Assembly (NCBI GenBank): GCA_965204345.1
Contig: OZ241981.1
Span: 480,001-544,000, forward strand
From: Nitrosopumilus sp.
GTDB taxonomy: Archaea > Thermoproteota > Nitrososphaeria > Nitrososphaerales > Nitrosopumilaceae
Length of the DNA stretch: 64,000 nt
Direction: 5' to 3'
Numbering within the stretch: the first letter of the stretch is position 1; every line of letters starts with the position of its first letter. The translations under genes and the position numbers were made by a program. This document shows, in pieces, positions 1-64,000 of this stretch. A model generated the notes under the pieces. The model worked only from the letters and a program-made list of their open reading frames with translations. It was not told the origin of the DNA and made no database searches.

Positions 1-3000
1 ACTACAATGTCATCTGCGATAAATTCTGTGACATCCTCGCTAAAGGTTGCAGTAAAGTCAATGGTCTCAGAGTTGGTAGGATCAGCAACAGTTGTGTCCA
101 GAGATACTGTTGGGATATTAGTGTCTACGGTGACAGTAGCCGGGACAGATGCGATGTTGGAATTGCCTGCAAGGTCTGCTGCCACATTTGCTGCAATGAA
201 TACAATTACTGTTCCGTCTGAAGATATGCCTGCGACACTAAAGGTGTATGTGCGGGCATCAACAGTTACAAAGTTGGATGCTGTGAGAGTGCCGCCATTG
301 GCTGTGCCCGATAATGTAATGTCACCTAAGATAAACTCCCTAACGTCTTCGCTAAATTCTACTGTAAATGGTACCGTATCAAGTCCGGTGCTACTGCCAG
401 CAGATGAACTGACAGAGACAGTTGGGGCAAAGGTGTCTATGATAACGGTAACTGGAGCGGATACGGTGTTGGAGTTGCCTGCTGAGTCTGCTGCTACATC
501 TGCTGCTATTGATGCAGTTACGGTTCCGTCTGTGGTGCCGCGGGCAACATCAAATGTGTATGTGCGGGCATCAACAGTTACAAAGTTGGATGCTGCAGGA
601 CTGCCGCCGTTTGCAGTACCAGTTACTGTAATGTCACCTAGCTCAAAGTTTCTAACAGCCTCGCTAAAGGTTGCAGTAAACGTTACTGGGTCATCGCTGG
701 TGATGGTGCCATCGGCAGGTGTGATGGTTACAGTTGGAACAAGAGTGTCTATGGTAACGGTAACTGGAGCGGATGCGGTGTTGGAATTGCCTGCTGAGTC
801 TGCTGCTACATCTGCTGCTATTGATGCAGTTACGGTTCCGTCTGTGGTGCCGCGGGCAACATCAAAGGTGTATGTGCTGGCATCAACAGTTACAAAGTTG
901 GATGCTGTTGGAGTGCCGCCGTTTGCAGTACCAGTTACTGTAATGTCACCTAGCTCAAAGTTTCTAACATCCTTGCTGAATGTTGCAGTAAACGTTACTG
1001 GGTCATCGCTGGTGATGGTGCCATCGGCAGGTGTGATGGTTACAGTTGGAACAAGAGTGTCTATTGTGACGGTAACTGGGGCAGATGCGGTGTTGGGGTT
1101 GTCTGCTGAGTCTGCTGCTACATCTGCTGCTATTGATGCAGTTACGGTTCCGTCTGTGGTGCCGCGGGCAACATCAAATGTGTATGTGCTGGCATCAACT
1201 GTCACAAAGTTGGATGCTGCTGGAGTGCCGCCGTTTGCAGTACCAGTTACTGTAATGTCACCTAGCTCAAAGTTTCTAACATCCTTGCTGAATGTTGCAG
1301 TAAACGTTACTGGGTCATCGCTGGTGATGGTGCCATCGGCAGGTGTGATGGTTACAGTTGGAACAAGAGTGTTTATTGTGACGGTAACTGGGGCAGATGC
1401 GGTGTTGGGGTTGTCTGCAAGGTCTGCTGTTACATTTGCATCTATTAATACGGCCACGGTTCCGTCTGTGGTGCCTCGAGCAACGTCAAAGGTGTATGTG
1501 CGGGCATCAACTGTCTGCAAGTTGGATGCCACAGGACTGCCGCCGTTGGCAGTGCCAGTTACCGTAATGTCATTTAGCTCAAAGTTCCTAACGTCCTTGT
1601 TGAATGTTGCCGTAAATGGTATCGTATCAGAATTAGTGCTGTCGCCTATATCTGTATCTACAGAGACTGTCAGGGGAGCAGTATCTATTGTGACAGTAAC
1701 TGTATTAGACGCAGTACTGAAGAACTCATCGGTATCATCAATAGCTGCCTGATCCTTTACAAATACTGTTATTGTTCCATCAGAGGAGCCGCGAGCAACG
1801 TCAAAGGTGTATACGCGTTCATTGACTATAGTGTTAATGCTGGGTGCTTCAGGATTGCCGCCGTTGGCAGTACCTGATACGTCAAGATCAAGGGGATGGA
1901 ACCCAAAGGCATTCTTGTTGAATGTTACTGTAAACTGTACAACCTCAAGGTTGGTGAAATCATCAGCGGTTGTGATAATTGGGATCGGGCGTTGACCAGG
2001 CGATGTGTCTATGGTAATGGTAACTGGACGGGATGCGGTATTGGAGTTGTTTGCAAGGTCTTCTGCTACGTCTGCATTTATGGACACAATTACAGTTCCG
2101 TCTGTGGTGCCGCGAGCAACATCAAAGGTGTATGTGCGGGCATTAACTGTCACAAAGCTGGCTGCTGCCAGAGTGCCGCCGTTTGCAGTACCAGTTACTG
2201 TGATGTCAGCTAGCTCAAAGTTCCTAACATCCTCATCAAATGTTACTGTAAATGGTACCGTGCTAAGGCTGCTAAAACGGCCTTCAGATGAACTGACAGA
2301 TACTGTTGGAGCACTAGTATCCATTGTGGTAGTAACTGGAGCAGATGCCACATTGAGATTACCTGCAAGGTCTGCTGCCAAATCTTCATCTATTGATGCA
2401 GTTACTGTTCCGTCTGATGAGCCGCGCAGAACATCAAAGGTGTAGACACTGCCTTCTCCACGAAGATTGGATGCCACAGGACTGTCACTGTTTGCAGTGC
2501 CATTTACTGTAATGTCACCTAGCTCAAAGTTCTGGACATCCTCGCTAAATGTTGCCGTAAATGTTATTGTATTAGAATTGGTAATGTTGGGGGCACTCAA
2601 TGCTACTGTTGGTCTCTGAGTATCAATCTCAACTGTAATCTCGTTTGATGCAGTAACCTCAACACCACCGCTGGTTACAGTTCCTGCAGCTATGGATACG
2701 GTTACGGTTCCGTCTGTGGTGCCGCGAACAACATCAAAGGTGTATTCGGTGCCAGATCCTACAAGGTTGGATGTTACGGGACTGCCGCCGTTGGCAGTAC
2801 CAGTTACTGTAATGTCAGCTAGCTCAAAGTCCTCAACGTCCCCGCTAAATGTTGCCGTAAATGGTATTGTGTCAAGGTTGTTGATTGGGTTGGCAGTTGT
2901 GCTCAAAAGTACAGTTGGGACAGGTTCAGAGGCAGTGAATGAGCCAAATGAGCTAAAGTGTGTGGTCCAGATTATCATATCAGAGCCTGCACGAGTAAAA

Positions 3001-4331
3001 CAAGATTCCAACGCAGTGCCAGCTTCAAGATTAGCATTGGCAGTAGCCTGATTGACAGGAACAAATGAGCACTCAGCTAGTGGTTGTGATACTGCATTGC
3101 CATCGGCATCTTCTCCTGAGAAAAATGCACCATCCTGCTCTGCCTGTCCAGGCAAGAGTAGTCGGACTGCCTGATCAAATGTCAATCTATTGTTACCATC
3201 ACCGACTGAGAATACAAGTCCCACAACATCATTTGAAGCTGGGGGAGCAGCAGTAGAGACAGATGGAACCGTTATGGTGCCTGCCCAGTCATCAGATGAG
3301 CCGCTTACCACTATGCCGTCAGGATAACTAACAGATACTGTTGCAGAAGAGACATCAGAAGTAACCTCTACAGCAGAATCAGAGACTCTCACGCTCTTGA
3401 CTCCGTCCTGATCATCAAACGTTGGGGCAGTGGTAAAGTCAAGCAGCTGGCCATCACTGGCAGTAATGGTGTCAGGCAGTGTGTCAAATATTACATTGAG
3501 TGTACTCAGATCAGAGGATGGTGCAAATGCTACTATGCCAGTAGCATCATCATCACCGTCGCTTCCGATTGGAACATTGGCCTCAATGACAGTTCCAGTA
3601 ATTACATTGGTAAAGGTAGATGGCACTGATGAGAAAAAATCAGCAGAGGTTGCAGACGGCAAGACATCAATTCTAACAGTGTTCTCCCCTTCTTTTAATA
3701 ATCCAGAATTGACTTGAATATCATAGCTTGCTTTTGTGTCTGCACCCAGTGGGTTAGATGATAGTCCACGCCCGTAAGAGCCATCGCCTAAGACGCCAGT
3801 GCCAAACTCATTTGCAAAGTTACCATAGCCAAAACCGCCAAAGTTACCATAGCCAAAGTCGCCAGGACTGCCATCTAAGGCATTGGCACTAATGCCATCA
3901 AAGTTTAATGCCACAATCTTACCCTCAACGTCTGCTGTTTGTCCAAAGTTTGCAGCAATGGTGTTTGAGAGACGGTTGCCAGACAAATCAAAGAATGCAA
4001 CGACCTCATCAGAGTCACCGGGGTTGAGAACCACTCTGAGAACAGAGACATCAGCAAGTAGTGTCTCTGAATTAAATGAGGAACCATCATCGGCTGTAAA
4101 GCTTATTCCGTTTTCAGCAGGATTTCTGACGACAAGTTCCATGGACAGCATGTCATCAACATCAGCAAGCACGCCGCCGGTAAAATCAACAAAGGTTTCA
4201 GTATCATCCAAAGATATGGTCACAGCATCAATTCCAGGATATGGCGAGAAAAGCACGGCAAATAGGGCTATTGCCACTACTAGTGCCCCAAGCTCTCGTT
4301 TAGACTTTAATTTAGCTATAATACTTACCAT
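1..4331 (-). CDS. Giant secreted/surface protein with tandem bacterial Ig-like (Big_12-like) repeats; partial, runs off the window start
   Basis: Not in the ORF track because no stop lies in the window. ATG at 4331 (MVSIIAKLKSKRELGALVVAIALFAVLFSP, signal-peptide-like). Same frame at the window start (ATFSEDVTEFIADDIV), an Ig-like 'TFSE.V..F...DI' motif. The + strand ORFs here all share one frame, as expected of antisense shadows. Confidence 0.85.
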   Translation of the reverse strand, partial: MVSIIAKLKSKRELGALVVAIALFAVLFSPYPGIDAVTISLDDTETFVDFTGGVLADVDDMLSMELVVRNPAENGISFTADDGSSFNSETLLADVSVLRVVLNPGDSDEVVAFFDLSGNRLSNTIAANFGQTADVEGKIVALNFDGISANALDGSPGDFGYGNFGGFGYGNFANEFGTGVLGDGSYGRGLSSNPLGADTKASYDIQVNSGLLKEGENTVRIDVLPSATSADFFSSVPSTFTNVITGTVIEANVPIGSDGDDDATGIVAFAPSSDLSTLNVIFDTLPDTITASDGQLLDFTTAPTFDDQDGVKSVRVSDSAVEVTSDVSSATVSVSYPDGIVVSGSSDDWAGTITVPSVSTAAPPASNDVVGLVFSVGDGNNRLTFDQAVRLLLPGQAEQDGAFFSGEDADGNAVSQPLAECSFVPVNQATANANLEAGTALESCFTRAGSDMIIWTTHFSSFGSFTASEPVPTVLLSTTANPINNLDTIPFTATFSGDVEDFELADITVTGTANGGSPVTSNLVGSGTEYTFDVVRGTTDGTVTVSIAAGTVTSGGVEVTASNEITVEIDTQRPTVALSAPNITNSNTITFTATFSEDVQNFELGDITVNGTANSDSPVASNLRGEGSVYTFDVLRGSSDGTVTASIDEDLAADLAGNLNVASAPVTTTMDTSAPTVSVSSSEGRFSSLSTVPFTVTFDEDVRNFELADITVTGTANGGTLAAASFVTVNARTYTFDVARGTTDGTVIVSINADVAEDLANNSNTASRPVTITIDTSPGQRPIPIITTADDFTNLEVVQFTVTFNKNAFGFHPLDLDVSGTANGGNPEAPSINTIVNERVYTFDVARGSSDGTITVFVKDQAAIDDTDEFFSTASNTVTVTIDTAPLTVSVDTDIGDSTNSDTIPFTATFNKDVRNFELNDITVTGTANGGSPVASNLQTVDARTYTFDVARGTTDGTVAVLIDANVTADLADNPNTASAPVTVTINTLVPTVTITPADGTITSDDPVTFTATFSKDVRNFELGDITVTGTANGGTPAASNFVTVDASTYTFDVARGTTDGTVTASIAADVAADSADNPNTASAPVTVTIDTLVPTVTITPADGTITSDDPVTFTATFSKDVRNFELGDITVTGTANGGTPTASNFVTVDASTYTFDVARGTTDGTVTASIAADVAADSAGNSNTASAPVTVTIDTLVPTVTITPADGTITSDDPVTFTATFSEAVRNFELGDITVTGTANGGSPAASNFVTVDARTYTFDVARGTTDGTVTASIAADVAADSAGNSNTVSAPVTVIIDTFAPTVSVSSSAGSSTGLDTVPFTVEFSEDVREFILGDITLSGTANGGTLTASNFVTVDARTYTFSVAGISSDGTVIVFIAANVAADLAGNSNIASVPATVTVDTNIPTVSLDTTVADPTNSETIDFTATFSEDVTEFIADDIV
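448..1660. repeat. Near-identical 312-bp (104-aa) tandem domain repeats within the surface protein gene
   Basis: Unit start gtaactgg recurs at 448, 760, 1072 and 1384. More diverged units continue to about 2900. Confidence 0.9.
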
Positions 4332-4389
4332 ATTTCTAATCCTTTAAAATTAGAGTTAATAAAAATAACTAATACATCTGAATAATTTT

Positions 4390-4455
4390 TAAGAAAATGA
4401 TCTCTGATAGTTTGCAGTTAAATTCCAGCGATCAGATCATCAAAATTTACAGAAC
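4390..4455. mobile_element. Partial copy of the dispersed MITE-like element
   Basis: taagaaaatgatctctgatagtttgcagttaaattccagcgatcagatcatcaaaatttac aligns with 22148-22212. Confidence 0.7.
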
Positions 4456-4670
4456 TATCCGTTGCATTACCGTGTTTGCCTTAAAATCATCAGGATTTGC
4501 TTTGATGTGGCTGTTTTCTCCAGTCCCTGATCAGACCAGAGAGATAATCTCATCACGCCAAATAAACATCAGTTTGAAAATTAGAAAACACCCCAAGATT
4601 CAACAATGTTCCAAACTTGTCGCTCATGCCTGTCCCTTATGAAGGCAGCAGAACCGAATTTTAGGCACAT

Positions 4671-5318
4671 CTACCATACAACATGCACAAGATCTTTGAG
4701 ATTTCTTCGGGGTTTAGGGAATTTGGTCTGTTTGGGATACCCTATACAAAGTACAGATGAGGGAACAAGGTCAGTTTCAATTGCATCCATGACTTTTTGC
4801 TCATCAAACATTCCAATCCAAATCGAACTTAACCCCAAGGCCTGAGCTGCAAGTTGAGAGTATCCGGCAGCAAGGGTGGCATCCTGAATAGCAAATTTTT
4901 TTAAAACATACTCAGGAAAATCAAATTTTACCCTGGAGGGATTTTTACAAAATACCAATACGACTGGGGCATCAACGTACGGCTGATTATTGCATGCCTG
5001 AACAAGGAGCTTCTTTTTTTGGGGACTCTTAATGTAGAAAATTTCAAACCCCTGGTAATTTCCGGCAGTCGGGGCAGTGTCAGCTGCTGCAATAATCTTA
5101 TCAATCTTTATGGTTTCAACTGGCTTATCCAAAAATTTCCGAGTTGAGCGTCTCTTTGCCATAACAGCAAACAAATCAGTATCGACAACCTCAGTGGGCC
5201 CGGACTTTAGAATGAAATCAAGCAGGCTGTTTCTCACATCATTATCAGCAACGTTTGGAGCTTCTTGTGGCTCATATCCCAAGGGATAGATTTTCTCACC
5301 ATCCTTTTGAGAATCCAT
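4671..5318 (-). CDS. Nitroreductase family protein
   Basis: RRSTRKF, APTAGNYQ, LGLSSIWIG and CIGYP motifs. Confidence 0.9.
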   Translation of the reverse strand: MDSQKDGEKIYPLGYEPQEAPNVADNDVRNSLLDFILKSGPTEVVDTDLFAVMAKRRSTRKFLDKPVETIKIDKIIAAADTAPTAGNYQGFEIFYIKSPQKKKLLVQACNNQPYVDAPVVLVFCKNPSRVKFDFPEYVLKKFAIQDATLAAGYSQLAAQALGLSSIWIGMFDEQKVMDAIETDLVPSSVLCIGYPKQTKFPKPRRNLKDLVHVVW

Positions 5319-5386
5319 AAAAACATTAGAAAAAATACACTATTAAAGAATTAGAAAATTCCCAGTGATGACAACAGCAGCAACAG

Positions 5387-5572
5387 TCACTCTGCCTCAA
5401 ACATATCGCAGCCAAAAGTGCACGGCTTATTCATCACTCCCTCACATGCACCCAAGTCATCATGCATGATTCTATGGTGACCACAGGTCTTACATTTTTC
5501 CCGAAAATGGGAAATCAGCTCAGCAGTAGAGATGCCAGATTCCCGGATTTTCAATAGAGTTTCTTCGGCCAT
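5387..5572 (-). CDS. Small Cys/His-rich hypothetical protein
   Basis: CKTCGHH...H...C...C...CD pattern. Confidence 0.6.
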   Translation of the reverse strand: MAEETLLKIRESGISTAELISHFREKCKTCGHHRIMHDDLGACEGVMNKPCTFGCDMFEAE

Positions 5573-5674
5573 AATGGGATTGGATAATCAAGTTAGTTTA
5601 AACATTTTGAACAAATATCTAATAGGAGACAAAAGGAAGAAAGACTCGTGAGCATCATAAAATATATCAACAAA

Positions 5675-5788
5675 ATGAGTCATCGCAAATTCTACTTGAT
5701 ATTTGGAACATCCAGCATAGTTGCGTTTTATTTGCTTTTTACAAACTGTTATCAATTGTACGGGGAGCACTGTTTTTACGTTCCATAA
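5675..5788 (+). CDS. Putative 37-aa membrane peptide
   Basis: Read by eye: MSHRKFYLIFGTSSIVAFYLLFTNCYQLYGEHCFYVP*, one hydrophobic helix. Confidence 0.4.
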   Translation: MSHRKFYLIFGTSSIVAFYLLFTNCYQLYGEHCFYVP

Positions 5789-5796
5789 AATGCAAA

Positions 5797-5903
5797 GCAA
5801 CAAATGCCAACTTGCTAGAAAAATTATCAAACTCAGATTGCCTTGAGCGTTTACACCAGTTGCCTTTGCACCAAATGCTAATTTACTAGAAAAATTATCA
5901 GAC
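5797..5903. repeat. Degenerate 36-bp direct repeat pair around a 35-bp insert (period 71)
   Basis: gcaacaaatgccaacttgctagaaaaattatcaaac (5797-5832) vs gcaccaaatgctaatttactagaaaaattatcagac (5868-5903), 5 mismatches. Confidence 0.8.
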
Positions 5904-5904
5904 A

Positions 5905-6096
5905 GTGTTGATTAAGCCAGATAAAGAATCAGACAGATATCAAACAGTAATAGTTGAGTCAAAAGTCAGGGAGGGGATATTTCACAAAGTCATCAAGGAC
6001 TTGGAAAGTGGAAAGGCCGTCTCATGTTCTTGCAAGTGCTGGAGTAAGGGAAACAAGCCCTGTGTGGCCATGAGAACTATTGGTTATAAAGAGTGA
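5905..6096 (+). CDS. Small SWIM-like zinc-finger protein
   Basis: SCSCKCWSKGNKPC motif after a beta-strand-like N-terminus. Confidence 0.5.
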   Translation: MLIKPDKESDRYQTVIVESKVREGIFHKVIKDLESGKAVSCSCKCWSKGNKPCVAMRTIGYKE

Positions 6097-6116
6097 GAAA
6101 TGTCAGGTTGTGTGCC

Positions 6117-6272
6117 ATGAAAGGAGATTCACATGCTCAATGTCAGGACTGTGGGGGGCAATGCACATATTCAAAACATCGCATGCAAACTCATGCAGAA
6201 TATCTGAAAAGACACAGGTGTCCAAAGTGCGGGAATTTTGCGCTGAAAACTAGGAGTTTGGGGACGGCTTGA
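6117..6272 (+). CDS. 51-aa zinc-ribbon protein
   Basis: Read by eye: MKGDSHAQCQDCGGQCTYSKHRMQTHAEYLKRHRCPKCGNFALKTRSLGTA*, two CxxC pairs. Confidence 0.6.
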   Translation: MKGDSHAQCQDCGGQCTYSKHRMQTHAEYLKRHRCPKCGNFALKTRSLGTA

Positions 6273-6373
6273 TTGCAAGTGAAACTGTTATCTGATTTTG
6301 AGTTGAGGACCAGCCATATTTTGAGGCACTAGTCAGAGCTTGATTGCAAGTGAAACTGTCATCTGATTTTGAG
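6267..6373. repeat. 36-bp direct repeat pair around a 35-bp insert (period 71)
   Basis: gcttgattgcaagtgaaactgt(t/c)atctgattttgag at 6267-6302 and 6338-6373, 1 mismatch. Confidence 0.95.
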
Positions 6374-6376
6374 GGC

Positions 6377-6486
6377 TCTTGTGTCAATAAAGGCGCCGAG
6401 AGAGGGATTCGAACTATTGTTTCTAATCTGAACTTTAGGTTATTATGATCTTGTGTCAATAAAGGCGCCGAGAGAGGGATTCGAAC
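6377..6486. repeat. 38-bp perfect direct repeat (tRNA-Ser 3' end plus trailer) around a 34-bp insert (period 72)
   Basis: tcttgtgtcaataaaggcgccgagagagggattcgaac at 6377-6414 and 6449-6486. Confidence 0.95.
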
Positions 6487-6547
6487 CCCCGCACGCTTGC
6501 GCGTAGCCGTTTTCGAGACGGCCGCCGTACTACTTGGCTATCTCGGC
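6466..6547 (-). tRNA. tRNA-Ser(CGA)
   Basis: Reverse complement has acceptor stem GCCGAGA/TCTCGGC, discriminator G, anticodon arm GCCGT-CTCGAAA-ACGGC, a long variable arm and a GTTCGAATC T-loop. Confidence 0.95.
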
Positions 6548-6596
6548 ACCTATTATGGGATTGTCTCCATAATAAAACGAATAGATGAGTTTAGGC

Positions 6597-6902
6597 CTAA
6601 TCAATGTCAAATAATTCGTCTCTGAATTTCTTTTTGATTTGATCCCGTGTTCTAACCCACTCTTCGTCAGTTACAGTGTCTGTAAAAATGGAATGAAACC
6701 CGTCAAATTTCGGATTATTCAGTATTGCAATGATTTCCCGTCTTTCAAATTGTGTAAAAGGAAAATAAGAGACAATGGCTGAAACAGAATCATCGGATTG
6801 ACGGATTTCAAATATTTTATCTTGTAAATTGGGCGGAAATCTTTGTTGGGACACTTGATTTTGAATTTGCTTGCATAGTAAATATGATTTTAAAGACAGC
6901 AA
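6597..6902 (-). CDS. Hypothetical protein
   Basis: 101-aa ORF with normal composition between the tRNA and fen1. Confidence 0.6.
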   Translation of the reverse strand: MLSLKSYLLCKQIQNQVSQQRFPPNLQDKIFEIRQSDDSVSAIVSYFPFTQFERREIIAILNNPKFDGFHSIFTDTVTDEEWVRTRDQIKKKFRDELFDID

Positions 6903-6942
6903 ATAAGATACCGATCAGTTCCAAAGGATAAACACAAAATAG

Positions 6943-7983
6943 ATGAAAAATCCATGGGATCTCATGGGATTAAATCTCAAAGACCTAGTCACAAGAGAAA
7001 AGACAACGCTGGATGCATTTTCAAACAAAATCATAGCCATAGATGCATACAATGCAATTTACCAGTTTTTAGCAAGCATCAGAGGTCCGGATGGCCTGCA
7101 GCTTACAGATGCAGAGGGAAGAATAACCAGCCACCTCAGCGGATTGTTTTATAGAAATGTGAACTTTCTCTCGCTGGGAATCAAGCCGGTTTATGTTTTT
7201 GACGGCAAGCCGCCATCACTTAAAACGGCAGAAATTGAACGAAGAAAACAGATCAAAAGAGATGCCACTGTAAAATATGAAAAGGCAGTTGCAGAAGGCA
7301 ACATGGAGGATGCAAGAAAATATGCACAGCAGACAACCAGCATGAGGGACGGGATGGTAAAAGAGTCAAAGCAGTTTCTCACGTATTTTGGAATTCCATA
7401 TATTGATGCGCCCTCAGAAGGAGAGGCAACTGCAGCACACCTAACAAATACGGGACAGGCATATGCATCTGCAAGCCAGGACTATGACTCTATTTTATGC
7501 GGAACCAAAAGGCTGGTCAGGAATTTTACAAGCAGCGGAAGAAGAAAAATTCCAAACAGAAATACATACATCGACGTGGTGCCAGAAATCATCAAAACTC
7601 AGAAAACTTTGGATGCAATTGAAATGACAAGGGAAGAATTAATTGACGTGGGAATTTTAATTGGAACAGACTTTAATCCAAATGGTTTTGAGAGAATTGG
7701 GCCAAAGACTGCAATAAAACTAATCAGGCAGCATTCAAGACTGGAGGATATTCCACAAATTCAAGAACAGCTAGAAGAAATAGACTTTGAGCAAATAAGA
7801 AAAATATTCCTAGACCCGGATGTGGCAGACGTGGATGAAATCGTGTTTGGAGAAGCAGACGACATAGGAATTACAAAATATCTAAAGGAAAGAAGTTTTT
7901 CAGAAGAGAGAATTCAGTCTACACTAAACAGATTGAAAAAGGCACTGGAAAAAAAGAGTCAGAATCTAGACCAGTGGTTTTAG
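6943..7983 (+). CDS. fen: Flap endonuclease 1 (likely start at 6964)
   Basis: [33 protein letters not shown] and GTDFNP motifs; C-terminal PIP box QNLDQWF. Confidence 0.97.
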
Positions 7984-8433
7984 ATTACAAATTCATCCCA
8001 TCATACTTTAAAAAAAACAAAAGAGGTCATAGAGCTATCCATTGCACGATATGCATCAAAAAAATCCTTCAGAATTTGTGCCCAAATTATGTTTGATAAT
8101 CTTACAGCAGCTATTGTAATAGCACTTGCAGCAATGCATGTTGAATTTTTTGTACTAATAATAAAACTCGGGGATTATCAAAATAAAGTCATGGGGCATA
8201 AGTCCCTGTTTTGAGAATTGCCAATCTGATTTTCTTGTTCCAATCAAGAATCTGATTGGAATAGTCATCAATATCATCATTCTGTATTGTTTGTTTAGAC
8301 CTCATCCTCATCTCAAAGAATACTTTGGCAAAGATTACACATGACATGATTAAAAATATCTTAAAAAACCAACTAGTTTCATCTGGTTTCAAGCGTATAA
8401 GCATTTTTATATTTAAAATTTGGAAATTAAATA

Positions 8434-9105
8434 ATGGAATATGAGATTGTGAAAAATCCCATGGGACTAATTGAATTTACACTAAACAGGGATGAAAAAA
8501 TTACAGCAGAGGCCGCTGCCATGGTTTTCATTAAGGGTAACATTAGAACTGAAACTAGAATGAGAAAGGGCGGATTTTTAAAATCACTCAAGGCCGCGGC
8601 GTTTGGGGGGGAATCATTTTTTGTAAACGAGTTCACAGCAGATGAGAATGATTGTAAGCTCGGACTGACAGGAAATATGCTAGGAGATATTGAGGTACTA
8701 GATGTTAATGAGGAGTTTATAGTTCAATCAGGTGCATTTGTAGGCTCTACTACAGATTTAACACTAGATACCAAATGGCAGGGATTCACCAAAGGGATCT
8801 TCGGCAGCAACCTATTCATGCTAAAAACAGTCGGAACCGGAAAAATGTTTGTTAATGCATGGGGAGGAATTGTTAAGAAAAAGCTAGAATCAGGAGAAAG
8901 GATGATTCTTGACAACTATCAACTAGTTGCACTAAGTTCCACGGCAGATTACAGAGTAACAAAGCATGGCAGCCTTAAAACAACACTGTTTGGGGGAGAA
9001 GCCCTAGTCATAGAGATAATTGGCCCGGGAACAGTATACATACAGACAAAGAACATTATGGAATTTGCCAGGGCACTAATTCCATTTCTCCCAAGACGGA
9101 ATTAA
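8434..9105 (+). CDS. AIM24/TIGR00266 family protein
   Basis: GGESFFVNEF, GGEALV and GPGTVYIQT motifs. Confidence 0.85.
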   Translation: MEYEIVKNPMGLIEFTLNRDEKITAEAAAMVFIKGNIRTETRMRKGGFLKSLKAAAFGGESFFVNEFTADENDCKLGLTGNMLGDIEVLDVNEEFIVQSGAFVGSTTDLTLDTKWQGFTKGIFGSNLFMLKTVGTGKMFVNAWGGIVKKKLESGERMILDNYQLVALSSTADYRVTKHGSLKTTLFGGEALVIEIIGPGTVYIQTKNIMEFARALIPFLPRRN

Positions 9106-9421
9106 TAAAATCAAAAATAAGGAAATTGTTAAAGCATCAGCAATGCCATCCTAGAAAAATATTTGTCATGAGAGCATGTTTTCATAGGAAATTACATCTT
9201 GAGATTGAATTTAAAAAAAAATATACATAATGCAATTTGTTAAATACGGGAAACCCTCGTAAAAAAACAAAAGGAATAAAGATGAACAAAGATGATTACT
9301 TAAATCCAGCAGGCCAGAATTGTAACAGACACTTTTTAAAAACAAGAAATGAGAGAGGGGACATTCCTTTACAACCCTAAAGGTAATCTATATTGCATTA
9401 AGAATTTTTCCAATACTTTTT

Positions 9422-10921
9422 GTGCTAAAAAAACACAGAAAAATCTGGATTCACAAGCAAGATGAAAGCGTGGATCTAGAAAAATTTACAAAAAATGGCA
9501 GAAAGTTGCTAAACACGTTTCTGTCACTGGGACCAGTATACATAAAATTGGGACAGTGGCTTTCCTCCAGAGCAGACATACTTCCACAGCCATACATGAA
9601 AGAGCTGGAAAAATTACAGGACAACATTCCTGCTGCGCCATTTGAAAAAGTCAAACCCATCTTAGAAAGGGATTTGGGATCAGTTGAGGGGAAATTTGAT
9701 TTCTTTGATCATGATGCGCTGGCTGGCGCGTCACTGGGACAGGTGTATCGCGCCAAGATAAACAACAAGGAAGTGGTTGTTAAGGTAAAGCGTCCTGGAA
9801 TAGAAGAAAAAATAAAAGAAGACATAAAGGTTTTAGAGAAATTTTTGCCAATAGGCCTGAGATTTATTGATCCAAACCTGGGTTTTTCTGCAAAGTCAGT
9901 CATAGCACAGTTCATTGAATCAATTCATGAGGAGATAGACTATACTTTGGAGCTAGCTAACTTGAAAAAAATCAAGTGGAATTTAAGGGATAACGACAGG
10001 GTGATAATTCCCTCAGTTTATGAGGAATATTCTTCAAAAAACGTCATCACAATGGAGTATCTTCCGGGAATAAAAATCACGGACATTAAAGCCCTAGATG
10101 AGAAAAAATTTGACCGAAAAAAGCTGGTGCTAGAAATTTTTAATATCTTTTTTACAATGCTGCTTCGGGATCCCATATTTCATGCAGATCCCCATCCAGG
10201 CAATATTTCAGTGAGCAGGGAGGGCAAAATAATCCTATACGATTATGGAATGATTGGAAGATTGGACAAGGAGACTAGAATGCGTCTAATTAGGGTATAT
10301 CTAGGATTGATAGAAAAGGATCCGTCAAGGACAGTCAACGGCATGGAAGAACTCGGAATGTTAAAGCCCGGATTCAACAGGATTTTGATTGAAAAGGCCA
10401 TATCAATGTCAATACGAAGCATACATGGACAAAAGCCAGACGAGGTGGAAGTAAAATCATTTATGGAATTGGCAAACAAGACCATGGGGAGATTTCCATT
10501 TTTGCTGCCAAAGGAGCTGGCATCCTACCTAAGAATGGCCTCAATACTAGAAGGAATTTATGAAACACACAATATTGAGTTCAGGTTTGCCAAAGTCCTA
10601 AGAGCAATTTTAGAAAAAGAGAATCTGGTATTCAGGGCATATGTGCAAGAATTAAAACATTCATTTAACAGGATAACAGAGTCAGTTGATACTGCAATAT
10701 CGCTTGCACCGGAGCTAAAGAGGTTTTTGGATGACAGGCATTCCCTTGAGGAAACAACAAAAAAACGAAACCAGAATCTCCTGCTTTCAGGAAGCATTTT
10801 GTCCTCTGCTGTCTTTGTTGGCTCTGCAGTTTTGTTTTCTGCAAATGAGCTTGCAGGCACAATAGGGATGATAAGCTCAGGTGTAATAATGGGCATTTTT
10901 ATAAAGTTTACAAGAAATTAA
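9422..10921 (+). CDS. AarF/ABC1/UbiB family atypical kinase
   Basis: LGPVYIKLGQWLSSR, GASLGQVY, VVVKVKRP, FHADPHPGN and DYGM motifs. Confidence 0.93.
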   Translation: MLKKHRKIWIHKQDESVDLEKFTKNGRKLLNTFLSLGPVYIKLGQWLSSRADILPQPYMKELEKLQDNIPAAPFEKVKPILERDLGSVEGKFDFFDHDALAGASLGQVYRAKINNKEVVVKVKRPGIEEKIKEDIKVLEKFLPIGLRFIDPNLGFSAKSVIAQFIESIHEEIDYTLELANLKKIKWNLRDNDRVIIPSVYEEYSSKNVITMEYLPGIKITDIKALDEKKFDRKKLVLEIFNIFFTMLLRDPIFHADPHPGNISVSREGKIILYDYGMIGRLDKETRMRLIRVYLGLIEKDPSRTVNGMEELGMLKPGFNRILIEKAISMSIRSIHGQKPDEVEVKSFMELANKTMGRFPFLLPKELASYLRMASILEGIYETHNIEFRFAKVLRAILEKENLVFRAYVQELKHSFNRITESVDTAISLAPELKRFLDDRHSLEETTKKRNQNLLLSGSILSSAVFVGSAVLFSANELAGTIGMISSGVIMGIFIKFTRN

Positions 10922-11310
10922 TTGAGCAGGTTTTCAAATACGTGCAGCAGCAAAGTTGATTTTTTTTAGTCATGTTTACTGGCAAAACATTGCCCCAAGT
11001 ACGCCTCTAGTTTTTCTGGCCTTGATATTTTCAGCATCAAAACCGGCCAGACCGGATTTGACTTTGGGATTATCACCTGCCAATAAGCATCAAAGGCACA
11101 GGGATTCATTTGGTGACGTGTGCGACTTGTCATGCCTCTGAGGACATATCCCTTGCAAATTGCTCCAGGACTTTTATTTAACATGCAATGACAATACAGA
11201 CGGCATCTTCTTAAAGATGCTTTACTCTAATTTAAGATCAAAAGATGTGAAATGTCAAAACAGCCAGAGGCTTTAAAATACTTTAAGTATAATTAAAAAG
11301 AATCCCGTTT

Positions 11311-11607
11311 ATGGTTCATTTTTTAGCATGGTTTCTGGCAGGACTTGCAGCCCCTAAAGTGTATGAAAGACTAGCGCCGGAGGTAAAGGCTCAATGGAAG
11401 AAAAAGTATCCAATACATCACGGCGAGGCGGGAATTCTGATGGTGTTGGGGGGATCTGTTACAAAAAATCTGGGATTGGCAGCTTTTGGAGCAGGCCTGA
11501 TCATAGAAGATTGGAAGGATAGAAACGAATGGTTCAAAAAAACAGATTCAGAACAAGGCATTGAGGAATCTGCTTTTGATGATGATGATGATGATGATGA
11601 CAGTTAA
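11311..11607 (+). CDS. Small membrane protein with poly-Asp tail
   Basis: Hydrophobic segments, HHGE motif, (gat)n run at 11578-11600. Confidence 0.65.
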   Translation: MVHFLAWFLAGLAAPKVYERLAPEVKAQWKKKYPIHHGEAGILMVLGGSVTKNLGLAAFGAGLIIEDWKDRNEWFKKTDSEQGIEESAFDDDDDDDDS

Positions 11608-12150
11608 CTGCACAGCAAACCAAAAAGATCTCAAGAGAATTTAAAATGAAGAGAAGAAAAACAAATGTACAGCATGGCATTTTTTGACGAGTCCTGTACC
11701 GACTAATTGCGTATTTTGCAGGTATGTCTTTTAGCGTATGCATTATGGGACCCACATTACCAATAAAAGAAACGGTTAGACCAGATTGGTTTATTGCAGT
11801 TCCAACCATGACTGTAACATGGTTTTAGGAACAGGTCTTGTGATAAAATGAGATGCTCGTAGTTAAAGGGATAAAGACCAGACATTAGGATTTGCCAAAA
11901 GGAGTATTACATTACAGGTAAAGGCACCTGCTGATTTGTGTTTGGTACGTCTCTCAGAAAAAGGACTGACAGCAACAGTCTGGTATCAGGCTTGGCAGTC
12001 ACCATGTAGGCGTATCTGGGATATTTTTGGGATGAAAAAACAAAGAGAAATCAAAGTCAGAAGAAAAACCAGGCGGCCAGGTAATTTTTGAGACAGCCTA
12101 GTTATTTTAAAAGGATTATAACTTAATAACCAGACACCATATTCTAAAAA

Positions 12151-12681
12151 ATGCATCAGACAGAAGCAAGAAAGATACTCAAGGATGCCCCAATCATGTG
12201 GAGAAGAATCAACTCAATAGGCATGATTTTAGACTGTAATTCAACATACGCTGCAAAGCTAGGGTACATCAAGTCAGAGATACTTGGAAGGCCAATCTTT
12301 GAGCACGTACCAAAGGAGGCATGGAAGGACATGAATAACTCTCTAAAAAGATGGTTTGAGACAGGCAAGGTAACAGATAGAAAAATTACGTTCAAAAAGC
12401 AGACAGGTGAGACATTTCTAGGGCTTTTGCAGGCAACTAGCCTGTACGATGAGAACAGAAATCTGCTTGGAAGCAACACGGTAATTTTTGACTTGGAGCA
12501 GATGACAGGTGAAAAGATTAAGGAATGCCAGGAATTTTTTAAAAAATCAAACGAAAGATTGGATGAGATTAAAGAAAAAGACTATGATCAGCTAGATGCA
12601 AATTCAAAGCTAGAATATGATGGACTAGAAGAGATGTTTGAAATGCTATCTGCCATCAACCTGGAGCAATTAAAAAAATAA
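12151..12681 (+). CDS. Stand-alone PAS-domain protein
   Basis: ILDCN...LGY..SEILGR and KKQTGETF PAS/PAC pattern. Confidence 0.85.
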   Translation: MHQTEARKILKDAPIMWRRINSIGMILDCNSTYAAKLGYIKSEILGRPIFEHVPKEAWKDMNNSLKRWFETGKVTDRKITFKKQTGETFLGLLQATSLYDENRNLLGSNTVIFDLEQMTGEKIKECQEFFKKSNERLDEIKEKDYDQLDANSKLEYDGLEEMFEMLSAINLEQLKK

Positions 12682-14604
12682 TTATTCTGGATTTTCCTTG
12701 ATTGATTTTTGAAGTTCATCAAAGACTTGTTTGACCTCAGTTACAGCAGAACCGTCTTCTAGCGTACTGACATCACCGATTTGCTCACCATTGCCAATTG
12801 CTTTGAGCAGCCTGCGCATGATCTTGCCACTGCGGGTTTTGGGTAACTTGGAAACAAAACAGATTTGCTTGGGAGCTGCAATTGCACCTATGTCGATTCT
12901 GATTTTTTCAACAAGTTGTTTTTCTAAAATCACAGAATCAGCTGCAACTCCTTGTTTTAAGACCACAAATGCAATTATTGCCTCGCCCTTTACATCATCG
13001 GGGACCCCACATGCGGCAGATTCTGCAACATCAGGATGGGATACAATGCAACTTTCAAGTTCGGCAGTCCCAATTCTGTGACCGGCAACCTTTAGAACGT
13101 CATCTGCACGGCCTAGCATCCACAGATAGCCATCATCATCCTTTAAGGCATAGTCGCCCGGATAGTAGCAGTTTTGATATTTTGACCAGTAAACAGTCCT
13201 GTATTTTTGATCATCACCCCACAGTGTCAAAAGCATTCCGGGCCAGGGATTTCTGATTACCAGGTATCCCTTAGTGTTGGCACCGGCCTCATTTCCATTC
13301 TCATCGACAACGTCAATTTTTACACCTGGAATGGGGCGTGTCCCAGAACCGGGCTTTAGAGGAATTGTCTCAATGCCAGGCAGGGACGAAACTAAAATCC
13401 CGCCAGTTTCAGTCTGCCACCAGGTATCAATAACGGGACACTTTTCCTTTCCTATGGTTTTGAAATACCATTTCCATACTTTGGGATTTATCGGTTCCCC
13501 GACTGTCCCAAGCAGTCGTAGGGATGAAAGATCAAAGGAGTTTGGAGCATCATCGCCAAACTTCATAAACATTCTCAGTGCGGTAGGCGTGGTGTAAAAA
13601 ATTGTAACTTTGTATTTTTGTAAAATGTCCCACATCCGTGACGCATCAGGAAAGTCAGGGGCTCCCTCATACATCACTTGGGTTGCACCATGAAGTAACG
13701 GGGCATAAACGACATAGCTGTGGCCTGTAACCCAGCCAATATCAGCAGTGCAAAAAAAGATGTCAGTATCTCTAATATCAAATGCCCACCTGAATGTAGA
13801 ATGCAGATGTGTAAGGTATCCTCCGGTGCCATGCAAGACACCCTTTGGTTTTCCGGTGGTGCCCGAAGTATACAAAATGTAAAGGGGATGATCACTGGGC
13901 AGTTTTTCAGCAGCACACGAATCAAAAGCTTTCTCCATTAGTTTGCTCCAAAGTTTGTCTTTAGGGGAGGTGGAGAATTTTTGCTTTGTTCTCTCCAAGA
14001 CAACCACATGTTCTACAAAATCAAGGTCTGCAATTGCAGTATCCACAACATCCTTGAGCGGAATAATTTTCCCCCTCCTGTATCCGCCATCGGCAGTTAC
14101 AATTACTTTGGATTTTGAGTCCGATACCCTGTCTTTGATTGATGAGGCGCTAAATCCGGAGAAGATTACAGTGTGTATTGCGCCAATTCTGGCACATGCA
14201 AGCATTGCAATGGGCAGTTCGGGAACCATTGGGAGATAGATTGTAACCCTGTCTCCCTTTTGGACACCAAGTGATTTGAGGACATTGGAGAACTTTTGGA
14301 CCTCAGTGAACATCTGGCCATATGACACATTGCGGCATTCGCCGTTTTCTCCCTCCCACAGTATTGCAGGCCTGGAGGATTTTGATTGCTGATGAATGTC
14401 CAGTGCATTATGCGAGGCATTAATTGTGCCTCCAACAAACCATCTGGCAAAGGGGGGATTCCAATCAAGGGTCTTCTCCCAGGGGGAAAACCAGGACAGA
14501 TTCTTTGCCTGCCCATCCCAAAAGGATACAAAATCAGAATCGGCCTTTCTTCTTATGCTCTCATCGTGATTTCCAAGGCCGATTTTGTAGATTTCAGACA
14601 TCAA
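12682..14604 (-). CDS. acs: Acetyl-CoA synthetase (AMP-forming)
   Basis: YTSGTTGKPKG, DTWWQTETGG, GRADD and PKTRSGKIMRR motifs. Confidence 0.96.
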   Translation of the reverse strand: MMSEIYKIGLGNHDESIRRKADSDFVSFWDGQAKNLSWFSPWEKTLDWNPPFARWFVGGTINASHNALDIHQQSKSSRPAILWEGENGECRNVSYGQMFTEVQKFSNVLKSLGVQKGDRVTIYLPMVPELPIAMLACARIGAIHTVIFSGFSASSIKDRVSDSKSKVIVTADGGYRRGKIIPLKDVVDTAIADLDFVEHVVVLERTKQKFSTSPKDKLWSKLMEKAFDSCAAEKLPSDHPLYILYTSGTTGKPKGVLHGTGGYLTHLHSTFRWAFDIRDTDIFFCTADIGWVTGHSYVVYAPLLHGATQVMYEGAPDFPDASRMWDILQKYKVTIFYTTPTALRMFMKFGDDAPNSFDLSSLRLLGTVGEPINPKVWKWYFKTIGKEKCPVIDTWWQTETGGILVSSLPGIETIPLKPGSGTRPIPGVKIDVVDENGNEAGANTKGYLVIRNPWPGMLLTLWGDDQKYRTVYWSKYQNCYYPGDYALKDDDGYLWMLGRADDVLKVAGHRIGTAELESCIVSHPDVAESAACGVPDDVKGEAIIAFVVLKQGVAADSVILEKQLVEKIRIDIGAIAAPKQICFVSKLPKTRSGKIMRRLLKAIGNGEQIGDVSTLEDGSAVTEVKQVFDELQKSIKENPE

Positions 14605-14659
14605 AAAAGTTTATGAGGATAGATCCTTCTAAGTGTTTAAAAAAAATAATTTAAAAAAA

Positions 14660-15538
14660 TTATTGTGCTTCCATTCTAGCAAGCCAGTCATTATCATTAT
14701 CATCTTTTGAGGTCTCTGCTGTCACCTGTTGGGGTGGTTCTGGAAATGCAAATGTTACCTCAGATTCAGTTGGAGGCTCTGGTATTGGGGTACTTGGCGC
14801 CTCTATTGGCCCTGAAGGTATTGCTGCTGATTGGACTGGAACTTCTGGAAGTATTGTCTGAACTGCCTGTTGCGGTTCAGAAGTCTCCAGGTATGTAACG
14901 GCTGATTCTTGGATGTCCGGTGTTGGGGGGGCTGTTATCTCTTGCACTTCTAGTTCAAGATCTGCAATTCTGGTCTTTACATTTGCAATTTCTGCTGTTT
15001 CGTGAGTTATATGCTCAATTACCTCAGTTGTGCATGACTTTACAGTCTCAAATGTTGGATCAGAGATTTCGTTGCTTTTGAACTGTACTTTTGCATCAAA
15101 CGATAGCATCTTTGCAGACTTCATCTGATCATCTAACTCAGCCAGTCTTGCCTCAAGCACAGCCTTGATTTGGCTTTCTGTCTCATCTAATAATACAAGC
15201 TTTGACTTGTATTTTTCATGAATGATTTGTGCATCTGCCTTCATGTCATCATTTTCTGAAACAATATCAATCAGTGCCTTTAGACGGCGTAGAGTTAGCT
15301 GTTTTTCACGAATGAGCCTTTGGGAGTCGAGTCTCCATTTTGGAATGAATATAACAACTTCGCCTTGAACCACCAGTTGCTCATATTGGATTTGCTGTAA
15401 TCCCTGAGAACCGCAGTCAATGCCGACAGACTGTATGCTGCCATCGATGTCAGTCATTGTTCCTACAACCTTACCCATGAATGTTCCGTACATGTCCTTG
15501 ACGTTTTTACCGATTATTTCGATATCGTCTTGGGTCAT
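14660..15538 (-). CDS. cdvA: Cell division protein CdvA
   Basis: IGKNVKDMYG PRC-barrel N-terminus, coiled coil, Pro/Glu-rich tail. Confidence 0.88.
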   Translation of the reverse strand: MTQDDIEIIGKNVKDMYGTFMGKVVGTMTDIDGSIQSVGIDCGSQGLQQIQYEQLVVQGEVVIFIPKWRLDSQRLIREKQLTLRRLKALIDIVSENDDMKADAQIIHEKYKSKLVLLDETESQIKAVLEARLAELDDQMKSAKMLSFDAKVQFKSNEISDPTFETVKSCTTEVIEHITHETAEIANVKTRIADLELEVQEITAPPTPDIQESAVTYLETSEPQQAVQTILPEVPVQSAAIPSGPIEAPSTPIPEPPTESEVTFAFPEPPQQVTAETSKDDNDNDWLARMEAQ

Positions 15539-15671
15539 GTGAGTTAGTTTAGAGATTTGTATAACCAACAAAGTGTAAGAAATGTTTTTAGTTTTAGTAA
15601 GATAAAATTCACAAACTCAAGACAGGTCAATTTTCAGTAATTTTAAAATCTAGAGACAAAATAACAGGCTC

Positions 15672-15965
15672 ATGATTCAAAAAGAGGAACTAGAGCAAAT
15701 TTTGAATTTTGTCGCAAGCAGGTGGACCGGAGCCACAAAGGATCCAAACAACAGGGCAATGGATACTCTGCCAAATGACTTTTGGATGAACTCAATTGGA
15801 GGAAAGACTGCCAAAAAGGGATTCTGGGTTACAACCCTAATGTATACAGAAAATGAAGAGGATGCCGAATCCTTCAAGCAGGTACTGCTAAGATGGCAGG
15901 CAAAAGGCCAAGACAAAGACAGAGACAAAGGTCCCGATCTAATTCAAATTGGAAAAAAGAAATAG
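15672..15965 (+). CDS. Hypothetical protein
   Basis: 97-aa ORF co-oriented with thyX. Confidence 0.65.
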   Translation: MIQKEELEQILNFVASRWTGATKDPNNRAMDTLPNDFWMNSIGGKTAKKGFWVTTLMYTENEEDAESFKQVLLRWQAKGQDKDRDKGPDLIQIGKKK

Positions 15966-15997
15966 AGTATTAATAATTGTGAGCTGACATAACGGTA

Positions 15998-17617
15998 TTG
16001 TCAGAATTCTCAATTAATGAAAAAAAAATTCTATCCAAACATTTTTCAAATACGGAAGGGAATGTCTTTGCAATAACTACTCCGCGACAAGTTGATCGCG
16101 GTGCGTTAATGTCAAGATACAGCAGAACAGATAAGAGCATGAGAAGAGTCTTCCTAGATGAATTCTTAAAAAACAGAAACAGGGGGGAGGAATTTTACAA
16201 CAGGGTGCTTTTAGAATACGGGGATGATTCTGTTGCAGAGTTGGGTGAAGCCCAGATTGCAATAGAGGGACTCTCAAACATTGCAGTCAAAAAAATTGAA
16301 GACAGGCGAATTGGCCTGTCATACTTGGAAAAATCATCAAGGTATGTAGTATGGAACAAGAAGGAAAAAGGGAAATACAGGTTTTACAGGGAACCCAAAA
16401 TTATGGAATCGCGGTTTGCAGACATTTATGAGGAGAGCTGTAACTTTTCATTTGATGTTTATTCAGAAAACATAGAGCCGATGATAAGATATGTTAGGGA
16501 AAAATATCCAATAGAAAAATATAGTTTTAAGAATTCCAGGGACGGAGAGGAAAAATTATTCTCTAAGCTAAGAGACGAGTCAGACATAAAGTCAGCAGAG
16601 ATGATTTACAAGGGCTCAACAAAGGCAAAGGCACTTGACATACTGAGGGGATTATTACCTGCATCAACTTTAACAAATGTTGGCATTACAGGAAACGGAC
16701 GCGCATTTGAATATCTTTTAACAGTTTTAGGCTCGTCTGAGCTAAAAGAAGAGCAGGATTTAGCCTCAAAAATCAAAAAAGAGCTTGACACGACGATCAA
16801 GTCATTTGTCAGAAGGGCAGATGACAGGTATGGCAAAGCATTTCAAAAATATCTCAAAGACATCAGAAATAAATCCAAGGCAATTGCTGCAAAAGAAATA
16901 AGACCGGACCCAAGAGAGGGGACGATTACAAAACTTGTAAGGTACGAATCAGAAAGAGATGCAATAGATACGATCATCACAGGTATAATGTATGAGCAGT
17001 CACCGGGTACGTCATATCAGAATATTTTCAGGCAGGTAAAAGGATTGCCTAGGGAGAGAAAGACTAAGATCATAGATGAATTTGCAAGGATTCGCACAAA
17101 CAGGCGCCACAGGCCGCCAAGGGCATTTGAAAACGTGTATTACACCTTTGACTTGTCCAATAATTTTGGAATGTTCAGGGACTTTCACAGGCACAGGGCA
17201 CTGACACTAGAAAGACAGATGCTTACAACGGATCACGGGTATGGCATGCCAGATGAAATAAAGATTTTGGGCATTCAGAGGGATTTCAAGGATTGCATGA
17301 ACAAAACAAAAGAGGCGTTTGAAAAAATTAGAACCAGATTTCCAGAGCAGGGGCAGTACGTAGTAAACTTTGGATACAACTATCCGTACTTTATGAAGTT
17401 TAATCTAAGGGAGGCCTGCCATCTAATTGAGCTGAGAACGGTTCCGCAGGGACATGCAGATTACAGAAGGGTTGCACAGCAAATGTTCAGACAAATTAAC
17501 AGGGTTCATCCAAATCTTAGTAAAATTATAAAGTATGCAGATATGAAGGAATATGATTTGGAAAGATTTGAATCAGAGAAAAGAACAGAAGAAAAGAGAA
17601 AAGATTTGAAAAAATAA
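15998..17617 (+). CDS. thyX: FAD-dependent thymidylate synthase (two-domain ThyX)
   Basis: [21 protein letters not shown] and HLIELR motifs. Confidence 0.92.
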
Positions 17618-17620
17618 AGA

Positions 17621-18040
17621 GTGAATCAAATGAAAGAAAGAATAGAAAAGACACAGGAGGAATGGAAGGAGCAGTTAACCCCGGATCAGTATGAAATATG
17701 TATCAATCACGGAACAGAGCCGCCATTTTCAGGCAAATACAACAGCACAAAATTGGAGGGAGCATTCAGATGCACGTGCTGCGGTGAGAAGCTCTTCTCA
17801 TCAGATGCAAAGTTTGATTCAGGCTCAGGCTGGCCAAGCTTTTGGGAGCCAATCTCTGAGGAAAAAATAGAGTATGTCTCAGACACAACACATGGAATGG
17901 TTCGCACAGAGGTAAACTGCAACAGATGCGGGGCGCATTTGGGACATGTATTTGATGACGGCCCAAAGCCGACAAATCAGAGGTACTGCATCAATTCTGT
18001 CTCACTGCAGCATGAGAAGGATGACAAAAGACAAGAATAA
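17621..18040 (+). CDS. msrB: Peptide methionine sulfoxide reductase B
   Basis: GTEPPF, SGSGWPSF, HLGHVF and RYCINS motifs. Confidence 0.97.
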   Translation: MNQMKERIEKTQEEWKEQLTPDQYEICINHGTEPPFSGKYNSTKLEGAFRCTCCGEKLFSSDAKFDSGSGWPSFWEPISEEKIEYVSDTTHGMVRTEVNCNRCGAHLGHVFDDGPKPTNQRYCINSVSLQHEKDDKRQE

Positions 18041-18057
18041 ACTCAGAAAAGGCTCTC

Positions 18058-18345
18058 TTAACTTGCCGGGTGTTTGATTCCGGATCTTCCTGATGTTAGA
18101 TGGCCTGAATTTAGATTGTTTGAGGCATTGCCAGCCTTGATATACATGCCTTTGGATATGTGTATTATTTTTCCTGTTTTTGTCATCTTGTGGATGATGC
18201 CCCTTATCGAGTGTTTTGTAATGTCTCCTTTATCTTCAAATCCGCACTCAACTACGTATTTGTAAATTTCTTTCAGACTCTTTTTTTCATTTGATTCAAA
18301 AATATCATCTATTGCACGCCCCATCGTATTTTGTTTTTTCTTCAT
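18058..18345 (-). CDS. Small winged-HTH-like protein at the end of the RM operon
   Basis: SLKEIY...HSIRG.I......GMY pattern; its ATG overlaps the restored REase stop (ATGA). Confidence 0.55.
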   Translation of the reverse strand: MKKKQNTMGRAIDDIFESNEKKSLKEIYKYVVECGFEDKGDITKHSIRGIIHKMTKTGKIIHISKGMYIKAGNASNNLNSGHLTSGRSGIKHPAS

Positions 18346-19071
18346 AGCAGCAGAACCTCCTTAGGCGAAAACTTGAACTGTAGCATCTGTGCTGTCTGGC
18401 CACACCCCATTGCCTCCCTTTCTCTGAACCGTTATTTTGCCCAGTTTTAGATTGCCTCTTTTTGTAATTTTTGTCAATCCCCCATAATGATTGATTACAT
18501 TTTCTATCTTGGTTATTGCCAAATGTTTTATCCCATTGTCGTTCTTCTTGACCACAGGCATATAATCTGCTTTTGGCTCTGTATTTCCTCTTAATACATC
18601 ATGAATGATTCTAGACTTGTTTTTGCCAAAGAAATTCAGGATTTTCTTCTGTTCATCAAGTGTCAATTCCGTAAGAAAATAGCGTCTCTGATCTTTTACT
18701 TGTGGGATTGGATTCTCATCACTTGGCCTGTATCCCTCTTGTCCACAGTATTTTTTTAAAATGACAGCCACATCTTTTGGAATACTCTACATTTTTTGAT
18801 ATGTGTCTGCCTTTCGCTTGTCTATCTGGCTAAAACGGATGGTGAGCTTTTTTATGGATATCCCTATCTGATTGCCTCCATTGACTATTAGAAGAGCATC
18901 TGCCTTTCCATTCATGCCCAGTGAACGTGTAGTGCTTGCCTTGAGAGTCCTTATTTTGGAGTATCCCATTACAGAAAGCCATTTCTTTGCAGTTATACTG
19001 TTACTCCAATTCTGAAACTCATCTACAACTTGATCTTCGGTTGCAAAACCACTTTTGGCAGTTTCAGACAT
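18342..19071 (-). pseudogene. Type II restriction endonuclease, HinP1I-like, inactivated
   Basis: TAKSGF..E, KAD, QIDKR and QRKGG motifs. In-frame TAG at 18787-18789 (YQKM*SIPKD). A frameshift in a G run near 18405 hides the C-terminus GQTAQMLQFKFSP. Confidence 0.8.
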
Positions 19072-20002
19072 GATTCATCAGATGGGTTTGTGGTACATTA
19101 TAGTTTATGGCAATTATTTCCCTGCTTTTATCTTTCTGTGTAAAATACTGTAATGACCTGTTTAATGTGATTTTAAATACCCTATACATTGAAGACAGTC
19201 TCAGATAATCTGGCTGGTTTTGCTCTGAAATCATCACCTTGTTTGACTTTTGGATGTTTTTTACAAATTTCATAAAATCATCTAGTTCTACTACTGCATT
19301 ATAGTGGCCGTTGGCGTTGTTCATGTATGGCGGGTCAAGATACACAAAGCCGTTGCAGACATCCGCATAACTTGTAAAATCCTTGTTTGTTATTTTGAGA
19401 TGTTTTATTGTATTGCTTAGAAATCGTATTGTCTCCCTCTTTATTTGAGGACAGTTTGCGTTTTTTCTCATTGGACAGTTAAACTTGTTTTTTGAATTGA
19501 ATCTAATCTTTCCAGAAAAGGCATTTTTAGCAAGATAGAAAAACCTGCCAGCTCCCAGTGAACCGTCCTCCAGATCCAAATTCCTTACATGCAGATAATA
19601 ATCAGGGCTTGATTTTTTGTAATGTCGTTGGTACTGGTCAAAAAGATCATCGGGGTTTTTTCTTAGGGATTTTACAAAGTTTGTAATTACTGGATTATGA
19701 TCATTATACACGATATTTTTTGAACCAAACCTGTTGCAGGCATAAAATGTAAATCCACATCCGCCCCCAAAAACATCATAAATTTTTTCGCCATAATTAT
19801 CAGGAATCAACGAATCAAAGATATGTGCAAATCCTGATTTGCATCCCACATACGGAATTATCTTTAGGGGTGCTTTGTGCTGTCTTCCAACATCAAAACG
19901 TTGTGGCATCCACATGCTTTTTTCAGGCCTCTTATCAGTTTGAACGCAGTGTATTCCAACATCAAAACGTTGTGGCATCCACATACCTCCCCAATTTTGC
20001 AT
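19064..20002 (-). CDS. DNA adenine methyltransferase, D12/Dam class
   Basis: PYVGCKS, DVFGGG, ND.N and YLDPPY motifs. Confidence 0.9.
   Translation of the reverse strand: MQNWGGMWMPQRFDVGIHCVQTDKRPEKSMWMPQRFDVGRQHKAPLKIIPYVGCKSGFAHIFDSLIPDNYGEKIYDVFGGGCGFTFYACNRFGSKNIVYNDHNPVITNFVKSLRKNPDDLFDQYQRHYKKSSPDYYLHVRNLDLEDGSLGAGRFFYLAKNAFSGKIRFNSKNKFNCPMRKNANCPQIKRETIRFLSNTIKHLKITNKDFTSYADVCNGFVYLDPPYMNNANGHYNAVVELDDFMKFVKNIQKSNKVMISEQNQPDYLRLSSMYRVFKITLNRSLQYFTQKDKSREIIAINYNVPQTHLMNHV
19881..19986. repeat. 31-bp perfect (37 bp with 2 mismatches) direct repeat pair, period 69, in the MTase 5' end
   Basis: ttccaacatcaaaacgttgtggcatccacat at 19885-19915 and 19954-19984; gives a duplicated MWMPQRFDVG. 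Confidence 0.95.
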
Positions 20003-20030
20003 CTTTTACGTCTTTAATCAAAAGATCGAA

Positions 20031-20225
20031 TCACTCTCTTACTAGTTCCAAGACAATCTGCTCTGTCTTGACATCCAGTGTCCATTTTATCCTGTGATCA
20101 GTAGTAATTTCTAACATCTCTGCAATGTCCCTGGGAATTGTACAGTGTACCGTCTGATTCTTGTTTGCAATTACAACGTTTGAGTATTTTATCAGATTTT
20201 TTACACTGTTCAAAACTCCGAACAT
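20031..20225 (-). CDS. AbrB/SpoVT-like transcription regulator
   Basis: TIPRDIAEMLEI...D.I.W motif, directly upstream of the MTase. Confidence 0.7.
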   Translation of the reverse strand: MFGVLNSVKNLIKYSNVVIANKNQTVHCTIPRDIAEMLEITTDHRIKWTLDVKTEQIVLELVRE

Positions 20226-20264
20226 TTGCCTCTAGTATCCAATTCGGGACATGGAATCAACATT

Positions 20265-20525
20265 CTAATCCAAAAGATGGCCTTGGGGATATTCCTTAAT
20301 CAAGTCTTGCATGACCCATACTGCCTCATTTCTGATGGACTCGTCTGGATGCACGATAAATTTTTTGCAAAATTCCAGCCTGTCCTCGCCTGAGAGTGTC
20401 TGTGCATATCTCTGATCTATTTTGGAATGTGATATGGAATCAAATTTGGATGAGGTATCTTTTATGACAGTTATCTTGTTTTGGTCAACAACCATACATC
20501 TGCCCGGTGCAAACTTTTCAGCCAT
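20265..20525 (-). CDS. Hypothetical protein
   Basis: 86-aa ORF with a HEAT-like tail (HPDESIRNEAVW). Confidence 0.5.
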   Translation of the reverse strand: MAEKFAPGRCMVVDQNKITVIKDTSSKFDSISHSKIDQRYAQTLSGEDRLEFCKKFIVHPDESIRNEAVWVMQDLIKEYPQGHLLD

Positions 20526-20557
20526 GTAAAATAAACTGCCACAAATACAATTTAATG

Positions 20558-20612
20558 GATTTGGTATATTTGGTTATCTGATAACTGGAATTTGACAATT
20601 TATTGCCAGGGT
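20558..20612. mobile_element. Degenerate partial MITE-like copy
   Basis: gatttggtatatttggttatctgataactggaatttgacaatttattgccag aligns with the reverse complement of 22160-22214. Confidence 0.6.
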
Positions 20613-20648
20613 GCTGCACTATTGGCAGTTTTTAGGATGAGTTGTCAG

Positions 20649-20897
20649 TCATTTCATGTTTGCTATGTAGGCTTGTATGTCATCCCAACCACTTGAGCAT
20701 ACCTCAGTAGGATTTCTTTTCTGCACACATATTGCTTGCTCCAGAGTGTAAATTAGATCCAGACCCGAATCTTCTCCGCACAACAGTGTACCCGGATCAT
20801 AATGAGTATAACATGTAGGTATCAAAAGTATGCCAACTATTGTAAAGATTATGACTGTAATGCCAAATAAAAGAAGATGAGATGGGATCTTGATCAT
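20649..20897 (-). CDS. Small membrane-anchored Cys-containing protein
   Basis: N-terminal TM helix and four Cys. Confidence 0.55.
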   Translation of the reverse strand: MIKIPSHLLLFGITVIIFTIVGILLIPTCYTHYDPGTLLCGEDSGLDLIYTLEQAICVQKRNPTEVCSSGWDDIQAYIANMK

Positions 20898-20921
20898 CGG
20901 AGACTCAGAAGACTTGGGGCA

Positions 20922-21028
20922 TGATAAAGTTTGATGAATTGATCACCGGAGTTTAACAAAGAGAAGGCATCGGTCTTATTTCAGACAACGGTGATAAAGT
21001 TTGATGAATTGATCACCGGAGTTTAACA
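20922..21028. repeat. 37-bp perfect direct repeat around a 33-bp insert (period 70); duplicates a MITE end
   Basis: tgataaagtttgatgaattgatcaccggagtttaaca at 20922-20958 and 20992-21028. Confidence 0.95.
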
Positions 21029-21152
21029 GTAAATTGCAAGAGAGTGTTTTCTTAAAAAAAAATTACCCCGTCATCAAAGAATCCCAAAGTAAGTGCAATT
21101 AAGAGACTGCTAAATTTATGATTAATAGCATAGGACACCGAAATTTGTCAAA
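20992..21152. mobile_element. MITE-like element, about 160 bp
   Basis: Both ends align with the reverse complement of 22065-22212; right end gcataggacaccgaaatttgtcaaa. Confidence 0.65.
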
Positions 21153-21210
21153 CCTCCTGACATACAGGAATTGAATTATTACAGTAACGATGAACTATTC
21201 GTAGATATTA

Positions 21211-21405
21211 TTAATTATAATTTCCAAGTGTTCCTTGTCCTATATAACACACATCAATTAAAGGTGCTCGACATACACCATCTTCTTCATCAATAAAACA
21301 TTCAATACATCCAAATTCATCTACGGGAAGATCTGTTGTAGTAATAGGTATGAATATTGTGATAACAAATACTACTATGCCAATCAGTATAGCTATTTTC
21401 TTCAA
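21211..21405 (-). CDS. Small secreted Cys-containing protein
   Basis: MKK plus hydrophobic signal, four Cys. Confidence 0.5.
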   Translation of the reverse strand: MKKIAILIGIVVFVITIFIPITTTDLPVDEFGCIECFIDEEDGVCRAPLIDVCYIGQGTLGNYN

Positions 21406-21430
21406 TAAGAAAAAAAGAGAAAAGTAATAT

Positions 21431-22064
21431 TTATTGGATTCCTAGCTCTGAAACTACGTTTTCCCAAGGACTAAATACTTTGAATAGAGCGTCTTTATTG
21501 TTAGCATCACAACCCGGAATAGTAAATGGATTATCATTTATCTCAGTGATGAAGCAGCCTTTACCCACATGTATACCAAGTAATCTTACATCTGTTCCAT
21601 CTACATCACTGTAAGTTGGTGAACCCGAATCACCTTTTGTACTTGGATAATTAGCTATTGCTTGATTTAGTAATGTATAGCCATCCATGGTACAGTTGCA
21701 TTTTGGTACTGTAATCCACCATAACCATCATTTTTTATTTCTGCAATTTTCACAACATTACCAGCTATCATGCCAGATAGTCCACCTTTTTCTACAACAT
21801 TTAGAGTTATATCTGCTAGTCCATTATGTGTAAGGATTTCATCTGCTCTAAATATTATTGATGGATTAGTTACTTTTACTAATGCAGCATCTGCAATTGG
21901 ATTTATTGAACCATATACATTTGAGTCTCTAACTACATTATCAATTTCTGTTCTAGGTGAAATGAGAGGTAGCTGTTTAACAAATATTTCTCTATTTTGT
22001 ACTATATCTGAAGTAGCATGAGATGAAATAACAATGCAGTTGTTATTGTTTTGTTGTACTTGGC
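21431..22064 (-). pseudogene. Trypsin-like (S1) serine protease fragment
   Basis: Triad motifs VISSHA, ADAALV and GDSGSP; frameshift near 21690; N-terminus missing at the MITE edge. Confidence 0.75.
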
Positions 22065-22212
22065 TTTGGTAAATTTTGGTGTTTTATGCCACAAATCACA
22101 AATATAAGTCTGAACTGCACCTTGAGATTTTTTCCTGACTGGATATCTAAGAAAATTATCTCTTGCAATTTACCGTTAAATTCCAGTAATCAGATCATCA
22201 AAATTTACCAAA
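22065..22212. mobile_element. MITE-like element, 148 bp, perfect 14-bp terminal inverted repeats
   Basis: tttggtaaattttg (22065-22078) / caaaatttaccaaa (22199-22212); no ORF. Confidence 0.75.
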
Positions 22213-22589
22213 TCTAAATTGAACAGTCCTATAAAATGTCCCGAATTTTGAAGTGTATCAAATTTATCTCTCGTGCCTATTCCTCATGAACGCAACAGAA
22301 CCGGTAAAACAACAACAATAATAATAATCACCACGTCAGTATTTTATTGGCTCCAGTCTCAGCATCAGGAGCTGGAGAATGTTTTACGATGCATGTTTGG
22401 GCATATTTTGGTGCAATTAGAGAAGATAGTATGGATTCAAAGAGGGGTTATTCTCAAAATTGATCAAAAACGCAGGATTTTGGACTAAGAGTATTTATGA
22501 AAGCATGTAGATGAATCAGCCTAGGATACAATCAGATTAGAGGGAGATAAAATGAGACAGAATTACAAAACAGAAAGGAATGAAATAAT

Positions 22590-23630
22590 TTGAGAATAAT
22601 ACTGTGCGGTTTTGGACTAGTGGGCCAAAGCTTGGTAAAATTATTTGAATCCAGGACAGATGACCTTTATGCAAAATATGGGTTAAAACCACGTGTTGTA
22701 GGAGTGGCAGACAGCAAGGGCAGTGCAGTTGATCAGTCAGGACTAGACTTTAACAGACTGGTAGAAACAAAGAAGAAATTTGGCACTGTAAAGAACTATT
22801 CAGACAAGCAAAACACAATGTCAGGCATAGAGATGCTCAAAAACATCCAGGCAGACGTTCTCATAGAGACTACGGCAAGCAACTACAGGGATGCAGAGCC
22901 GGGAATGACCCACATAACCACGGCTATGAGAAAGGGAATGCATGTTATTTCAGTAAATAAGGGCCCATTGGCGCTGGCATTTCCATCGCTGCTGGAACTG
23001 GCAATATACAATCAAGTCATATTAAAATTCAGTGGGACCGTAGGAGGGGGAACCCCAATTTTAGACTATGCCAAAAACAGTCTCAGCGGAGAGAAAATAA
23101 CATCATTTGCAGGAATTCTCAACGGGACTACAAACTACATTTTGACAAACATGGGAACAGGCATATCATATAGTGATGCATTAAGGGATGCCCAAGATAG
23201 GGGATACGTCGAGGCAGACGAGTCTTTGGATTTGGACGGACTGGATGCGGCAGCAAAATTGGTTATTCTTGCAAATTGGATAATGGGAATGAAGGTCACA
23301 CTGCCTGATATTGATTGTACGGGTATTAGAAAAGTCACACTAGATGACATTAAAAAAGCTGAAAAAAATAATTCCTCAGTAAAGCTAATTGCATCATGTG
23401 ATAAGAAATTGATAGTAGCGCCAAAAGAGATACCAAACGAGGATCCGCTGTGCGTGAATGGAACGCTAAATGCGATTTCGTTTACCTCAGAGCACTCAGG
23501 AACTCAGACAATTATCGGCAAGGGCGCGGGAGGTACAGAGACTGCCAGCTCAATTTTAAGGGATTTGTTGGAGATTAGGCAAGAGATAAGCAACAATTCA
23601 TTTCATTATTACTATGACACAAAAAAATAA
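22590..23630 (+). CDS. hom: Homoserine dehydrogenase
   Basis: GFGLVG, VNKGP, TVGGGTP, GILNGTTNYIL and GKGAGG motifs. Confidence 0.96.
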   Translation: MRIILCGFGLVGQSLVKLFESRTDDLYAKYGLKPRVVGVADSKGSAVDQSGLDFNRLVETKKKFGTVKNYSDKQNTMSGIEMLKNIQADVLIETTASNYRDAEPGMTHITTAMRKGMHVISVNKGPLALAFPSLLELAIYNQVILKFSGTVGGGTPILDYAKNSLSGEKITSFAGILNGTTNYILTNMGTGISYSDALRDAQDRGYVEADESLDLDGLDAAAKLVILANWIMGMKVTLPDIDCTGIRKVTLDDIKKAEKNNSSVKLIASCDKKLIVAPKEIPNEDPLCVNGTLNAISFTSEHSGTQTIIGKGAGGTETASSILRDLLEIRQEISNNSFHYYYDTKK

Positions 23631-23651
23631 GAAACACATGCTTGGGATAGT

Positions 23652-24134
23652 GTGAGATTGAAGTCAAATCTAATTTCAAAGAGCGAGACAAGCGCGCTGC
23701 TCAAAACAGTGTCAGAGAGGTGGGGAATAAAATTGCCAAAAATGAAAAACCTCAAAGTTCATCAGATTCTAGATGATGCGCAGATAATTACAGGTGATGG
23801 AATCAAAATACTAAAAGTTGACGGTGATTATTTGCCATTTTTGTCAGAAACAAAGACACTGGAGAGGTTTCCAGCAGTCACAGTGGACATGGGGGCAGTC
23901 AAGTTCATGTGCAAGGGCGCAAATTTGATGAGGCCGGGAATCAAGGAATTTACAGAATTTCAAAAAGACAAGCTAGTGTGCATAGTAGAGGAATCCCAGC
24001 ACAAGTTTTTAGCAGTTGGAAAATCCATGGTTTCAAGCTTGGAATTGGGGAATATGGAAAAGGGGGAGGTCATTAAGAATATTCACTACATCTCAGACAA
24101 ATTCTGGGAGACAGGTAAAACAATTTACGACTAG
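23652..24134 (+). CDS. PUA-domain RNA-binding protein (MCT-1/Tma20-like)
   Basis: VDMGAVKF..KGANLMRPGI and HYISD..W motifs. Confidence 0.88.
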   Translation: MRLKSNLISKSETSALLKTVSERWGIKLPKMKNLKVHQILDDAQIITGDGIKILKVDGDYLPFLSETKTLERFPAVTVDMGAVKFMCKGANLMRPGIKEFTEFQKDKLVCIVEESQHKFLAVGKSMVSSLELGNMEKGEVIKNIHYISDKFWETGKTIYD

Positions 24135-24162
24135 GATGCAATCCTGAAGATTTGAAATCCAG

Positions 24163-24759
24163 TTACTTTATCTCTTCGGTAAATTCTTCGGTACCGTCAT
24201 TTGTAATGACAAGCACGTCCAAGCCATCGCCACTTGCAGAATCCCTCAAGGCAGCAGAACGAACCGCACGTTTTGCCAGATCAACTGCCTCATCCTTGCT
24301 CATGTTTGGCTTGAATTGAGGATCCAAAACGCCCAAAGCCATTTCAGCGCCGGTTCCAACTGCAGCATAATCATCAGGAAGTACCGAACCTAACGGATCC
24401 AAGGTATACATGATTGGTTTATCAACGACGCCACCAACAATTACCTGAGTCAGTAACGGAAAGTATCTTCTCTCATACATCATATTTGACATCATTTTGG
24501 CAACAGTATTTGGAGGAACGTCTCTTTTGAGTTCCATTTTTCTAATTTTGGCAAGAGCGGAAATTTGTAAAGACAGGATTTGCATATCAGCCACAAGGCC
24601 AGCACAGGTTGCACCAACTTTGGGAGTAATTGGGAATGTTTTCTTTGTAGACTTGCTTACAAGAAAGTTTCCAAAGGCGATCCGTTTCTCACTGGCAAAA
24701 GCTACGCCGCCATCAAAAGTAATCCCAACAGCAGTTGCTCCTGGCATATACATTGACAT
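24163..24759 (-). CDS. psmB: Proteasome subunit beta
   Basis: GATAVGI, AGLVADMQ, AVGTG and RDSASGDG motifs; likely start MSMYMPG. Confidence 0.93.
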   Translation of the reverse strand: MSMYMPGATAVGITFDGGVAFASEKRIAFGNFLVSKSTKKTFPITPKVGATCAGLVADMQILSLQISALAKIRKMELKRDVPPNTVAKMMSNMMYERRYFPLLTQVIVGGVVDKPIMYTLDPLGSVLPDDYAAVGTGAEMALGVLDPQFKPNMSKDEAVDLAKRAVRSAALRDSASGDGLDVLVITNDGTEEFTEEIK

Positions 24760-24854
24760 ATTTGAAATAATTTTACCGCATAATAAAGGGCTTTCTACAT
24801 TTAAGGTGTAATTTATCAGCAAAATAATTATACTCAAAATTAGAGACAAACGTA

Positions 24855-25271
24855 TTGACAGCAGCTGAGATTAGAGAGAAATTTCTAAATGATATTGTCT
24901 TTATGGGTTTAAGGGCAACTGTAGGGGTCATCTTTATTCTCCATGGAATCCCAAAATTCGGTCCGGGATTTGCAGAAAACTTACCAAACATGGGATTACC
25001 AGCCGAGATGGCAATACCAATTGCACTGGCTGAGCTGGTTCCGGGAATATTACTACTGATAGGGGTTCTCAGTAGGCTATCAGCATCGTTGATTTCAATA
25101 ATCATGCTAGGTGCAATCTTTATGGTAAAGGGAGCCTCAAGCATTACAGGCAAGGGAGGAGTAGAGTTTGATTTGATTTTGCTTGCATCTGCACTAGTAA
25201 TCATGATAGCAGGTCCAGGAAGAATATCACTTGCTCAAGTCATCAAAAAAATACCCAGATGTCTTCACTAG
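24855..25271 (+). CDS. DoxX family membrane protein
   Basis: LR..VGVIFILHG..KF, G.EFDL and GPGRISL motifs. Confidence 0.88.
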   Translation: MTAAEIREKFLNDIVFMGLRATVGVIFILHGIPKFGPGFAENLPNMGLPAEMAIPIALAELVPGILLLIGVLSRLSASLISIIMLGAIFMVKGASSITGKGGVEFDLILLASALVIMIAGPGRISLAQVIKKIPRCLH

Positions 25272-25427
25272 GATTGTTGCCAAAATTACCCACAATATGC
25301 ACACACATGTGTTTTGTAGTTTTTTTAACAAGCAAATCCAGCAGATCTGTTTGTAGAATAAATTCTTCAAGGCATGTACGGACATCATCAATGCCAGAAT
25401 CCGCATGTTTGGCAGGACATGTGTTAA

Positions 25428-26291
25428 TCACACAATTTTATCAAAGGGTTTCATTATTGCAGGAATTTCATCTAGTAAATCCATAGAGGTCATGTGTAAT
25501 CCCAGTCTTTTTTGTGCTGCCTTGCCGGCCAAGCCGTTGATAAAGCATGCAGCAGCGGCAGATTCCAAGGAATTTCGGTTATTTGACAGCAATCCGGCAA
25601 CCAGACCAGAGAGGACATCACCGGTACCTCCAACAGTCATAGCAGGGGTTTTTTTCTCATTAAGATACGTGGTATCCCCATTAGAAATCACATCAGTTGC
25701 ACCCTTTAGCAACACGGTAATTCCAAACTCTTTTGCTTTTTTCTCGACAAGTCTAATGCGCTCAATTTTAGAACTTGAAGGAACAGCCCCAAACAGTCTC
25801 TTAAACTCCCCAGCATGAGGGGTGACTATAACATTCTTGTTGGCAAGCACAGGCAAGACCTCAGGAACCAATGCACTAGCATCAAGGGACAGCCTGACGT
25901 CTCTATCAAGCAGTGACCTTACAAAATGCAGCAACGAGTTCCTATCAGATATTGCAAGTCCCATGCCAATGGTAGCAGAATGCAAATTGCGAGGCAGTGC
26001 GCCAATTAGTTTTTTCACGGCACCCAAAGTGAGTTTTTGGTCAACTAGAGGAATCACGATTAAGTTTGGAGAGACAGAGCGGGTTGGAGCCACATTAATT
26101 TTTGGAACAGAGGTGTAAACAAGATCTGTGCCACACTTCAATGCGGCCAATGATGAGAGTATTGGAGCACCGTGGTAAATGTAGCTTCCACCAACAACTA
26201 AAACAATACCGTTATCACCTTTTCGTGATTTTGATTTTCGAGACGGAATGAATTTTCTGACAGCAGATGCGGTCAAGTTTTTTCCCACCAT
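25428..26291 (-). CDS. nnrD: ADP-dependent NAD(P)H-hydrate dehydratase
   Basis: KGDNG, GGS..YHGAP, TPHAGEF and GGTGDVLSG motifs. Confidence 0.93.
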   Translation of the reverse strand: MVGKNLTASAVRKFIPSRKSKSRKGDNGIVLVVGGSYIYHGAPILSSLAALKCGTDLVYTSVPKINVAPTRSVSPNLIVIPLVDQKLTLGAVKKLIGALPRNLHSATIGMGLAISDRNSLLHFVRSLLDRDVRLSLDASALVPEVLPVLANKNVIVTPHAGEFKRLFGAVPSSSKIERIRLVEKKAKEFGITVLLKGATDVISNGDTTYLNEKKTPAMTVGGTGDVLSGLVAGLLSNNRNSLESAAAACFINGLAGKAAQKRLGLHMTSMDLLDEIPAIMKPFDKIV

Positions 26292-26341
26292 GTACAGTAT
26301 AATAAAAAATGCATGAATAAATCTTGTTTTATATTTAATGA

Positions 26342-27244
26342 TTATGAGGATTTTTTGGCAGCCTTTTTTACAGTTTTTGTGCCTTTTGTAGTCTTCGAAG
26401 AAGTCTTTTTCGCAGATGCAGTCGTGGATTTTTTGGCAGGTGATCTTTTAGAATCCCCCTCATCTCTGCCAAAGAATGCCTTTCGTGCAAAACAAAGATA
26501 CGCAGTATGGCCAATTCCTTGAAACGAATGCCTGGTTTTTCCTTCCCTAGCTTCAATGTTTCGTATAATGTGCTCTGTTGACTCTATATCGGTAAACTCG
26601 TTTTCAACTAGGGCCATCGTCAGTTTTTCTAACTGGTTCATCGTGGGGCAAATCGCAAATAGGCATCCACTGCCCTTTAGCATTTGGCGTACCTGAGGAA
26701 CTACGACCCAGGGATCTCCCAGATCAACAAATGCCACGTCCATGTCTTCCAAAGGCATCTTTTTTGCAGTCTTTAGATCCAAATTGTGCTGTGTGACATA
26801 TTTTGAAACGCCGGCTTTTTTGATATTTTTTTCTGCAATCTTTATAAATTTCTCATCAACATCAAAAGTGTAAACGTGGCCTCTGGGGCGCACAATGTTG
26901 GCAACAAAGGATGTAAGAGAGCCGCTGCCTGTACCAATCTCCAGGATTTTTTGGCCGCTGCCAATACCGGACCGTGCAATGATGTAGCCAATATCCTTAG
27001 GATAAACAATCTGCGTGCCGTGCTGAATTTTCATGACATAGTCGTACATTGTCGGCTCTAAAAGATAGACATACTTGTCTTTGTTTGTGATTAATCTAGA
27101 GCCATACTCTGCACCAATGGCATCAGAATGTCTGATAACCCCAATGTGGGTATGAAATGACTCGTTTTTGGATATTTTTGCAAGCCATTTTTTGGAGTTA
27201 TTATAAAAGAACAAAACAGGAGAGTTTTGTTTTATTTTTCCCAT
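26342..27244 (-). CDS. trmI: tRNA (adenine-N1)-methyltransferase with a Lys-rich tail
   Basis: TQIVYPKD, LEIGTGSGSL, DLGDPW and GHTAYL motifs. Confidence 0.93.
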   Translation of the reverse strand: MGKIKQNSPVLFFYNNSKKWLAKISKNESFHTHIGVIRHSDAIGAEYGSRLITNKDKYVYLLEPTMYDYVMKIQHGTQIVYPKDIGYIIARSGIGSGQKILEIGTGSGSLTSFVANIVRPRGHVYTFDVDEKFIKIAEKNIKKAGVSKYVTQHNLDLKTAKKMPLEDMDVAFVDLGDPWVVVPQVRQMLKGSGCLFAICPTMNQLEKLTMALVENEFTDIESTEHIIRNIEAREGKTRHSFQGIGHTAYLCFARKAFFGRDEGDSKRSPAKKSTTASAKKTSSKTTKGTKTVKKAAKKSS

Positions 27245-27307
27245 GTAATTTTCTTAGAAATTTTAGATAAGAATCTACTGGTTTACAGAATTGCCAAATT
27301 TGCAAAC

Positions 27308-27332
27308 TCAATAGGCTTAAGTTCAGAGTCAA
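27308..27332 (+). promoter_or_regulatory. Conserved promoter motif, copy 1
   Basis: tcaataggcttaagttcagagtcaa, just before the ATG at 27346; matches 27866-27890 at 22/25. Confidence 0.55.
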
Positions 27333-27345
27333 CATAAAAAAAAGC

Positions 27346-27471
27346 ATGAAGGAAAAAAGGTTTCACACATGCAAGAACTGCGGCACGGAATTTCCGTCAG
27401 CTGAGATTAGGCTTTATTGTAAAGTGTGCAAATCAAACCTGGATAAAGCAGGGAACTTGCCCAAAATTTAA
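27346..27471 (+). CDS. 41-aa zinc-ribbon protein
   Basis: Read by eye: MKEKRFHTCKNCGTEFPSAEIRLYCKVCKSNLDKAGNLPKI*. Confidence 0.65.
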   Translation: MKEKRFHTCKNCGTEFPSAEIRLYCKVCKSNLDKAGNLPKI

Positions 27472-27593
27472 CCCTTGTAAAACGAATATAACATTGAATT
27501 TTTTTTAAAAAAAAATAAGGCATGTCATCGTTTATGAAAATATCAGTTGCCATTGCATTTATCATAGTTTTTGTGACAATTTAGTTTAGAAAG

Positions 27594-27797
27594 TCAGTTA
27601 CCGTTGTTGCTTTTTTCTTTGAAACTGTTGTCCTTTTCATTAAAGACAAGATCAGAATCGCCCTCTTTCTTTTTGAACTCGTCATAATCCTTTTTTTGCT
27701 TGAGCATTTGTGAGCGATATTCATCATGATGCTGTTTTGGAGAGTTGTTTTGAGACTGCCTGGTTTTTTTCAACATCTCAAATATTGCCCGTATCAT
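27594..27797 (-). CDS. Hypothetical protein
   Basis: 67-aa hydrophilic ORF. Confidence 0.45.
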   Translation of the reverse strand: MIRAIFEMLKKTRQSQNNSPKQHHDEYRSQMLKQKKDYDEFKKKEGDSDLVFNEKDNSFKEKSNNGN

Positions 27798-27865
27798 AAT
27801 TTTTTCAACACCACATCAATAATTAATCCTCCGAATCGCACACGGCACAAAAGCCCAAGAAACAG

Positions 27866-27890
27866 TCAATAGCCTTAAGTTTAGAATCAA
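27866..27890 (+). promoter_or_regulatory. Conserved promoter motif, copy 2
   Basis: tcaatagccttaagtttagaatcaa, just before the ATG at 27903. Confidence 0.55.
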
Positions 27891-27902
27891 AGTCTAAAAC
27901 AT

Positions 27903-28214
27903 ATGAAAAAATCGCTGGGAAGTTTTAGGATTGAAAAGTCATCTTCGGCTAACCCAGGCAACATCAAATGGACACAAAAAGTGACAAATGATTCAAAAAA
28001 GCCAAGGAAAAAACCTGTTAAAAAAGATCAAAAGTCATCTTCAACCAATATTGTATACACAGACAAAGTAGCAGAAAAAAAGGCAGGAAAAAACTTTAAG
28101 ATTGAAGATAACACTCAAAAAGTATCAAAGGGAGAGAGCGTTGGCAAGAAATTTCAAAAATCTTCTGCATCCAATTGTAAGATCAAACAAGGGTTTAGAA
28201 GGCCGGGAAGATAA
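27903..28214 (+). CDS. Lys-rich hypothetical protein
   Basis: 103-aa basic ORF with recurring KSS motifs and the shared promoter. Confidence 0.5.
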   Translation: MKKSLGSFRIEKSSSANPGNIKWTQKVTNDSKKPRKKPVKKDQKSSSTNIVYTDKVAEKKAGKNFKIEDNTQKVSKGESVGKKFQKSSASNCKIKQGFRRPGR

Positions 28215-28542
28215 TAAGACAGGAAAGAAATCAGCGTTAATTACATCCTTAGAAACTAGGAGCTTTGCCGGTGATTATTTTGGCGGGTTTGGATTTTCTC
28301 AGGTTGGCAAATATTGCCAAATTATAAAGGATGTTTTATGCTTGGAAAAAAATAGCCATGCAAAAAACGGGCATCAAAAACAAGCAAAGCAATCCAGTGT
28401 TTAGAAATTTAACCCAAATGTAATAATTTTTGGTTCTGGTTTTTTAACATATACTGGGTCTTAGCAGACACATAGAGTCAGAGACATCTTGCGGTGTTAG
28501 CTGGAAGGGCCCGTTGCTCACATAAACTAGTTAATACATCAG

Positions 28543-28576
28543 AGTCTCCACGTATGGAGACTGGCTTTTTTTTTTC
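28543..28576 (+). terminator. Hairpin followed by a T-tract
   Basis: agtctcca-cgta-tggagact, then ggc and a long T run. Confidence 0.55.
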
Positions 28577-28650
28577 GCAATGGAATTAAACCCAAAAATT
28601 TAGGACGTTCTTGCTTCAAACAGTATTTAATACCAAGAAAAGGAAATGAG

Positions 28651-28974
28651 ATGTTGGCAGAAATTCAGCTAGAAGGATCCGGAGGATGGATAAAGGCAGA
28701 CCTTACAGATGAGCAAGCAACTAAATCAAAGCTTGTTCCAAATATAGAAAAGCACTTTTTGGCATCACTTGAAAAACTAGACACTGCAAAAATGAACAGG
28801 CATTTTTGCAAGCAATGCAACTCTGAATTTGACGGTGCAACACAAATCCGGATTGAAGAGCAGCCAAATGAGGCAGTTGCAGACGGATTAACCCTGATAG
28901 AGAGAGGACAGTATACCTGTCACAAATGTAATTCCATCATAGGCGAATACAGGGTATTTCAGAAATCAGAGTGA
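28651..28974 (+). CDS. Zn-finger hypothetical protein
   Basis: CKQC...CHKC. Confidence 0.75.
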   Translation: MLAEIQLEGSGGWIKADLTDEQATKSKLVPNIEKHFLASLEKLDTAKMNRHFCKQCNSEFDGATQIRIEEQPNEAVADGLTLIERGQYTCHKCNSIIGEYRVFQKSE

Positions 28975-29053
28975 TATCCAAGGTAGTTTTTAGTTATTTT
29001 TAGCACGCTGGAAAATACGTATTCATTAAATATCGCAATTTTTTAGATGTAGC

Positions 29054-29191
29054 ATGGCAAATATGAAATGCGTATCATGTGGAATCAGCTTCTTTTCCCC
29101 AATGGGATCAGAGAAGTGTTCCAGATGTGCCGGAAAAGAATCTCAAGGACATGAGGGTCATGATTCCTGCGGTTGTGGACACAGCCATTAA
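29054..29191 (+). CDS. 45-aa Cys/His-rich metal-binding peptide
   Basis: Read by eye: MANMKCVSCGISFFSPMGSEKCSRCAGKESQGHEGHDSCGCGHSH*. Confidence 0.7.
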   Translation: MANMKCVSCGISFFSPMGSEKCSRCAGKESQGHEGHDSCGCGHSH

Positions 29192-29240
29192 TTCCTTTTT
29201 TCCATAGCAAGAATATATTGAACAGTTAACACTCAAGTGT

Positions 29241-29753
29241 ATGTCAAAAACATCACAGGAGATAAAGTCAATAGTCGAGGATTTTATCAGGGTTACCAAT
29301 ATCAAGTATGAGGATCAGACAGAAAAGGTAAGAGAGAAAAGCAAGGTTATTGATTGGCAGTTTCATGTAGGAACAAATGTGATAGTTAGCAAAAATGCAA
29401 ACAGAAAGGACAGAATTCATGTCAATGTCAACATGAGGTTTCCCCCAGAGGATGCAAAACTGCTGGTGATAAAAAACCCGTCATTTTCAAAAGCAGTTAT
29501 GGAAATAAGTGAAATTTGCACAATATGCGGCATAGGTCATCAGTGGATTAAGAGTAATGAAGACATTGCAGGTTTGGCAATATTCTCACATGTTGATGAG
29601 CAAGGCTTGGATAGAATAACATTTCACAATACATGGGATAATGTGGCACGAGTATCAGGACATGTTCAGAAGATACTTCGTTCAAACTTTAGCGGTTTTT
29701 CAGCACAAAGTAACACCACAGATGCAACAATGGACAAATCAATGTATGGCTAG
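29241..29753 (+). CDS. Hypothetical protein
   Basis: 170-aa ORF ending ..SMYG. Confidence 0.7.
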   Translation: MSKTSQEIKSIVEDFIRVTNIKYEDQTEKVREKSKVIDWQFHVGTNVIVSKNANRKDRIHVNVNMRFPPEDAKLLVIKNPSFSKAVMEISEICTICGIGHQWIKSNEDIAGLAIFSHVDEQGLDRITFHNTWDNVARVSGHVQKILRSNFSGFSAQSNTTDATMDKSMYG

Positions 29754-29949
29754 TCATTTAATTAATTGTTCATATTCCTATATTTTGTTTATTACAATCA
29801 GCAATTTTACGCCTAAATTCCGTCGTCACTTCAATTCCTTCCTAGTTTAGTATTTTCAATATTCAGAGTGGAATCAGTTGATTCAGATATAATATTTTGC
29901 AAATTTAGCTAAATGGTATAATATTGTCTTTTTGTTTGTGGACTTTGGA

Positions 29950-30120
29950 TTTGGTAAATTTTGATGAACTGATCACCGAGATTTAACAGTAGTATTCGTG
30001 ACGCTAATTTTTGGCCGCATCACACAACAAAATAGACTCAAAGGCATAAAAAAAAAGTGCAGGCCAGGGAAGATTCTGTATTTCGTGTTTTATGATGTCA
30101 AATCATCAAAATATGACAGA
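29950..30120. mobile_element. Diverged MITE-like copy at an island edge
   Basis: Left end tttggtaaattttgatgaactgatcaccgagatttaacagt; imperfect inverted right end tcatcaaaatatgacaga. Confidence 0.6.
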
Positions 30121-30201
30121 ACCTCAAAAGGCCTAATTTTTACATTGTATCAAATACAGACAACAAATTTGTATGTTCGTAGATAAAGTTAGAATCTTGG
30201 A

Positions 30202-30496
30202 TTAGCCAACTTGTGTGAAATACTCTCTAGATCTTTTATACACCCGATCCCTAGGTCGAATTCCTCGTACTATGATTAGGCAAGCAGTGTTTTTTTCAAC
30301 ACTGTAAACAACTTAGTCACCTATACGTAGAGATTTTAAACCTTGTAGGCTCCCAGTCAAACCTTCCCATATCGGGGTTATTTTTTAAATCAGATATTCC
30401 TTTAGTTATTCTCTTTAGGGTTTTGGGATCGCCTTTTTTTAGTTTGTGATATTCAGATTCGCATGAATCAGTTAATTGGATGGTGTAATTACACAT
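30202..30496 (-). pseudogene. RelE/ParE-family toxin, frameshifted
   Basis: Translated by eye: MCNYTIQLTDSCESEYHKLKKGDPKTLKRITKGISDLKNNPDMG / LTGSLQGLKSLRIGD / VVYSVEKN...PRDRVYK; the start overlaps the upstream stop. Confidence 0.7.
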
Positions 30497-30842
30497 TTGT
30501 CTTTACTTTGTCCCATGAAACTAAACATCCTTCTTTAACATCTTTAGTACTGCTGCGAAGCTGTTTTATCAATTCCTTATCTAAAAGGATTTCAAGAGTT
30601 TCACCTAGAGAACGACTTGCTTTAGGTTTTGTGATTTTAGATTTTTTAAAAATATCAACATGCACACGTTCTATGCCTACGGCTGGTTTGCTAGAACAGG
30701 CAGCATCAGCTAAAAAGAAGAATTTTTCTAACTCATCCACATTTTGGAATGATTTTTGTAATTGTGAAATGTTTTCTGGAAAATTTCTTTTTACTTTGGC
30801 CTGTGGAAAAACAGTTGTTATATGTTGTAATTTTAATGACAT
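30489..30842 (-). CDS. Putative antitoxin
   Basis: C-terminus TLEILLDKELIKQLRSS..DVKEG.LVSWDKV is antitoxin-like; directly upstream of the RelE remnant. Confidence 0.55.
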   Translation of the reverse strand: MSLKLQHITTVFPQAKVKRNFPENISQLQKSFQNVDELEKFFFLADAACSSKPAVGIERVHVDIFKKSKITKPKASRSLGETLEILLDKELIKQLRSSTKDVKEGCLVSWDKVKTNV

Positions 30843-31323
30843 CTAAATCAGTTCTATTTCCTCTAATTCGTTCCAGCCATCTTTGCATTGTTTTATTTTA
30901 AAATACGATTGCTTTTCTTTAACACATTGTAGAATTTTTGCTTTTTTCATATTTTTGTATACTTTTTTTTAGAAAATGTATAGATGCCAAGATTTCTAAT
31001 CGGTCAGGATCAGTTTTTTTATCTTCCATAAATGCTAAAAATTCTGCAAATCTTTTTTGTACATTTTTTTCAGCAAACGTGCCTTCTGGAACTTGTTTGT
31101 AGATAGTTTGTAAAGCAAATCCATCCTTTGTTAATCGTGTTAAATATGGTCCTCGCATGTAACAAGTAAATCCATAACCCAGGTAGACCCCAAACGATTG
31201 TAACAAGTAAACTGTTTTTTGTAATTTTAATCGTCCTTCAAAAGTAGACATGTCAAAATTATCTATATTCCGTAAACTAAACCAAAATCAACAACTGAAT
31301 TTGCCAATACTAGTCACACCCAT
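30843..31323 (-). pseudogene. SocA/Panacea/YwgA-like protein, disrupted
   Basis: RLKLQKTVYLLQ..G..LGY.F..Y.RGPY motif; upstream in-frame stop and a frameshift in the T run near 30965. Confidence 0.65.
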
Positions 31324-31722
31324 AGGTTGCTGCAAAACTATTTATTTTAAATATATTTTCAAAAAAAGGAATCTATCATTTTTGATTTATCGCGCATTTT
31401 TGTTAAATTCAACATGCTAAACTGCGGCTTTTTTGTCCTTAATTAATGCCATATGATCTGCTTTTTGCAGGCGTTTTTGGTATCTTCAGGCGCGTATTAT
31501 CCACTGCCTGTTGGCTTTGCCTCCACAATTCCCATACCAGTCAAAAAAGACCCTAAATGAAAAACACGCATGTGCAAAGCGTGATCTTGATCACCAGAAT
31601 GTACCAACAGGAATTTTTAAGAGAGAGAATTGGGATAAATTATTCAAGCCTAAATCATATCATTTAAAAAAATACAGAGAACCGAAATGCACATACACTA
31701 GTAAAATTCACTGGAAAATGAA

Positions 31723-32022
31723 ATGATTACTTTGGAACACAGAATTCTTAGCGAGTATAGAATAAAGATAGCAAAGATTGAAACTTTGGCCAGATCCATA
31801 ATTACTCACAGATCCCCAAAAGGAAGAGAAGCAAGAGAGGCATCAGAGTTTTTAGATGTTCTAATCAACGAGACTGACAAATTCTATGAGAGTAATAGTA
31901 CCATTTTGTCAAATAATGGGAAAAGACCACATGATCGTTCACGCCTTCCAGAAACCAAAGAATGGAACGATAACATAGAGAAATTTTATGAAAAGAACCC
32001 ACGAAAAAGACCTAGAAAATAA
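31723..32022 (+). CDS. Hypothetical protein
   Basis: 99-aa ORF with ordinary composition. Confidence 0.65.
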   Translation: MITLEHRILSEYRIKIAKIETLARSIITHRSPKGREAREASEFLDVLINETDKFYESNSTILSNNGKRPHDRSRLPETKEWNDNIEKFYEKNPRKRPRK

Positions 32023-32129
32023 TCCAAACACTTATCCATCAAGGAATATCTGAAATTAGTAATTGGTTTGCACGCCAAATTATGTTAACCTAGCTAGTGG
32101 CTCATACCCCTAGTCAGGATTTCATAATA

Positions 32130-32152
32130 CTTGAGGGGACTTGCCCCTCAAG
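32130..32152. terminator. 9-bp stem-loop between convergent genes
   Basis: cttgagggg-acttg-cccctcaag. Confidence 0.5.
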
Positions 32153-32171
32153 GACATTAAAAATTATTCAA

Positions 32172-32789
32172 TTAAACTACCCATTCAGATATTTCAATAT
32201 CCATACCTTCTTGCGATTCATGTTTCACAATTTTTTTTACTGCATTTACCTCAAAAATTATGTGATCATGATCTTCTTCAATCAAGCCAATTCCAAGAAT
32301 AGTTTTGTCCTTATTAGAATAGTCAGATAAAACATCACAGAAAATTTTCAACATATTGTCTATATCTTTATTATATCGCGTGTATTGTTTAGGATCTTTA
32401 AATAGGTAAAAACATACAGAGACAGATAATCGTTTACCTCTTGTTTTCCTTTTAATATTAGAAATATCAGCAATTTCTTTAGATAATTTTTCTTGTAATA
32501 GCTTTTTATGACATGCATCAGTTTTTCCACCTCCAGTCATAGGAGTAAATTCTCGGATAGAAAATTTGGCCAGCAGATGTTCACCGTAGATTTTTTTTAT
32601 TTTCCTCTCCTGATATTGTTGTATAAAAAAGAAAGCGATAATAGATACAATCCCCCAACCTATTGCCCATTCGATTCTATGTTCAGTCAGTGAATGAAGA
32701 CTGAATGCAACCAAAATACCAATAGCTAGAATATATAGTACAAACTTATTTTGAAAGTGTAATAATTGCACATTATGTTTTTTTGTCAT
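32172..32789 (-). CDS. RusA-like nuclease domain with two N-terminal TM helices
   Basis: KDIDNMLKIFCDVL...G.IEED.D..I RusA-type motif. Confidence 0.65.
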   Translation of the reverse strand: MTKKHNVQLLHFQNKFVLYILAIGILVAFSLHSLTEHRIEWAIGWGIVSIIAFFFIQQYQERKIKKIYGEHLLAKFSIREFTPMTGGGKTDACHKKLLQEKLSKEIADISNIKRKTRGKRLSVSVCFYLFKDPKQYTRYNKDIDNMLKIFCDVLSDYSNKDKTILGIGLIEEDHDHIIFEVNAVKKIVKHESQEGMDIEISEWVV

Positions 32790-33149
32790 TTTATTTAATT
32801 CCTAAATTTTTAATCAACTATATTTTTTTACCAGGAGGTAATATTGTACCTTTTAGATGATAGCAACAATCATTTTTTAATAATGAACTTACTTTTTCAT
32901 TAAATTCTTCCCAACCAGAATGAGAATGATAAATTGACTCAACATTACATGTAACATCAGTGATTTTACGTTCTTGATCAATAACCAAAATAAATACTGC
33001 AATAACTCTATGTCCATCGTAAATTAATTCTTGACATACACGTAATCATCCATCGATTACTCCAGCATTTTCAATCAACAGTAAACCCATGTTTAATTAA
33101 CACAGGTCTTAAATCAACTTCAAACACATAAAGAAAATCACGCCAGAGT

Positions 33150-33470
33150 CTATGAAATCTGGACTTGTACGTATTGAGTCAACAGTTGAGAGTATTCTTC
33201 TTTGATTCTAAACTTGTAAGGAATTTTTACTTCTTCATTAGAATCAGCAACTCCTTCTGGGAACTCGGGATAAGTTTCAATGACTTTTACTTCATTGATT
33301 AATCTATCAAGAGTAAACCAAATTGATGCCTCATCAAACTTAATTTTATTTTTAAGAGTTTCAAAATCATATCCTGTGTTATTTTTTGCAAATAATTGAC
33401 CTAAAGATCTACAAGTGTTGCTAGTATTAGGACTGGCAAATGCTTCTCTCATTATTTGTTCTGGATTCAT
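33150..33470 (-). CDS. Hypothetical protein
   Basis: 106-aa ORF, possibly wHTH. Confidence 0.5.
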   Translation of the reverse strand: MNPEQIMREAFASPNTSNTCRSLGQLFAKNNTGYDFETLKNKIKFDEASIWFTLDRLINEVKVIETYPEFPEGVADSNEEVKIPYKFRIKEEYSQLLTQYVQVQIS

Positions 33471-34007
33471 TTTAATTCCTCGTGAGATTGAATTTCGACA
33501 ATCTCACTATAAAACCTTTCATAGCAATCACTAGTGAAAAATGCCTTATCAACAAGGGTATGTAATATGAAGAAACTACCAATTAATCCACAGGAATGGC
33601 GACCAAGCATTAGATGTTTGATGAGTCAAGAGATATTTATCATTCTCAAATAAGGATATTTGATTTTGTTGGAAAAAAGTAAAAGTTTGGGGAGCCTATG
33701 AAATTAGGGCAAATATAAGATCTTAAATTTTAGATCCAGAACATGTAGTTTTATTTATAAAAAATTCATCTTTAAAAAATATTTTTGATCTATCAAAAAC
33801 AATGCAACCAAACGATTGAGTTTTAGAAGTTGTTTGATATCTATAAACAAATTTGGTTTCTAATTTTAGAGGATTTCTGCATCTTTTTAATTTCTCTTTT
33901 TGTATTTGATTAATCAGTCCAGTAATTTGTTAAAATCCAATTTGGCCAAGATTCATTTTCATATTTTGTATAATAGGACACCGGACCCTAGTTGTCTCCC
34001 CTGTACA

Positions 34008-35897
34008 CTACATTCTATTAGGAGCTCTTATCCCAAGTAAGTCCAGTGCCTTCTCCAGAGTAATTTTAAAAGAGTTTACCAGGCATAAGCGAGATTCTTC
34101 AAGAGATTCATCATCCAAACCCAAGACCTTGGATTTTTCATAAAAAGAGTTGAACGCGACTGCAAGGTTATGACAGTATCTGGCAATTATCTTTGGAGAT
34201 AAATTATTTGCAGCATCTCTTACTTGTAAGTTAAAGAGACCGATATTTTTAATCAAGTCTAGTTCAAACGGCTCTTTTAGCAAAGAAAAATCAACGTCAA
34301 ATGAAGGAGTGCGGCCAGATTTTTCCACAATTCTTGATGCACGAGCATGAGTATACTGGATGTATGGTGCAGTATCACCCTCCAGACTAAGGGACTTTGT
34401 CAAGTCAAACGTAATAATTTTATCCAAATCCTGTTTTATCATCTCATATCGTAGCGTACCAACTGAAACATGGTGTGCAATTTGTTCTATTTGAGAAGAA
34501 TCCATTTCAGGATGTCGCCTAGAGGTTTCTGCCTTTGTTTTTTCTTTTAGCATATCATATACGGAATCGGCATTAACATACAATCCCTTTCGTCCAGACA
34601 TTTGGGCTTGCTTTCCATCAGTTTCTAATCCAAGGGTTTTTGCAGTATCAGAGCTTAGAGTAACAGACTCGTATCCCAAATGAACATATGCGTCTGGGAC
34701 TGATTTGAACTTGCCCATCAGTGATGTAACAATTTTTTGCAGTCTAGCCTGTCTAGAATCAATTACAGTCACAACCTTTTCAGCAGCAAAGTTTTGGGGC
34801 GTATTGGCACCACCATTACCCAATGCGGTTTGCCACAAAACTCTAGATAATGGCTGGGAACTCGGATATTTTTCATATCTGAAAGGATCATCTAACAGGC
34901 CTAATTTCCATGCGGCATAAGGAATGTCCTTTGCAACATAGGTTGCAGTCCCATTGCTTCGGACAATTACCTTATCCTCTTCTTTTCCTTTGCCACGAAT
35001 CACCCAACAGCCCTTGTTTTTTCCATCATCCTCAAATTCTACAAGATTCATTTCTTTGAGTTTTTCAAAGATTTTACCCCACAGACCCGAACGAATTATC
35101 TGGGATTCAAAATTCAGGCAATCATATGAGACGCCTAAATTCCAGCAAGTTTCAAGCTGTCCTGCCAAAACACGACGTGTGATTTTGTCTGCAAACTTTG
35201 CAGTTTCAGATTCGCCGTCTTCAAGTTCCTTTAGAACATTCTTTCTGATCTCCTCAAGACTCGGGTCAGTCTCATATTTCTCAGTGGTCTTGACATAGAC
35301 ATCATCCCCACAATAATGATCAAATTTTTTTCGGTCAGGAGGTTCCAAATCATATCCAAGATGCCTGAATCCAACTATGATATCGGCTACTTGTAGTCCA
35401 GAATCATCAACATAGTTTAACACGTTGACCTTGTAGCTTGCTTTTTCCAAAATCCTAGATACGGTATCGCCAATTATGATATTTCGTATGTGGCCAATGT
35501 GAAGGGCCTTATTTGGATTTACGCTGGTATGTTCAACTGTAATTACAGAATTATTGCCAATCCCAACATCGCCAAAAGTATCAAGGTACGACTCAGACAA
35601 AATCAACTGACTGAGCCTGTTCCAATTGGCAACAAAGTTAAGATATCCTGAGGCATGTGGTACAGAATTTAGCACCAGGGTGCTTGCACATCTGGAATAT
35701 TTTTCAGATAGCATTTCAGAGATTTCTTTGGGGCTTTTTTTGAGCTGCTTTGCAAGTAGAAACGGAAGATTGGAACTGACATCTCCAAAACCAGTTTTTG
35801 CAGGTTCGACAGAAAATGATACGTCTGAAACAGACAGATCAGATAAAATTTTGTTTAAGTTATTTTCAATTTCATCGATAATAGACTTGAATGTCAT
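34008..35897 (-). CDS. argS: Arginine--tRNA ligase
   Basis: EHTSVNPNKALHIGHIRN, MSGRKG and PYIQYTHAR motifs. Confidence 0.97.
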   Translation of the reverse strand: MTFKSIIDEIENNLNKILSDLSVSDVSFSVEPAKTGFGDVSSNLPFLLAKQLKKSPKEISEMLSEKYSRCASTLVLNSVPHASGYLNFVANWNRLSQLILSESYLDTFGDVGIGNNSVITVEHTSVNPNKALHIGHIRNIIIGDTVSRILEKASYKVNVLNYVDDSGLQVADIIVGFRHLGYDLEPPDRKKFDHYCGDDVYVKTTEKYETDPSLEEIRKNVLKELEDGESETAKFADKITRRVLAGQLETCWNLGVSYDCLNFESQIIRSGLWGKIFEKLKEMNLVEFEDDGKNKGCWVIRGKGKEEDKVIVRSNGTATYVAKDIPYAAWKLGLLDDPFRYEKYPSSQPLSRVLWQTALGNGGANTPQNFAAEKVVTVIDSRQARLQKIVTSLMGKFKSVPDAYVHLGYESVTLSSDTAKTLGLETDGKQAQMSGRKGLYVNADSVYDMLKEKTKAETSRRHPEMDSSQIEQIAHHVSVGTLRYEMIKQDLDKIITFDLTKSLSLEGDTAPYIQYTHARASRIVEKSGRTPSFDVDFSLLKEPFELDLIKNIGLFNLQVRDAANNLSPKIIARYCHNLAVAFNSFYEKSKVLGLDDESLEESRLCLVNSFKITLEKALDLLGIRAPNRM

Positions 35898-35898
35898 G

Positions 35899-36594
35899 TT
35901 ATATCTCAGATAGCTTGGGTGCTAATTTATCTAATGCCTCAAGAACACCCTCTCCTGCACTAGCAGAGACTGTCATAGTAGCCCTTGATTTTACATAATC
36001 TGAAGCATTACCCAGTGCAACGCTTGTTTTTGAGACCTCAAACAGTGAGACGTCAGTGGCACTATCGCCAATGGCTATAACATCGTCTTTTAAAATTGAC
36101 AGCCTCTCCATGATTTTGGTAAATCCAGTCCCCTTGTCAATTCCAGGGGAATTGAGGTGGTATGCATATTGGCTGTCAGATAATTTTACATCAACGTGAT
36201 TGTCTGAAAGAACCTTTCTTGCAAGATCCAAGTCAAAGGTTCTCTCCAAAACAACTTCAGTCATCCTAGGAAAGACAGGCTTTTCCTTGACATTCTCAAC
36301 ATTGTTTTTGATTATTTCTAATGCTTTTTTACATTCCCCAAGGTTGCCAAGCAAGATATGTTCATCAGAATCCAGCGTAATGCATCCGCCGTTTTCACCA
36401 ACGGTAATTTTTGTGGTACCTCCAAAAACAGAAAGCAAAAAGCCTTCAACAGATGAGCGGCCAGTTACAAAGATAACATTATGGCCCATGGCAGTCAAGC
36501 GTCTTAATGCCCCTAGTGCTTCAAGGTGAATTCTCCCTCCGCCGTTTTCAGTAATGGTTCCATCAATATCTACGGCAAATGTTCTCTTTTTCAC
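35899..36594 (-). CDS. Phosphoglycolate phosphatase, archaeal HAD IIB type
   Basis: DIDGTIT, VTGR, ENGG and AIGDSATD motifs. Confidence 0.88.
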   Translation of the reverse strand: MKKRTFAVDIDGTITENGGGRIHLEALGALRRLTAMGHNVIFVTGRSSVEGFLLSVFGGTTKITVGENGGCITLDSDEHILLGNLGECKKALEIIKNNVENVKEKPVFPRMTEVVLERTFDLDLARKVLSDNHVDVKLSDSQYAYHLNSPGIDKGTGFTKIMERLSILKDDVIAIGDSATDVSLFEVSKTSVALGNASDYVKSRATMTVSASAGEGVLEALDKLAPKLSEI

Positions 36595-36683
36595 AAAAAT
36601 TGTTTTTAGAACCGAATAATATTTGCTACGTATCTAAAGTAATACGGTTTTATTTGAAAGAATGACACAAGAGATGAGCAGTA

Positions 36684-37793
36684 TTGGGAATTCCTGAAAA
36701 AATCAAGGCCATACAAGACGAGATGGCAAAAACCCAGATCAACAAAGCTACAGAACATCACCTGGGATTGCTCAAAGCAAAGATTGCAAAGTTGAAAAGA
36801 GAGCAGGAGGCAGACATTACCAAAAAATCAGGAATGAAGCAGGACGGATTTGATGTAAGGAGAAGCGGTGATGCCACAGTCGTATTTATCGGATTGCCAA
36901 GTGTTGGAAAATCAACATTGCTAAACAAGATGACAGGGGCAAAATCCACGGTAGGTGCTTTTCAGTTTACAACACTTACAGTGGTTCCGGGAATGATGGA
37001 ATATAGGGGTGCAAAGATCCAAGTACTAGATCTTCCAGGAATCATCAAGGGTGCATCCACAGGCAAAGGACTGGGAAAGAGAATCTTGTCAGTTGCAAGA
37101 AGCGCAGACCTAGTATTATTGGTGCTAGACGTGTTTCAGCCATATCATGAAGACGTGCTAGTAAACGAATTAGGAAACATAGGAATTAGATTAAATCAGT
37201 TACCGCCAAACATCACAATTGAAAAAGCATCCATGGGGGGAATTGCAATTGCACAGCAAGTTAAATTAACAAAAATTACGGAAAAACATCTCAAAGACAT
37301 TTTGCATCTTTATGGAATAGTAAGCGCACGTGTGGTAATAAGGGAAGACCTCACCTCAGAGCAGCTATCAGACCATATTGCAGGAAACATCAGCTATTCA
37401 AAGGCAATTACAATTTTAAACAAAATCGATTTAGTTGATCAGGCGTTCTTGAAAAATTTAAAAACAAAAATAAAATCAGAGGTGATAGAGGTATCTGCAA
37501 ACTCGGATGTAAACATTGAGGTACTAAAAGAAAGAATATATGAAAAATTAAAATTTATCAGAATTTATCTCAGGCCAAAAGGAGGGGAAACGGATTTCAA
37601 GGAGCCGCTGATTGCAAGGGAGGGAGACACAGTTGAAGACATTTGTAACAAATTACACAGAAGGCTAAGACGTGAGTTTAGGTACGGCTTGGTTTGGGGC
37701 AAAAGCGTAAAATTTGGAGGACAAAGGGTGGGCTTGAACCATATTTTGATTGATGAGGATGTGTTAACAATAATCAAAAGAAAAGGAGCATAG
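36684..37793 (+). CDS. DRG/Rbg family GTPase
   Basis: GLPSVGKS, FTTLT, DLPG and NKID motifs; TGS domain. Confidence 0.95.
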   Translation: MGIPEKIKAIQDEMAKTQINKATEHHLGLLKAKIAKLKREQEADITKKSGMKQDGFDVRRSGDATVVFIGLPSVGKSTLLNKMTGAKSTVGAFQFTTLTVVPGMMEYRGAKIQVLDLPGIIKGASTGKGLGKRILSVARSADLVLLVLDVFQPYHEDVLVNELGNIGIRLNQLPPNITIEKASMGGIAIAQQVKLTKITEKHLKDILHLYGIVSARVVIREDLTSEQLSDHIAGNISYSKAITILNKIDLVDQAFLKNLKTKIKSEVIEVSANSDVNIEVLKERIYEKLKFIRIYLRPKGGETDFKEPLIAREGDTVEDICNKLHRRLRREFRYGLVWGKSVKFGGQRVGLNHILIDEDVLTIIKRKGA

Positions 37794-38064
37794 CAGTATC
37801 AGAGATGGATCAAAAAATGATCAGCAAAGGCAAGTAAAAAGCGAGATAACAAAAAAGACGCAACTGGAATTAAAAAAAACAGCTTTTGCAAGCACAAAAA
37901 AGAGTTCAAGCTGCATGTTACATTAGAACAAGAAATAACAAGACATAATCAAAGACAAAAAACAGATCGGATAAAATAACGATCAAGGGAGAAAATTATG
38001 AAAAACTACTTGACAAATAGTAATCAATTTGTGTAAATTTCTTTAGTTTAACCACTGAAAAACA

Positions 38065-38442
38065 ATGAAAATGTCGAATTCAGTAATGGCTACAAAAAGA
38101 AAAGCTGCTGTTAAACGTAGACCAACTAAAAAATCTACAAAAGCAGCTCCAAAAAGAAAAGCTACTAGAAAGACTGCCGTTAAACGTAAAGCAGCTCCAA
38201 AGAGAAAGGCAGCAGCAAAACGTAAAGCAGCTCCAAAGAGAAAGACTGCCGTTAAACGTAAAGCAGCTCCAAAGAGAAAGGCAGCAGCAAAACGTAAAGC
38301 AGCTCCAAAGAGAAAGACTGCCGTTAAACGTAAAGCAGCTCCAAAGAGAAAGGCAGCAGCAAAACGTAAAGCAGCTCCAAAGAGAAAGACTGCCGTTAAA
38401 CGTAAAGCAGCTCCAAAGAGAAAGGCAGCTAAAAGGCGATAA
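38065..38442 (+). CDS. Histone H1-like Lys/Ala/Arg-rich repeat protein
   Basis: 24-aa (72-bp) perfect tandem unit KTAVKRKAAPKRKAAAKRKAAPKR, about 3.7 copies. Confidence 0.8.
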   Translation: MKMSNSVMATKRKAAVKRRPTKKSTKAAPKRKATRKTAVKRKAAPKRKAAAKRKAAPKRKTAVKRKAAPKRKAAAKRKAAPKRKTAVKRKAAPKRKAAAKRKAAPKRKTAVKRKAAPKRKAAKRR

Positions 38443-38643
38443 GACCGTCAAAAAATTAACAATCGTCATGCAGACGACGAATTGTTTCCATTTTTCTAAA
38501 TACTAAATTAGTGTTGACTGTAAATTTTTTTTCAAAAGAAAAAAATTAAAAAAATGAAACTAAAAAACAAGTTTTGATTCTCAATTAGCTTTCTTTGGCC
38601 GAATTAATCATTCGTGTACCACATAAAAAACAAATTTTGATTG

Positions 38644-40305
38644 TCAATAAAGATAGCTCATTAATTTAATTTGATCTTCAGTTGTGATGACATTTTTGCT
38701 TGTCAAAATTTCCAACAGATCCTTAAAAATTGCCTTTTGTTCAGAGGACATGCCGCCAGATGGGCCCTTTTCTCCCGGCGGGCCAGGCGGACCCCTGGGA
38801 CCGGCAAGACCTATAGGGCCTTGTTCGCCAACAGGACCCTGTTCGCCAATGGTTCCAATGGGGCCGATGGGGCCGCGCTCACCTTGTGGGCCTTGAATTC
38901 CTTGCGGGCCCTGTGGGCCTTTTTCTCCAGAGGGACCAGTTGTTCCGCGCTCACCTTGGGAACCTTGCGGGCCCTGTGGGCCTTTTTCTCCAGTTGAACC
39001 AATGGGCCCTGTGGGGCCTTTTTCCCCAATGGGACCAAGTGCGCCCTTGTTTCCTTTTTCTCCCTGAGGGCCCGGAACTCCGGTTAATCCTTTAGCGCCG
39101 GCAGGACCCTGCGGGCCTTGTGGGCCTTTTTCTCCAATTGTACCTTCAGGACCCTTGTTTCCTTTTTCTCCAATGGGACCGGGGGGACCTACATGGCCTT
39201 TGTCACCGGATGGTCCAGTCGGACCGGTTAATCCCTTGTCACCTAATGGCCCGGGCGGACCCAACGGGCCTTTTTCTCCAATGGGACCCAACGGGCCTTT
39301 TTCTCCAATGGGACCGGGGCCGCCTTGAATTCCTTTTTCTCCTTGAACGCCAGTAAGACCGGTGGGACCTTTTTCTCCGGGAGGACCAGTAGTACCGGTT
39401 AATCCCTTGTCACCGGGAGGACCTTGTATGCCCTTGTCACCTTTTTCTCCGGGAACTCCCCTTAGTCCAGTAGCACCCTTGTCGCCGGTCGGACCGGTTG
39501 GGCCTTTTTCTCCAGTAGAACCAAGTGGGCCTTTTAATCCAGACAGTCCCTTGTCGCCGGGAGGACCAGTAGGGCCTTTTTCTCCCTTGTCACCTGGAGG
39601 ACCGGTAACTCCCTTGTCACCCTTGTCACCCTTGTCGCCGGTAATTCCCTTGTCGCCGGTAATTCCCTTGTCACCTGCAATTCCCTTGTCACCAGTTGAA
39701 CCCTTATCGCCGGTCGGACCCTTATCGCCGGTCGGACCCTTTGATCCCTCAGGACCCTTAATTCCAATTGGACCTTGTTGTCCGGGAGGGCCTGCAGGAC
39801 CCTTGTCGCCGGGAGGACCAGTAGAACCTGTCAGTCCCTTGTTGCCTGGAGGACCAGTAGGACCAGTAGAACCTGTGAGAGTGGATTTTACAGAACGTCC
39901 AGATTTTGGACTTTTAGCATCAGTTTTTGTTGGAGGTTTTGGTGTTGGTTCAAATTTAGTTCCATGCTGTAAGGGAGATGTTCTTGCTAAAGGAATATCA
40001 AAAACCGTGTGTAATGAAGAGAATAAATCAGTTACAACAATCCAAATTTTATCAAGACTTGCAATGGAGGCAGGGAGGGGATTGGAAGGAGTGCCAAGAG
40101 TTTCAGAAAAACTGCCATCCTTAACTCTAAGATGGAAATTTCCACGCCATAAAGATGAGAATTGTCTGGATCGAATCTCCTCATCTGAGGGTCTGCTATC
40201 AGTAATTGTGATTTGGGCTTCATATACACCAGATTGTTTGAATGGTGCCTGCCCCTGAATCTCTAATCGTGGCTGAGAGGACACAATCGTTTGTTGATAT
40301 TTCAA
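38644..40305 (-). CDS. Collagen-like protein
   Basis: Long Gly-X-Y tract after a globular N-terminal domain. Confidence 0.9.
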
Positions 40306-40408
40306 GTATTTCTGTATTTAGATCGCATCAATACTTTCAAAACAGAGTGAGATGCCAATAGGCTCAATTAAGGATGGTATTTATCTAGATAAAATCGCAA
40401 TTTGAGCT

Positions 40409-41530
40409 GTGAAGAAGCCATTTGGTAGAAAATCAAAGGAGCCTGAGGAGGTAAAACCAGAGAAGACAATTCCTCGAGAAAGAAGCCTAGTTGATCCAAA
40501 CTATAATCACAAAAAATTATTCAAAAAAGGAGTCAACCTCATGGCAGATGAAAAGTTAGAGGAGGCCATAGATATTTTTGAGCAGGCACTACGAATAGAG
40601 CCGGACAATATTGAAACCTTGATCAAGTTAGGATATGCAAGATTCCACCTAGACGAACACGCAAATGCATTAAAAGTATACGACAGGATTTTGGAACTAG
40701 ATGTTGCAAATCCAGAAGCCTGGAATCTCAAAGGACTGGTGCACTATGAACAAAAAAATTATGCAAAGGCACTAGATGCGGTTCAGAAGGCAATTGAATC
40801 GGATCCAACATACGGCATGGCATGGTATAATCAAGCATGTTTCCTATCACTGCTAAACCAAGTTCCAGAGTCATTAGAATCACTCAAGCGCTCAATTGAA
40901 ATCGATGTGAAAAATGCAAGAAAGTCAATTAGAGACAAGGATTTTGTAAATGTTAGAATCGAGGAGGGGTTCAAGAGAATTGAGGAGGTAGTAGTTTTAG
41001 AATCAATCAGACAGGGATATCACACCTTGGGTGCAATTGTATGGACGACATTTTTAGACAAGATTGATGCTGAAACAGCTTTGAGAAAACTGTTGGAGAA
41101 AGGATTAATCGTACAAAACGAGAAACGTGACGGGCTAAGTAAAATTCCAATATATGATCTTGCAGATAACATTGCAGAAAAAATTGGAAAAGAAAAGAAG
41201 GGATTGTTTGGAATTACAAGAAAGACACTGCCAAAGCCAATCAAGAACCTAAAGGAACTCAGCCAGGCAATTCAGACAGTGAAAGAATCAATAGAGACAG
41301 AAGACCTGGATAAAACATTAGAGACATTTGAGGTGTTCATAGACCCTGCAAAATCAGGAGAACAGATGATAGAGAACTTTTTTGATGAACACAGGGAGAT
41401 TAGGTTATGGAAGATCAGGCTAAATGATAGGGGAGAAGAGTATCTAGCTGAAAATAAGGAAAAGATGCTGGTATTGTTTGAGAATATCGGAGGCACAGTG
41501 ACAAAAAAGCTTAGACGTGAAATTTCCTAG
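40409..41530 (+). CDS. Tetratricopeptide repeat protein
   Basis: Several TPR units (EAWNLKG, AWYNQAC). Confidence 0.9.
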   Translation: MKKPFGRKSKEPEEVKPEKTIPRERSLVDPNYNHKKLFKKGVNLMADEKLEEAIDIFEQALRIEPDNIETLIKLGYARFHLDEHANALKVYDRILELDVANPEAWNLKGLVHYEQKNYAKALDAVQKAIESDPTYGMAWYNQACFLSLLNQVPESLESLKRSIEIDVKNARKSIRDKDFVNVRIEEGFKRIEEVVVLESIRQGYHTLGAIVWTTFLDKIDAETALRKLLEKGLIVQNEKRDGLSKIPIYDLADNIAEKIGKEKKGLFGITRKTLPKPIKNLKELSQAIQTVKESIETEDLDKTLETFEVFIDPAKSGEQMIENFFDEHREIRLWKIRLNDRGEEYLAENKEKMLVLFENIGGTVTKKLRREIS

Positions 41531-42325
41531 TTATTCAGCAGACAGATCCCAATAATTGGCATCTTCTTGCTTTTGAGTGGGTTTTTGAAGATTCTTCCAT
41601 TCCTTAAAGGAGCGAACATACAATCGGGTATTTGGCAATCCTGCAGATTTTAATGCATAGTATGCCAAGCCAGAGAGGGTTCCAACACTGCCACAATAGG
41701 TGATAATTTCAGAACTTTCAGTCACGCCGCGATTATCCAGCAGCCTTTTCATGTCTTCTTTTGGGCGTAAAATCTTATCAGAAGTGGCCAAGGTACGATA
41801 AGGCAGACTAATGGCGCCAGGAATGTGCTGTTCAAGAAAATTTAGCCTTTCCCGATTATCTATTAGGATGACATTGTCTCTGGCTTTTGCAGCCTCCAGA
41901 TAATCAGAGGTTGCCAAGATCTCAGGCTGTAATTTCACAGAGTGCTCCTTGCTTTGAATTTGAGGAATTGCAGAATCAGTTTCCAATCCAAGTGATTTCC
42001 AATTGCCATAGGTGGTTTCAAGTAATGTGACATCAGAATGCCCCAAATATTCCAGCGTCCATGCAACTCTTGATGCCAGAGCACCAAAGGTATCATCATA
42101 AACAACTACGGGGGTTTCATCATCAATGCCCATGGAATTTACAAGTTTTAAGACTTGTTCGGGACTATCATCAGACAAGAGATTGGCCAATGGAAGGTTT
42201 ACGGCAGAAGGAATGTGGTCCTGCTTGTAATCATCCTCTCGCCTGACATCAACTACTCTAACACTCTTATCCCTTATCTCTGAACGTAAAGAATCAACGT
42301 CAGTTGTTATTTTAGCAGAGTCCAT
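41531..42325 (-). CDS. Tandem rhodanese sulfurtransferase
   Basis: VVDVR..HIPSA, ASRVAWTL, HIPGA and TYCGSVG motifs. Confidence 0.92.
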   Translation of the reverse strand: MDSAKITTDVDSLRSEIRDKSVRVVDVRREDDYKQDHIPSAVNLPLANLLSDDSPEQVLKLVNSMGIDDETPVVVYDDTFGALASRVAWTLEYLGHSDVTLLETTYGNWKSLGLETDSAIPQIQSKEHSVKLQPEILATSDYLEAAKARDNVILIDNRERLNFLEQHIPGAISLPYRTLATSDKILRPKEDMKRLLDNRGVTESSEIITYCGSVGTLSGLAYYALKSAGLPNTRLYVRSFKEWKNLQKPTQKQEDANYWDLSAE

Positions 42326-44211
42326 CAAGCAGCACATTCACCCTTGCCAGTTTTTGTATGATAGCTAGAATCACTTCCATAGTCCAGGTAAAAGTCAGGA
42401 TCTTCTTCGATGGCAGGTGGAACAATCAGCGGCTCTAGGATCTTTTTAAGATCACCAACGGATCTGATTTGTGAATCCTCATTGCCGCTTACGACTCTGT
42501 GAATCCAAGACTTTAGCGTATCATCGGGCTTTTTATTTTCTTTGAATATTTCAATTATTTTTAGAATTACATTGATTACTCTTTTTGCAGGAACCCTAAG
42601 CAGTATTTGTCCGAGCATGGCATCGCCATCAGAACGGCCGCCAAGAGACATTTGGTAATTGGCATACATGTTTTTGCCAACACGTCCGCCGCCGCCAAAA
42701 AAGCCGATTGTTGCAATCCCATGCTGTCCACAAGAGTTGGGACAGCCGCTTATCTTAATAGAGGAATCGCCAAGATCATCATCCTCATCAAGTTTTAGCT
42801 CTAAGAATTTTCTTTGGATTTCCTTTGCCAGCCTATGGGAGTTAGTCAGTGCCAGATTACAGGAAGTGGTTCCAGAGCATCCAATAGGAGCAGTCATGGT
42901 CAAGGCGCCAGATTTTGCCAGTCCAGCCTCAAGCAGCTTGGAATACAGTCGTGGCAGGTCATCTTCATGAACATAGCGTAAGGCAATATTTTGAGTAAAT
43001 CCAGTTCGGGCCTTTCCTTCAGAAGAAAAGTTGCGGATAATATCAGCCAGCGCATATAGCTGACTAGAAGTAATATCACCTGCCTCAAGTGTCAAAAACA
43101 CAGAACGGTAGTCAGGCTGTGTTTGGCGCACAGTGTTTGTTTTTAGCCACCTAGCATATCCGTCAGGAATTGTAGCATCGCCACTCTCATCAGATATTCT
43201 GATTGCTCTTTTGATTTGAGTCGGGGTATGATCAACTTCCAGCTGTGTGATTACTGATTGGGTGGCTCTAACTATAGCCCTTTCTTTAAGAACAAGGTTT
43301 TGGAACTTTTCCCAGCCCATTTCATTTACAAGATAGCGCATTCTATTTCTTGCAAGGTTTTTTCTGTCACCTAGCCTATCAAAGATTTTCATAACAGCAA
43401 TGGAAGTGTAAAGCAGATCTTCTTCGGGAGTAAATTCCTCTAGCTGATGCCCAATAAAGGATTTGTTTCCCAAACCGCCGCCTAAGAAAATCCTAAATCC
43501 CCTCTGAGGCGTTCCGTCAATTTCTTTTATTTGTGGAACCAGTCCAACATCCACCATTCTTACCATCCCATGTTTCTCACAACAGGTAAAAGTGAATTTG
43601 AATTTGCGTGGAAGGTTTTGTGCCATTGGGTTTCTTAAAAAGAATCTTGCAGTTGCAAGGGCATAGGGTGTCGCATCAAAGGCCTCATCAGGGCAGACAC
43701 CAGACAAAGGACTGCACATTACATTTCTAACAGTATTGCCACATGCCTCCCTAGAAGTCAGTCCGACCTCAGCTAGTCCCCTAAAAATTTCAGAGACATC
43801 CTCAAGGATTACCCAGTGCAGTTGGATGTTTTCTCGAGTCGAAAAATGTGCACTGCCTATGGAATACTGTTCACTTAGTTGGGATATTTTTTCAATTTGA
43901 TCAGGATAAACTTCCCCTGCAGGTATCTTGATACGCACCATTGCGTAATCGCCAGTCATTCTGGTGCCATATGCACCGTGTTGCAATCTAAAACGCCTAA
44001 AACTGTCTGCGTCATATTTTCCTTGACGGAACAGCTTTACGGTTTTTGCAAAATTATCGGCCTCTTCAATCCTTGACCAATTGATCTTGGGTTTTGCAGG
44101 CTCTAATAGAGATTCCTTAGCATCCACTGTCAATACAAAGAAATTCAATCTAATGGAGTTATAAATTTTTGATATCAGGGTATCTGGTTTGAAGGCACAA
44201 GGCAGAGACAT
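42325..44211 (-). CDS. Ferredoxin-dependent sulfite/nitrite reductase (siroheme)
   Basis: CSGTTSC and ISGCPNSCG cluster ligands; LPRKFK; ends GECAA. Confidence 0.92.
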   Translation of the reverse strand: MSLPCAFKPDTLISKIYNSIRLNFFVLTVDAKESLLEPAKPKINWSRIEEADNFAKTVKLFRQGKYDADSFRRFRLQHGAYGTRMTGDYAMVRIKIPAGEVYPDQIEKISQLSEQYSIGSAHFSTRENIQLHWVILEDVSEIFRGLAEVGLTSREACGNTVRNVMCSPLSGVCPDEAFDATPYALATARFFLRNPMAQNLPRKFKFTFTCCEKHGMVRMVDVGLVPQIKEIDGTPQRGFRIFLGGGLGNKSFIGHQLEEFTPEEDLLYTSIAVMKIFDRLGDRKNLARNRMRYLVNEMGWEKFQNLVLKERAIVRATQSVITQLEVDHTPTQIKRAIRISDESGDATIPDGYARWLKTNTVRQTQPDYRSVFLTLEAGDITSSQLYALADIIRNFSSEGKARTGFTQNIALRYVHEDDLPRLYSKLLEAGLAKSGALTMTAPIGCSGTTSCNLALTNSHRLAKEIQRKFLELKLDEDDDLGDSSIKISGCPNSCGQHGIATIGFFGGGGRVGKNMYANYQMSLGGRSDGDAMLGQILLRVPAKRVINVILKIIEIFKENKKPDDTLKSWIHRVVSGNEDSQIRSVGDLKKILEPLIVPPAIEEDPDFYLDYGSDSSYHTKTGKGECAA

Positions 44212-44316
44212 TATTTTCCCGTCTTGTACAAATGGAATTTTATAAAATGTTAGTGTTACCTAATTTTCTAAAAAAATTGTGCGAAGGTATTAATGGTTAA
44301 GGAATGAAATATCGGC

Positions 44317-45135
44317 ATGCAAGAGGCAACAGTTGCAGAACAATCCTCAAAAGTCTTTACAGACGTACGTGAAGTAGAAATTACACGTGCAATTGCAAAT
44401 GAATTTCATGACGTATTAATTGACAGGGCAGAATGTGACGTAATCATTATCGGTGCAGGTCCCGCAGGATTAACGGCAAGCAGGGAACTTTCCAACCTAG
44501 GTTTCAAGGTACTAGTCATTGAACAAAACAACTATCTTGGGGGAGGCTACTGGCTTGGGGGATACATGATGAATCCAGTTACAGTAAGAGAACCCGCACA
44601 AAAAATTTGGGATGAGCTTGGAGTGCCATACAAAAAAGTTCAGGACGGTCTATACCTGACACCGGGACCGCACGCAGTTTCAAAGTTAATTGCAGGTGCA
44701 TGTGATGCAGGAGTAAAGTTCCTTCAGCTAACAAAGTTTGATGACCTGGTTCTAAAGAATGGAAGAGTTGCAGGAATTGTGGTAAACTGGATGCCGGTTT
44801 CAGCACTGCCGCGCAACATCACATGCGTTGACCCCGTAGCCTTTGAGGCCAAAATAATCATAGATGCATCAGGACACGATTCTGTTGCAGTAAAAAGACT
44901 GGTAGACAGAGGACTTGCAGAATGGAAAGGCATGGAGCCAATGTTTGTAAATGACGGTGAAGAACACGTGGTTCACAAAACAGGCGAAGTTTATCCGGGA
45001 TTAATTGCAGCAGGAATGTCAGTAACAGAAACGCACGGACTGGCACGAATGGGTCCAACATTTGGGTCAATGTTATTCTCAGGCAAGAGGGCAGCAGAGA
45101 TTGCAGCTGAAAAAATCAAAGAGTTAGAAAGATAA
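44317..45135 (+). CDS. thi4: Thiazole biosynthesis enzyme Thi4
   Basis: GAGPAGL, CVDP, DASGHD and RMGPTFGSM motifs. Confidence 0.95.
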   Translation: MQEATVAEQSSKVFTDVREVEITRAIANEFHDVLIDRAECDVIIIGAGPAGLTASRELSNLGFKVLVIEQNNYLGGGYWLGGYMMNPVTVREPAQKIWDELGVPYKKVQDGLYLTPGPHAVSKLIAGACDAGVKFLQLTKFDDLVLKNGRVAGIVVNWMPVSALPRNITCVDPVAFEAKIIIDASGHDSVAVKRLVDRGLAEWKGMEPMFVNDGEEHVVHKTGEVYPGLIAAGMSVTETHGLARMGPTFGSMLFSGKRAAEIAAEKIKELER

Positions 45136-45225
45136 ATGAATAGTTTTCTAAAGGGTTAGTTTTTCTTTTATACCTGTTACACGCCTATAGCATAAATGAT
45201 TAAACAAGAGTCAATTGATGAATTA

Positions 45226-45820
45226 TGATACCCAAATACAGAAAGAATCAGAGACATGTTTTTAACAAACAAGTTCAATAAATCAAAATCAACTAGTACT
45301 GTAGATTTTTGCAAAGAGGCGCTAAAATTTTGATAAATTTGTATTTACAAAATTTGATAAAGATTCAACCTAAGAAGTAAGTGAAGATATTAAGAAGCAG
45401 TCAAAATCACTACAGGGGCAAGTAATCACAGAATTGCTTCAAAAATATCTCCACTGAAAGCATGAAGATTCAAAGGCCAGTACTTCAATAGCATATTCCG
45501 AACGAGAGTAGAATATTTTACATATCATCAATTGAAAATAAATCATTATAATTTACGTCGTGGGATTATCCCACCAAAAGATCCTAAAAATATGAGGTGT
45601 ATAGTGACACTTTCAGAAATTCAAAAATTGATTAATTATGACAGACCAAAACGGAAATGTCTCTATACGATACTGTTAGTCTCAGGTATGCTCATAGGAG
45701 AATGTTTAGTATTAAGGAAAAGAAATTTTGGTTTTACTCAAGAAAGAATATACATGCGATTCCTGCAAAATTGACAAAAAGAAACATGCAACGTCAAACA
45801 TGCATTGTGCTTGAAGGGGA
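45226..45820 (+). pseudogene. Tyrosine recombinase/integrase remnant
   Basis: LYTILLVSGMLIGECLVLRK (box I with Arg to Leu), frameshifted IPAKLTK, upstream fragments broken by stops. Confidence 0.7.
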
Positions 45821-45879
45821 ATTTTTATAATATTTTGCACAATCATAAATCATAAATGATATTCATGATTTCTTAAAAT

Positions 45880-46428
45880 ATGTTCAACATCCCACCAAAA
45901 GGAATCACTCCCAACAAAGAAGAAATTGAAAAATTAACAGAAAAATTTCCAAATTTACATGAAAATGAATGGTCAAAAACAGGAGAAGCAACAGGTATAT
46001 GGGGACCTAATGCATACAACTGTTATGCTTGGAGTTTGTGTAGAGATGACATTGGGTGGATTGAACAAATTATTGATGCTTTAGGCAATAATAATAAAAT
46101 TTTAGATGTAGAAGATTTTGATAATTTTTATAAAAATAAAGGATATACAGTTTGTGGTAATTCTTTAACAGAATGTAATCCAGAATACGAAAAACGAAAA
46201 ATTGCAATATTTTGTAAGGATGGAAAACCAATGCATGCAGCTAAAGAAGCAGAAGATGAAAATTGGTGGGAAAGTAAGCTGGGATCTAATATACGAATAA
46301 TGCATAAACTCGGACAACTTGAAGGGGAACAATATGGAGAAGTATGCCGATGTTATCACATTATAGATAAGGAGGCAAATTGTAGCCTCAAAAAGGATAC
46401 CAAAAATTTATCAGAGGAAAAGGAGTAA
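45880..46428 (+). CDS. DUF7689-like protein with putative catalytic Cys/His
   Basis: YNCYAW, HAAK, WESKLG and H.L.QLEG..YG motifs. Confidence 0.7.
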   Translation: MFNIPPKGITPNKEEIEKLTEKFPNLHENEWSKTGEATGIWGPNAYNCYAWSLCRDDIGWIEQIIDALGNNNKILDVEDFDNFYKNKGYTVCGNSLTECNPEYEKRKIAIFCKDGKPMHAAKEAEDENWWESKLGSNIRIMHKLGQLEGEQYGEVCRCYHIIDKEANCSLKKDTKNLSEEKE

Positions 46429-46436
46429 GAAGAAGA

Positions 46437-47816
46437 TTGGCAATAGAACAAGATTTCAATGATGCATTTTGCAAATGGAAAGAAGAGTTAGAAAGAGATA
46501 CATTCAATTCTAATTCTACTCAATTTCGCACTTCAGAAAATTTTAAAAAAATTGTAAGTTTGGGAAAAAATACAGTTCCTTTTATTATTGACAAATTAAG
46601 TGAAGGATATTTTTTCTTAAATCATGTAATCCAAGAAATAACAAGAATAGATATCAAAAATCTAAAAGAGATATCGTTTCAAATATTATCAGAGCAAGAT
46701 ATTTCTAAATTGTGGATTGAATGGTGGAATACAAACAAAAAAATTCCTAAAATTTCATCTTCAATTGCACCATGGGTACTACCCAAAGAAGAAATTCCAA
46801 TGTATGTCTATTTGAACAAGTTAACTTCATTATCTAAAATTAAAATTGAATTACCAGAATGCTGTGATGTAATCGAAACAATTAATGTTTTAGAAAAACA
46901 GGAAAAAGAAAAAATCATTGAAATATCTAAAATTGGAGAAACCCCCTACTTTGAAAAAAACTATTTTGGTTTAGTTCTGCAAAGTAATAAAATATTTGAT
47001 GATCTTGCCATAAAGACTCCAATAAAAATAACTTTAGTTGAAACTGATGGCACTGAAGAAGAACATATAGTACATGCAAAAATATTTCGACCTCGTATGG
47101 AGATAAATCAAATACCTACAAAAATTTCAATTATAGAAAATGAAGAAACAGTACTACCAATTCATCTAAAATACCAAGGGTTTGGAGATGTGTCAATAAG
47201 AATAGAAGGTACCATTGGAGGAGATATTGTTACTGAAGGTGGCAGAATGTTAATGGATACGGTATTTTATGGATTAATGAAAGAAGGGATTGTAGATGAA
47301 GAGTATAAAGAGAAGACTGAATCCGGAATAGTTGTCAATAAAGAAAAACTTCTCAACCTGATAGATGAGTTCAAAGATCAATTAAAAGATCCAGCATACA
47401 TTGAGAAATTTGAAAAGGATAAAGAAGTCACTCAAGAATCTGTAGAATGGTTAAAAAGCTTTAACGAGGGAGAACAAGAAAAATTCATGAATGTCTTATA
47501 TGATACTGTAGAAACCTACTTGATCAAAAAAATCACTGATCTGGTCTCAAAAAATGTGTCCAATAAAACTCATCTTGACTCAGGAACAAAAATTTCAACT
47601 ACTATTCAGACTCAAATAACTAACCTACATATGAAAATTTTCTATATAGATCTGAAAGGAAATGTATACGCCCCATTAGAAACAGATGTAAAAATTGTAG
47701 ATAAAAGAAAAAATATTGCACCTATACGTGTTACTATCCCAATTGAAATTGAAAAAGTAGATGAAACAGAAGCTTACAAAAACGTAGAGGAGATGCCTAT
47801 TGGAATCTCTGTTTAG
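46437..47816 (+). CDS. Two-part hypothetical protein: helical partner domain fused to a beta-rich domain
   Basis: N-terminal F..WK....NS......FKKIV.LG...VPFI...L...IT....LW.EWW, then about 350 aa starting at PWVLPKEEIP. Confidence 0.7.
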   Translation: MAIEQDFNDAFCKWKEELERDTFNSNSTQFRTSENFKKIVSLGKNTVPFIIDKLSEGYFFLNHVIQEITRIDIKNLKEISFQILSEQDISKLWIEWWNTNKKIPKISSSIAPWVLPKEEIPMYVYLNKLTSLSKIKIELPECCDVIETINVLEKQEKEKIIEISKIGETPYFEKNYFGLVLQSNKIFDDLAIKTPIKITLVETDGTEEEHIVHAKIFRPRMEINQIPTKISIIENEETVLPIHLKYQGFGDVSIRIEGTIGGDIVTEGGRMLMDTVFYGLMKEGIVDEEYKEKTESGIVVNKEKLLNLIDEFKDQLKDPAYIEKFEKDKEVTQESVEWLKSFNEGEQEKFMNVLYDTVETYLIKKITDLVSKNVSNKTHLDSGTKISTTIQTQITNLHMKIFYIDLKGNVYAPLETDVKIVDKRKNIAPIRVTIPIEIEKVDETEAYKNVEEMPIGISV

Positions 47817-48735
47817 TGTTACTCCTGAAAGCTTTTTTGGTTGGTACGAAAAAATAAAAAAATACTTTGAAGATTTTAAGCCAGAGACACGAACAATTAA
47901 CATTAACTATTCTAAACATACTAGTACAATTGGGTTATTGGTTCAAATTGATTCAGGTTTCAGAAAGAAACACAATAAAATAAAAATTCCAGTTTATAAA
48001 GGATTTTCGATTGCAAGAATGCAAGATGCATCTTTTAGAGAATTAAAATTCCTTTGGAAGATAGAAGGCAATTATTGGATCCTTGATGCCAAAGAGCTTC
48101 CTCCAAGTGATGGATATCTTATTGAATTAGAGGGTCAAATAGAGGAGAAAGCTGTTAATGAACTTGTAAGGATTCAACCAGCAACAAATCGTGATAGTAA
48201 CGATGAAGTTGACAAATACTGGCTAGACTCTAGCATCAAAAACCCATCTTTATTAGAAAAAGTTTGGACACATTTAGAAATCAATGAAGTTGATGTGGGA
48301 GTAAATGTGGATTTTAATAAATTATTTGCATTACAAGTGCCTCTAAAAGTTCAGGACAGAGCTGAAGCTATAAAAAATTATTTACAAGCAGGAAGTACAA
48401 GAACATCAGATAGAAATCTAATATACAAAACACTTCAAGAGTATAGAAGACAAGATAGAAATGTTCCTTTTCACCCAAATGATTTTCTTCGATTAATCAA
48501 AAATTTGACTGCACGTGAAACATTGATGGATTATCTATCTGTGGATAAATCATATACAATAGGAGAAATTGAACAGCCAACAAAATATGAAGGGATAGTT
48601 CCGCAAGATGTTAAAGTACAAACATTAACGGATTTAACATCGAGACAGCCACAGGCATTAGGATATCTTGTTTTTAAAAGACAAAATTATCTCAACAAAC
48701 TGAAAGAAGAATTTGATAAATTAATGAAAAAATAA
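47800..48735 (+). CDS. Hypothetical protein
   Basis: 311-aa intact ORF overlapping the previous stop. Confidence 0.75.
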   Translation: MESLFSVTPESFFGWYEKIKKYFEDFKPETRTININYSKHTSTIGLLVQIDSGFRKKHNKIKIPVYKGFSIARMQDASFRELKFLWKIEGNYWILDAKELPPSDGYLIELEGQIEEKAVNELVRIQPATNRDSNDEVDKYWLDSSIKNPSLLEKVWTHLEINEVDVGVNVDFNKLFALQVPLKVQDRAEAIKNYLQAGSTRTSDRNLIYKTLQEYRRQDRNVPFHPNDFLRLIKNLTARETLMDYLSVDKSYTIGEIEQPTKYEGIVPQDVKVQTLTDLTSRQPQALGYLVFKRQNYLNKLKEEFDKLMKK

Positions 48736-49393
48736 TTGTATTTTTAGTCATATTCTGAATTTTCTTGTTTAATTTTAATTGTAAAATCTGCAGTGAGAGT
48801 ATCTAAAACAAAGGCTCTATCTTAAATTTTAAAACCTTTACTGCATGTTTTTCACGTTTAAAACAGTATGCCGTAATTTTATCGTCATTGTAGTTGGTTT
48901 CAAATATATCCACTTGGAGACGACGCCCATATTTTACACATTTTGGTTTTTGAAGAATTATACTAAATTTCACCCATAAATCGTAGATTAATCCAAACTT
49001 AAAAAAAACCAAGTATGAATCACATGTGAAAATACAGCAATTTACTTTATTTCCATCCATTAATCAATTGATATGATATTTGGCTATTGTTGAAAAACAA
49101 AAGGATCATATGTCATTAAAATCAAAAATTCTTTACGATTTATCGATTTAAAAAATAGAATAAATAAAACAAATTATTTCAGACATGGATGGCATTGTAA
49201 AAAGATTAGATTTGAAAGGTGGCAATTTATAATAGCAGGTAAGCGTCAAATAAAACAAGGAATTACCAGAGTATTACTTAAACACAAATTACACAAAGAA
49301 AAAGAATTATTTGAAAAAGCATATGATAATATAAAACAGCATTATTGATTGTTAAAAAATCAAAAATAAGAAAATCGTGTTTGTATTAAAGAA

Positions 49394-49870
49394 TTATTGA
49401 AATTTTTCGTCCCACTTGCTTTTGTTAATTTCGGCAGTGATTTCTTTAGGAGTTTTTCCTTCTACTTTGACTTCTAATGCAACACATGTTTTCCAATGAT
49501 TGTCTTTGCAGTTGATTTTAATTAACTAGCACCAGATTTCTTTAGTATTTGCAACTTTAACAATTGAATCCATTTTGACATCTTCCGTCCATTCAGTTCT
49601 AGAAGATCCCGTTCCTTTTTGGATTCCTAGTTCTTTCATGATGGGTGCAGCAGTTGAAAGGATTCCTATTTCAATTTCATACTTTTTTGTATCTGAATCA
49701 ACAGCTACTGTAACCGGAACTTTTATTCTCTCAAAGTCTTTTGTCTTTTCATTAATAGAATTGATAATTTCCATGATGTGGACTCCAAATGAACCAAGTA
49801 CTGAACCTAAAGGTAGACTTGCTGATGCTACTCCGTCTATTACAAGTGATGATGTTTTTTGTTCTCCCAT
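49394..49870 (-). pseudogene. rpl11: 50S ribosomal protein L11 pseudogene
   Basis: EIINSINEKTKDFE..KVPVTV is clearly L11. The Gly/Pro motif is eroded (ASASLPLGSVLG). A frameshift near 49530 precedes VEGKTPKEITAEINKSKWDEKFQ*. Confidence 0.88.
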
Positions 49871-50319
49871 GTTAATTCAGCCTCTAAATGAAAATTTAAT
49901 ATTTCCTAAGAAAAAAGTTTATGAGCAAATTTTAAACAATTAAAATTGTCAAGAGTACAATAGGAATAATAAAAATAGGATCCTTGAGAAGCAACAGTAT
50001 TTTTTATAATTCACAGCATAATCTAATTCACGAGCATTGCAAAAGCAATTGAAATGTTGCAAAATCTTAGAAACACAGAACCCGAAATTATCAAAATTTT
50101 TAGAAAAGAAGGCAATATCTGGAAAACCATGATCCGGATATCTCAAGGAAAAGCAACTTATTTTGAGGAAATCTTACATGAAATTGAGCCTAAAACATAT
50201 CCATGTATGCATCCTAAGATTTAAAATAATATTTCTGACGGACAATTCTATTGTACGGGTTGTAATCAAAATCTCTAATTTTTTCAATACTATTAAATTC
50301 ATACAAAATAGTAAATATC

Positions 50320-51017
50320 ATGATAGAATTAGACACAGTTATAATTTCTACGGGATTTTCAGGATTAATCGGCTTATGTGTGGCACTTTATGTAAGATAT
50401 TTTACAAAACCAACCCATGAAAAAGTATTTCAAAGTAATAGAAATACAAATCTAGATATTATTTTCAATCAAATGGAACTCTATGGTAGTAATGTTGATT
50501 CTCTTTTTGAGATTTTGACTAGAGATTTTGGAGAATTATCCCATAAAAAAAGAACATAATACCTCTTTCTTTAGAACCTGTTGAGTACAGTAAAGATGGC
50601 AGAAGTACTACTGAAATAACATCTGCAGAAGACTGTGTAAAAAGAAGACAGTTAGAAATCCAATTTGAAGTAACAAAAGATGAATTGAGATACATGTTAA
50701 ATATTATCAAAGAAACACATGAAAACTTTGTAAAAGATTGTAATATTTATCATAACTACATTCATGATTCTTTTCTTCGAGATGTAAAGCAATATCATTG
50801 GAACACAGATTATTATTTTGAAAGAATTCTCTATAACGAACTAAATTCATTATTCTTGAATGAGAGAATAAAATATGCCAAAAAAATTATACAGTATTTA
50901 GAATCAGATAAATCAATAGAACTAACATATTCAATAAATAACTTCATTGAGAGATGGAAGGAGACAATAGAAGAAGACATTAAGATAGAATCAGAAAGCG
51001 TGAAAAATGATGAATAA
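50320..51017 (+). pseudogene. Membrane-anchored hypothetical gene split by a homopolymer frameshift
   Basis: After the A7 run at 50545-50551 the -1 frame is open into ORF 50685-51017. Confidence 0.6.
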
Positions 51018-51179
51018 ATATTGCAAATGTAAGAATGAAAGTGCAATCATTCAAAATTGGCTACGTCTTAGATGTATCAAAATAGCATTATTGGATGAAT
51101 AAATTATGCCTAAATTATCTAATCCTTTAAAAAAAATAGATCGTTAGAAAGATAAACAAACAAAAGATCAATCCCAATA

Positions 51180-51959
51180 TTGCAAATTTCCAAGATCATC
51201 CTGTATGACGAGCCTACAGTTCCAGAAATACAGATTCAGAAAACAGGCAAATTCATTGCAGATACACTTAATGTGGAGACCCAAGTACGGGCAAACTTTT
51301 TTCAATCAAAAAAAGAGGAGAAAATATTTGAAAAGACAGCGGCGGCCAGAGTTTTTGATTTAAAAGGCAAATTTGTAAGGCATGCGCCAACACCAAATGA
51401 AATTTTGATTGAAAAAGAAGATTTAGAGACATCAGAAAAAAACGCCATGATCGTATATGACGGATTTGAGTTGCAAAACATAATTACAGAATTCATCCCA
51501 AAGGAAGAAAACAGATCAGATACATTGCATATCATCCTAACAAACAAGCTAACTGCAACATTTGATCAGGATGATTTTAGATATCATGCAAGATCCCTGA
51601 TTGGCACAAATCCCACAATCATCTCAACAACAGGAATGATTGAGGCTCCTGCAAAGCCAAAACAATACTACTTGGATCTTATGACAGACCAACAGTCCGA
51701 AGAAAAAATAAGAGAGATTGGAGAAAAATACAAGGGACAGTTTTTAGAGTATCATGATTCAAGACTAGATAAGATCACAGAGGGATACGTGCTCCAGTCC
51801 ATAGTATATTATGTTACAGGAGAGGCATTTTGTGAGGATAAAGGATGCAGGCTATTTAATGCGCATTGGCAAAAGGAATTATTTTACACCCAAATAGAGA
51901 ACAGAAAGCTATGCAAAAAACATTCAGAGATCATAAATGAAATTAAAAACAAAGTCTAA
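51180..51959 (+). CDS. Putative metallopeptidase (DUF6775-like)
   Basis: RYHAR, EAPAKP and GEAFC..C.LFNAHWQ motifs. Confidence 0.75.
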   Translation: MQISKIILYDEPTVPEIQIQKTGKFIADTLNVETQVRANFFQSKKEEKIFEKTAAARVFDLKGKFVRHAPTPNEILIEKEDLETSEKNAMIVYDGFELQNIITEFIPKEENRSDTLHIILTNKLTATFDQDDFRYHARSLIGTNPTIISTTGMIEAPAKPKQYYLDLMTDQQSEEKIREIGEKYKGQFLEYHDSRLDKITEGYVLQSIVYYVTGEAFCEDKGCRLFNAHWQKELFYTQIENRKLCKKHSEIINEIKNKV

Positions 51960-52022
51960 AGAAAATCCAAAGGGAGGTGGGGGATATTCACTTAAATTAT
52001 TGAGGCAAAGACCAGTAACATA

Positions 52023-53024
52023 ATGATGGCAGCAGATGCAGGTTCCGCAGTTCTTCAAACAAAAGACGACGGGCCTGAGATTCCCGACAAAAGTAAGACA
52101 AAATATGACGTCATCATCATAGGTGCAGGTCCCGCAGGATATACCGCAGGAATATACTGCTCTAGGGCAGGTTATGATACCCTGATTTTGTCAGGAATTT
52201 TGCCAGGAGGGCAGCTAGTAAACACAACAGAGGTTGAAAACTATCCGGGATTTGAAAATGGCATAATGGGCCCAGACCTAATGATAGACATGAGAAAGCA
52301 GTCACAAAGAATGGGAACTACCATTATCGATGACGTGGCAGTAGATGTGGATTTTAGACGGAGGCCGTTTAAGGTACTAACAGCGTCAGAGGAATACGAA
52401 GGACGTGCAGTTATCATTGCAACAGGTGCAAATCCAAGAAAGCTAGGCGTTGAGGGAGAAGAGATATTTAGTGGCAAGGGGGTATCGTATTGTGCAACAT
52501 GTGATGGGCCATTCTTTAGAAATCAGGAGATAGTTGTTGTGGGCGGCGGAGACTCTGCAATAGAAGAGGCAACATTTCTTACAAAATTTGCAACTAATGT
52601 TCATCTAGTACACAGGCGGGAAGAATTACGTGCAAGCAAAATAATGCAAGAGCGAGCGCTAGGCAATGAGAAAATTAAATTTCACTGGAATTCAGTTGTA
52701 ACTCAGATCAAAGGGGACCAAAAAATACAGCAGGCGATGCTAAAAAATGTAAAAACAAACGAGGAAACGGCCCTTGATGCGGGAGGCCTGTTTGTGGCAA
52801 TAGGACACAACCCAAATACAAAACTGTTTGAGGGACAGATTGACTTAGACGATGAGGGATACATAGTACTAAAAAACAAAACATGCACCAACATGGAGGG
52901 AATCTTTGCGGCAGGTGATGTGCATGATAGGAGCTATAGACAGGCAGTTACGGCAGCGGCATTTGGATGCATGGCAGCAATTGACGTTGACAAGTATCTG
53001 ACTGAGGGCGCAGATGCACAGTAA
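52023..53024 (+). CDS. trxB: Thioredoxin reductase
   Basis: GAGPAG, CATCDG, GGGDSA and FAAGD motifs. Confidence 0.97.
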   Translation: MMAADAGSAVLQTKDDGPEIPDKSKTKYDVIIIGAGPAGYTAGIYCSRAGYDTLILSGILPGGQLVNTTEVENYPGFENGIMGPDLMIDMRKQSQRMGTTIIDDVAVDVDFRRRPFKVLTASEEYEGRAVIIATGANPRKLGVEGEEIFSGKGVSYCATCDGPFFRNQEIVVVGGGDSAIEEATFLTKFATNVHLVHRREELRASKIMQERALGNEKIKFHWNSVVTQIKGDQKIQQAMLKNVKTNEETALDAGGLFVAIGHNPNTKLFEGQIDLDDEGYIVLKNKTCTNMEGIFAAGDVHDRSYRQAVTAAAFGCMAAIDVDKYLTEGADAQ

Positions 53025-53239
53025 TGAAGGATGCCCAATGCAAAAAATGTCTGAATAAATTTTATGAAAAAGAAATTTACACCATACAGCAGTTCCAATA
53101 CAGAAAGGAACCAGATTACGAGTGGTCTGTCAAATTTTTTGGGGGATTAAAAATAACAGAGTGGGATTCGTTTTGTGAGGGATGCATCACCATACATGCA
53201 GACGAATCAAAAAAAGCATGGGAGCAAGGCAGGGATTAA
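53024..53239 (+). CDS. Small Zn-binding hypothetical protein
   Basis: CKKC...CEGC; coupled to the trxB stop. Confidence 0.7.
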   Translation: MKDAQCKKCLNKFYEKEIYTIQQFQYRKEPDYEWSVKFFGGLKITEWDSFCEGCITIHADESKKAWEQGRD

Positions 53240-53271
53240 ACTCTTTATTGCATATTGACAAGTCAGATAGC

Positions 53272-53736
53272 ATGAGTGAGAAATCCAAAGAGTCTGTAAA
53301 AAAACACAGCGACAAACTGGCAAAATTAGGCATGGAGATAAGAGGGATTCAGTTCAGCTATAAAGTGGAGGAAAAAACAGACAAAGAATATTGGGAGAGG
53401 AGAATAGATGATTTTCAAAAATACAACAAAAAAAGTTTAGAGTATTACAATCAGGTACATGCAATGATTAGTGCCGTAAACAGGGAAGAATCCCAGATGT
53501 TTCTCATCAGAATCAGCAAATTTCATCAGCTAAGTATCGCGTTGACTGGTACGATGAGAAAAATAAAAGAAAACCCGTCAATAATAAATTCAAGGGACAA
53601 ACAGCAGAGTCTGTGGAGCAAAGAGATCAAAGACCAGCTTACCACTCAAAGCAACGAATGCCTACGACACGAGATGGATATGAATGCAAAATTCAGGGAA
53701 TTGTATGACAAAGAACTGAAAAAATTGTTGGAATAA
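53272..53736 (+). CDS. Helical hypothetical protein
   Basis: Likely start MSEKSKE within ORF 53182-53736. Confidence 0.65.
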   Translation: MSEKSKESVKKHSDKLAKLGMEIRGIQFSYKVEEKTDKEYWERRIDDFQKYNKKSLEYYNQVHAMISAVNREESQMFLIRISKFHQLSIALTGTMRKIKENPSIINSRDKQQSLWSKEIKDQLTTQSNECLRHEMDMNAKFRELYDKELKKLLE

Positions 53737-53748
53737 TAATAAGAATAA

Positions 53749-54765
53749 TCAGTATGCCAATTCAGACATGTGTTTTGCATCCTTGAGTGCTACGTCAAAC
53801 TCTTCTTTGCTCATAACGTTTTGAGTGGAATAAATACTCTTGAATTTTCTGCCATCATCTGCAAAAATTCCGACAGCACAGGCGTTATCTTGTTTAATGG
53901 AATATTTTTTCATGCACGCATATACTGCAGCCGATGAGGGACTGATTAACAGTCTATCCTTTGCAAACACTTCCTTTACAACAGAAAATGCCTCATCATT
54001 ATCAACAGACACCCAATCATCGACGATGCCTTCCCTTTTTAGAAACAGATCAGGCTTGGCAGACTCTTCAAAGTTTCTCCAGCCCTGAATCAGATGGTTT
54101 TGTTGGGGTTGGCAGCCAATTATTTTTACATCAGGATTCCTTTCTTTAAGAAAAGTGCCAATCCCGGTAATGGTCCCGCCGGTACCAACACCTGTAAAAA
54201 AATGAGTTATCCTGCCTTTGGTTTGTCTCCAAAGTTCGGGCCCCGTTCCAACGTAATGTCCCTTAAAATTGGCCTCGTTTGCATATTGGTTGGGGGAATA
54301 GTAAGTGTCAGGTCTTGATGATGCAATGGATGTTGCAAGTGCAATGCTTTGATCAGTTCCAACCCCGACTTTGGGGCACAGGTCATCACTTGTCTCAAAG
54401 ACCTTGGCACCAAGGTTTCGAATGATATCCTTGGTCTCATTGCTTGCTTTTTCAGGAATCACTATCTCAACTTTGTAACCTAGAACGTTTGCAATTCCAG
54501 TCAGTGCAATTCCAGTGTTGCCTGAAGTTGGCTCTATGATTATGCTTTTTCCCTTGGTCAGAACTCCTTTTTCTTCACCATCCTTTATCATCCAGTATGC
54601 GGCCCTGTCCTTTACAGAACCAAACGGGTTATGACCCTCAAGTTTTGCAAAGTACTGGGTCGTGTCATTTGAAAGCGAATCTAATGGTACAAGCGGCGTG
54701 TTGCCCACACGATTCAGCACGTCTGTATCGCTAACAGCAGCAGCAGTAGTAGTAGTAGTAGTCAT
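53749..54765 (-). CDS. PLP-dependent cysteine synthase family protein
   Basis: GNTPLV, NPFGSVKDR, PTSGNTG and GVGTGGT motifs. Confidence 0.94.
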   Translation of the reverse strand: MTTTTTTAAAVSDTDVLNRVGNTPLVPLDSLSNDTTQYFAKLEGHNPFGSVKDRAAYWMIKDGEEKGVLTKGKSIIIEPTSGNTGIALTGIANVLGYKVEIVIPEKASNETKDIIRNLGAKVFETSDDLCPKVGVGTDQSIALATSIASSRPDTYYSPNQYANEANFKGHYVGTGPELWRQTKGRITHFFTGVGTGGTITGIGTFLKERNPDVKIIGCQPQQNHLIQGWRNFEESAKPDLFLKREGIVDDWVSVDNDEAFSVVKEVFAKDRLLISPSSAAVYACMKKYSIKQDNACAVGIFADDGRKFKSIYSTQNVMSKEEFDVALKDAKHMSELAY

Positions 54766-54769
54766 GTGG

Positions 54770-55006
54770 TTACTTCACCTTTTTGATTTGAAATGTGATG
54801 GTATCCCCATCTTTTGATAAATCTAATAACTCGTGTCCGTTTCTTGTAACCCATCTGGAGATATCCTCTTCTGCGGCAGGATCATCAGCTGATACTGTCA
54901 GAGTTTCTCCAACCTGCATTCTTTCAATCTCAATTTTTGTTCTAAATACGGGCTCGGGACAAAACAATCCGGTAGCGTCGATTTTTTTTTCAGAGGATTC
55001 AGACAT
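54770..55006 (-). CDS. TusA family sulfur carrier
   Basis: DATGLFCPEP and ADDPAA motifs. Confidence 0.92.
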   Translation of the reverse strand: MSESSEKKIDATGLFCPEPVFRTKIEIERMQVGETLTVSADDPAAEEDISRWVTRNGHELLDLSKDGDTITFQIKKVK

Positions 55007-55057
55007 GCTAACTAATCTACAAACAATGAATTGTCATATTAAAAGCTATTTTAAAAA

Positions 55058-55783
55058 TCACCTAAAGAGATCCTCATCCTCAGAACGAATAATCTCATCA
55101 ATACTGGAATTTTTAGATTCAAAAGAGTATCCACGAATGACAGCAATGGGACATTTCAGGGACTTGCCCATCACCAATTCAGAAGCTCCAGATAATTCAT
55201 CGGCAATTGCAATGGCAGTTACACGCAAAACATTCTCAAAAGAATCCAGGGTTCCAGCATAATCTAAAATGGGACTCAGACCAGAGACGCCAATGGCGTG
55301 ATTAGTCTGTCCCATTCTAAAGGGGCGTCCAAACGTATCAGAAATTATTACGGCAACAGATACTCCGGACTGCTCCAAAATTCCATCTCTAATCTTTGCA
55401 GCAGAAGCATCAGAATTCAAAGGCAGTAAGGTCGCATAGCCGTCTGCAACATTACTCTCATCAATGCCAGCATTGGCACAGATAAATCCATGTGCAGTCT
55501 CGACAATAATAACTCCCTTATTCATACGAACAATACGCTTTGATTCAGACAGAATTAATTCAACAAGCCTAGAATCCTTTTGATATTGTGATGCAATGCC
55601 TTGGGCCAGCAATGAGGGGGTTACATCAGACAGTCTTACCAGACGTCCCTCTTGCTTTGAGATAATCTTTTGTGCAATTACCAGTATATCGCCATCGCAT
55701 AGTTTCTCAGAATTTAGAACAAGCGAGGAGACATCATCAGAGGATGCAATCTCCTGTGGAATATGAATTGGAATGATTTGCAA
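55058..55783 (-). CDS. cofE: Coenzyme F420-0:L-glutamate ligase
   Basis: KIISKQEG, ANAGIDESN, SDTFGRPFR and ADEL motifs. Confidence 0.94.
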   Translation of the reverse strand: MQIIPIHIPQEIASSDDVSSLVLNSEKLCDGDILVIAQKIISKQEGRLVRLSDVTPSLLAQGIASQYQKDSRLVELILSESKRIVRMNKGVIIVETAHGFICANAGIDESNVADGYATLLPLNSDASAAKIRDGILEQSGVSVAVIISDTFGRPFRMGQTNHAIGVSGLSPILDYAGTLDSFENVLRVTAIAIADELSGASELVMGKSLKCPIAVIRGYSFESKNSSIDEIIRSEDEDLFR

Positions 55784-55817
55784 GTGAAATATCTAATATC
55801 ATCAACTAAAAAATTGT

Positions 55818-56468
55818 TTATGCCAAGGGCACGGACTCTAATTCTAGTTTATAGTGCTTGTTGATAATGTCTAGAATTTTAGAAAGATCTTTTTCTTCCA
55901 GGGTTGTAGTTGCCAGGTCCTTAACTATATCTTGAGCACGATATGCGATTCCCAACCCACATATGTCAAATAACTTTACATCATTTGCGCCATCTACAAC
56001 ACATACAATATCTTCTTTTTTCTCACCCCATTCTTGAATTTTAATTCGGGCAGACTTTGATTTGTCAGAATCCACGTTAATTTTAACGCCGTCTAATTTT
56101 CCATCTTTGAATATCAGTTCATTAGAATAAACATAATCCAAATCCAACTCCTTTTGCAACCTATGCATCATCAAGGTAAATCCGCCAGATACTGCCATTA
56201 GTTTCCACCCGGCAGCCTTTAATGCCCTGCAGGCCTCTTTTGCGCCAGTCATGATTGGCAGGCCATCAGATATCTCCTGGCATGTTTTCTCATCTAATCC
56301 CTTTAGGGCAGCAACTCTAGTACGAAGTCCCTCTTCCCAGTTAATTTTACCCTGAATTCCCTGCTTTGTAATTTCCCAAATTTCATCCTCTTTGTTGAGT
56401 TTTTCTGCAAGGATTGGAAGATATTCCTCATCATACAGGACTCCTTCAACATCAAAAATTACTAGCAA
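55818..56468 (-). CDS. serB: Phosphoserine phosphatase
   Basis: FDVEGVL, VSGGF and DGAND motifs; likely TTG start. Confidence 0.88.
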   Translation of the reverse strand: MLVIFDVEGVLYDEEYLPILAEKLNKEDEIWEITKQGIQGKINWEEGLRTRVAALKGLDEKTCQEISDGLPIMTGAKEACRALKAAGWKLMAVSGGFTLMMHRLQKELDLDYVYSNELIFKDGKLDGVKINVDSDKSKSARIKIQEWGEKKEDIVCVVDGANDVKLFDICGLGIAYRAQDIVKDLATTTLEEKDLSKILDIINKHYKLELESVPLA

Positions 56469-56937
56469 TAGATTTCTGAATTGGAAAAAATCGCTAATTA
56501 TATTAAAGTTAAGGTAACGGTTTTGTCGCTGTTTAAACACTTTTGATGACTTGGATCGCATGCTGTAATGATTTTATTTTTAATAGATATTCAATGGCAT
56601 AAAGTAACTCCCAGTCTTGAGCGTTCCATCACCATACCGTTTGAAGATAATTTGAATTCATAAAGGAAATAAATTTTCTCCAGGAAGAATAATATTAAAA
56701 CCGTCAGGCCCGCAGATTAAAACTGTCTTTTCTAATTTAATTCAGCAATGTTTGTAGTCCATTAATTGAGGGATGATGCCTGAATTGACATCAAGGGCGA
56801 TAGCAAATGGAAAATTATCATGGAGAATGCCATCTTCTGACAGTTGACAGCAAGAGGATTTTCAGGCATCTACAGACAAGTTAACAGAGCCGAGGATCCA
56901 ACTAAATTATATAAATGATTAAAACGATTTTTGCAAC

Positions 56938-57078
56938 ATGGCATTAAGGGAAGTAAAACCATTAGATAAGAAACAATGGAAATTAGTAACTGCAAAATTG
57001 GAATCAGGTCCAACTAAAAAATCCGTTAACGCATTACAAAAGGCACTTAGTCTAGCCGCTCAAATCAAAGAAGCATAA
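56938..57078 (+). CDS. 46-aa putative antitoxin (TacA/AtaR C-terminal-like)
   Basis: Read by eye: MALREVKPLDKKQWKLVTAKLESGPTKKSVNALQKALSLAAQIKEA*; TATA-like ttatataaa upstream; 8 bp before the GNAT. Confidence 0.55.
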   Translation: MALREVKPLDKKQWKLVTAKLESGPTKKSVNALQKALSLAAQIKEA

Positions 57079-57086
57079 TTTTACCC

Positions 57087-57713
57087 TTGTCAAAAGTTCC
57101 AAAAACTATTAACTATTATCTCATGATGTTTTCAGTCCAGTTAGAAGACACTGCATCTATAGATCGGTCCTTTGAATGCAGCAATCCAAAATATACAGAA
57201 TATTATAGAATACATGCTTTTAATGACATGCAAACAGGAATTGGAAAAACATGGGTTCTAACATACAAGGACAAAGCCATTGGCTTTATTTCAATAGCAA
57301 TGGCTCATATTAGACAAGAAAGACATGAAGATTTGCAAGATAACGGATTTGGGAATATCCCTGCATTATTGATTGGGCATTTAGCAACACATCAAGATTA
57401 TGAAAACAGAGGTGTTGGGACTCGTCTTCTTGCATGGGCAATAAAAAAAGCTACAGAATATTCAAAAACAATTGGGTGTAGTATTGTAATGTTAAGTCCA
57501 GAAAACAAAAAAAATAGAGGCTAATACAAAAAACGTGATTTTGTATATGTTCCACATGACAACAAGGAAAGGGATGCCTTCTTTTTTGGCATCAATCATA
57601 ATAAAAGAGATTCTGCAAAAAAGAGATCAGACAAAAAGAGATCAACAAGAAAAACTATAGCTAAAAAGGGATCAACAAGAAAAACTATAGCTAAAAAGAA
57701 ACCCTCACGTTAA
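57087..57713 (+). pseudogene. GNAT acetyltransferase toxin (TacT/AtaT-like) with a premature stop
   Basis: FECSN, IPALLIGHLAT and RGVGTRLL motifs; in-frame TAA at 57522-57524 just before YKKRDF; frame continues to 57713. Confidence 0.75.
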
Positions 57714-57984
57714 TTAAAATGAAAAAATTTCTTGTATTTTTAAAAAACAAGCAAAAGACTATGGCGATTCTTTGATTGTTAAAGCAAAATTCCTCTTTGT
57801 GCACTGATTTCTGTTTCTGGCCTTCAAAAGAACAATTCAAATCTCAACTAGTCCGAGTTCAAACACTAATGCGGTTAACTCTAGAGAATCCACAATCTTT
57901 AGGTTATTTGACTTTACGTAAAGATTGCATTTAGAAAAAAATTAAAGAAGAGTTTGATATGATTTTAAAGAAGAAAAAATGGAT

Positions 57985-58263
57985 TGTTACTTGCTTCCAG
58001 TTAATCCCAACTCCATCACTAGCACCATAAAATGATTTTAGAGCAAAAATGATGACTCAGATGATTAGTGCTTTTTCCTGGCATCCTTTAGAAATAAGAT
58101 ATAATCTCCAATTCTTTCTTTTATCTCTATATTTTCAGGATTTGGATCAAATGATTCAAGTTTATGATATTCTGCAATGGGCTAAATGGCATAGATATTG
58201 TTTTCTTGTTTTCGGACTTTGAATATATTGCTCAAGGATCACAATAGACCTTGGAGTTTTCAT
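57985..58263 (-). pseudogene. Integrase N-terminal domain remnant
   Basis: Translated by eye: MKTPRSIVILEQYIQSPKTRKQYL / ERIGDYILFLK / ALKSFYG..DGVGINWK; frameshifted. Confidence 0.55.
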
Positions 58264-58379
58264 AGCAGGTTATGAATCTAAAGTGTTTAAGCCCTTTTTT
58301 GGTTCTGTTAATTAAAGTTTAAACTTTTTTGAGATCAAAAAAACGCTAGTAATAAATCACCGAGTGAATTACACCAAGC

Positions 58380-58667
58380 ATGGCCGATGAATTAGAACAC
58401 AAGTTCGAGGTAGAAATTAAAGAAAGGGAAGGCAGGCAAAAGCTCCCGGACCCAGTCAAGGAGGAACTAAGAGCATCCGGAATGATGGATGAGAAAGGAA
58501 AGTTGAAACTAAAGGGAGTTAGTCCGAAAATGCTCAAAAGGATGAAGCAAGAGTTTGTAGAATGCCCAGTCTTAAAGGAGGATATCCACTTTATCCAGTG
58601 CTTTGTGTGTCCAAATTTTCAAAGCAGGGTAATGGGCAAAGTGCTTTGCAAGGGCGACAAGCTATAA
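58380..58667 (+). CDS. Cys-rich hypothetical protein
   Basis: VECP...QCFVCPNF...VLC. Confidence 0.75.
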   Translation: MADELEHKFEVEIKEREGRQKLPDPVKEELRASGMMDEKGKLKLKGVSPKMLKRMKQEFVECPVLKEDIHFIQCFVCPNFQSRVMGKVLCKGDKL

Positions 58668-58711
58668 CAAAATAAATTCTCACGAAAGGCTCATTAGTTA
58701 AGCTAATTCAA

Positions 58712-60163
58712 ATGATTCTGTTGAGCAAGGAGGACGTAGGAGTTACGGTTTCAAAAGACGATGATTTTAGTGAATGGTATACACAAGTAGTTCTCAAGGC
58801 CAAACTTGCAGATTATGCACCAGTCAAAGGCCTAATTGTACTAAGACCTGACGGATATTCAATCTGGGAATCATTGCAAAGTACATTTAACAAAAAATTT
58901 TCAAGAAACGGAATCAGAAACGGGTTTTTGCCAATACTAATCCCAGAGTCACTGCTAGGAAAAGAACAAAAGCATTTTGCAGGATTCAATCCAGAGGTAT
59001 TTTGGGTAACGCACTCAGGAACCAACGAGATAGGAGACAGGCTAGCATTAAGGCCAACATCAGAGACTCTGGCATACACATTGTATTCAAAATGGATTCA
59101 AAGCTGGAGGGATTTGCCACTAAAAATCAATTTTTGGAATACTGCCCTAAGGGCAGAAATTAAGGCAACAAAGCCATTTTTGAGAACGTCGGAATTTTTG
59201 TGGCAGGAAGGCCACACAGTACATGCCACACAAGAGGAGGCAGAAAAGGAAGTCATGAAAATTTTAGAGATTTACAAAAATACAGTGGAGGAAGAGCTTG
59301 CAATTCCAGTTGCAACAGGCAAAAAAAGCGAGAAGGAGAAATTTGTGGGCGCAGTGTACACTACAACCATGGAGTCAATAATGCCAGATGGCAAGGCGCT
59401 ACAGATGGGAACGTCTCATTTTCTTGGACAGAACTTTTCAAAGCCGTTTGAAGTAAAGTTTGCAGACAAGGACAACGTGGAACACCTTGCCTGGCAAACT
59501 TCATGGGGGGTATCCTGGAGACTGATTGGCGCAATGATAATGGCCCATGGGGATGATGCAGGCTTGGTCTTGCCGCCAAAAGTTGCACCAATTCAGGTGG
59601 TAATTGTGCCAATTTACAGAAATGATGAGGGAAAAGAAACGGTACTGCCAAAAGTAAATCAAGTCAAAAATGCATTGGAACTAAGGGAGATCAGGGTCCA
59701 CGTTGATCAGAGAGAGGGGTTATCACCAGGATACAAATTCAATGATTGGGAATTAAAGGGAGTTCCTTTACGAATCGAAATAGGTCCAAAAGACATTGAA
59801 AAGCAAAGTATCGTTGCTGCAAAAAGATACAACCAAGAAAAAATAAACCTGAGGTTTGCTGAAATTGAAAAAATACCCGCAATGCTAGATGAAATCCAGT
59901 CAGAGATGCTAAAAAAGGCAAAAGAGGAATCAGAGACAAACACAGTAAGCATTTCAGACTATACAGAGTTCAAGTCAAGGATTGAGAAGGGGGGATTCTT
60001 CAATTCCCCATGGTGTGGGAGGGCAGAATGTGAGGAGAAGATTAAAGAAGAAACAGGTGCAGAAATCAGAGTAATTCCATTTGGCAGTGAGAATACGGAC
60101 CAAAAATGCATCTACTGCAAGGAACAGAGTGTTTCAATTCCAATCTTTGCAAGAGGATACTAG
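58712..60163 (+). CDS. proS: Proline--tRNA ligase, archaeal/eukaryotic type
   Basis: LRPTSET, FLRTSEFLWQEGH and GTSHFLGQNF motifs; ends ARGY. Confidence 0.97.
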   Translation: MILLSKEDVGVTVSKDDDFSEWYTQVVLKAKLADYAPVKGLIVLRPDGYSIWESLQSTFNKKFSRNGIRNGFLPILIPESLLGKEQKHFAGFNPEVFWVTHSGTNEIGDRLALRPTSETLAYTLYSKWIQSWRDLPLKINFWNTALRAEIKATKPFLRTSEFLWQEGHTVHATQEEAEKEVMKILEIYKNTVEEELAIPVATGKKSEKEKFVGAVYTTTMESIMPDGKALQMGTSHFLGQNFSKPFEVKFADKDNVEHLAWQTSWGVSWRLIGAMIMAHGDDAGLVLPPKVAPIQVVIVPIYRNDEGKETVLPKVNQVKNALELREIRVHVDQREGLSPGYKFNDWELKGVPLRIEIGPKDIEKQSIVAAKRYNQEKINLRFAEIEKIPAMLDEIQSEMLKKAKEESETNTVSISDYTEFKSRIEKGGFFNSPWCGRAECEEKIKEETGAEIRVIPFGSENTDQKCIYCKEQSVSIPIFARGY

Positions 60164-60213
60164 GCAAAACAGACCCACAAACATAATAATGGAAAAAGGA
60201 TGATTTTTCAACA

Positions 60214-61527
60214 ATGACCTCAAACCCAGAACTAGAATCAGGCATACCGCTCTTAGAGCAGTTCAGAGAGACACGAAGTAGGACATTAGAACTAGTTACG
60301 ACTCTAGAAAAGGATGATTTTATAGTCCAAACTGCGTTTTTTACGAGTCCGCCAAAGTGGCACATAGGTCATGTAAGTTGGATTTATGAAACAATTATGA
60401 ATAAAATTGACAAAAACTATGAGTATTATTCTAAGGAATTCTCAGAATATCTCAATTCCTACTATCAGCAATTTGGGGTACCGCATGACAAGGGATTGCG
60501 CGGGGTGGTCTCAAGGCCAACCACAGATCAAGTCTTCCAATACTTTAACACAGTTAACCATAGTGTGGAGAAATTCATCAAAGAACAGACACTAGATGAG
60601 GAAAGTATCAGGTTGATTCAAACAGGCCTGCATCATGAATGCCAGCATCAAGAACTGCTAGTGTATGACTTGCAACACCTGCTTGCAGAACAATACAGGC
60701 CGGTAAGGAAAAACAAAACCAAACAGACGGCGCATCCCCCTAAAGGAGGATCAATCCACATCAAGGGCGGGATATACACCATGGGCAATCAGGGAAGGGA
60801 GTTCTGTTATGACATAGAACTGCCAGAACACAAAGTGTATCTAAATGACTACAAAATTGATGTGTTTCCTGTAACAAATCAGCAATTTTTGGAATTCATT
60901 GAGGATGGAGGATATGAGACATACAAGCACTGGCTATCAGACGGATGGGAGAGAGTTAAGGCAGACAGGTGGAAATCCCCAATGTACTGGGAAAAAATCA
61001 GTGAAAAGTGGCATGTAAGGGACTTTTTAGGAATTAGGGAGATCAATCCAGGTGAGCCGGTATGCCATGTTAGCTATTATGAAGCAGATGCATACTGCAA
61101 GTGGGCAGGCAAAAGACTGCCAACAGAAGCAGAATGGGAAAAGGCCGCATGCTGGAATGAGCAAAAACAGGAAAAAACCGCATTTCCATGGGGGAACCAA
61201 AAGCCAACATCAGAGAAATGTAATTTGCTTGAATCATATCACTGGGGATGCTCAGAAGTCGGGGCATACCCTAGCGGCACCAGTCATCTGGGCTGTCATC
61301 AGATGATCGGAGACGTTTGGGAATGGACATCATCAGAATTCACAGGATATCCAGGCTTCAAATCAGGCTTTGATGAGTATAACGACAAGTGGTTCACAAA
61401 TCAAAAGGTTTTGAGAGGAGGATCATTTGCAACTCCAAAAATGTCAATAAGAGGAAGCTATAGAAATTTCTTCAGATTAGATGAGCGCTGGTTGTTTTCA
61501 GGCTTTAGGTGTGCTGAGGACATCTAG
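60214..61527 (+). CDS. egtB: Ergothioneine sulfoxide synthase EgtB
   Basis: SPPKWHIGH and HHECQHQEL motifs, FGE-sulfatase domain; adjacent to egtD. Confidence 0.9.
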   Translation: MTSNPELESGIPLLEQFRETRSRTLELVTTLEKDDFIVQTAFFTSPPKWHIGHVSWIYETIMNKIDKNYEYYSKEFSEYLNSYYQQFGVPHDKGLRGVVSRPTTDQVFQYFNTVNHSVEKFIKEQTLDEESIRLIQTGLHHECQHQELLVYDLQHLLAEQYRPVRKNKTKQTAHPPKGGSIHIKGGIYTMGNQGREFCYDIELPEHKVYLNDYKIDVFPVTNQQFLEFIEDGGYETYKHWLSDGWERVKADRWKSPMYWEKISEKWHVRDFLGIREINPGEPVCHVSYYEADAYCKWAGKRLPTEAEWEKAACWNEQKQEKTAFPWGNQKPTSEKCNLLESYHWGCSEVGAYPSGTSHLGCHQMIGDVWEWTSSEFTGYPGFKSGFDEYNDKWFTNQKVLRGGSFATPKMSIRGSYRNFFRLDERWLFSGFRCAEDI

Positions 61528-62546
61528 GCCTTTGAAACCAGGGTCAATGAAAAATAATTCTGCTCATCCAGCCAAGTATGACAGATTTTAAAGCCGGTAC
61601 CCTCAAGCAGAGAACGAATTTGATCCAGAGTGTACTTGTGGGAATATTCAGTATGAATCAGCTCATTTTTTTCCAGATTTAATGAGAGGCTGGATTTTGA
61701 GATTATTACGGACTGGTTGACCAATGATTTAAGATACATCTCTATTCGCTGTTGTTCTTTGTTGTAGATGGAGAAATGTTCAAAGTTTTTCAAATCAAAA
61801 TCTGCATCAAGCTCGTCATTTATTCTGGATAAAACATTAAGATTAAACTCAGCAGTCACATCTTGGGCATCATCATATGCTGCCTCCAAGATTGCAGAAT
61901 CTTTTACCAAATCCAGACCAATCAAGAACAGGTCGCCGGATTTCATAGTAGAGTTTATCTTTTTCAAAAAGTCTTCCCCATCAGAGGGCAAAAAATTGCC
62001 AAAACTCGAACCAAGAAAAACAATAAGATTGTTTTTCTTATCGTAGTTTTTTAGAAATTTCAGACCGCCCTCATATGTGTCAATGATACCGGTTATTCGT
62101 AGATTCTCATAATCCTGTAGCAGTTGCTCAGAGCTTTCAGCGAGAATTTCAGAGATATCAATGGGAAAATATTCAGTCGTATTCTGAAGGTTTGCAAAGA
62201 CATCAAGAAGTATCCTAGTCTTTACAGAGGCGCCGCTGCCCAACTCTACCAGCCTAAAATTATCATCAATAAATGAGGATAGCTCGCCCTGTAATTTTTT
62301 TAGAATGCCAATCTCGGTTCTGGTAGGATAGTACTCAGGCAAAGTGCAGATTTTCTCAAATAAATCAGAGCCCTTTTTGTCATAAAAAAATTTGGGCGTG
62401 ATAAACTTGGAGGGTCGATTCAGACTCGAAGAAATTTCCTCTGCAAAAGTTTTCTCTATCCTGCTTGCATGCGGCTTAAAATACTGCAGTTTAGAATCCA
62501 CAACATATTTTTTGTATTCCTGGTTTTTTTGAATCGTTTTACTCAA
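61524..62546 (-). CDS. egtD: L-histidine N-alpha-methyltransferase EgtD
   Basis: PKFFYD..GS.LF, EYYPTRTE, ELGSG and HTEYSHKY motifs. Confidence 0.93.
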   Translation of the reverse strand: MSKTIQKNQEYKKYVVDSKLQYFKPHASRIEKTFAEEISSSLNRPSKFITPKFFYDKKGSDLFEKICTLPEYYPTRTEIGILKKLQGELSSFIDDNFRLVELGSGASVKTRILLDVFANLQNTTEYFPIDISEILAESSEQLLQDYENLRITGIIDTYEGGLKFLKNYDKKNNLIVFLGSSFGNFLPSDGEDFLKKINSTMKSGDLFLIGLDLVKDSAILEAAYDDAQDVTAEFNLNVLSRINDELDADFDLKNFEHFSIYNKEQQRIEMYLKSLVNQSVIISKSSLSLNLEKNELIHTEYSHKYTLDQIRSLLEGTGFKICHTWLDEQNYFSLTLVSKA

Positions 62547-62640
62547 GTATTAGACCGTCTTTATTTAACATAAATGCTTTATCCCAGGTTTTACGCATAA
62601 AAGATATTTCTTGATATACCTCCTAATGTAACGATATGTA

Positions 62641-63606
62641 ATGAATGACATACTGCGGGTAGAGCACTTGAAAAAATATTTTACAAAAAAGGGAATATTT
62701 GACTCAAAATCAGTCACAGTCAGGGCAGCAGATGACATATCATTTTCGCTAAAGAAGGGAGAGGTGTTTGTTCTGGCAGGAGAGTCAGGTTCGGGCAAAT
62801 CAACAGTTGCAAGGTTAATCCTAAAATCAGCCAAGGCAGATGCAGGAAAAATATTTTTTGAGGAACAAGAGATTGACAGCCAGAAAAGCAATATCTCCAA
62901 AATAAGAATGAATTGCCAAATGATACATCAGGATCCATACGATTCCATCAATCCAAGAATGAGAATTGGGGACATTGTATCTGAGCCGCTTGAAATACAC
63001 AAAATAGGAAACAGGGAAGAGAGAAACAGGAGGGTAATTGAGGTATTGCAGGAAGTCAAGCTAGAGCCGGCAGAGGACATTGTGAAAAGATACCCACACA
63101 TGCTATCAGGAGGACAGAGGCAAAGAGTTGTTTTAGCAAGAGCGCTTGCACTAAAGCCCAAAGTAATTCTAGCTGATGAACCAGTATCAATGCTAGATGT
63201 TTCAATCAGAGCAGAGATGCTAGAATTGATGAAGGAGCTGCAAAATAAGTACAATATTTCGTTTGTTTACATTACTCATGACTTGGCCACGGCAAAATAT
63301 TTCGGCCAAAGAATTGGCATCTTGTATCTGGGCAAAATAGTGGAGATGGGGCCAATTAAGCAGGTTCTAAGCAAGCCGGGACATCCGTATACACAGGCAC
63401 TAATTGATGCAATTTCAGAGCCGGATCCGGATAACTTACACAAGACACGAAAAATCAGAATTAATGAGCCGGCAGATGTTGATGTGTATCAGGGATGCAG
63501 GTTTAGATCAAGATGTCCCTATGTCATGGACAAGTGTGCAGAGGAGCCAAAATTAGAAGAGATTGGCAATGAACACTATTGCGCATGTTATGTAAAATCA
63601 TACTAG
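62641..63606 (+). CDS. Oligopeptide/dipeptide ABC transporter ATP-binding subunit
   Basis: GESGSGKS, LSGGQRQR, DEP and GCRF..RCP motifs. Confidence 0.93.
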   Translation: MNDILRVEHLKKYFTKKGIFDSKSVTVRAADDISFSLKKGEVFVLAGESGSGKSTVARLILKSAKADAGKIFFEEQEIDSQKSNISKIRMNCQMIHQDPYDSINPRMRIGDIVSEPLEIHKIGNREERNRRVIEVLQEVKLEPAEDIVKRYPHMLSGGQRQRVVLARALALKPKVILADEPVSMLDVSIRAEMLELMKELQNKYNISFVYITHDLATAKYFGQRIGILYLGKIVEMGPIKQVLSKPGHPYTQALIDAISEPDPDNLHKTRKIRINEPADVDVYQGCRFRSRCPYVMDKCAEEPKLEEIGNEHYCACYVKSY

Positions 63607-64000
63607 GAGGTTTTCACAGAAGGCATTCGCTTATCCTTGTAGGTAACAACGTTTGAAACGCCATTCTTTGGGAATACGCCATAGATCAGTTTGGCTTTTT
63701 GTATAACAGAGTCCTTTAGGGACACCATAATGAACTGGCTTTCTTTTGATCTCTCTTCTAATATTTTTGCAAGGCGTTGAGAGTTTGGAGCATCAAGATG
63801 TGCATCAACCTCATCAAAGAGATAAAACGGGGAAGACTTTAGTTTTTGCAAGGCAAGCACAAATACGATTGCTGCAAGCGTCTTCTCACCGCCGCTAATT
63901 GACGTTGACTCTCTTTTTGGCTTGTTTGGGAACTGAATCAGGTAAGAGATTCCAGAATTAAATATATCGTCTTCATTTTGCAGTTCTAGCCAGGCATTAC
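63603..64000 (-). CDS. smc: Chromosome segregation protein SMC, C-terminal part
   Basis: ISGGEKT signature and PFYLFDEVDAHLD Walker B; runs off the window end. Confidence 0.92.
   Translation of the reverse strand, partial: NAWLELQNEDDIFNSGISYLIQFPNKPKRESTSISGGEKTLAAIVFVLALQKLKSSPFYLFDEVDAHLDAPNSQRLAKILEERSKESQFIMVSLKDSVIQKAKLIYGVFPKNGVSNVVTYKDKRMPSVKTS

Follow-up and report, generated by a model that had tools for sequence, protein, structure and literature searches.

Off-target ('non-canonical') spacer integration by Cas1-Cas2, together with the formation of 'neo-CRISPR' arrays, has been described in Escherichia coli (Nivala et al. 2018, via bioRxiv 10.1101/148544). The machinery was artificially up-regulated in that work, and the portion of the preprint drawn on here terms the natural evidence, from two species, circumstantial. 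In vitro, according to the part of the study used here, Cas1-Cas2 of Pyrococcus furiosus (30-bp repeat) makes paired attacks one repeat length apart at non-CRISPR plasmid sites, favouring sites that are repeat-like at their borders (G1, T2, A6 and others; PMC6698737). For Streptococcus thermophilus, the sections consulted report ectopic spacer acquisition inside CRISPR arrays (PMC7999890).

The window analysed here, a 64-kb stretch of archaeal chromosome, contains five units in which a local sequence is duplicated around a short insert. Together with about 25 others in the same genome, they are very probably fixed, full-site off-target spacer integrations made by the resident Cas1-Cas2 complex, which is type I-B-like and possibly acted with Cas4.

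Five units in the window

A repeat search of the window recovered all five scars listed in a preliminary description of this DNA, with duplications of 35–38 bp, inserts of 33–35 bp unrelated to one another, and periods of 69–72. Unit A (5797–5903), the oldest of the five, consists of two 36-nt target copies (5797–5832 and 5868–5903, spacing 71) with 5 mismatches (86% identity) around a unique 35-nt insert (5833–5867); its repeat-like orientation lies on the minus strand and starts with GTTTGATAAT. Unit B (6267–6373) has 36-nt copies at 6267–6302 and 6338–6373 (1 mismatch, 97%, spacing 71), and its 35-nt insert (6303–6337) matches C1:262049–262083 at 34/35 positions, with sharp borders to the match. 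In this unit the plus strand gives the repeat-like orientation, ending in TTTTGAG.

Only 3 bp separate unit B from unit C (6377–6486), the leader-like ends of the two facing one another. The 38-nt copies of unit C (6377–6414 and 6449–6486, spacing 72) are 100% identical and enclose a 34-nt insert (6415–6448); the target comprises the final 23 nt of the tRNA-Ser gene (anticodon CGA; 6464–6547, minus strand) plus 15 nt downstream, so that the 3' end of the gene, which is intact, falls within it. On the minus strand the target starts with GTTCGAATC, which agrees at 7/9 positions with the start of the genome's CRISPR repeat, GTTTCAATC.

Unit D (19881–19984; 35-nt copies at 19881–19915 and 19950–19984, 1 mismatch, 97%, spacing 69; 34-nt insert at 19916–19949) targets the N-terminal codons of an ORF for a D12-class N6-adenine DNA methyltransferase (19064–20002, minus strand, 312 aa, Pfam domain from residue 51). 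With its period of 69, the unit adds 23 in-frame codons near the N-terminus, and the reading frame that contains it is still open. Finally, unit E (20922–21028) has two 100% identical 37-nt copies (20922–20958 and 20992–21028, spacing 70), which duplicate the terminus of a multi-copy element, and a 33-nt insert (20959–20991) that matches a conserved small gene at C1:964067–964098 at 30/32 positions. The annotation thus agrees with the targets first read from the sequence (a tRNA end, a methyltransferase start, the end of a multi-copy element). The window also holds a collagen-like ORF.

Genome-wide distribution of the units

About thirty such scars are present in the genome; curation of the 2.04-Mb contig left 29 independent units. 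Their duplications have a median of 37 bp (range 33–42, mode 36–38), the inserts a median of 35 nt (range 30–38) and the periods a median of 72 bp. A genome-wide excess of periods near 70 bp, which the preliminary description had put forward as a check, is present: 54 of 92 isolated two-copy repeats with periods of 40–130 fall within the twelve periods 67–78, and under a stricter score for periods of 30–200, 40 of 75 lie at 69–77. Raw repeat matches numbered 552 in the real contig and 0, 0 and 1 in three block-shuffled copies.

Such spacing could in principle stem from replication slippage or tandem duplication with a diverged middle, from coding repeats of 23–25 residues, or from assembly artefacts. 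The genus does have coding repeats with periods of 72–75 nt (25-residue repeats in the relatives G072 and G026, and the collagen-like ORF of the window), and exact duplications do break short-read contigs. However, the inserts are dissimilar to the copies that flank them, 19 of the 29 duplications are perfect while their inserts are unique, the shuffled contigs yield 0–1 matches, and the junctions of two of the five window units are supported by independent sequencing runs: contigs from runs X1, X5 and X6 bridge unit A, and contigs from X1 and X6 bridge unit B, the runs concerned belonging to two other studies. In one X8 contig precisely the 71 nt of unit B are absent, which hints weakly at an empty allele.

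Precise empty sites also argue against this family of explanations, which we regard as extremely improbable. All five paralogous copies of the unit at 162808 have the 38-bp target once and no insert, as does the single paralogous copy (1/1) of the unit at 167191, and the insert of the unit at 179899 is missing at 11/11 orthologous loci of relatives. The single-copy sites that fixed integrations had been predicted to leave are therefore found both in paralogues and in relatives.

Units inside long ORFs all have a period divisible by 3 and an open frame (6/6, against 15/29 with such a period overall), a pattern that a selection filter would produce. At C1:250509–250697, three repeat-like copies enclose two inserts; its paralogue at 253451 retains the state with a single insert. 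This is the sole locus with at least two spacers between copies of the same non-canonical repeat, which qualifies it as a neo-CRISPR array; the other units are single.

Sources of the inserts

Some of the inserts recur at full length elsewhere in the chromosome. Five of the 29 do so with sharp borders (34/36, 34/35, 30/32, 33/34 and 30/30), the genes matched being NFACT, TrpA, UPF0182 and two small ORFs; one further insert matches its own paralogous copies only, and 23 have no known source. Four of these five chromosomally matched inserts deviate by 1–2 nt from the copy resident in the chromosome, despite nearly perfect flanking duplications, and the donor may therefore have been something other than the resident chromosome. 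The inserts of the window units gave no convincing match in a phage collection, and exact matching to IMG/VR gave none for the two inserts tried. No flank suggestive of a shared PAM is common to the five protospacers in either orientation, a small number, with several unit orientations uncertain.

These inserts bear on a second explanation, that mobile elements left the units as footprints. These would be either the target-site duplications of a MITE, IS element or casposon, or the attL/attR remnants of an element that integrates at tRNA genes and has since lost its cargo. Two targets would fit it, the tRNA 3' end of unit C and the end of the multi-copy element in unit E, and relatives encode numerous Cas1 homologues whose open frames measure 410–420 aa and which we take to be possibly casposases. 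But the inserts are just 30–38 bp long and mutually unrelated (no 9-mer is common to more than 2 of the 29), and five of them reproduce sequence of housekeeping genes or small genes in the chromosome. Moreover, the period is equal at tRNA, genic and intergenic targets, the sole Cas1 homologue of the genome adjoins cas2 and cas4, and the target duplications of casposons and IS elements are much shorter. We consider mobile-element footprints highly unlikely. Insertion of a casposon, IS or MITE was rejected on finding no element with conserved ends and a sole Cas1 that is the CRISPR one; a tRNA-targeting integrative element was likewise rejected for 6377–6486, where the copies are separated by just 34 nt and the geometry is that of the non-tRNA targets.

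The genome's own adaptation module

The suggestion that these scars occur with no array holds within the window and fails for the genome: cas1, cas2, cas4 and a small array lie at C1:1886281–1888701, outside the window and 1.4 Mb away, in the order cas1-cas2-cas4-leader-array. All the components for which a search had been proposed are thus found, with a geometry that matches the units. The array has six repeats with a conserved 34-nt repeat and periods of 68–72, and this is the only locus of the genome with a Cas1 homologue. A 563-aa tyrosine recombinase is encoded 2 kb from the array.

The module itself carries two such units. One, of 38+34 (72 bp) and bearing two TAA stops, interrupts cas1 and splits it, and a frame of 337 aa is recovered when the unit is excised in silico. 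The other, of 40+32, sits out of register within the leader-proximal repeat of the array. Because one event split cas1, the adaptation module is now probably dead. Homologues of Cas7, Cas5, Cas6 and RAMP proteins were found nowhere in this genome (G000, 99.7% complete).

Relatives with a Cas1 61–63% identical have type I-B loci of 67–127 units, with 36–37-nt repeats and periods of 70–74 (near 71). In G078, whose intact Cas1 is 63% and 61% identical to the two Cas1 halves here, the locus comprises I-B-type cas7 and cas5b, cas3, cas6, cas1, cas2, cas4, a leader and a 67-unit array. The system of this relative is intact, and 799,898 bp of its sequence contain 3 clean units; G022 has one in 20 kb adjoining its array. 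G072, with Cas1 and a 127-unit array, has no clean unit in 398,100 bp. Among relatives without a Cas1 match, G026 has one unit meeting our criteria in 398,100 bp, and G010 has no clean and one borderline unit in 796,100 bp. The correlation of units with the presence of Cas1 across relatives is not clean.

Target choice

The units are ectopic in that their targets are unrelated chromosomal sequences rather than the leader-repeat junction of the array, with only partial similarity to repeat and leader ends. This similarity is nevertheless well above chance. Unit ends resemble CRISPR repeat ends with a mean similarity of 7.41, against 5.92 ± 0.30 for random sites, and no random set (0/2000) attained the observed value, so that the loose likeness to archaeal repeat starts noted at first sight holds statistically against the genome's own repeat. 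The leader-side flank resembles the leader start with a value of 2.48, against 1.88 ± 0.22 (a value attained by 17/2000 random sets). Among target positions, G1, T2, A6 and A7 are enriched.

The duplications, each about one repeat length, come close to the genome's own 34-nt repeat without equalling it: their mode of 36–38 bp lies 2–4 bp above it and matches the 36–37-nt repeats of the relatives. The array periods of 68–74, less repeats of 34–37 nt, imply spacers of roughly 32–38 nt, comparable to the inserts of the units, which are likewise unrelated in sequence.

A different 'ruler' integrase or transposase, unrelated to Cas1-Cas2, that duplicates ~36 bp of target and inserts ~35 bp could also be proposed. 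In its favour, the putative link to Cas1 is drawn from sequence, the Cas1-less relative G026 has its one unit, and a tyrosine recombinase is encoded near the array. Yet the geometry of the units is that of the lineage's CRISPR arrays, likeness to the CRISPR repeat and leader is seen at the ends of their targets, an equal product lies out of register within the array itself, and the inserts have no common element ends; tyrosine recombinases are not known to leave such duplications around variable inserts. We therefore judge such an enzyme, which the preliminary description had held open, to be improbable and unneeded.

Proposed mechanism

Fixed off-target spacer acquisition is thus the favoured origin of the units, given their geometry, the period enrichment, the presence of Cas1-Cas2-Cas4 and an array, the self-matching inserts, the empty sites and the target bias. 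With Cas1-Cas2 as the putative catalyst, the likely order of events would be as follows. Staggered attacks by the integrase, about one repeat length apart (33–42 bp, median 37), would fall on DNA whose ends are loosely repeat-like, and a prespacer of about 35 bp would then be joined, the donor being in some cases the chromosome of the cell itself or one nearly identical to it. Gap repair would duplicate the target. With no effector genes in the genome and new 'repeats' that are not the canonical one, the units would cost only insertional damage. Survivors would consequently be those located between genes, at gene ends and in islands, or those within tolerant genes whose frame they preserve.

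Whether promiscuous integration is a lineage-wide and continuing property of the type I-B module in these ammonia-oxidising archaea (G078 and G022 included), frequent enough to mutagenise genomes, seed arrays and terminate itself through cas1, is a proposition that we hold to be evenly balanced. If true, these genomes would keep a natural record of the birth and death of CRISPR loci, with one two-spacer neo-array caught forming.

The natural occurrence of this laboratory-demonstrated reaction has so far stood on circumstantial cases, at least in the part of the preprint cited (bioRxiv 10.1101/148544). The present genome adds about 30 natural events that are fixed and can be dated. Their targets are known and so are some of the donors; paralogues preserve precise empty sites, and cas1 is broken. 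Recognition by Cas1-Cas2 without a leader, the origin of new arrays, the cost of adaptation to the host and self-insertion as a route of CRISPR loss become directly testable. For annotation, isolated repeat-spacer-repeat units call for caution as they may extend or break genes (here the methyltransferase, the tRNA flank and cas1).

Comparison with known systems

The closest likeness within the lineage is to the type I-B locus of G078, which has the same cas1-cas2-cas4-leader-array order, a related repeat and an equal unit period; unlike it, G000 lacks the Cas7, Cas5, Cas6 and RAMP homologues, has six repeats only and has a split cas1. The integration of S. thermophilus likewise takes place away from the leader-repeat junction, although the new spacers described in the sections used enter canonical array repeats (PMC7999890), whereas the targets here are unrelated chromosomal sequences. 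The bias for G1, T2, A6 and A7 recalls the borders favoured by P. furiosus Cas1-Cas2; in contrast to the plasmid products in the part of that study used (PMC6698737), the units here are chromosomal and fixed, their stagger being about 36–38 bp and its spread 33–42 bp.

As in the E. coli reaction, so far as the portion of the preprint drawn on describes it, a spacer-length insert is accompanied by a one-repeat-length duplication at a non-CRISPR site, and an ectopic site can gain a further spacer, here at C1:250509–250697. Unlike that case, one 2-Mb archaeal genome holds about 30 fixed natural events, one of them lying in cas1 and another out of register in the array, and relatives have more. 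The mechanism, off-target integration by Cas1-Cas2, was known already; its natural scale here appears to be new.

Five units in the window

All five pairs of the preliminary description were confirmed exactly where it had placed them, each formed by a duplicated target that encloses a unique insert of 33–35 nt. Unit A (5797–5903) pairs 5797 with 5868 (36 nt, 5 mismatches, spacing 71), unit B (6267–6373) 6267 with 6338 (36 nt, 1 mismatch, spacing 71), unit C (6377–6486) 6377 with 6449 (38 nt, identical, spacing 72), unit D (19881–19984) 19881 with 19950 (35 nt, 1 mismatch, spacing 69), and unit E (20922–21028) 20922 with 20992 (37 nt, identical, spacing 70). The target of unit C comprises the last 23 nt of tRNA-Ser(CGA) (6464–6547, minus strand) and 15 nt downstream, while that of unit D falls among the opening codons of an ORF for a D12-class adenine methyltransferase (19064–20002, minus strand); the frame of this ORF stays open with 23 extra codons (69 nt). 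The target of unit E is the end of a multi-copy element (about 20200–20960) with many paralogues (76–97% identity) across contigs C1, C7 and C9, over which contig depth is raised, up to ~5x that of the surroundings.

To examine the junctions in independent data we used Logan assembled contigs, and uncovered parts were not counted as evidence. The window sequence is present in runs of six studies, mostly labelled as sponge metagenomes. Contigs from runs X1 and X6 cross units A and B (5001–6406) and a contig from X5 crosses unit A (5001–6288); contigs end on reaching the perfect repeats of units C, D and E, because k = 31 graphs break at exact duplications of at least 31 nt. Independent contigs thus support units A and B, which they bridge, but not C, D and E. 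In one contig from run X8, position 6266 is followed directly by 6338, and precisely the 71 nt of unit B are absent; with a shorter side of 25 letters, this contig is only a weak hint of an empty allele of that unit.

Two other features of the window were recorded. A 136-aa ORF (18361–19071), adjoining the D12 methyltransferase and a 94-aa ORF of no family, matches only positions 87–190 of the 208-position R.HinP1I restriction endonuclease family, and together with the methyltransferase it may represent a decayed restriction-modification system. The flanks of a 4.1-kb stretch (7997–12114), which includes an ABC1 kinase-like ORF (9422–10921), abut directly in relatives such as G012, and the stretch looks like an insertion in the genome under study.

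A genome-wide set with a common period

The assembly amounts to 2.12 Mb in 9 contigs (99.7% complete). Its 2.04-Mb contig, C1, contains the window at 480001–544000 and was scanned for direct repeats present as isolated pairs. Strict scoring over periods of 30–200 placed 40 of 75 clean pairs at periods of 69–77, most other 3-nt bins holding 0–2 pairs, with one exception near 150 that has longer repeats. A looser criterion (at least 26/34 matches, periods 40–130) placed 54 of 92 pairs at 67–78. Raw hits numbered 552 in the real contig versus 0, 0 and 1 in three block shuffles, so the suspected enrichment of a period near 70 bp holds genome-wide.

Curation yielded 29 independent units, copies inside larger duplications being counted once, with median lengths of 37 nt (33–42) for the duplication and 35 nt (30–38) for the insert, and a median period of 72. 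The two copies are identical in 19 units and differ by 1 mismatch in 3, by 2 in 4, by 3 in 1 and by 5 in 2; a range from 0 to 5 or more (0–5 among the curated units) implies repeated events over time, as had been proposed. The units are clustered, with 13 of 28 neighbour gaps below 20 kb versus 6.9 expected (P = 0.002), and the five in the window, all within 15 kb, form one such cluster.

Left out of this set were coding repeats and ~15 short or decayed hits of periods 64–80, in which the duplication is below 33 nt or its mismatches exceed 5 (such as C1:71316, 110352, 284497, 301804, 1761137, 1797392 and 1974844); some of these may be older events. The coding repeats set aside span periods of 63–75 nt: a collagen-like repetitive ORF in the window (about 38900–39600, periods 63 and 72) was dropped by eye, as were tandem coding repeats of 24–25 residues in two relatives, G072 (C1:1864–1868 kb) and G026 (C1:276–278 kb). 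In these two genomes, repeats of ~25 residues produce a strong 75-nt periodicity, which an automated scan can mistake for repeat-spacer-repeat units. Among the larger duplications, a 3.6-kb segment occurs three times in tandem (C1:1406775, 1410373 and 1413971) with the same unit in every copy, which makes that unit older than the triplication, and inverted duplicate pairs share common units at 1419699/1424895, 1765720/1848731 and 1400070/2017386.

Empty sites and reading frames

The unit at C1:162808 sits in one member of a ~10-kb paralogous gene cluster (C1:161700–172600), which has at least six copies of 71–92% identity with ORFs of 686 and 1891 aa; the copies include C1:1701–1711 kb, 1728–1739 kb, 1762–1774 kb, 1840–1852 kb and one on contig C7. 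In all five other cluster copies the 38-nt target is single and there is no insert, and the same is true at the one paralogous copy of the unit at 167191. Relatives show no such cluster at the syntenic position. For the unit at 179899, 11 of 11 orthologous loci align to the end of the first copy and carry a single target without the insert, giving the single-copy empty sites sought in relatives and marking the units as insertions.

The six units located within long ORFs all leave the frame open and have a period that is a multiple of three; across the whole set, 15 of 29 periods are such multiples. This in-frame bias is what selection would leave.

Origin of the inserts

When self-matches of the inserts were looked for, as had been suggested, five of the 29 matched another chromosomal site over their full length (34/36, 34/35, 30/32, 33/34 and 30/30), the donors being NFACT, trpA and UPF0182-family genes and two small ORFs; in this respect the inserts behave like spacers. 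Similarity ends at the insert borders except in the 30/30 case, where it extends 3 + 5 nt further and the split between duplication and insert is therefore ambiguous. A sixth insert finds matches only among its paralogous copies, and the others have no match elsewhere in the genome. The resident trpA is clearly closer to the insert derived from that gene (33/34) than are its counterparts in 11 relatives (25–29/34), whereas for the insert of unit E relatives (30–31/33) match as well as the resident copy does (30/33), because the gene is highly conserved. Four of the five self-like inserts differ from the resident copy by 1–2 nt, while their flanking duplications hold 1 mismatch in total; a conspecific strain is thus a possible donor, and self and close strain cannot be told apart.

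The proposed shared PAM did not emerge: the flanks of the five protospacers have no common motif in either orientation. Against a phage collection, the two window stretches holding units A–E gave only chance-level hits (E ≥ 0.06) or none, and exact-pattern searches of IMG/VR with two inserts returned 0 matches.

CRISPR machinery of the lineage

The genome encodes a single Cas1 homologue (C1:1887727–1888668) with cas2 and cas4 adjoining, in the order cas1-cas2-cas4-leader-array, the leader-like gap measuring 80 bp and the array having six repeats. The array repeat is GTTTCAATCTTTATAATTTTAGAATTCTATTCAG (plus strand), of which 34 nt are conserved, and the unit periods are 68–72; the genes and array that a Cas1 mechanism presupposes are thus present, with a geometry comparable to that of the units. 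DevR/Cas7, Cas5, Cas6 and RAMP families were not detectable anywhere in the genome.

Of 101 genomes sampled in the genus, 43 have Cas1, and the closest Cas1 class sits in type I-B-like loci. That of relative G078 comprises a 553-aa ORF with no family match, cas7 (Csh2, I-B), cas5b, cas3, cas6, cas1, cas2 and cas4, and then an array of 67 units; its Cas1 shares 63% identity with one half of the Cas1 studied here (over G078 residues 1–158) and 61% with the other (residues 176–322). Arrays beside the same Cas1 class in five relatives have 36–37-nt repeats, 67–127 units and periods of 70–74 (mode 71 in G078), and in two of the five the repeats start with GTTTCAATCTTTG, as here. By period and repeat size, therefore, the ectopic units, that is, candidate spacer integrations outside the canonical leader-repeat junction, share the geometry of the lineage's CRISPR units. 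They fit the resident array less neatly, since the duplications are typically 36–38 nt long and its repeat has 34 conserved nt.

A 563-aa tyrosine recombinase ORF (C1:1882556–1884247; 10556–12247 of locus L002, minus strand) lies 2 kb from the array, and an integrated element may carry or adjoin the cas1-cas2-cas4 remnant. Several further Cas1 homologues occur in many other genomes of the genus, but not in this one; with open frames of 410–420 aa or 557–578 aa, they may be casposases and fused forms.

Ties between the units and Cas1-Cas2

We compared the first and last 9 nt of each target with the repeat ends, choosing the better orientation and treating random genomic sites alike. Repeat-end similarity was 7.41 versus 5.92 ± 0.30 at random sites, a value reached by none of 2000 random sets, and the 8 nt outside the 'leader-side' end resembled the leader start (2.48 versus 1.88 ± 0.22; reached by 17/2000 sets). 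The enriched target positions are G1, T2, A6 and A7. Pyrococcus Cas1-Cas2, acting in vitro outside CRISPR loci, is described as showing the same repeat-like preference (PMC6698737).

Three loci connect the units with the system itself. At the array, the leader-proximal repeat carries an out-of-register duplication of 40 nt, which takes in 13 nt from the preceding spacer and 27 nt from the repeat and encloses a 32-nt insert. Inside cas1, a unit with a 38-nt duplication and a 34-nt insert lies between the parts matching Pfam positions 3–145 and 167–282 and brings two TAA stops; in silico removal of one copy and the insert restores a 337-aa frame. Its perfect copies place this insertion among the youngest events, and we infer that it ended integrase activity. 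The third locus, C1:250509–250697, is a two-spacer neo-array: a second insert of 35 nt was added to a pre-existing unit (5 mismatches), with a duplication of 44 nt offset by 8 nt, and the paralogue at 253451 represents the state before this addition.

Units in relatives

The G078 sequence scanned (799,898 bases; intact type I-B-like locus, 67-unit array) holds three clean units (36+35, 35+34 and 35+34, duplication plus insert), all perfect, one of them 650 bp beyond the array. G022 (Cas1 present, 37-nt repeats) has one clean unit (39+34) in 20 kb beside its array, and G072 (Cas1 present, 127 units) has none in 398,100 bases. With no Cas1 hit, G010 has no clean unit in 796,100 bases and one borderline (31 nt, 1 mismatch, 39-nt insert), and G026 has one clean unit in 398,100 bases (34+38, 2 mismatches, in frame in an ORF). 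In the genome under study, 26 units show no more than 2 mismatches between their copies, which over 2.04 Mb amounts to ~3x the density in G078. Units of this kind therefore also occur beyond this genome. As to whether the presence of Cas1 predicts units, the outcome in this small sample of partial genomes is mixed and is not taken as strong support.

Interpretation and precedents

The best-supported reading is ectopic full-site integration by the lineage's own Cas1-Cas2, possibly with Cas4. Mechanistically, the integrase would find DNA with loosely repeat-like ends ~36 bp apart and join a prespacer of ~35 bp to it, and repair would then duplicate the target. Since effector genes are absent and the new flanking repeats are non-canonical, self-derived inserts would be expected to carry no autoimmune cost; only insertional damage would be selected against, which fits the locations of the surviving units. 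The duplication length (36–38 versus 34 nt), the failure to find a PAM among five protospacers, the lack of donor matches for most inserts and the mixed picture in relatives do not fit this reading neatly.

Induced Cas1-Cas2 in E. coli leads to off-target integration and the birth of neo-CRISPR arrays, as cited from Nivala et al. 2018 in bioRxiv 10.1101/148544, where the natural evidence from two other species is called circumstantial. Ectopic acquisition within arrays is described for S. thermophilus (PMC7999890). Among the titles that a literature search listed, none concerned units of this kind in ammonia-oxidising archaea or on a comparable scale. Whereas the Pyrococcus sites (PMC6698737) are repeat-like off-target sites used in vitro, those described here are chromosomal units in nature. 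On this reading the mechanism is a known one, seen here in nature about thirty times in one genome, including a hit in cas1 and a growing neo-array.
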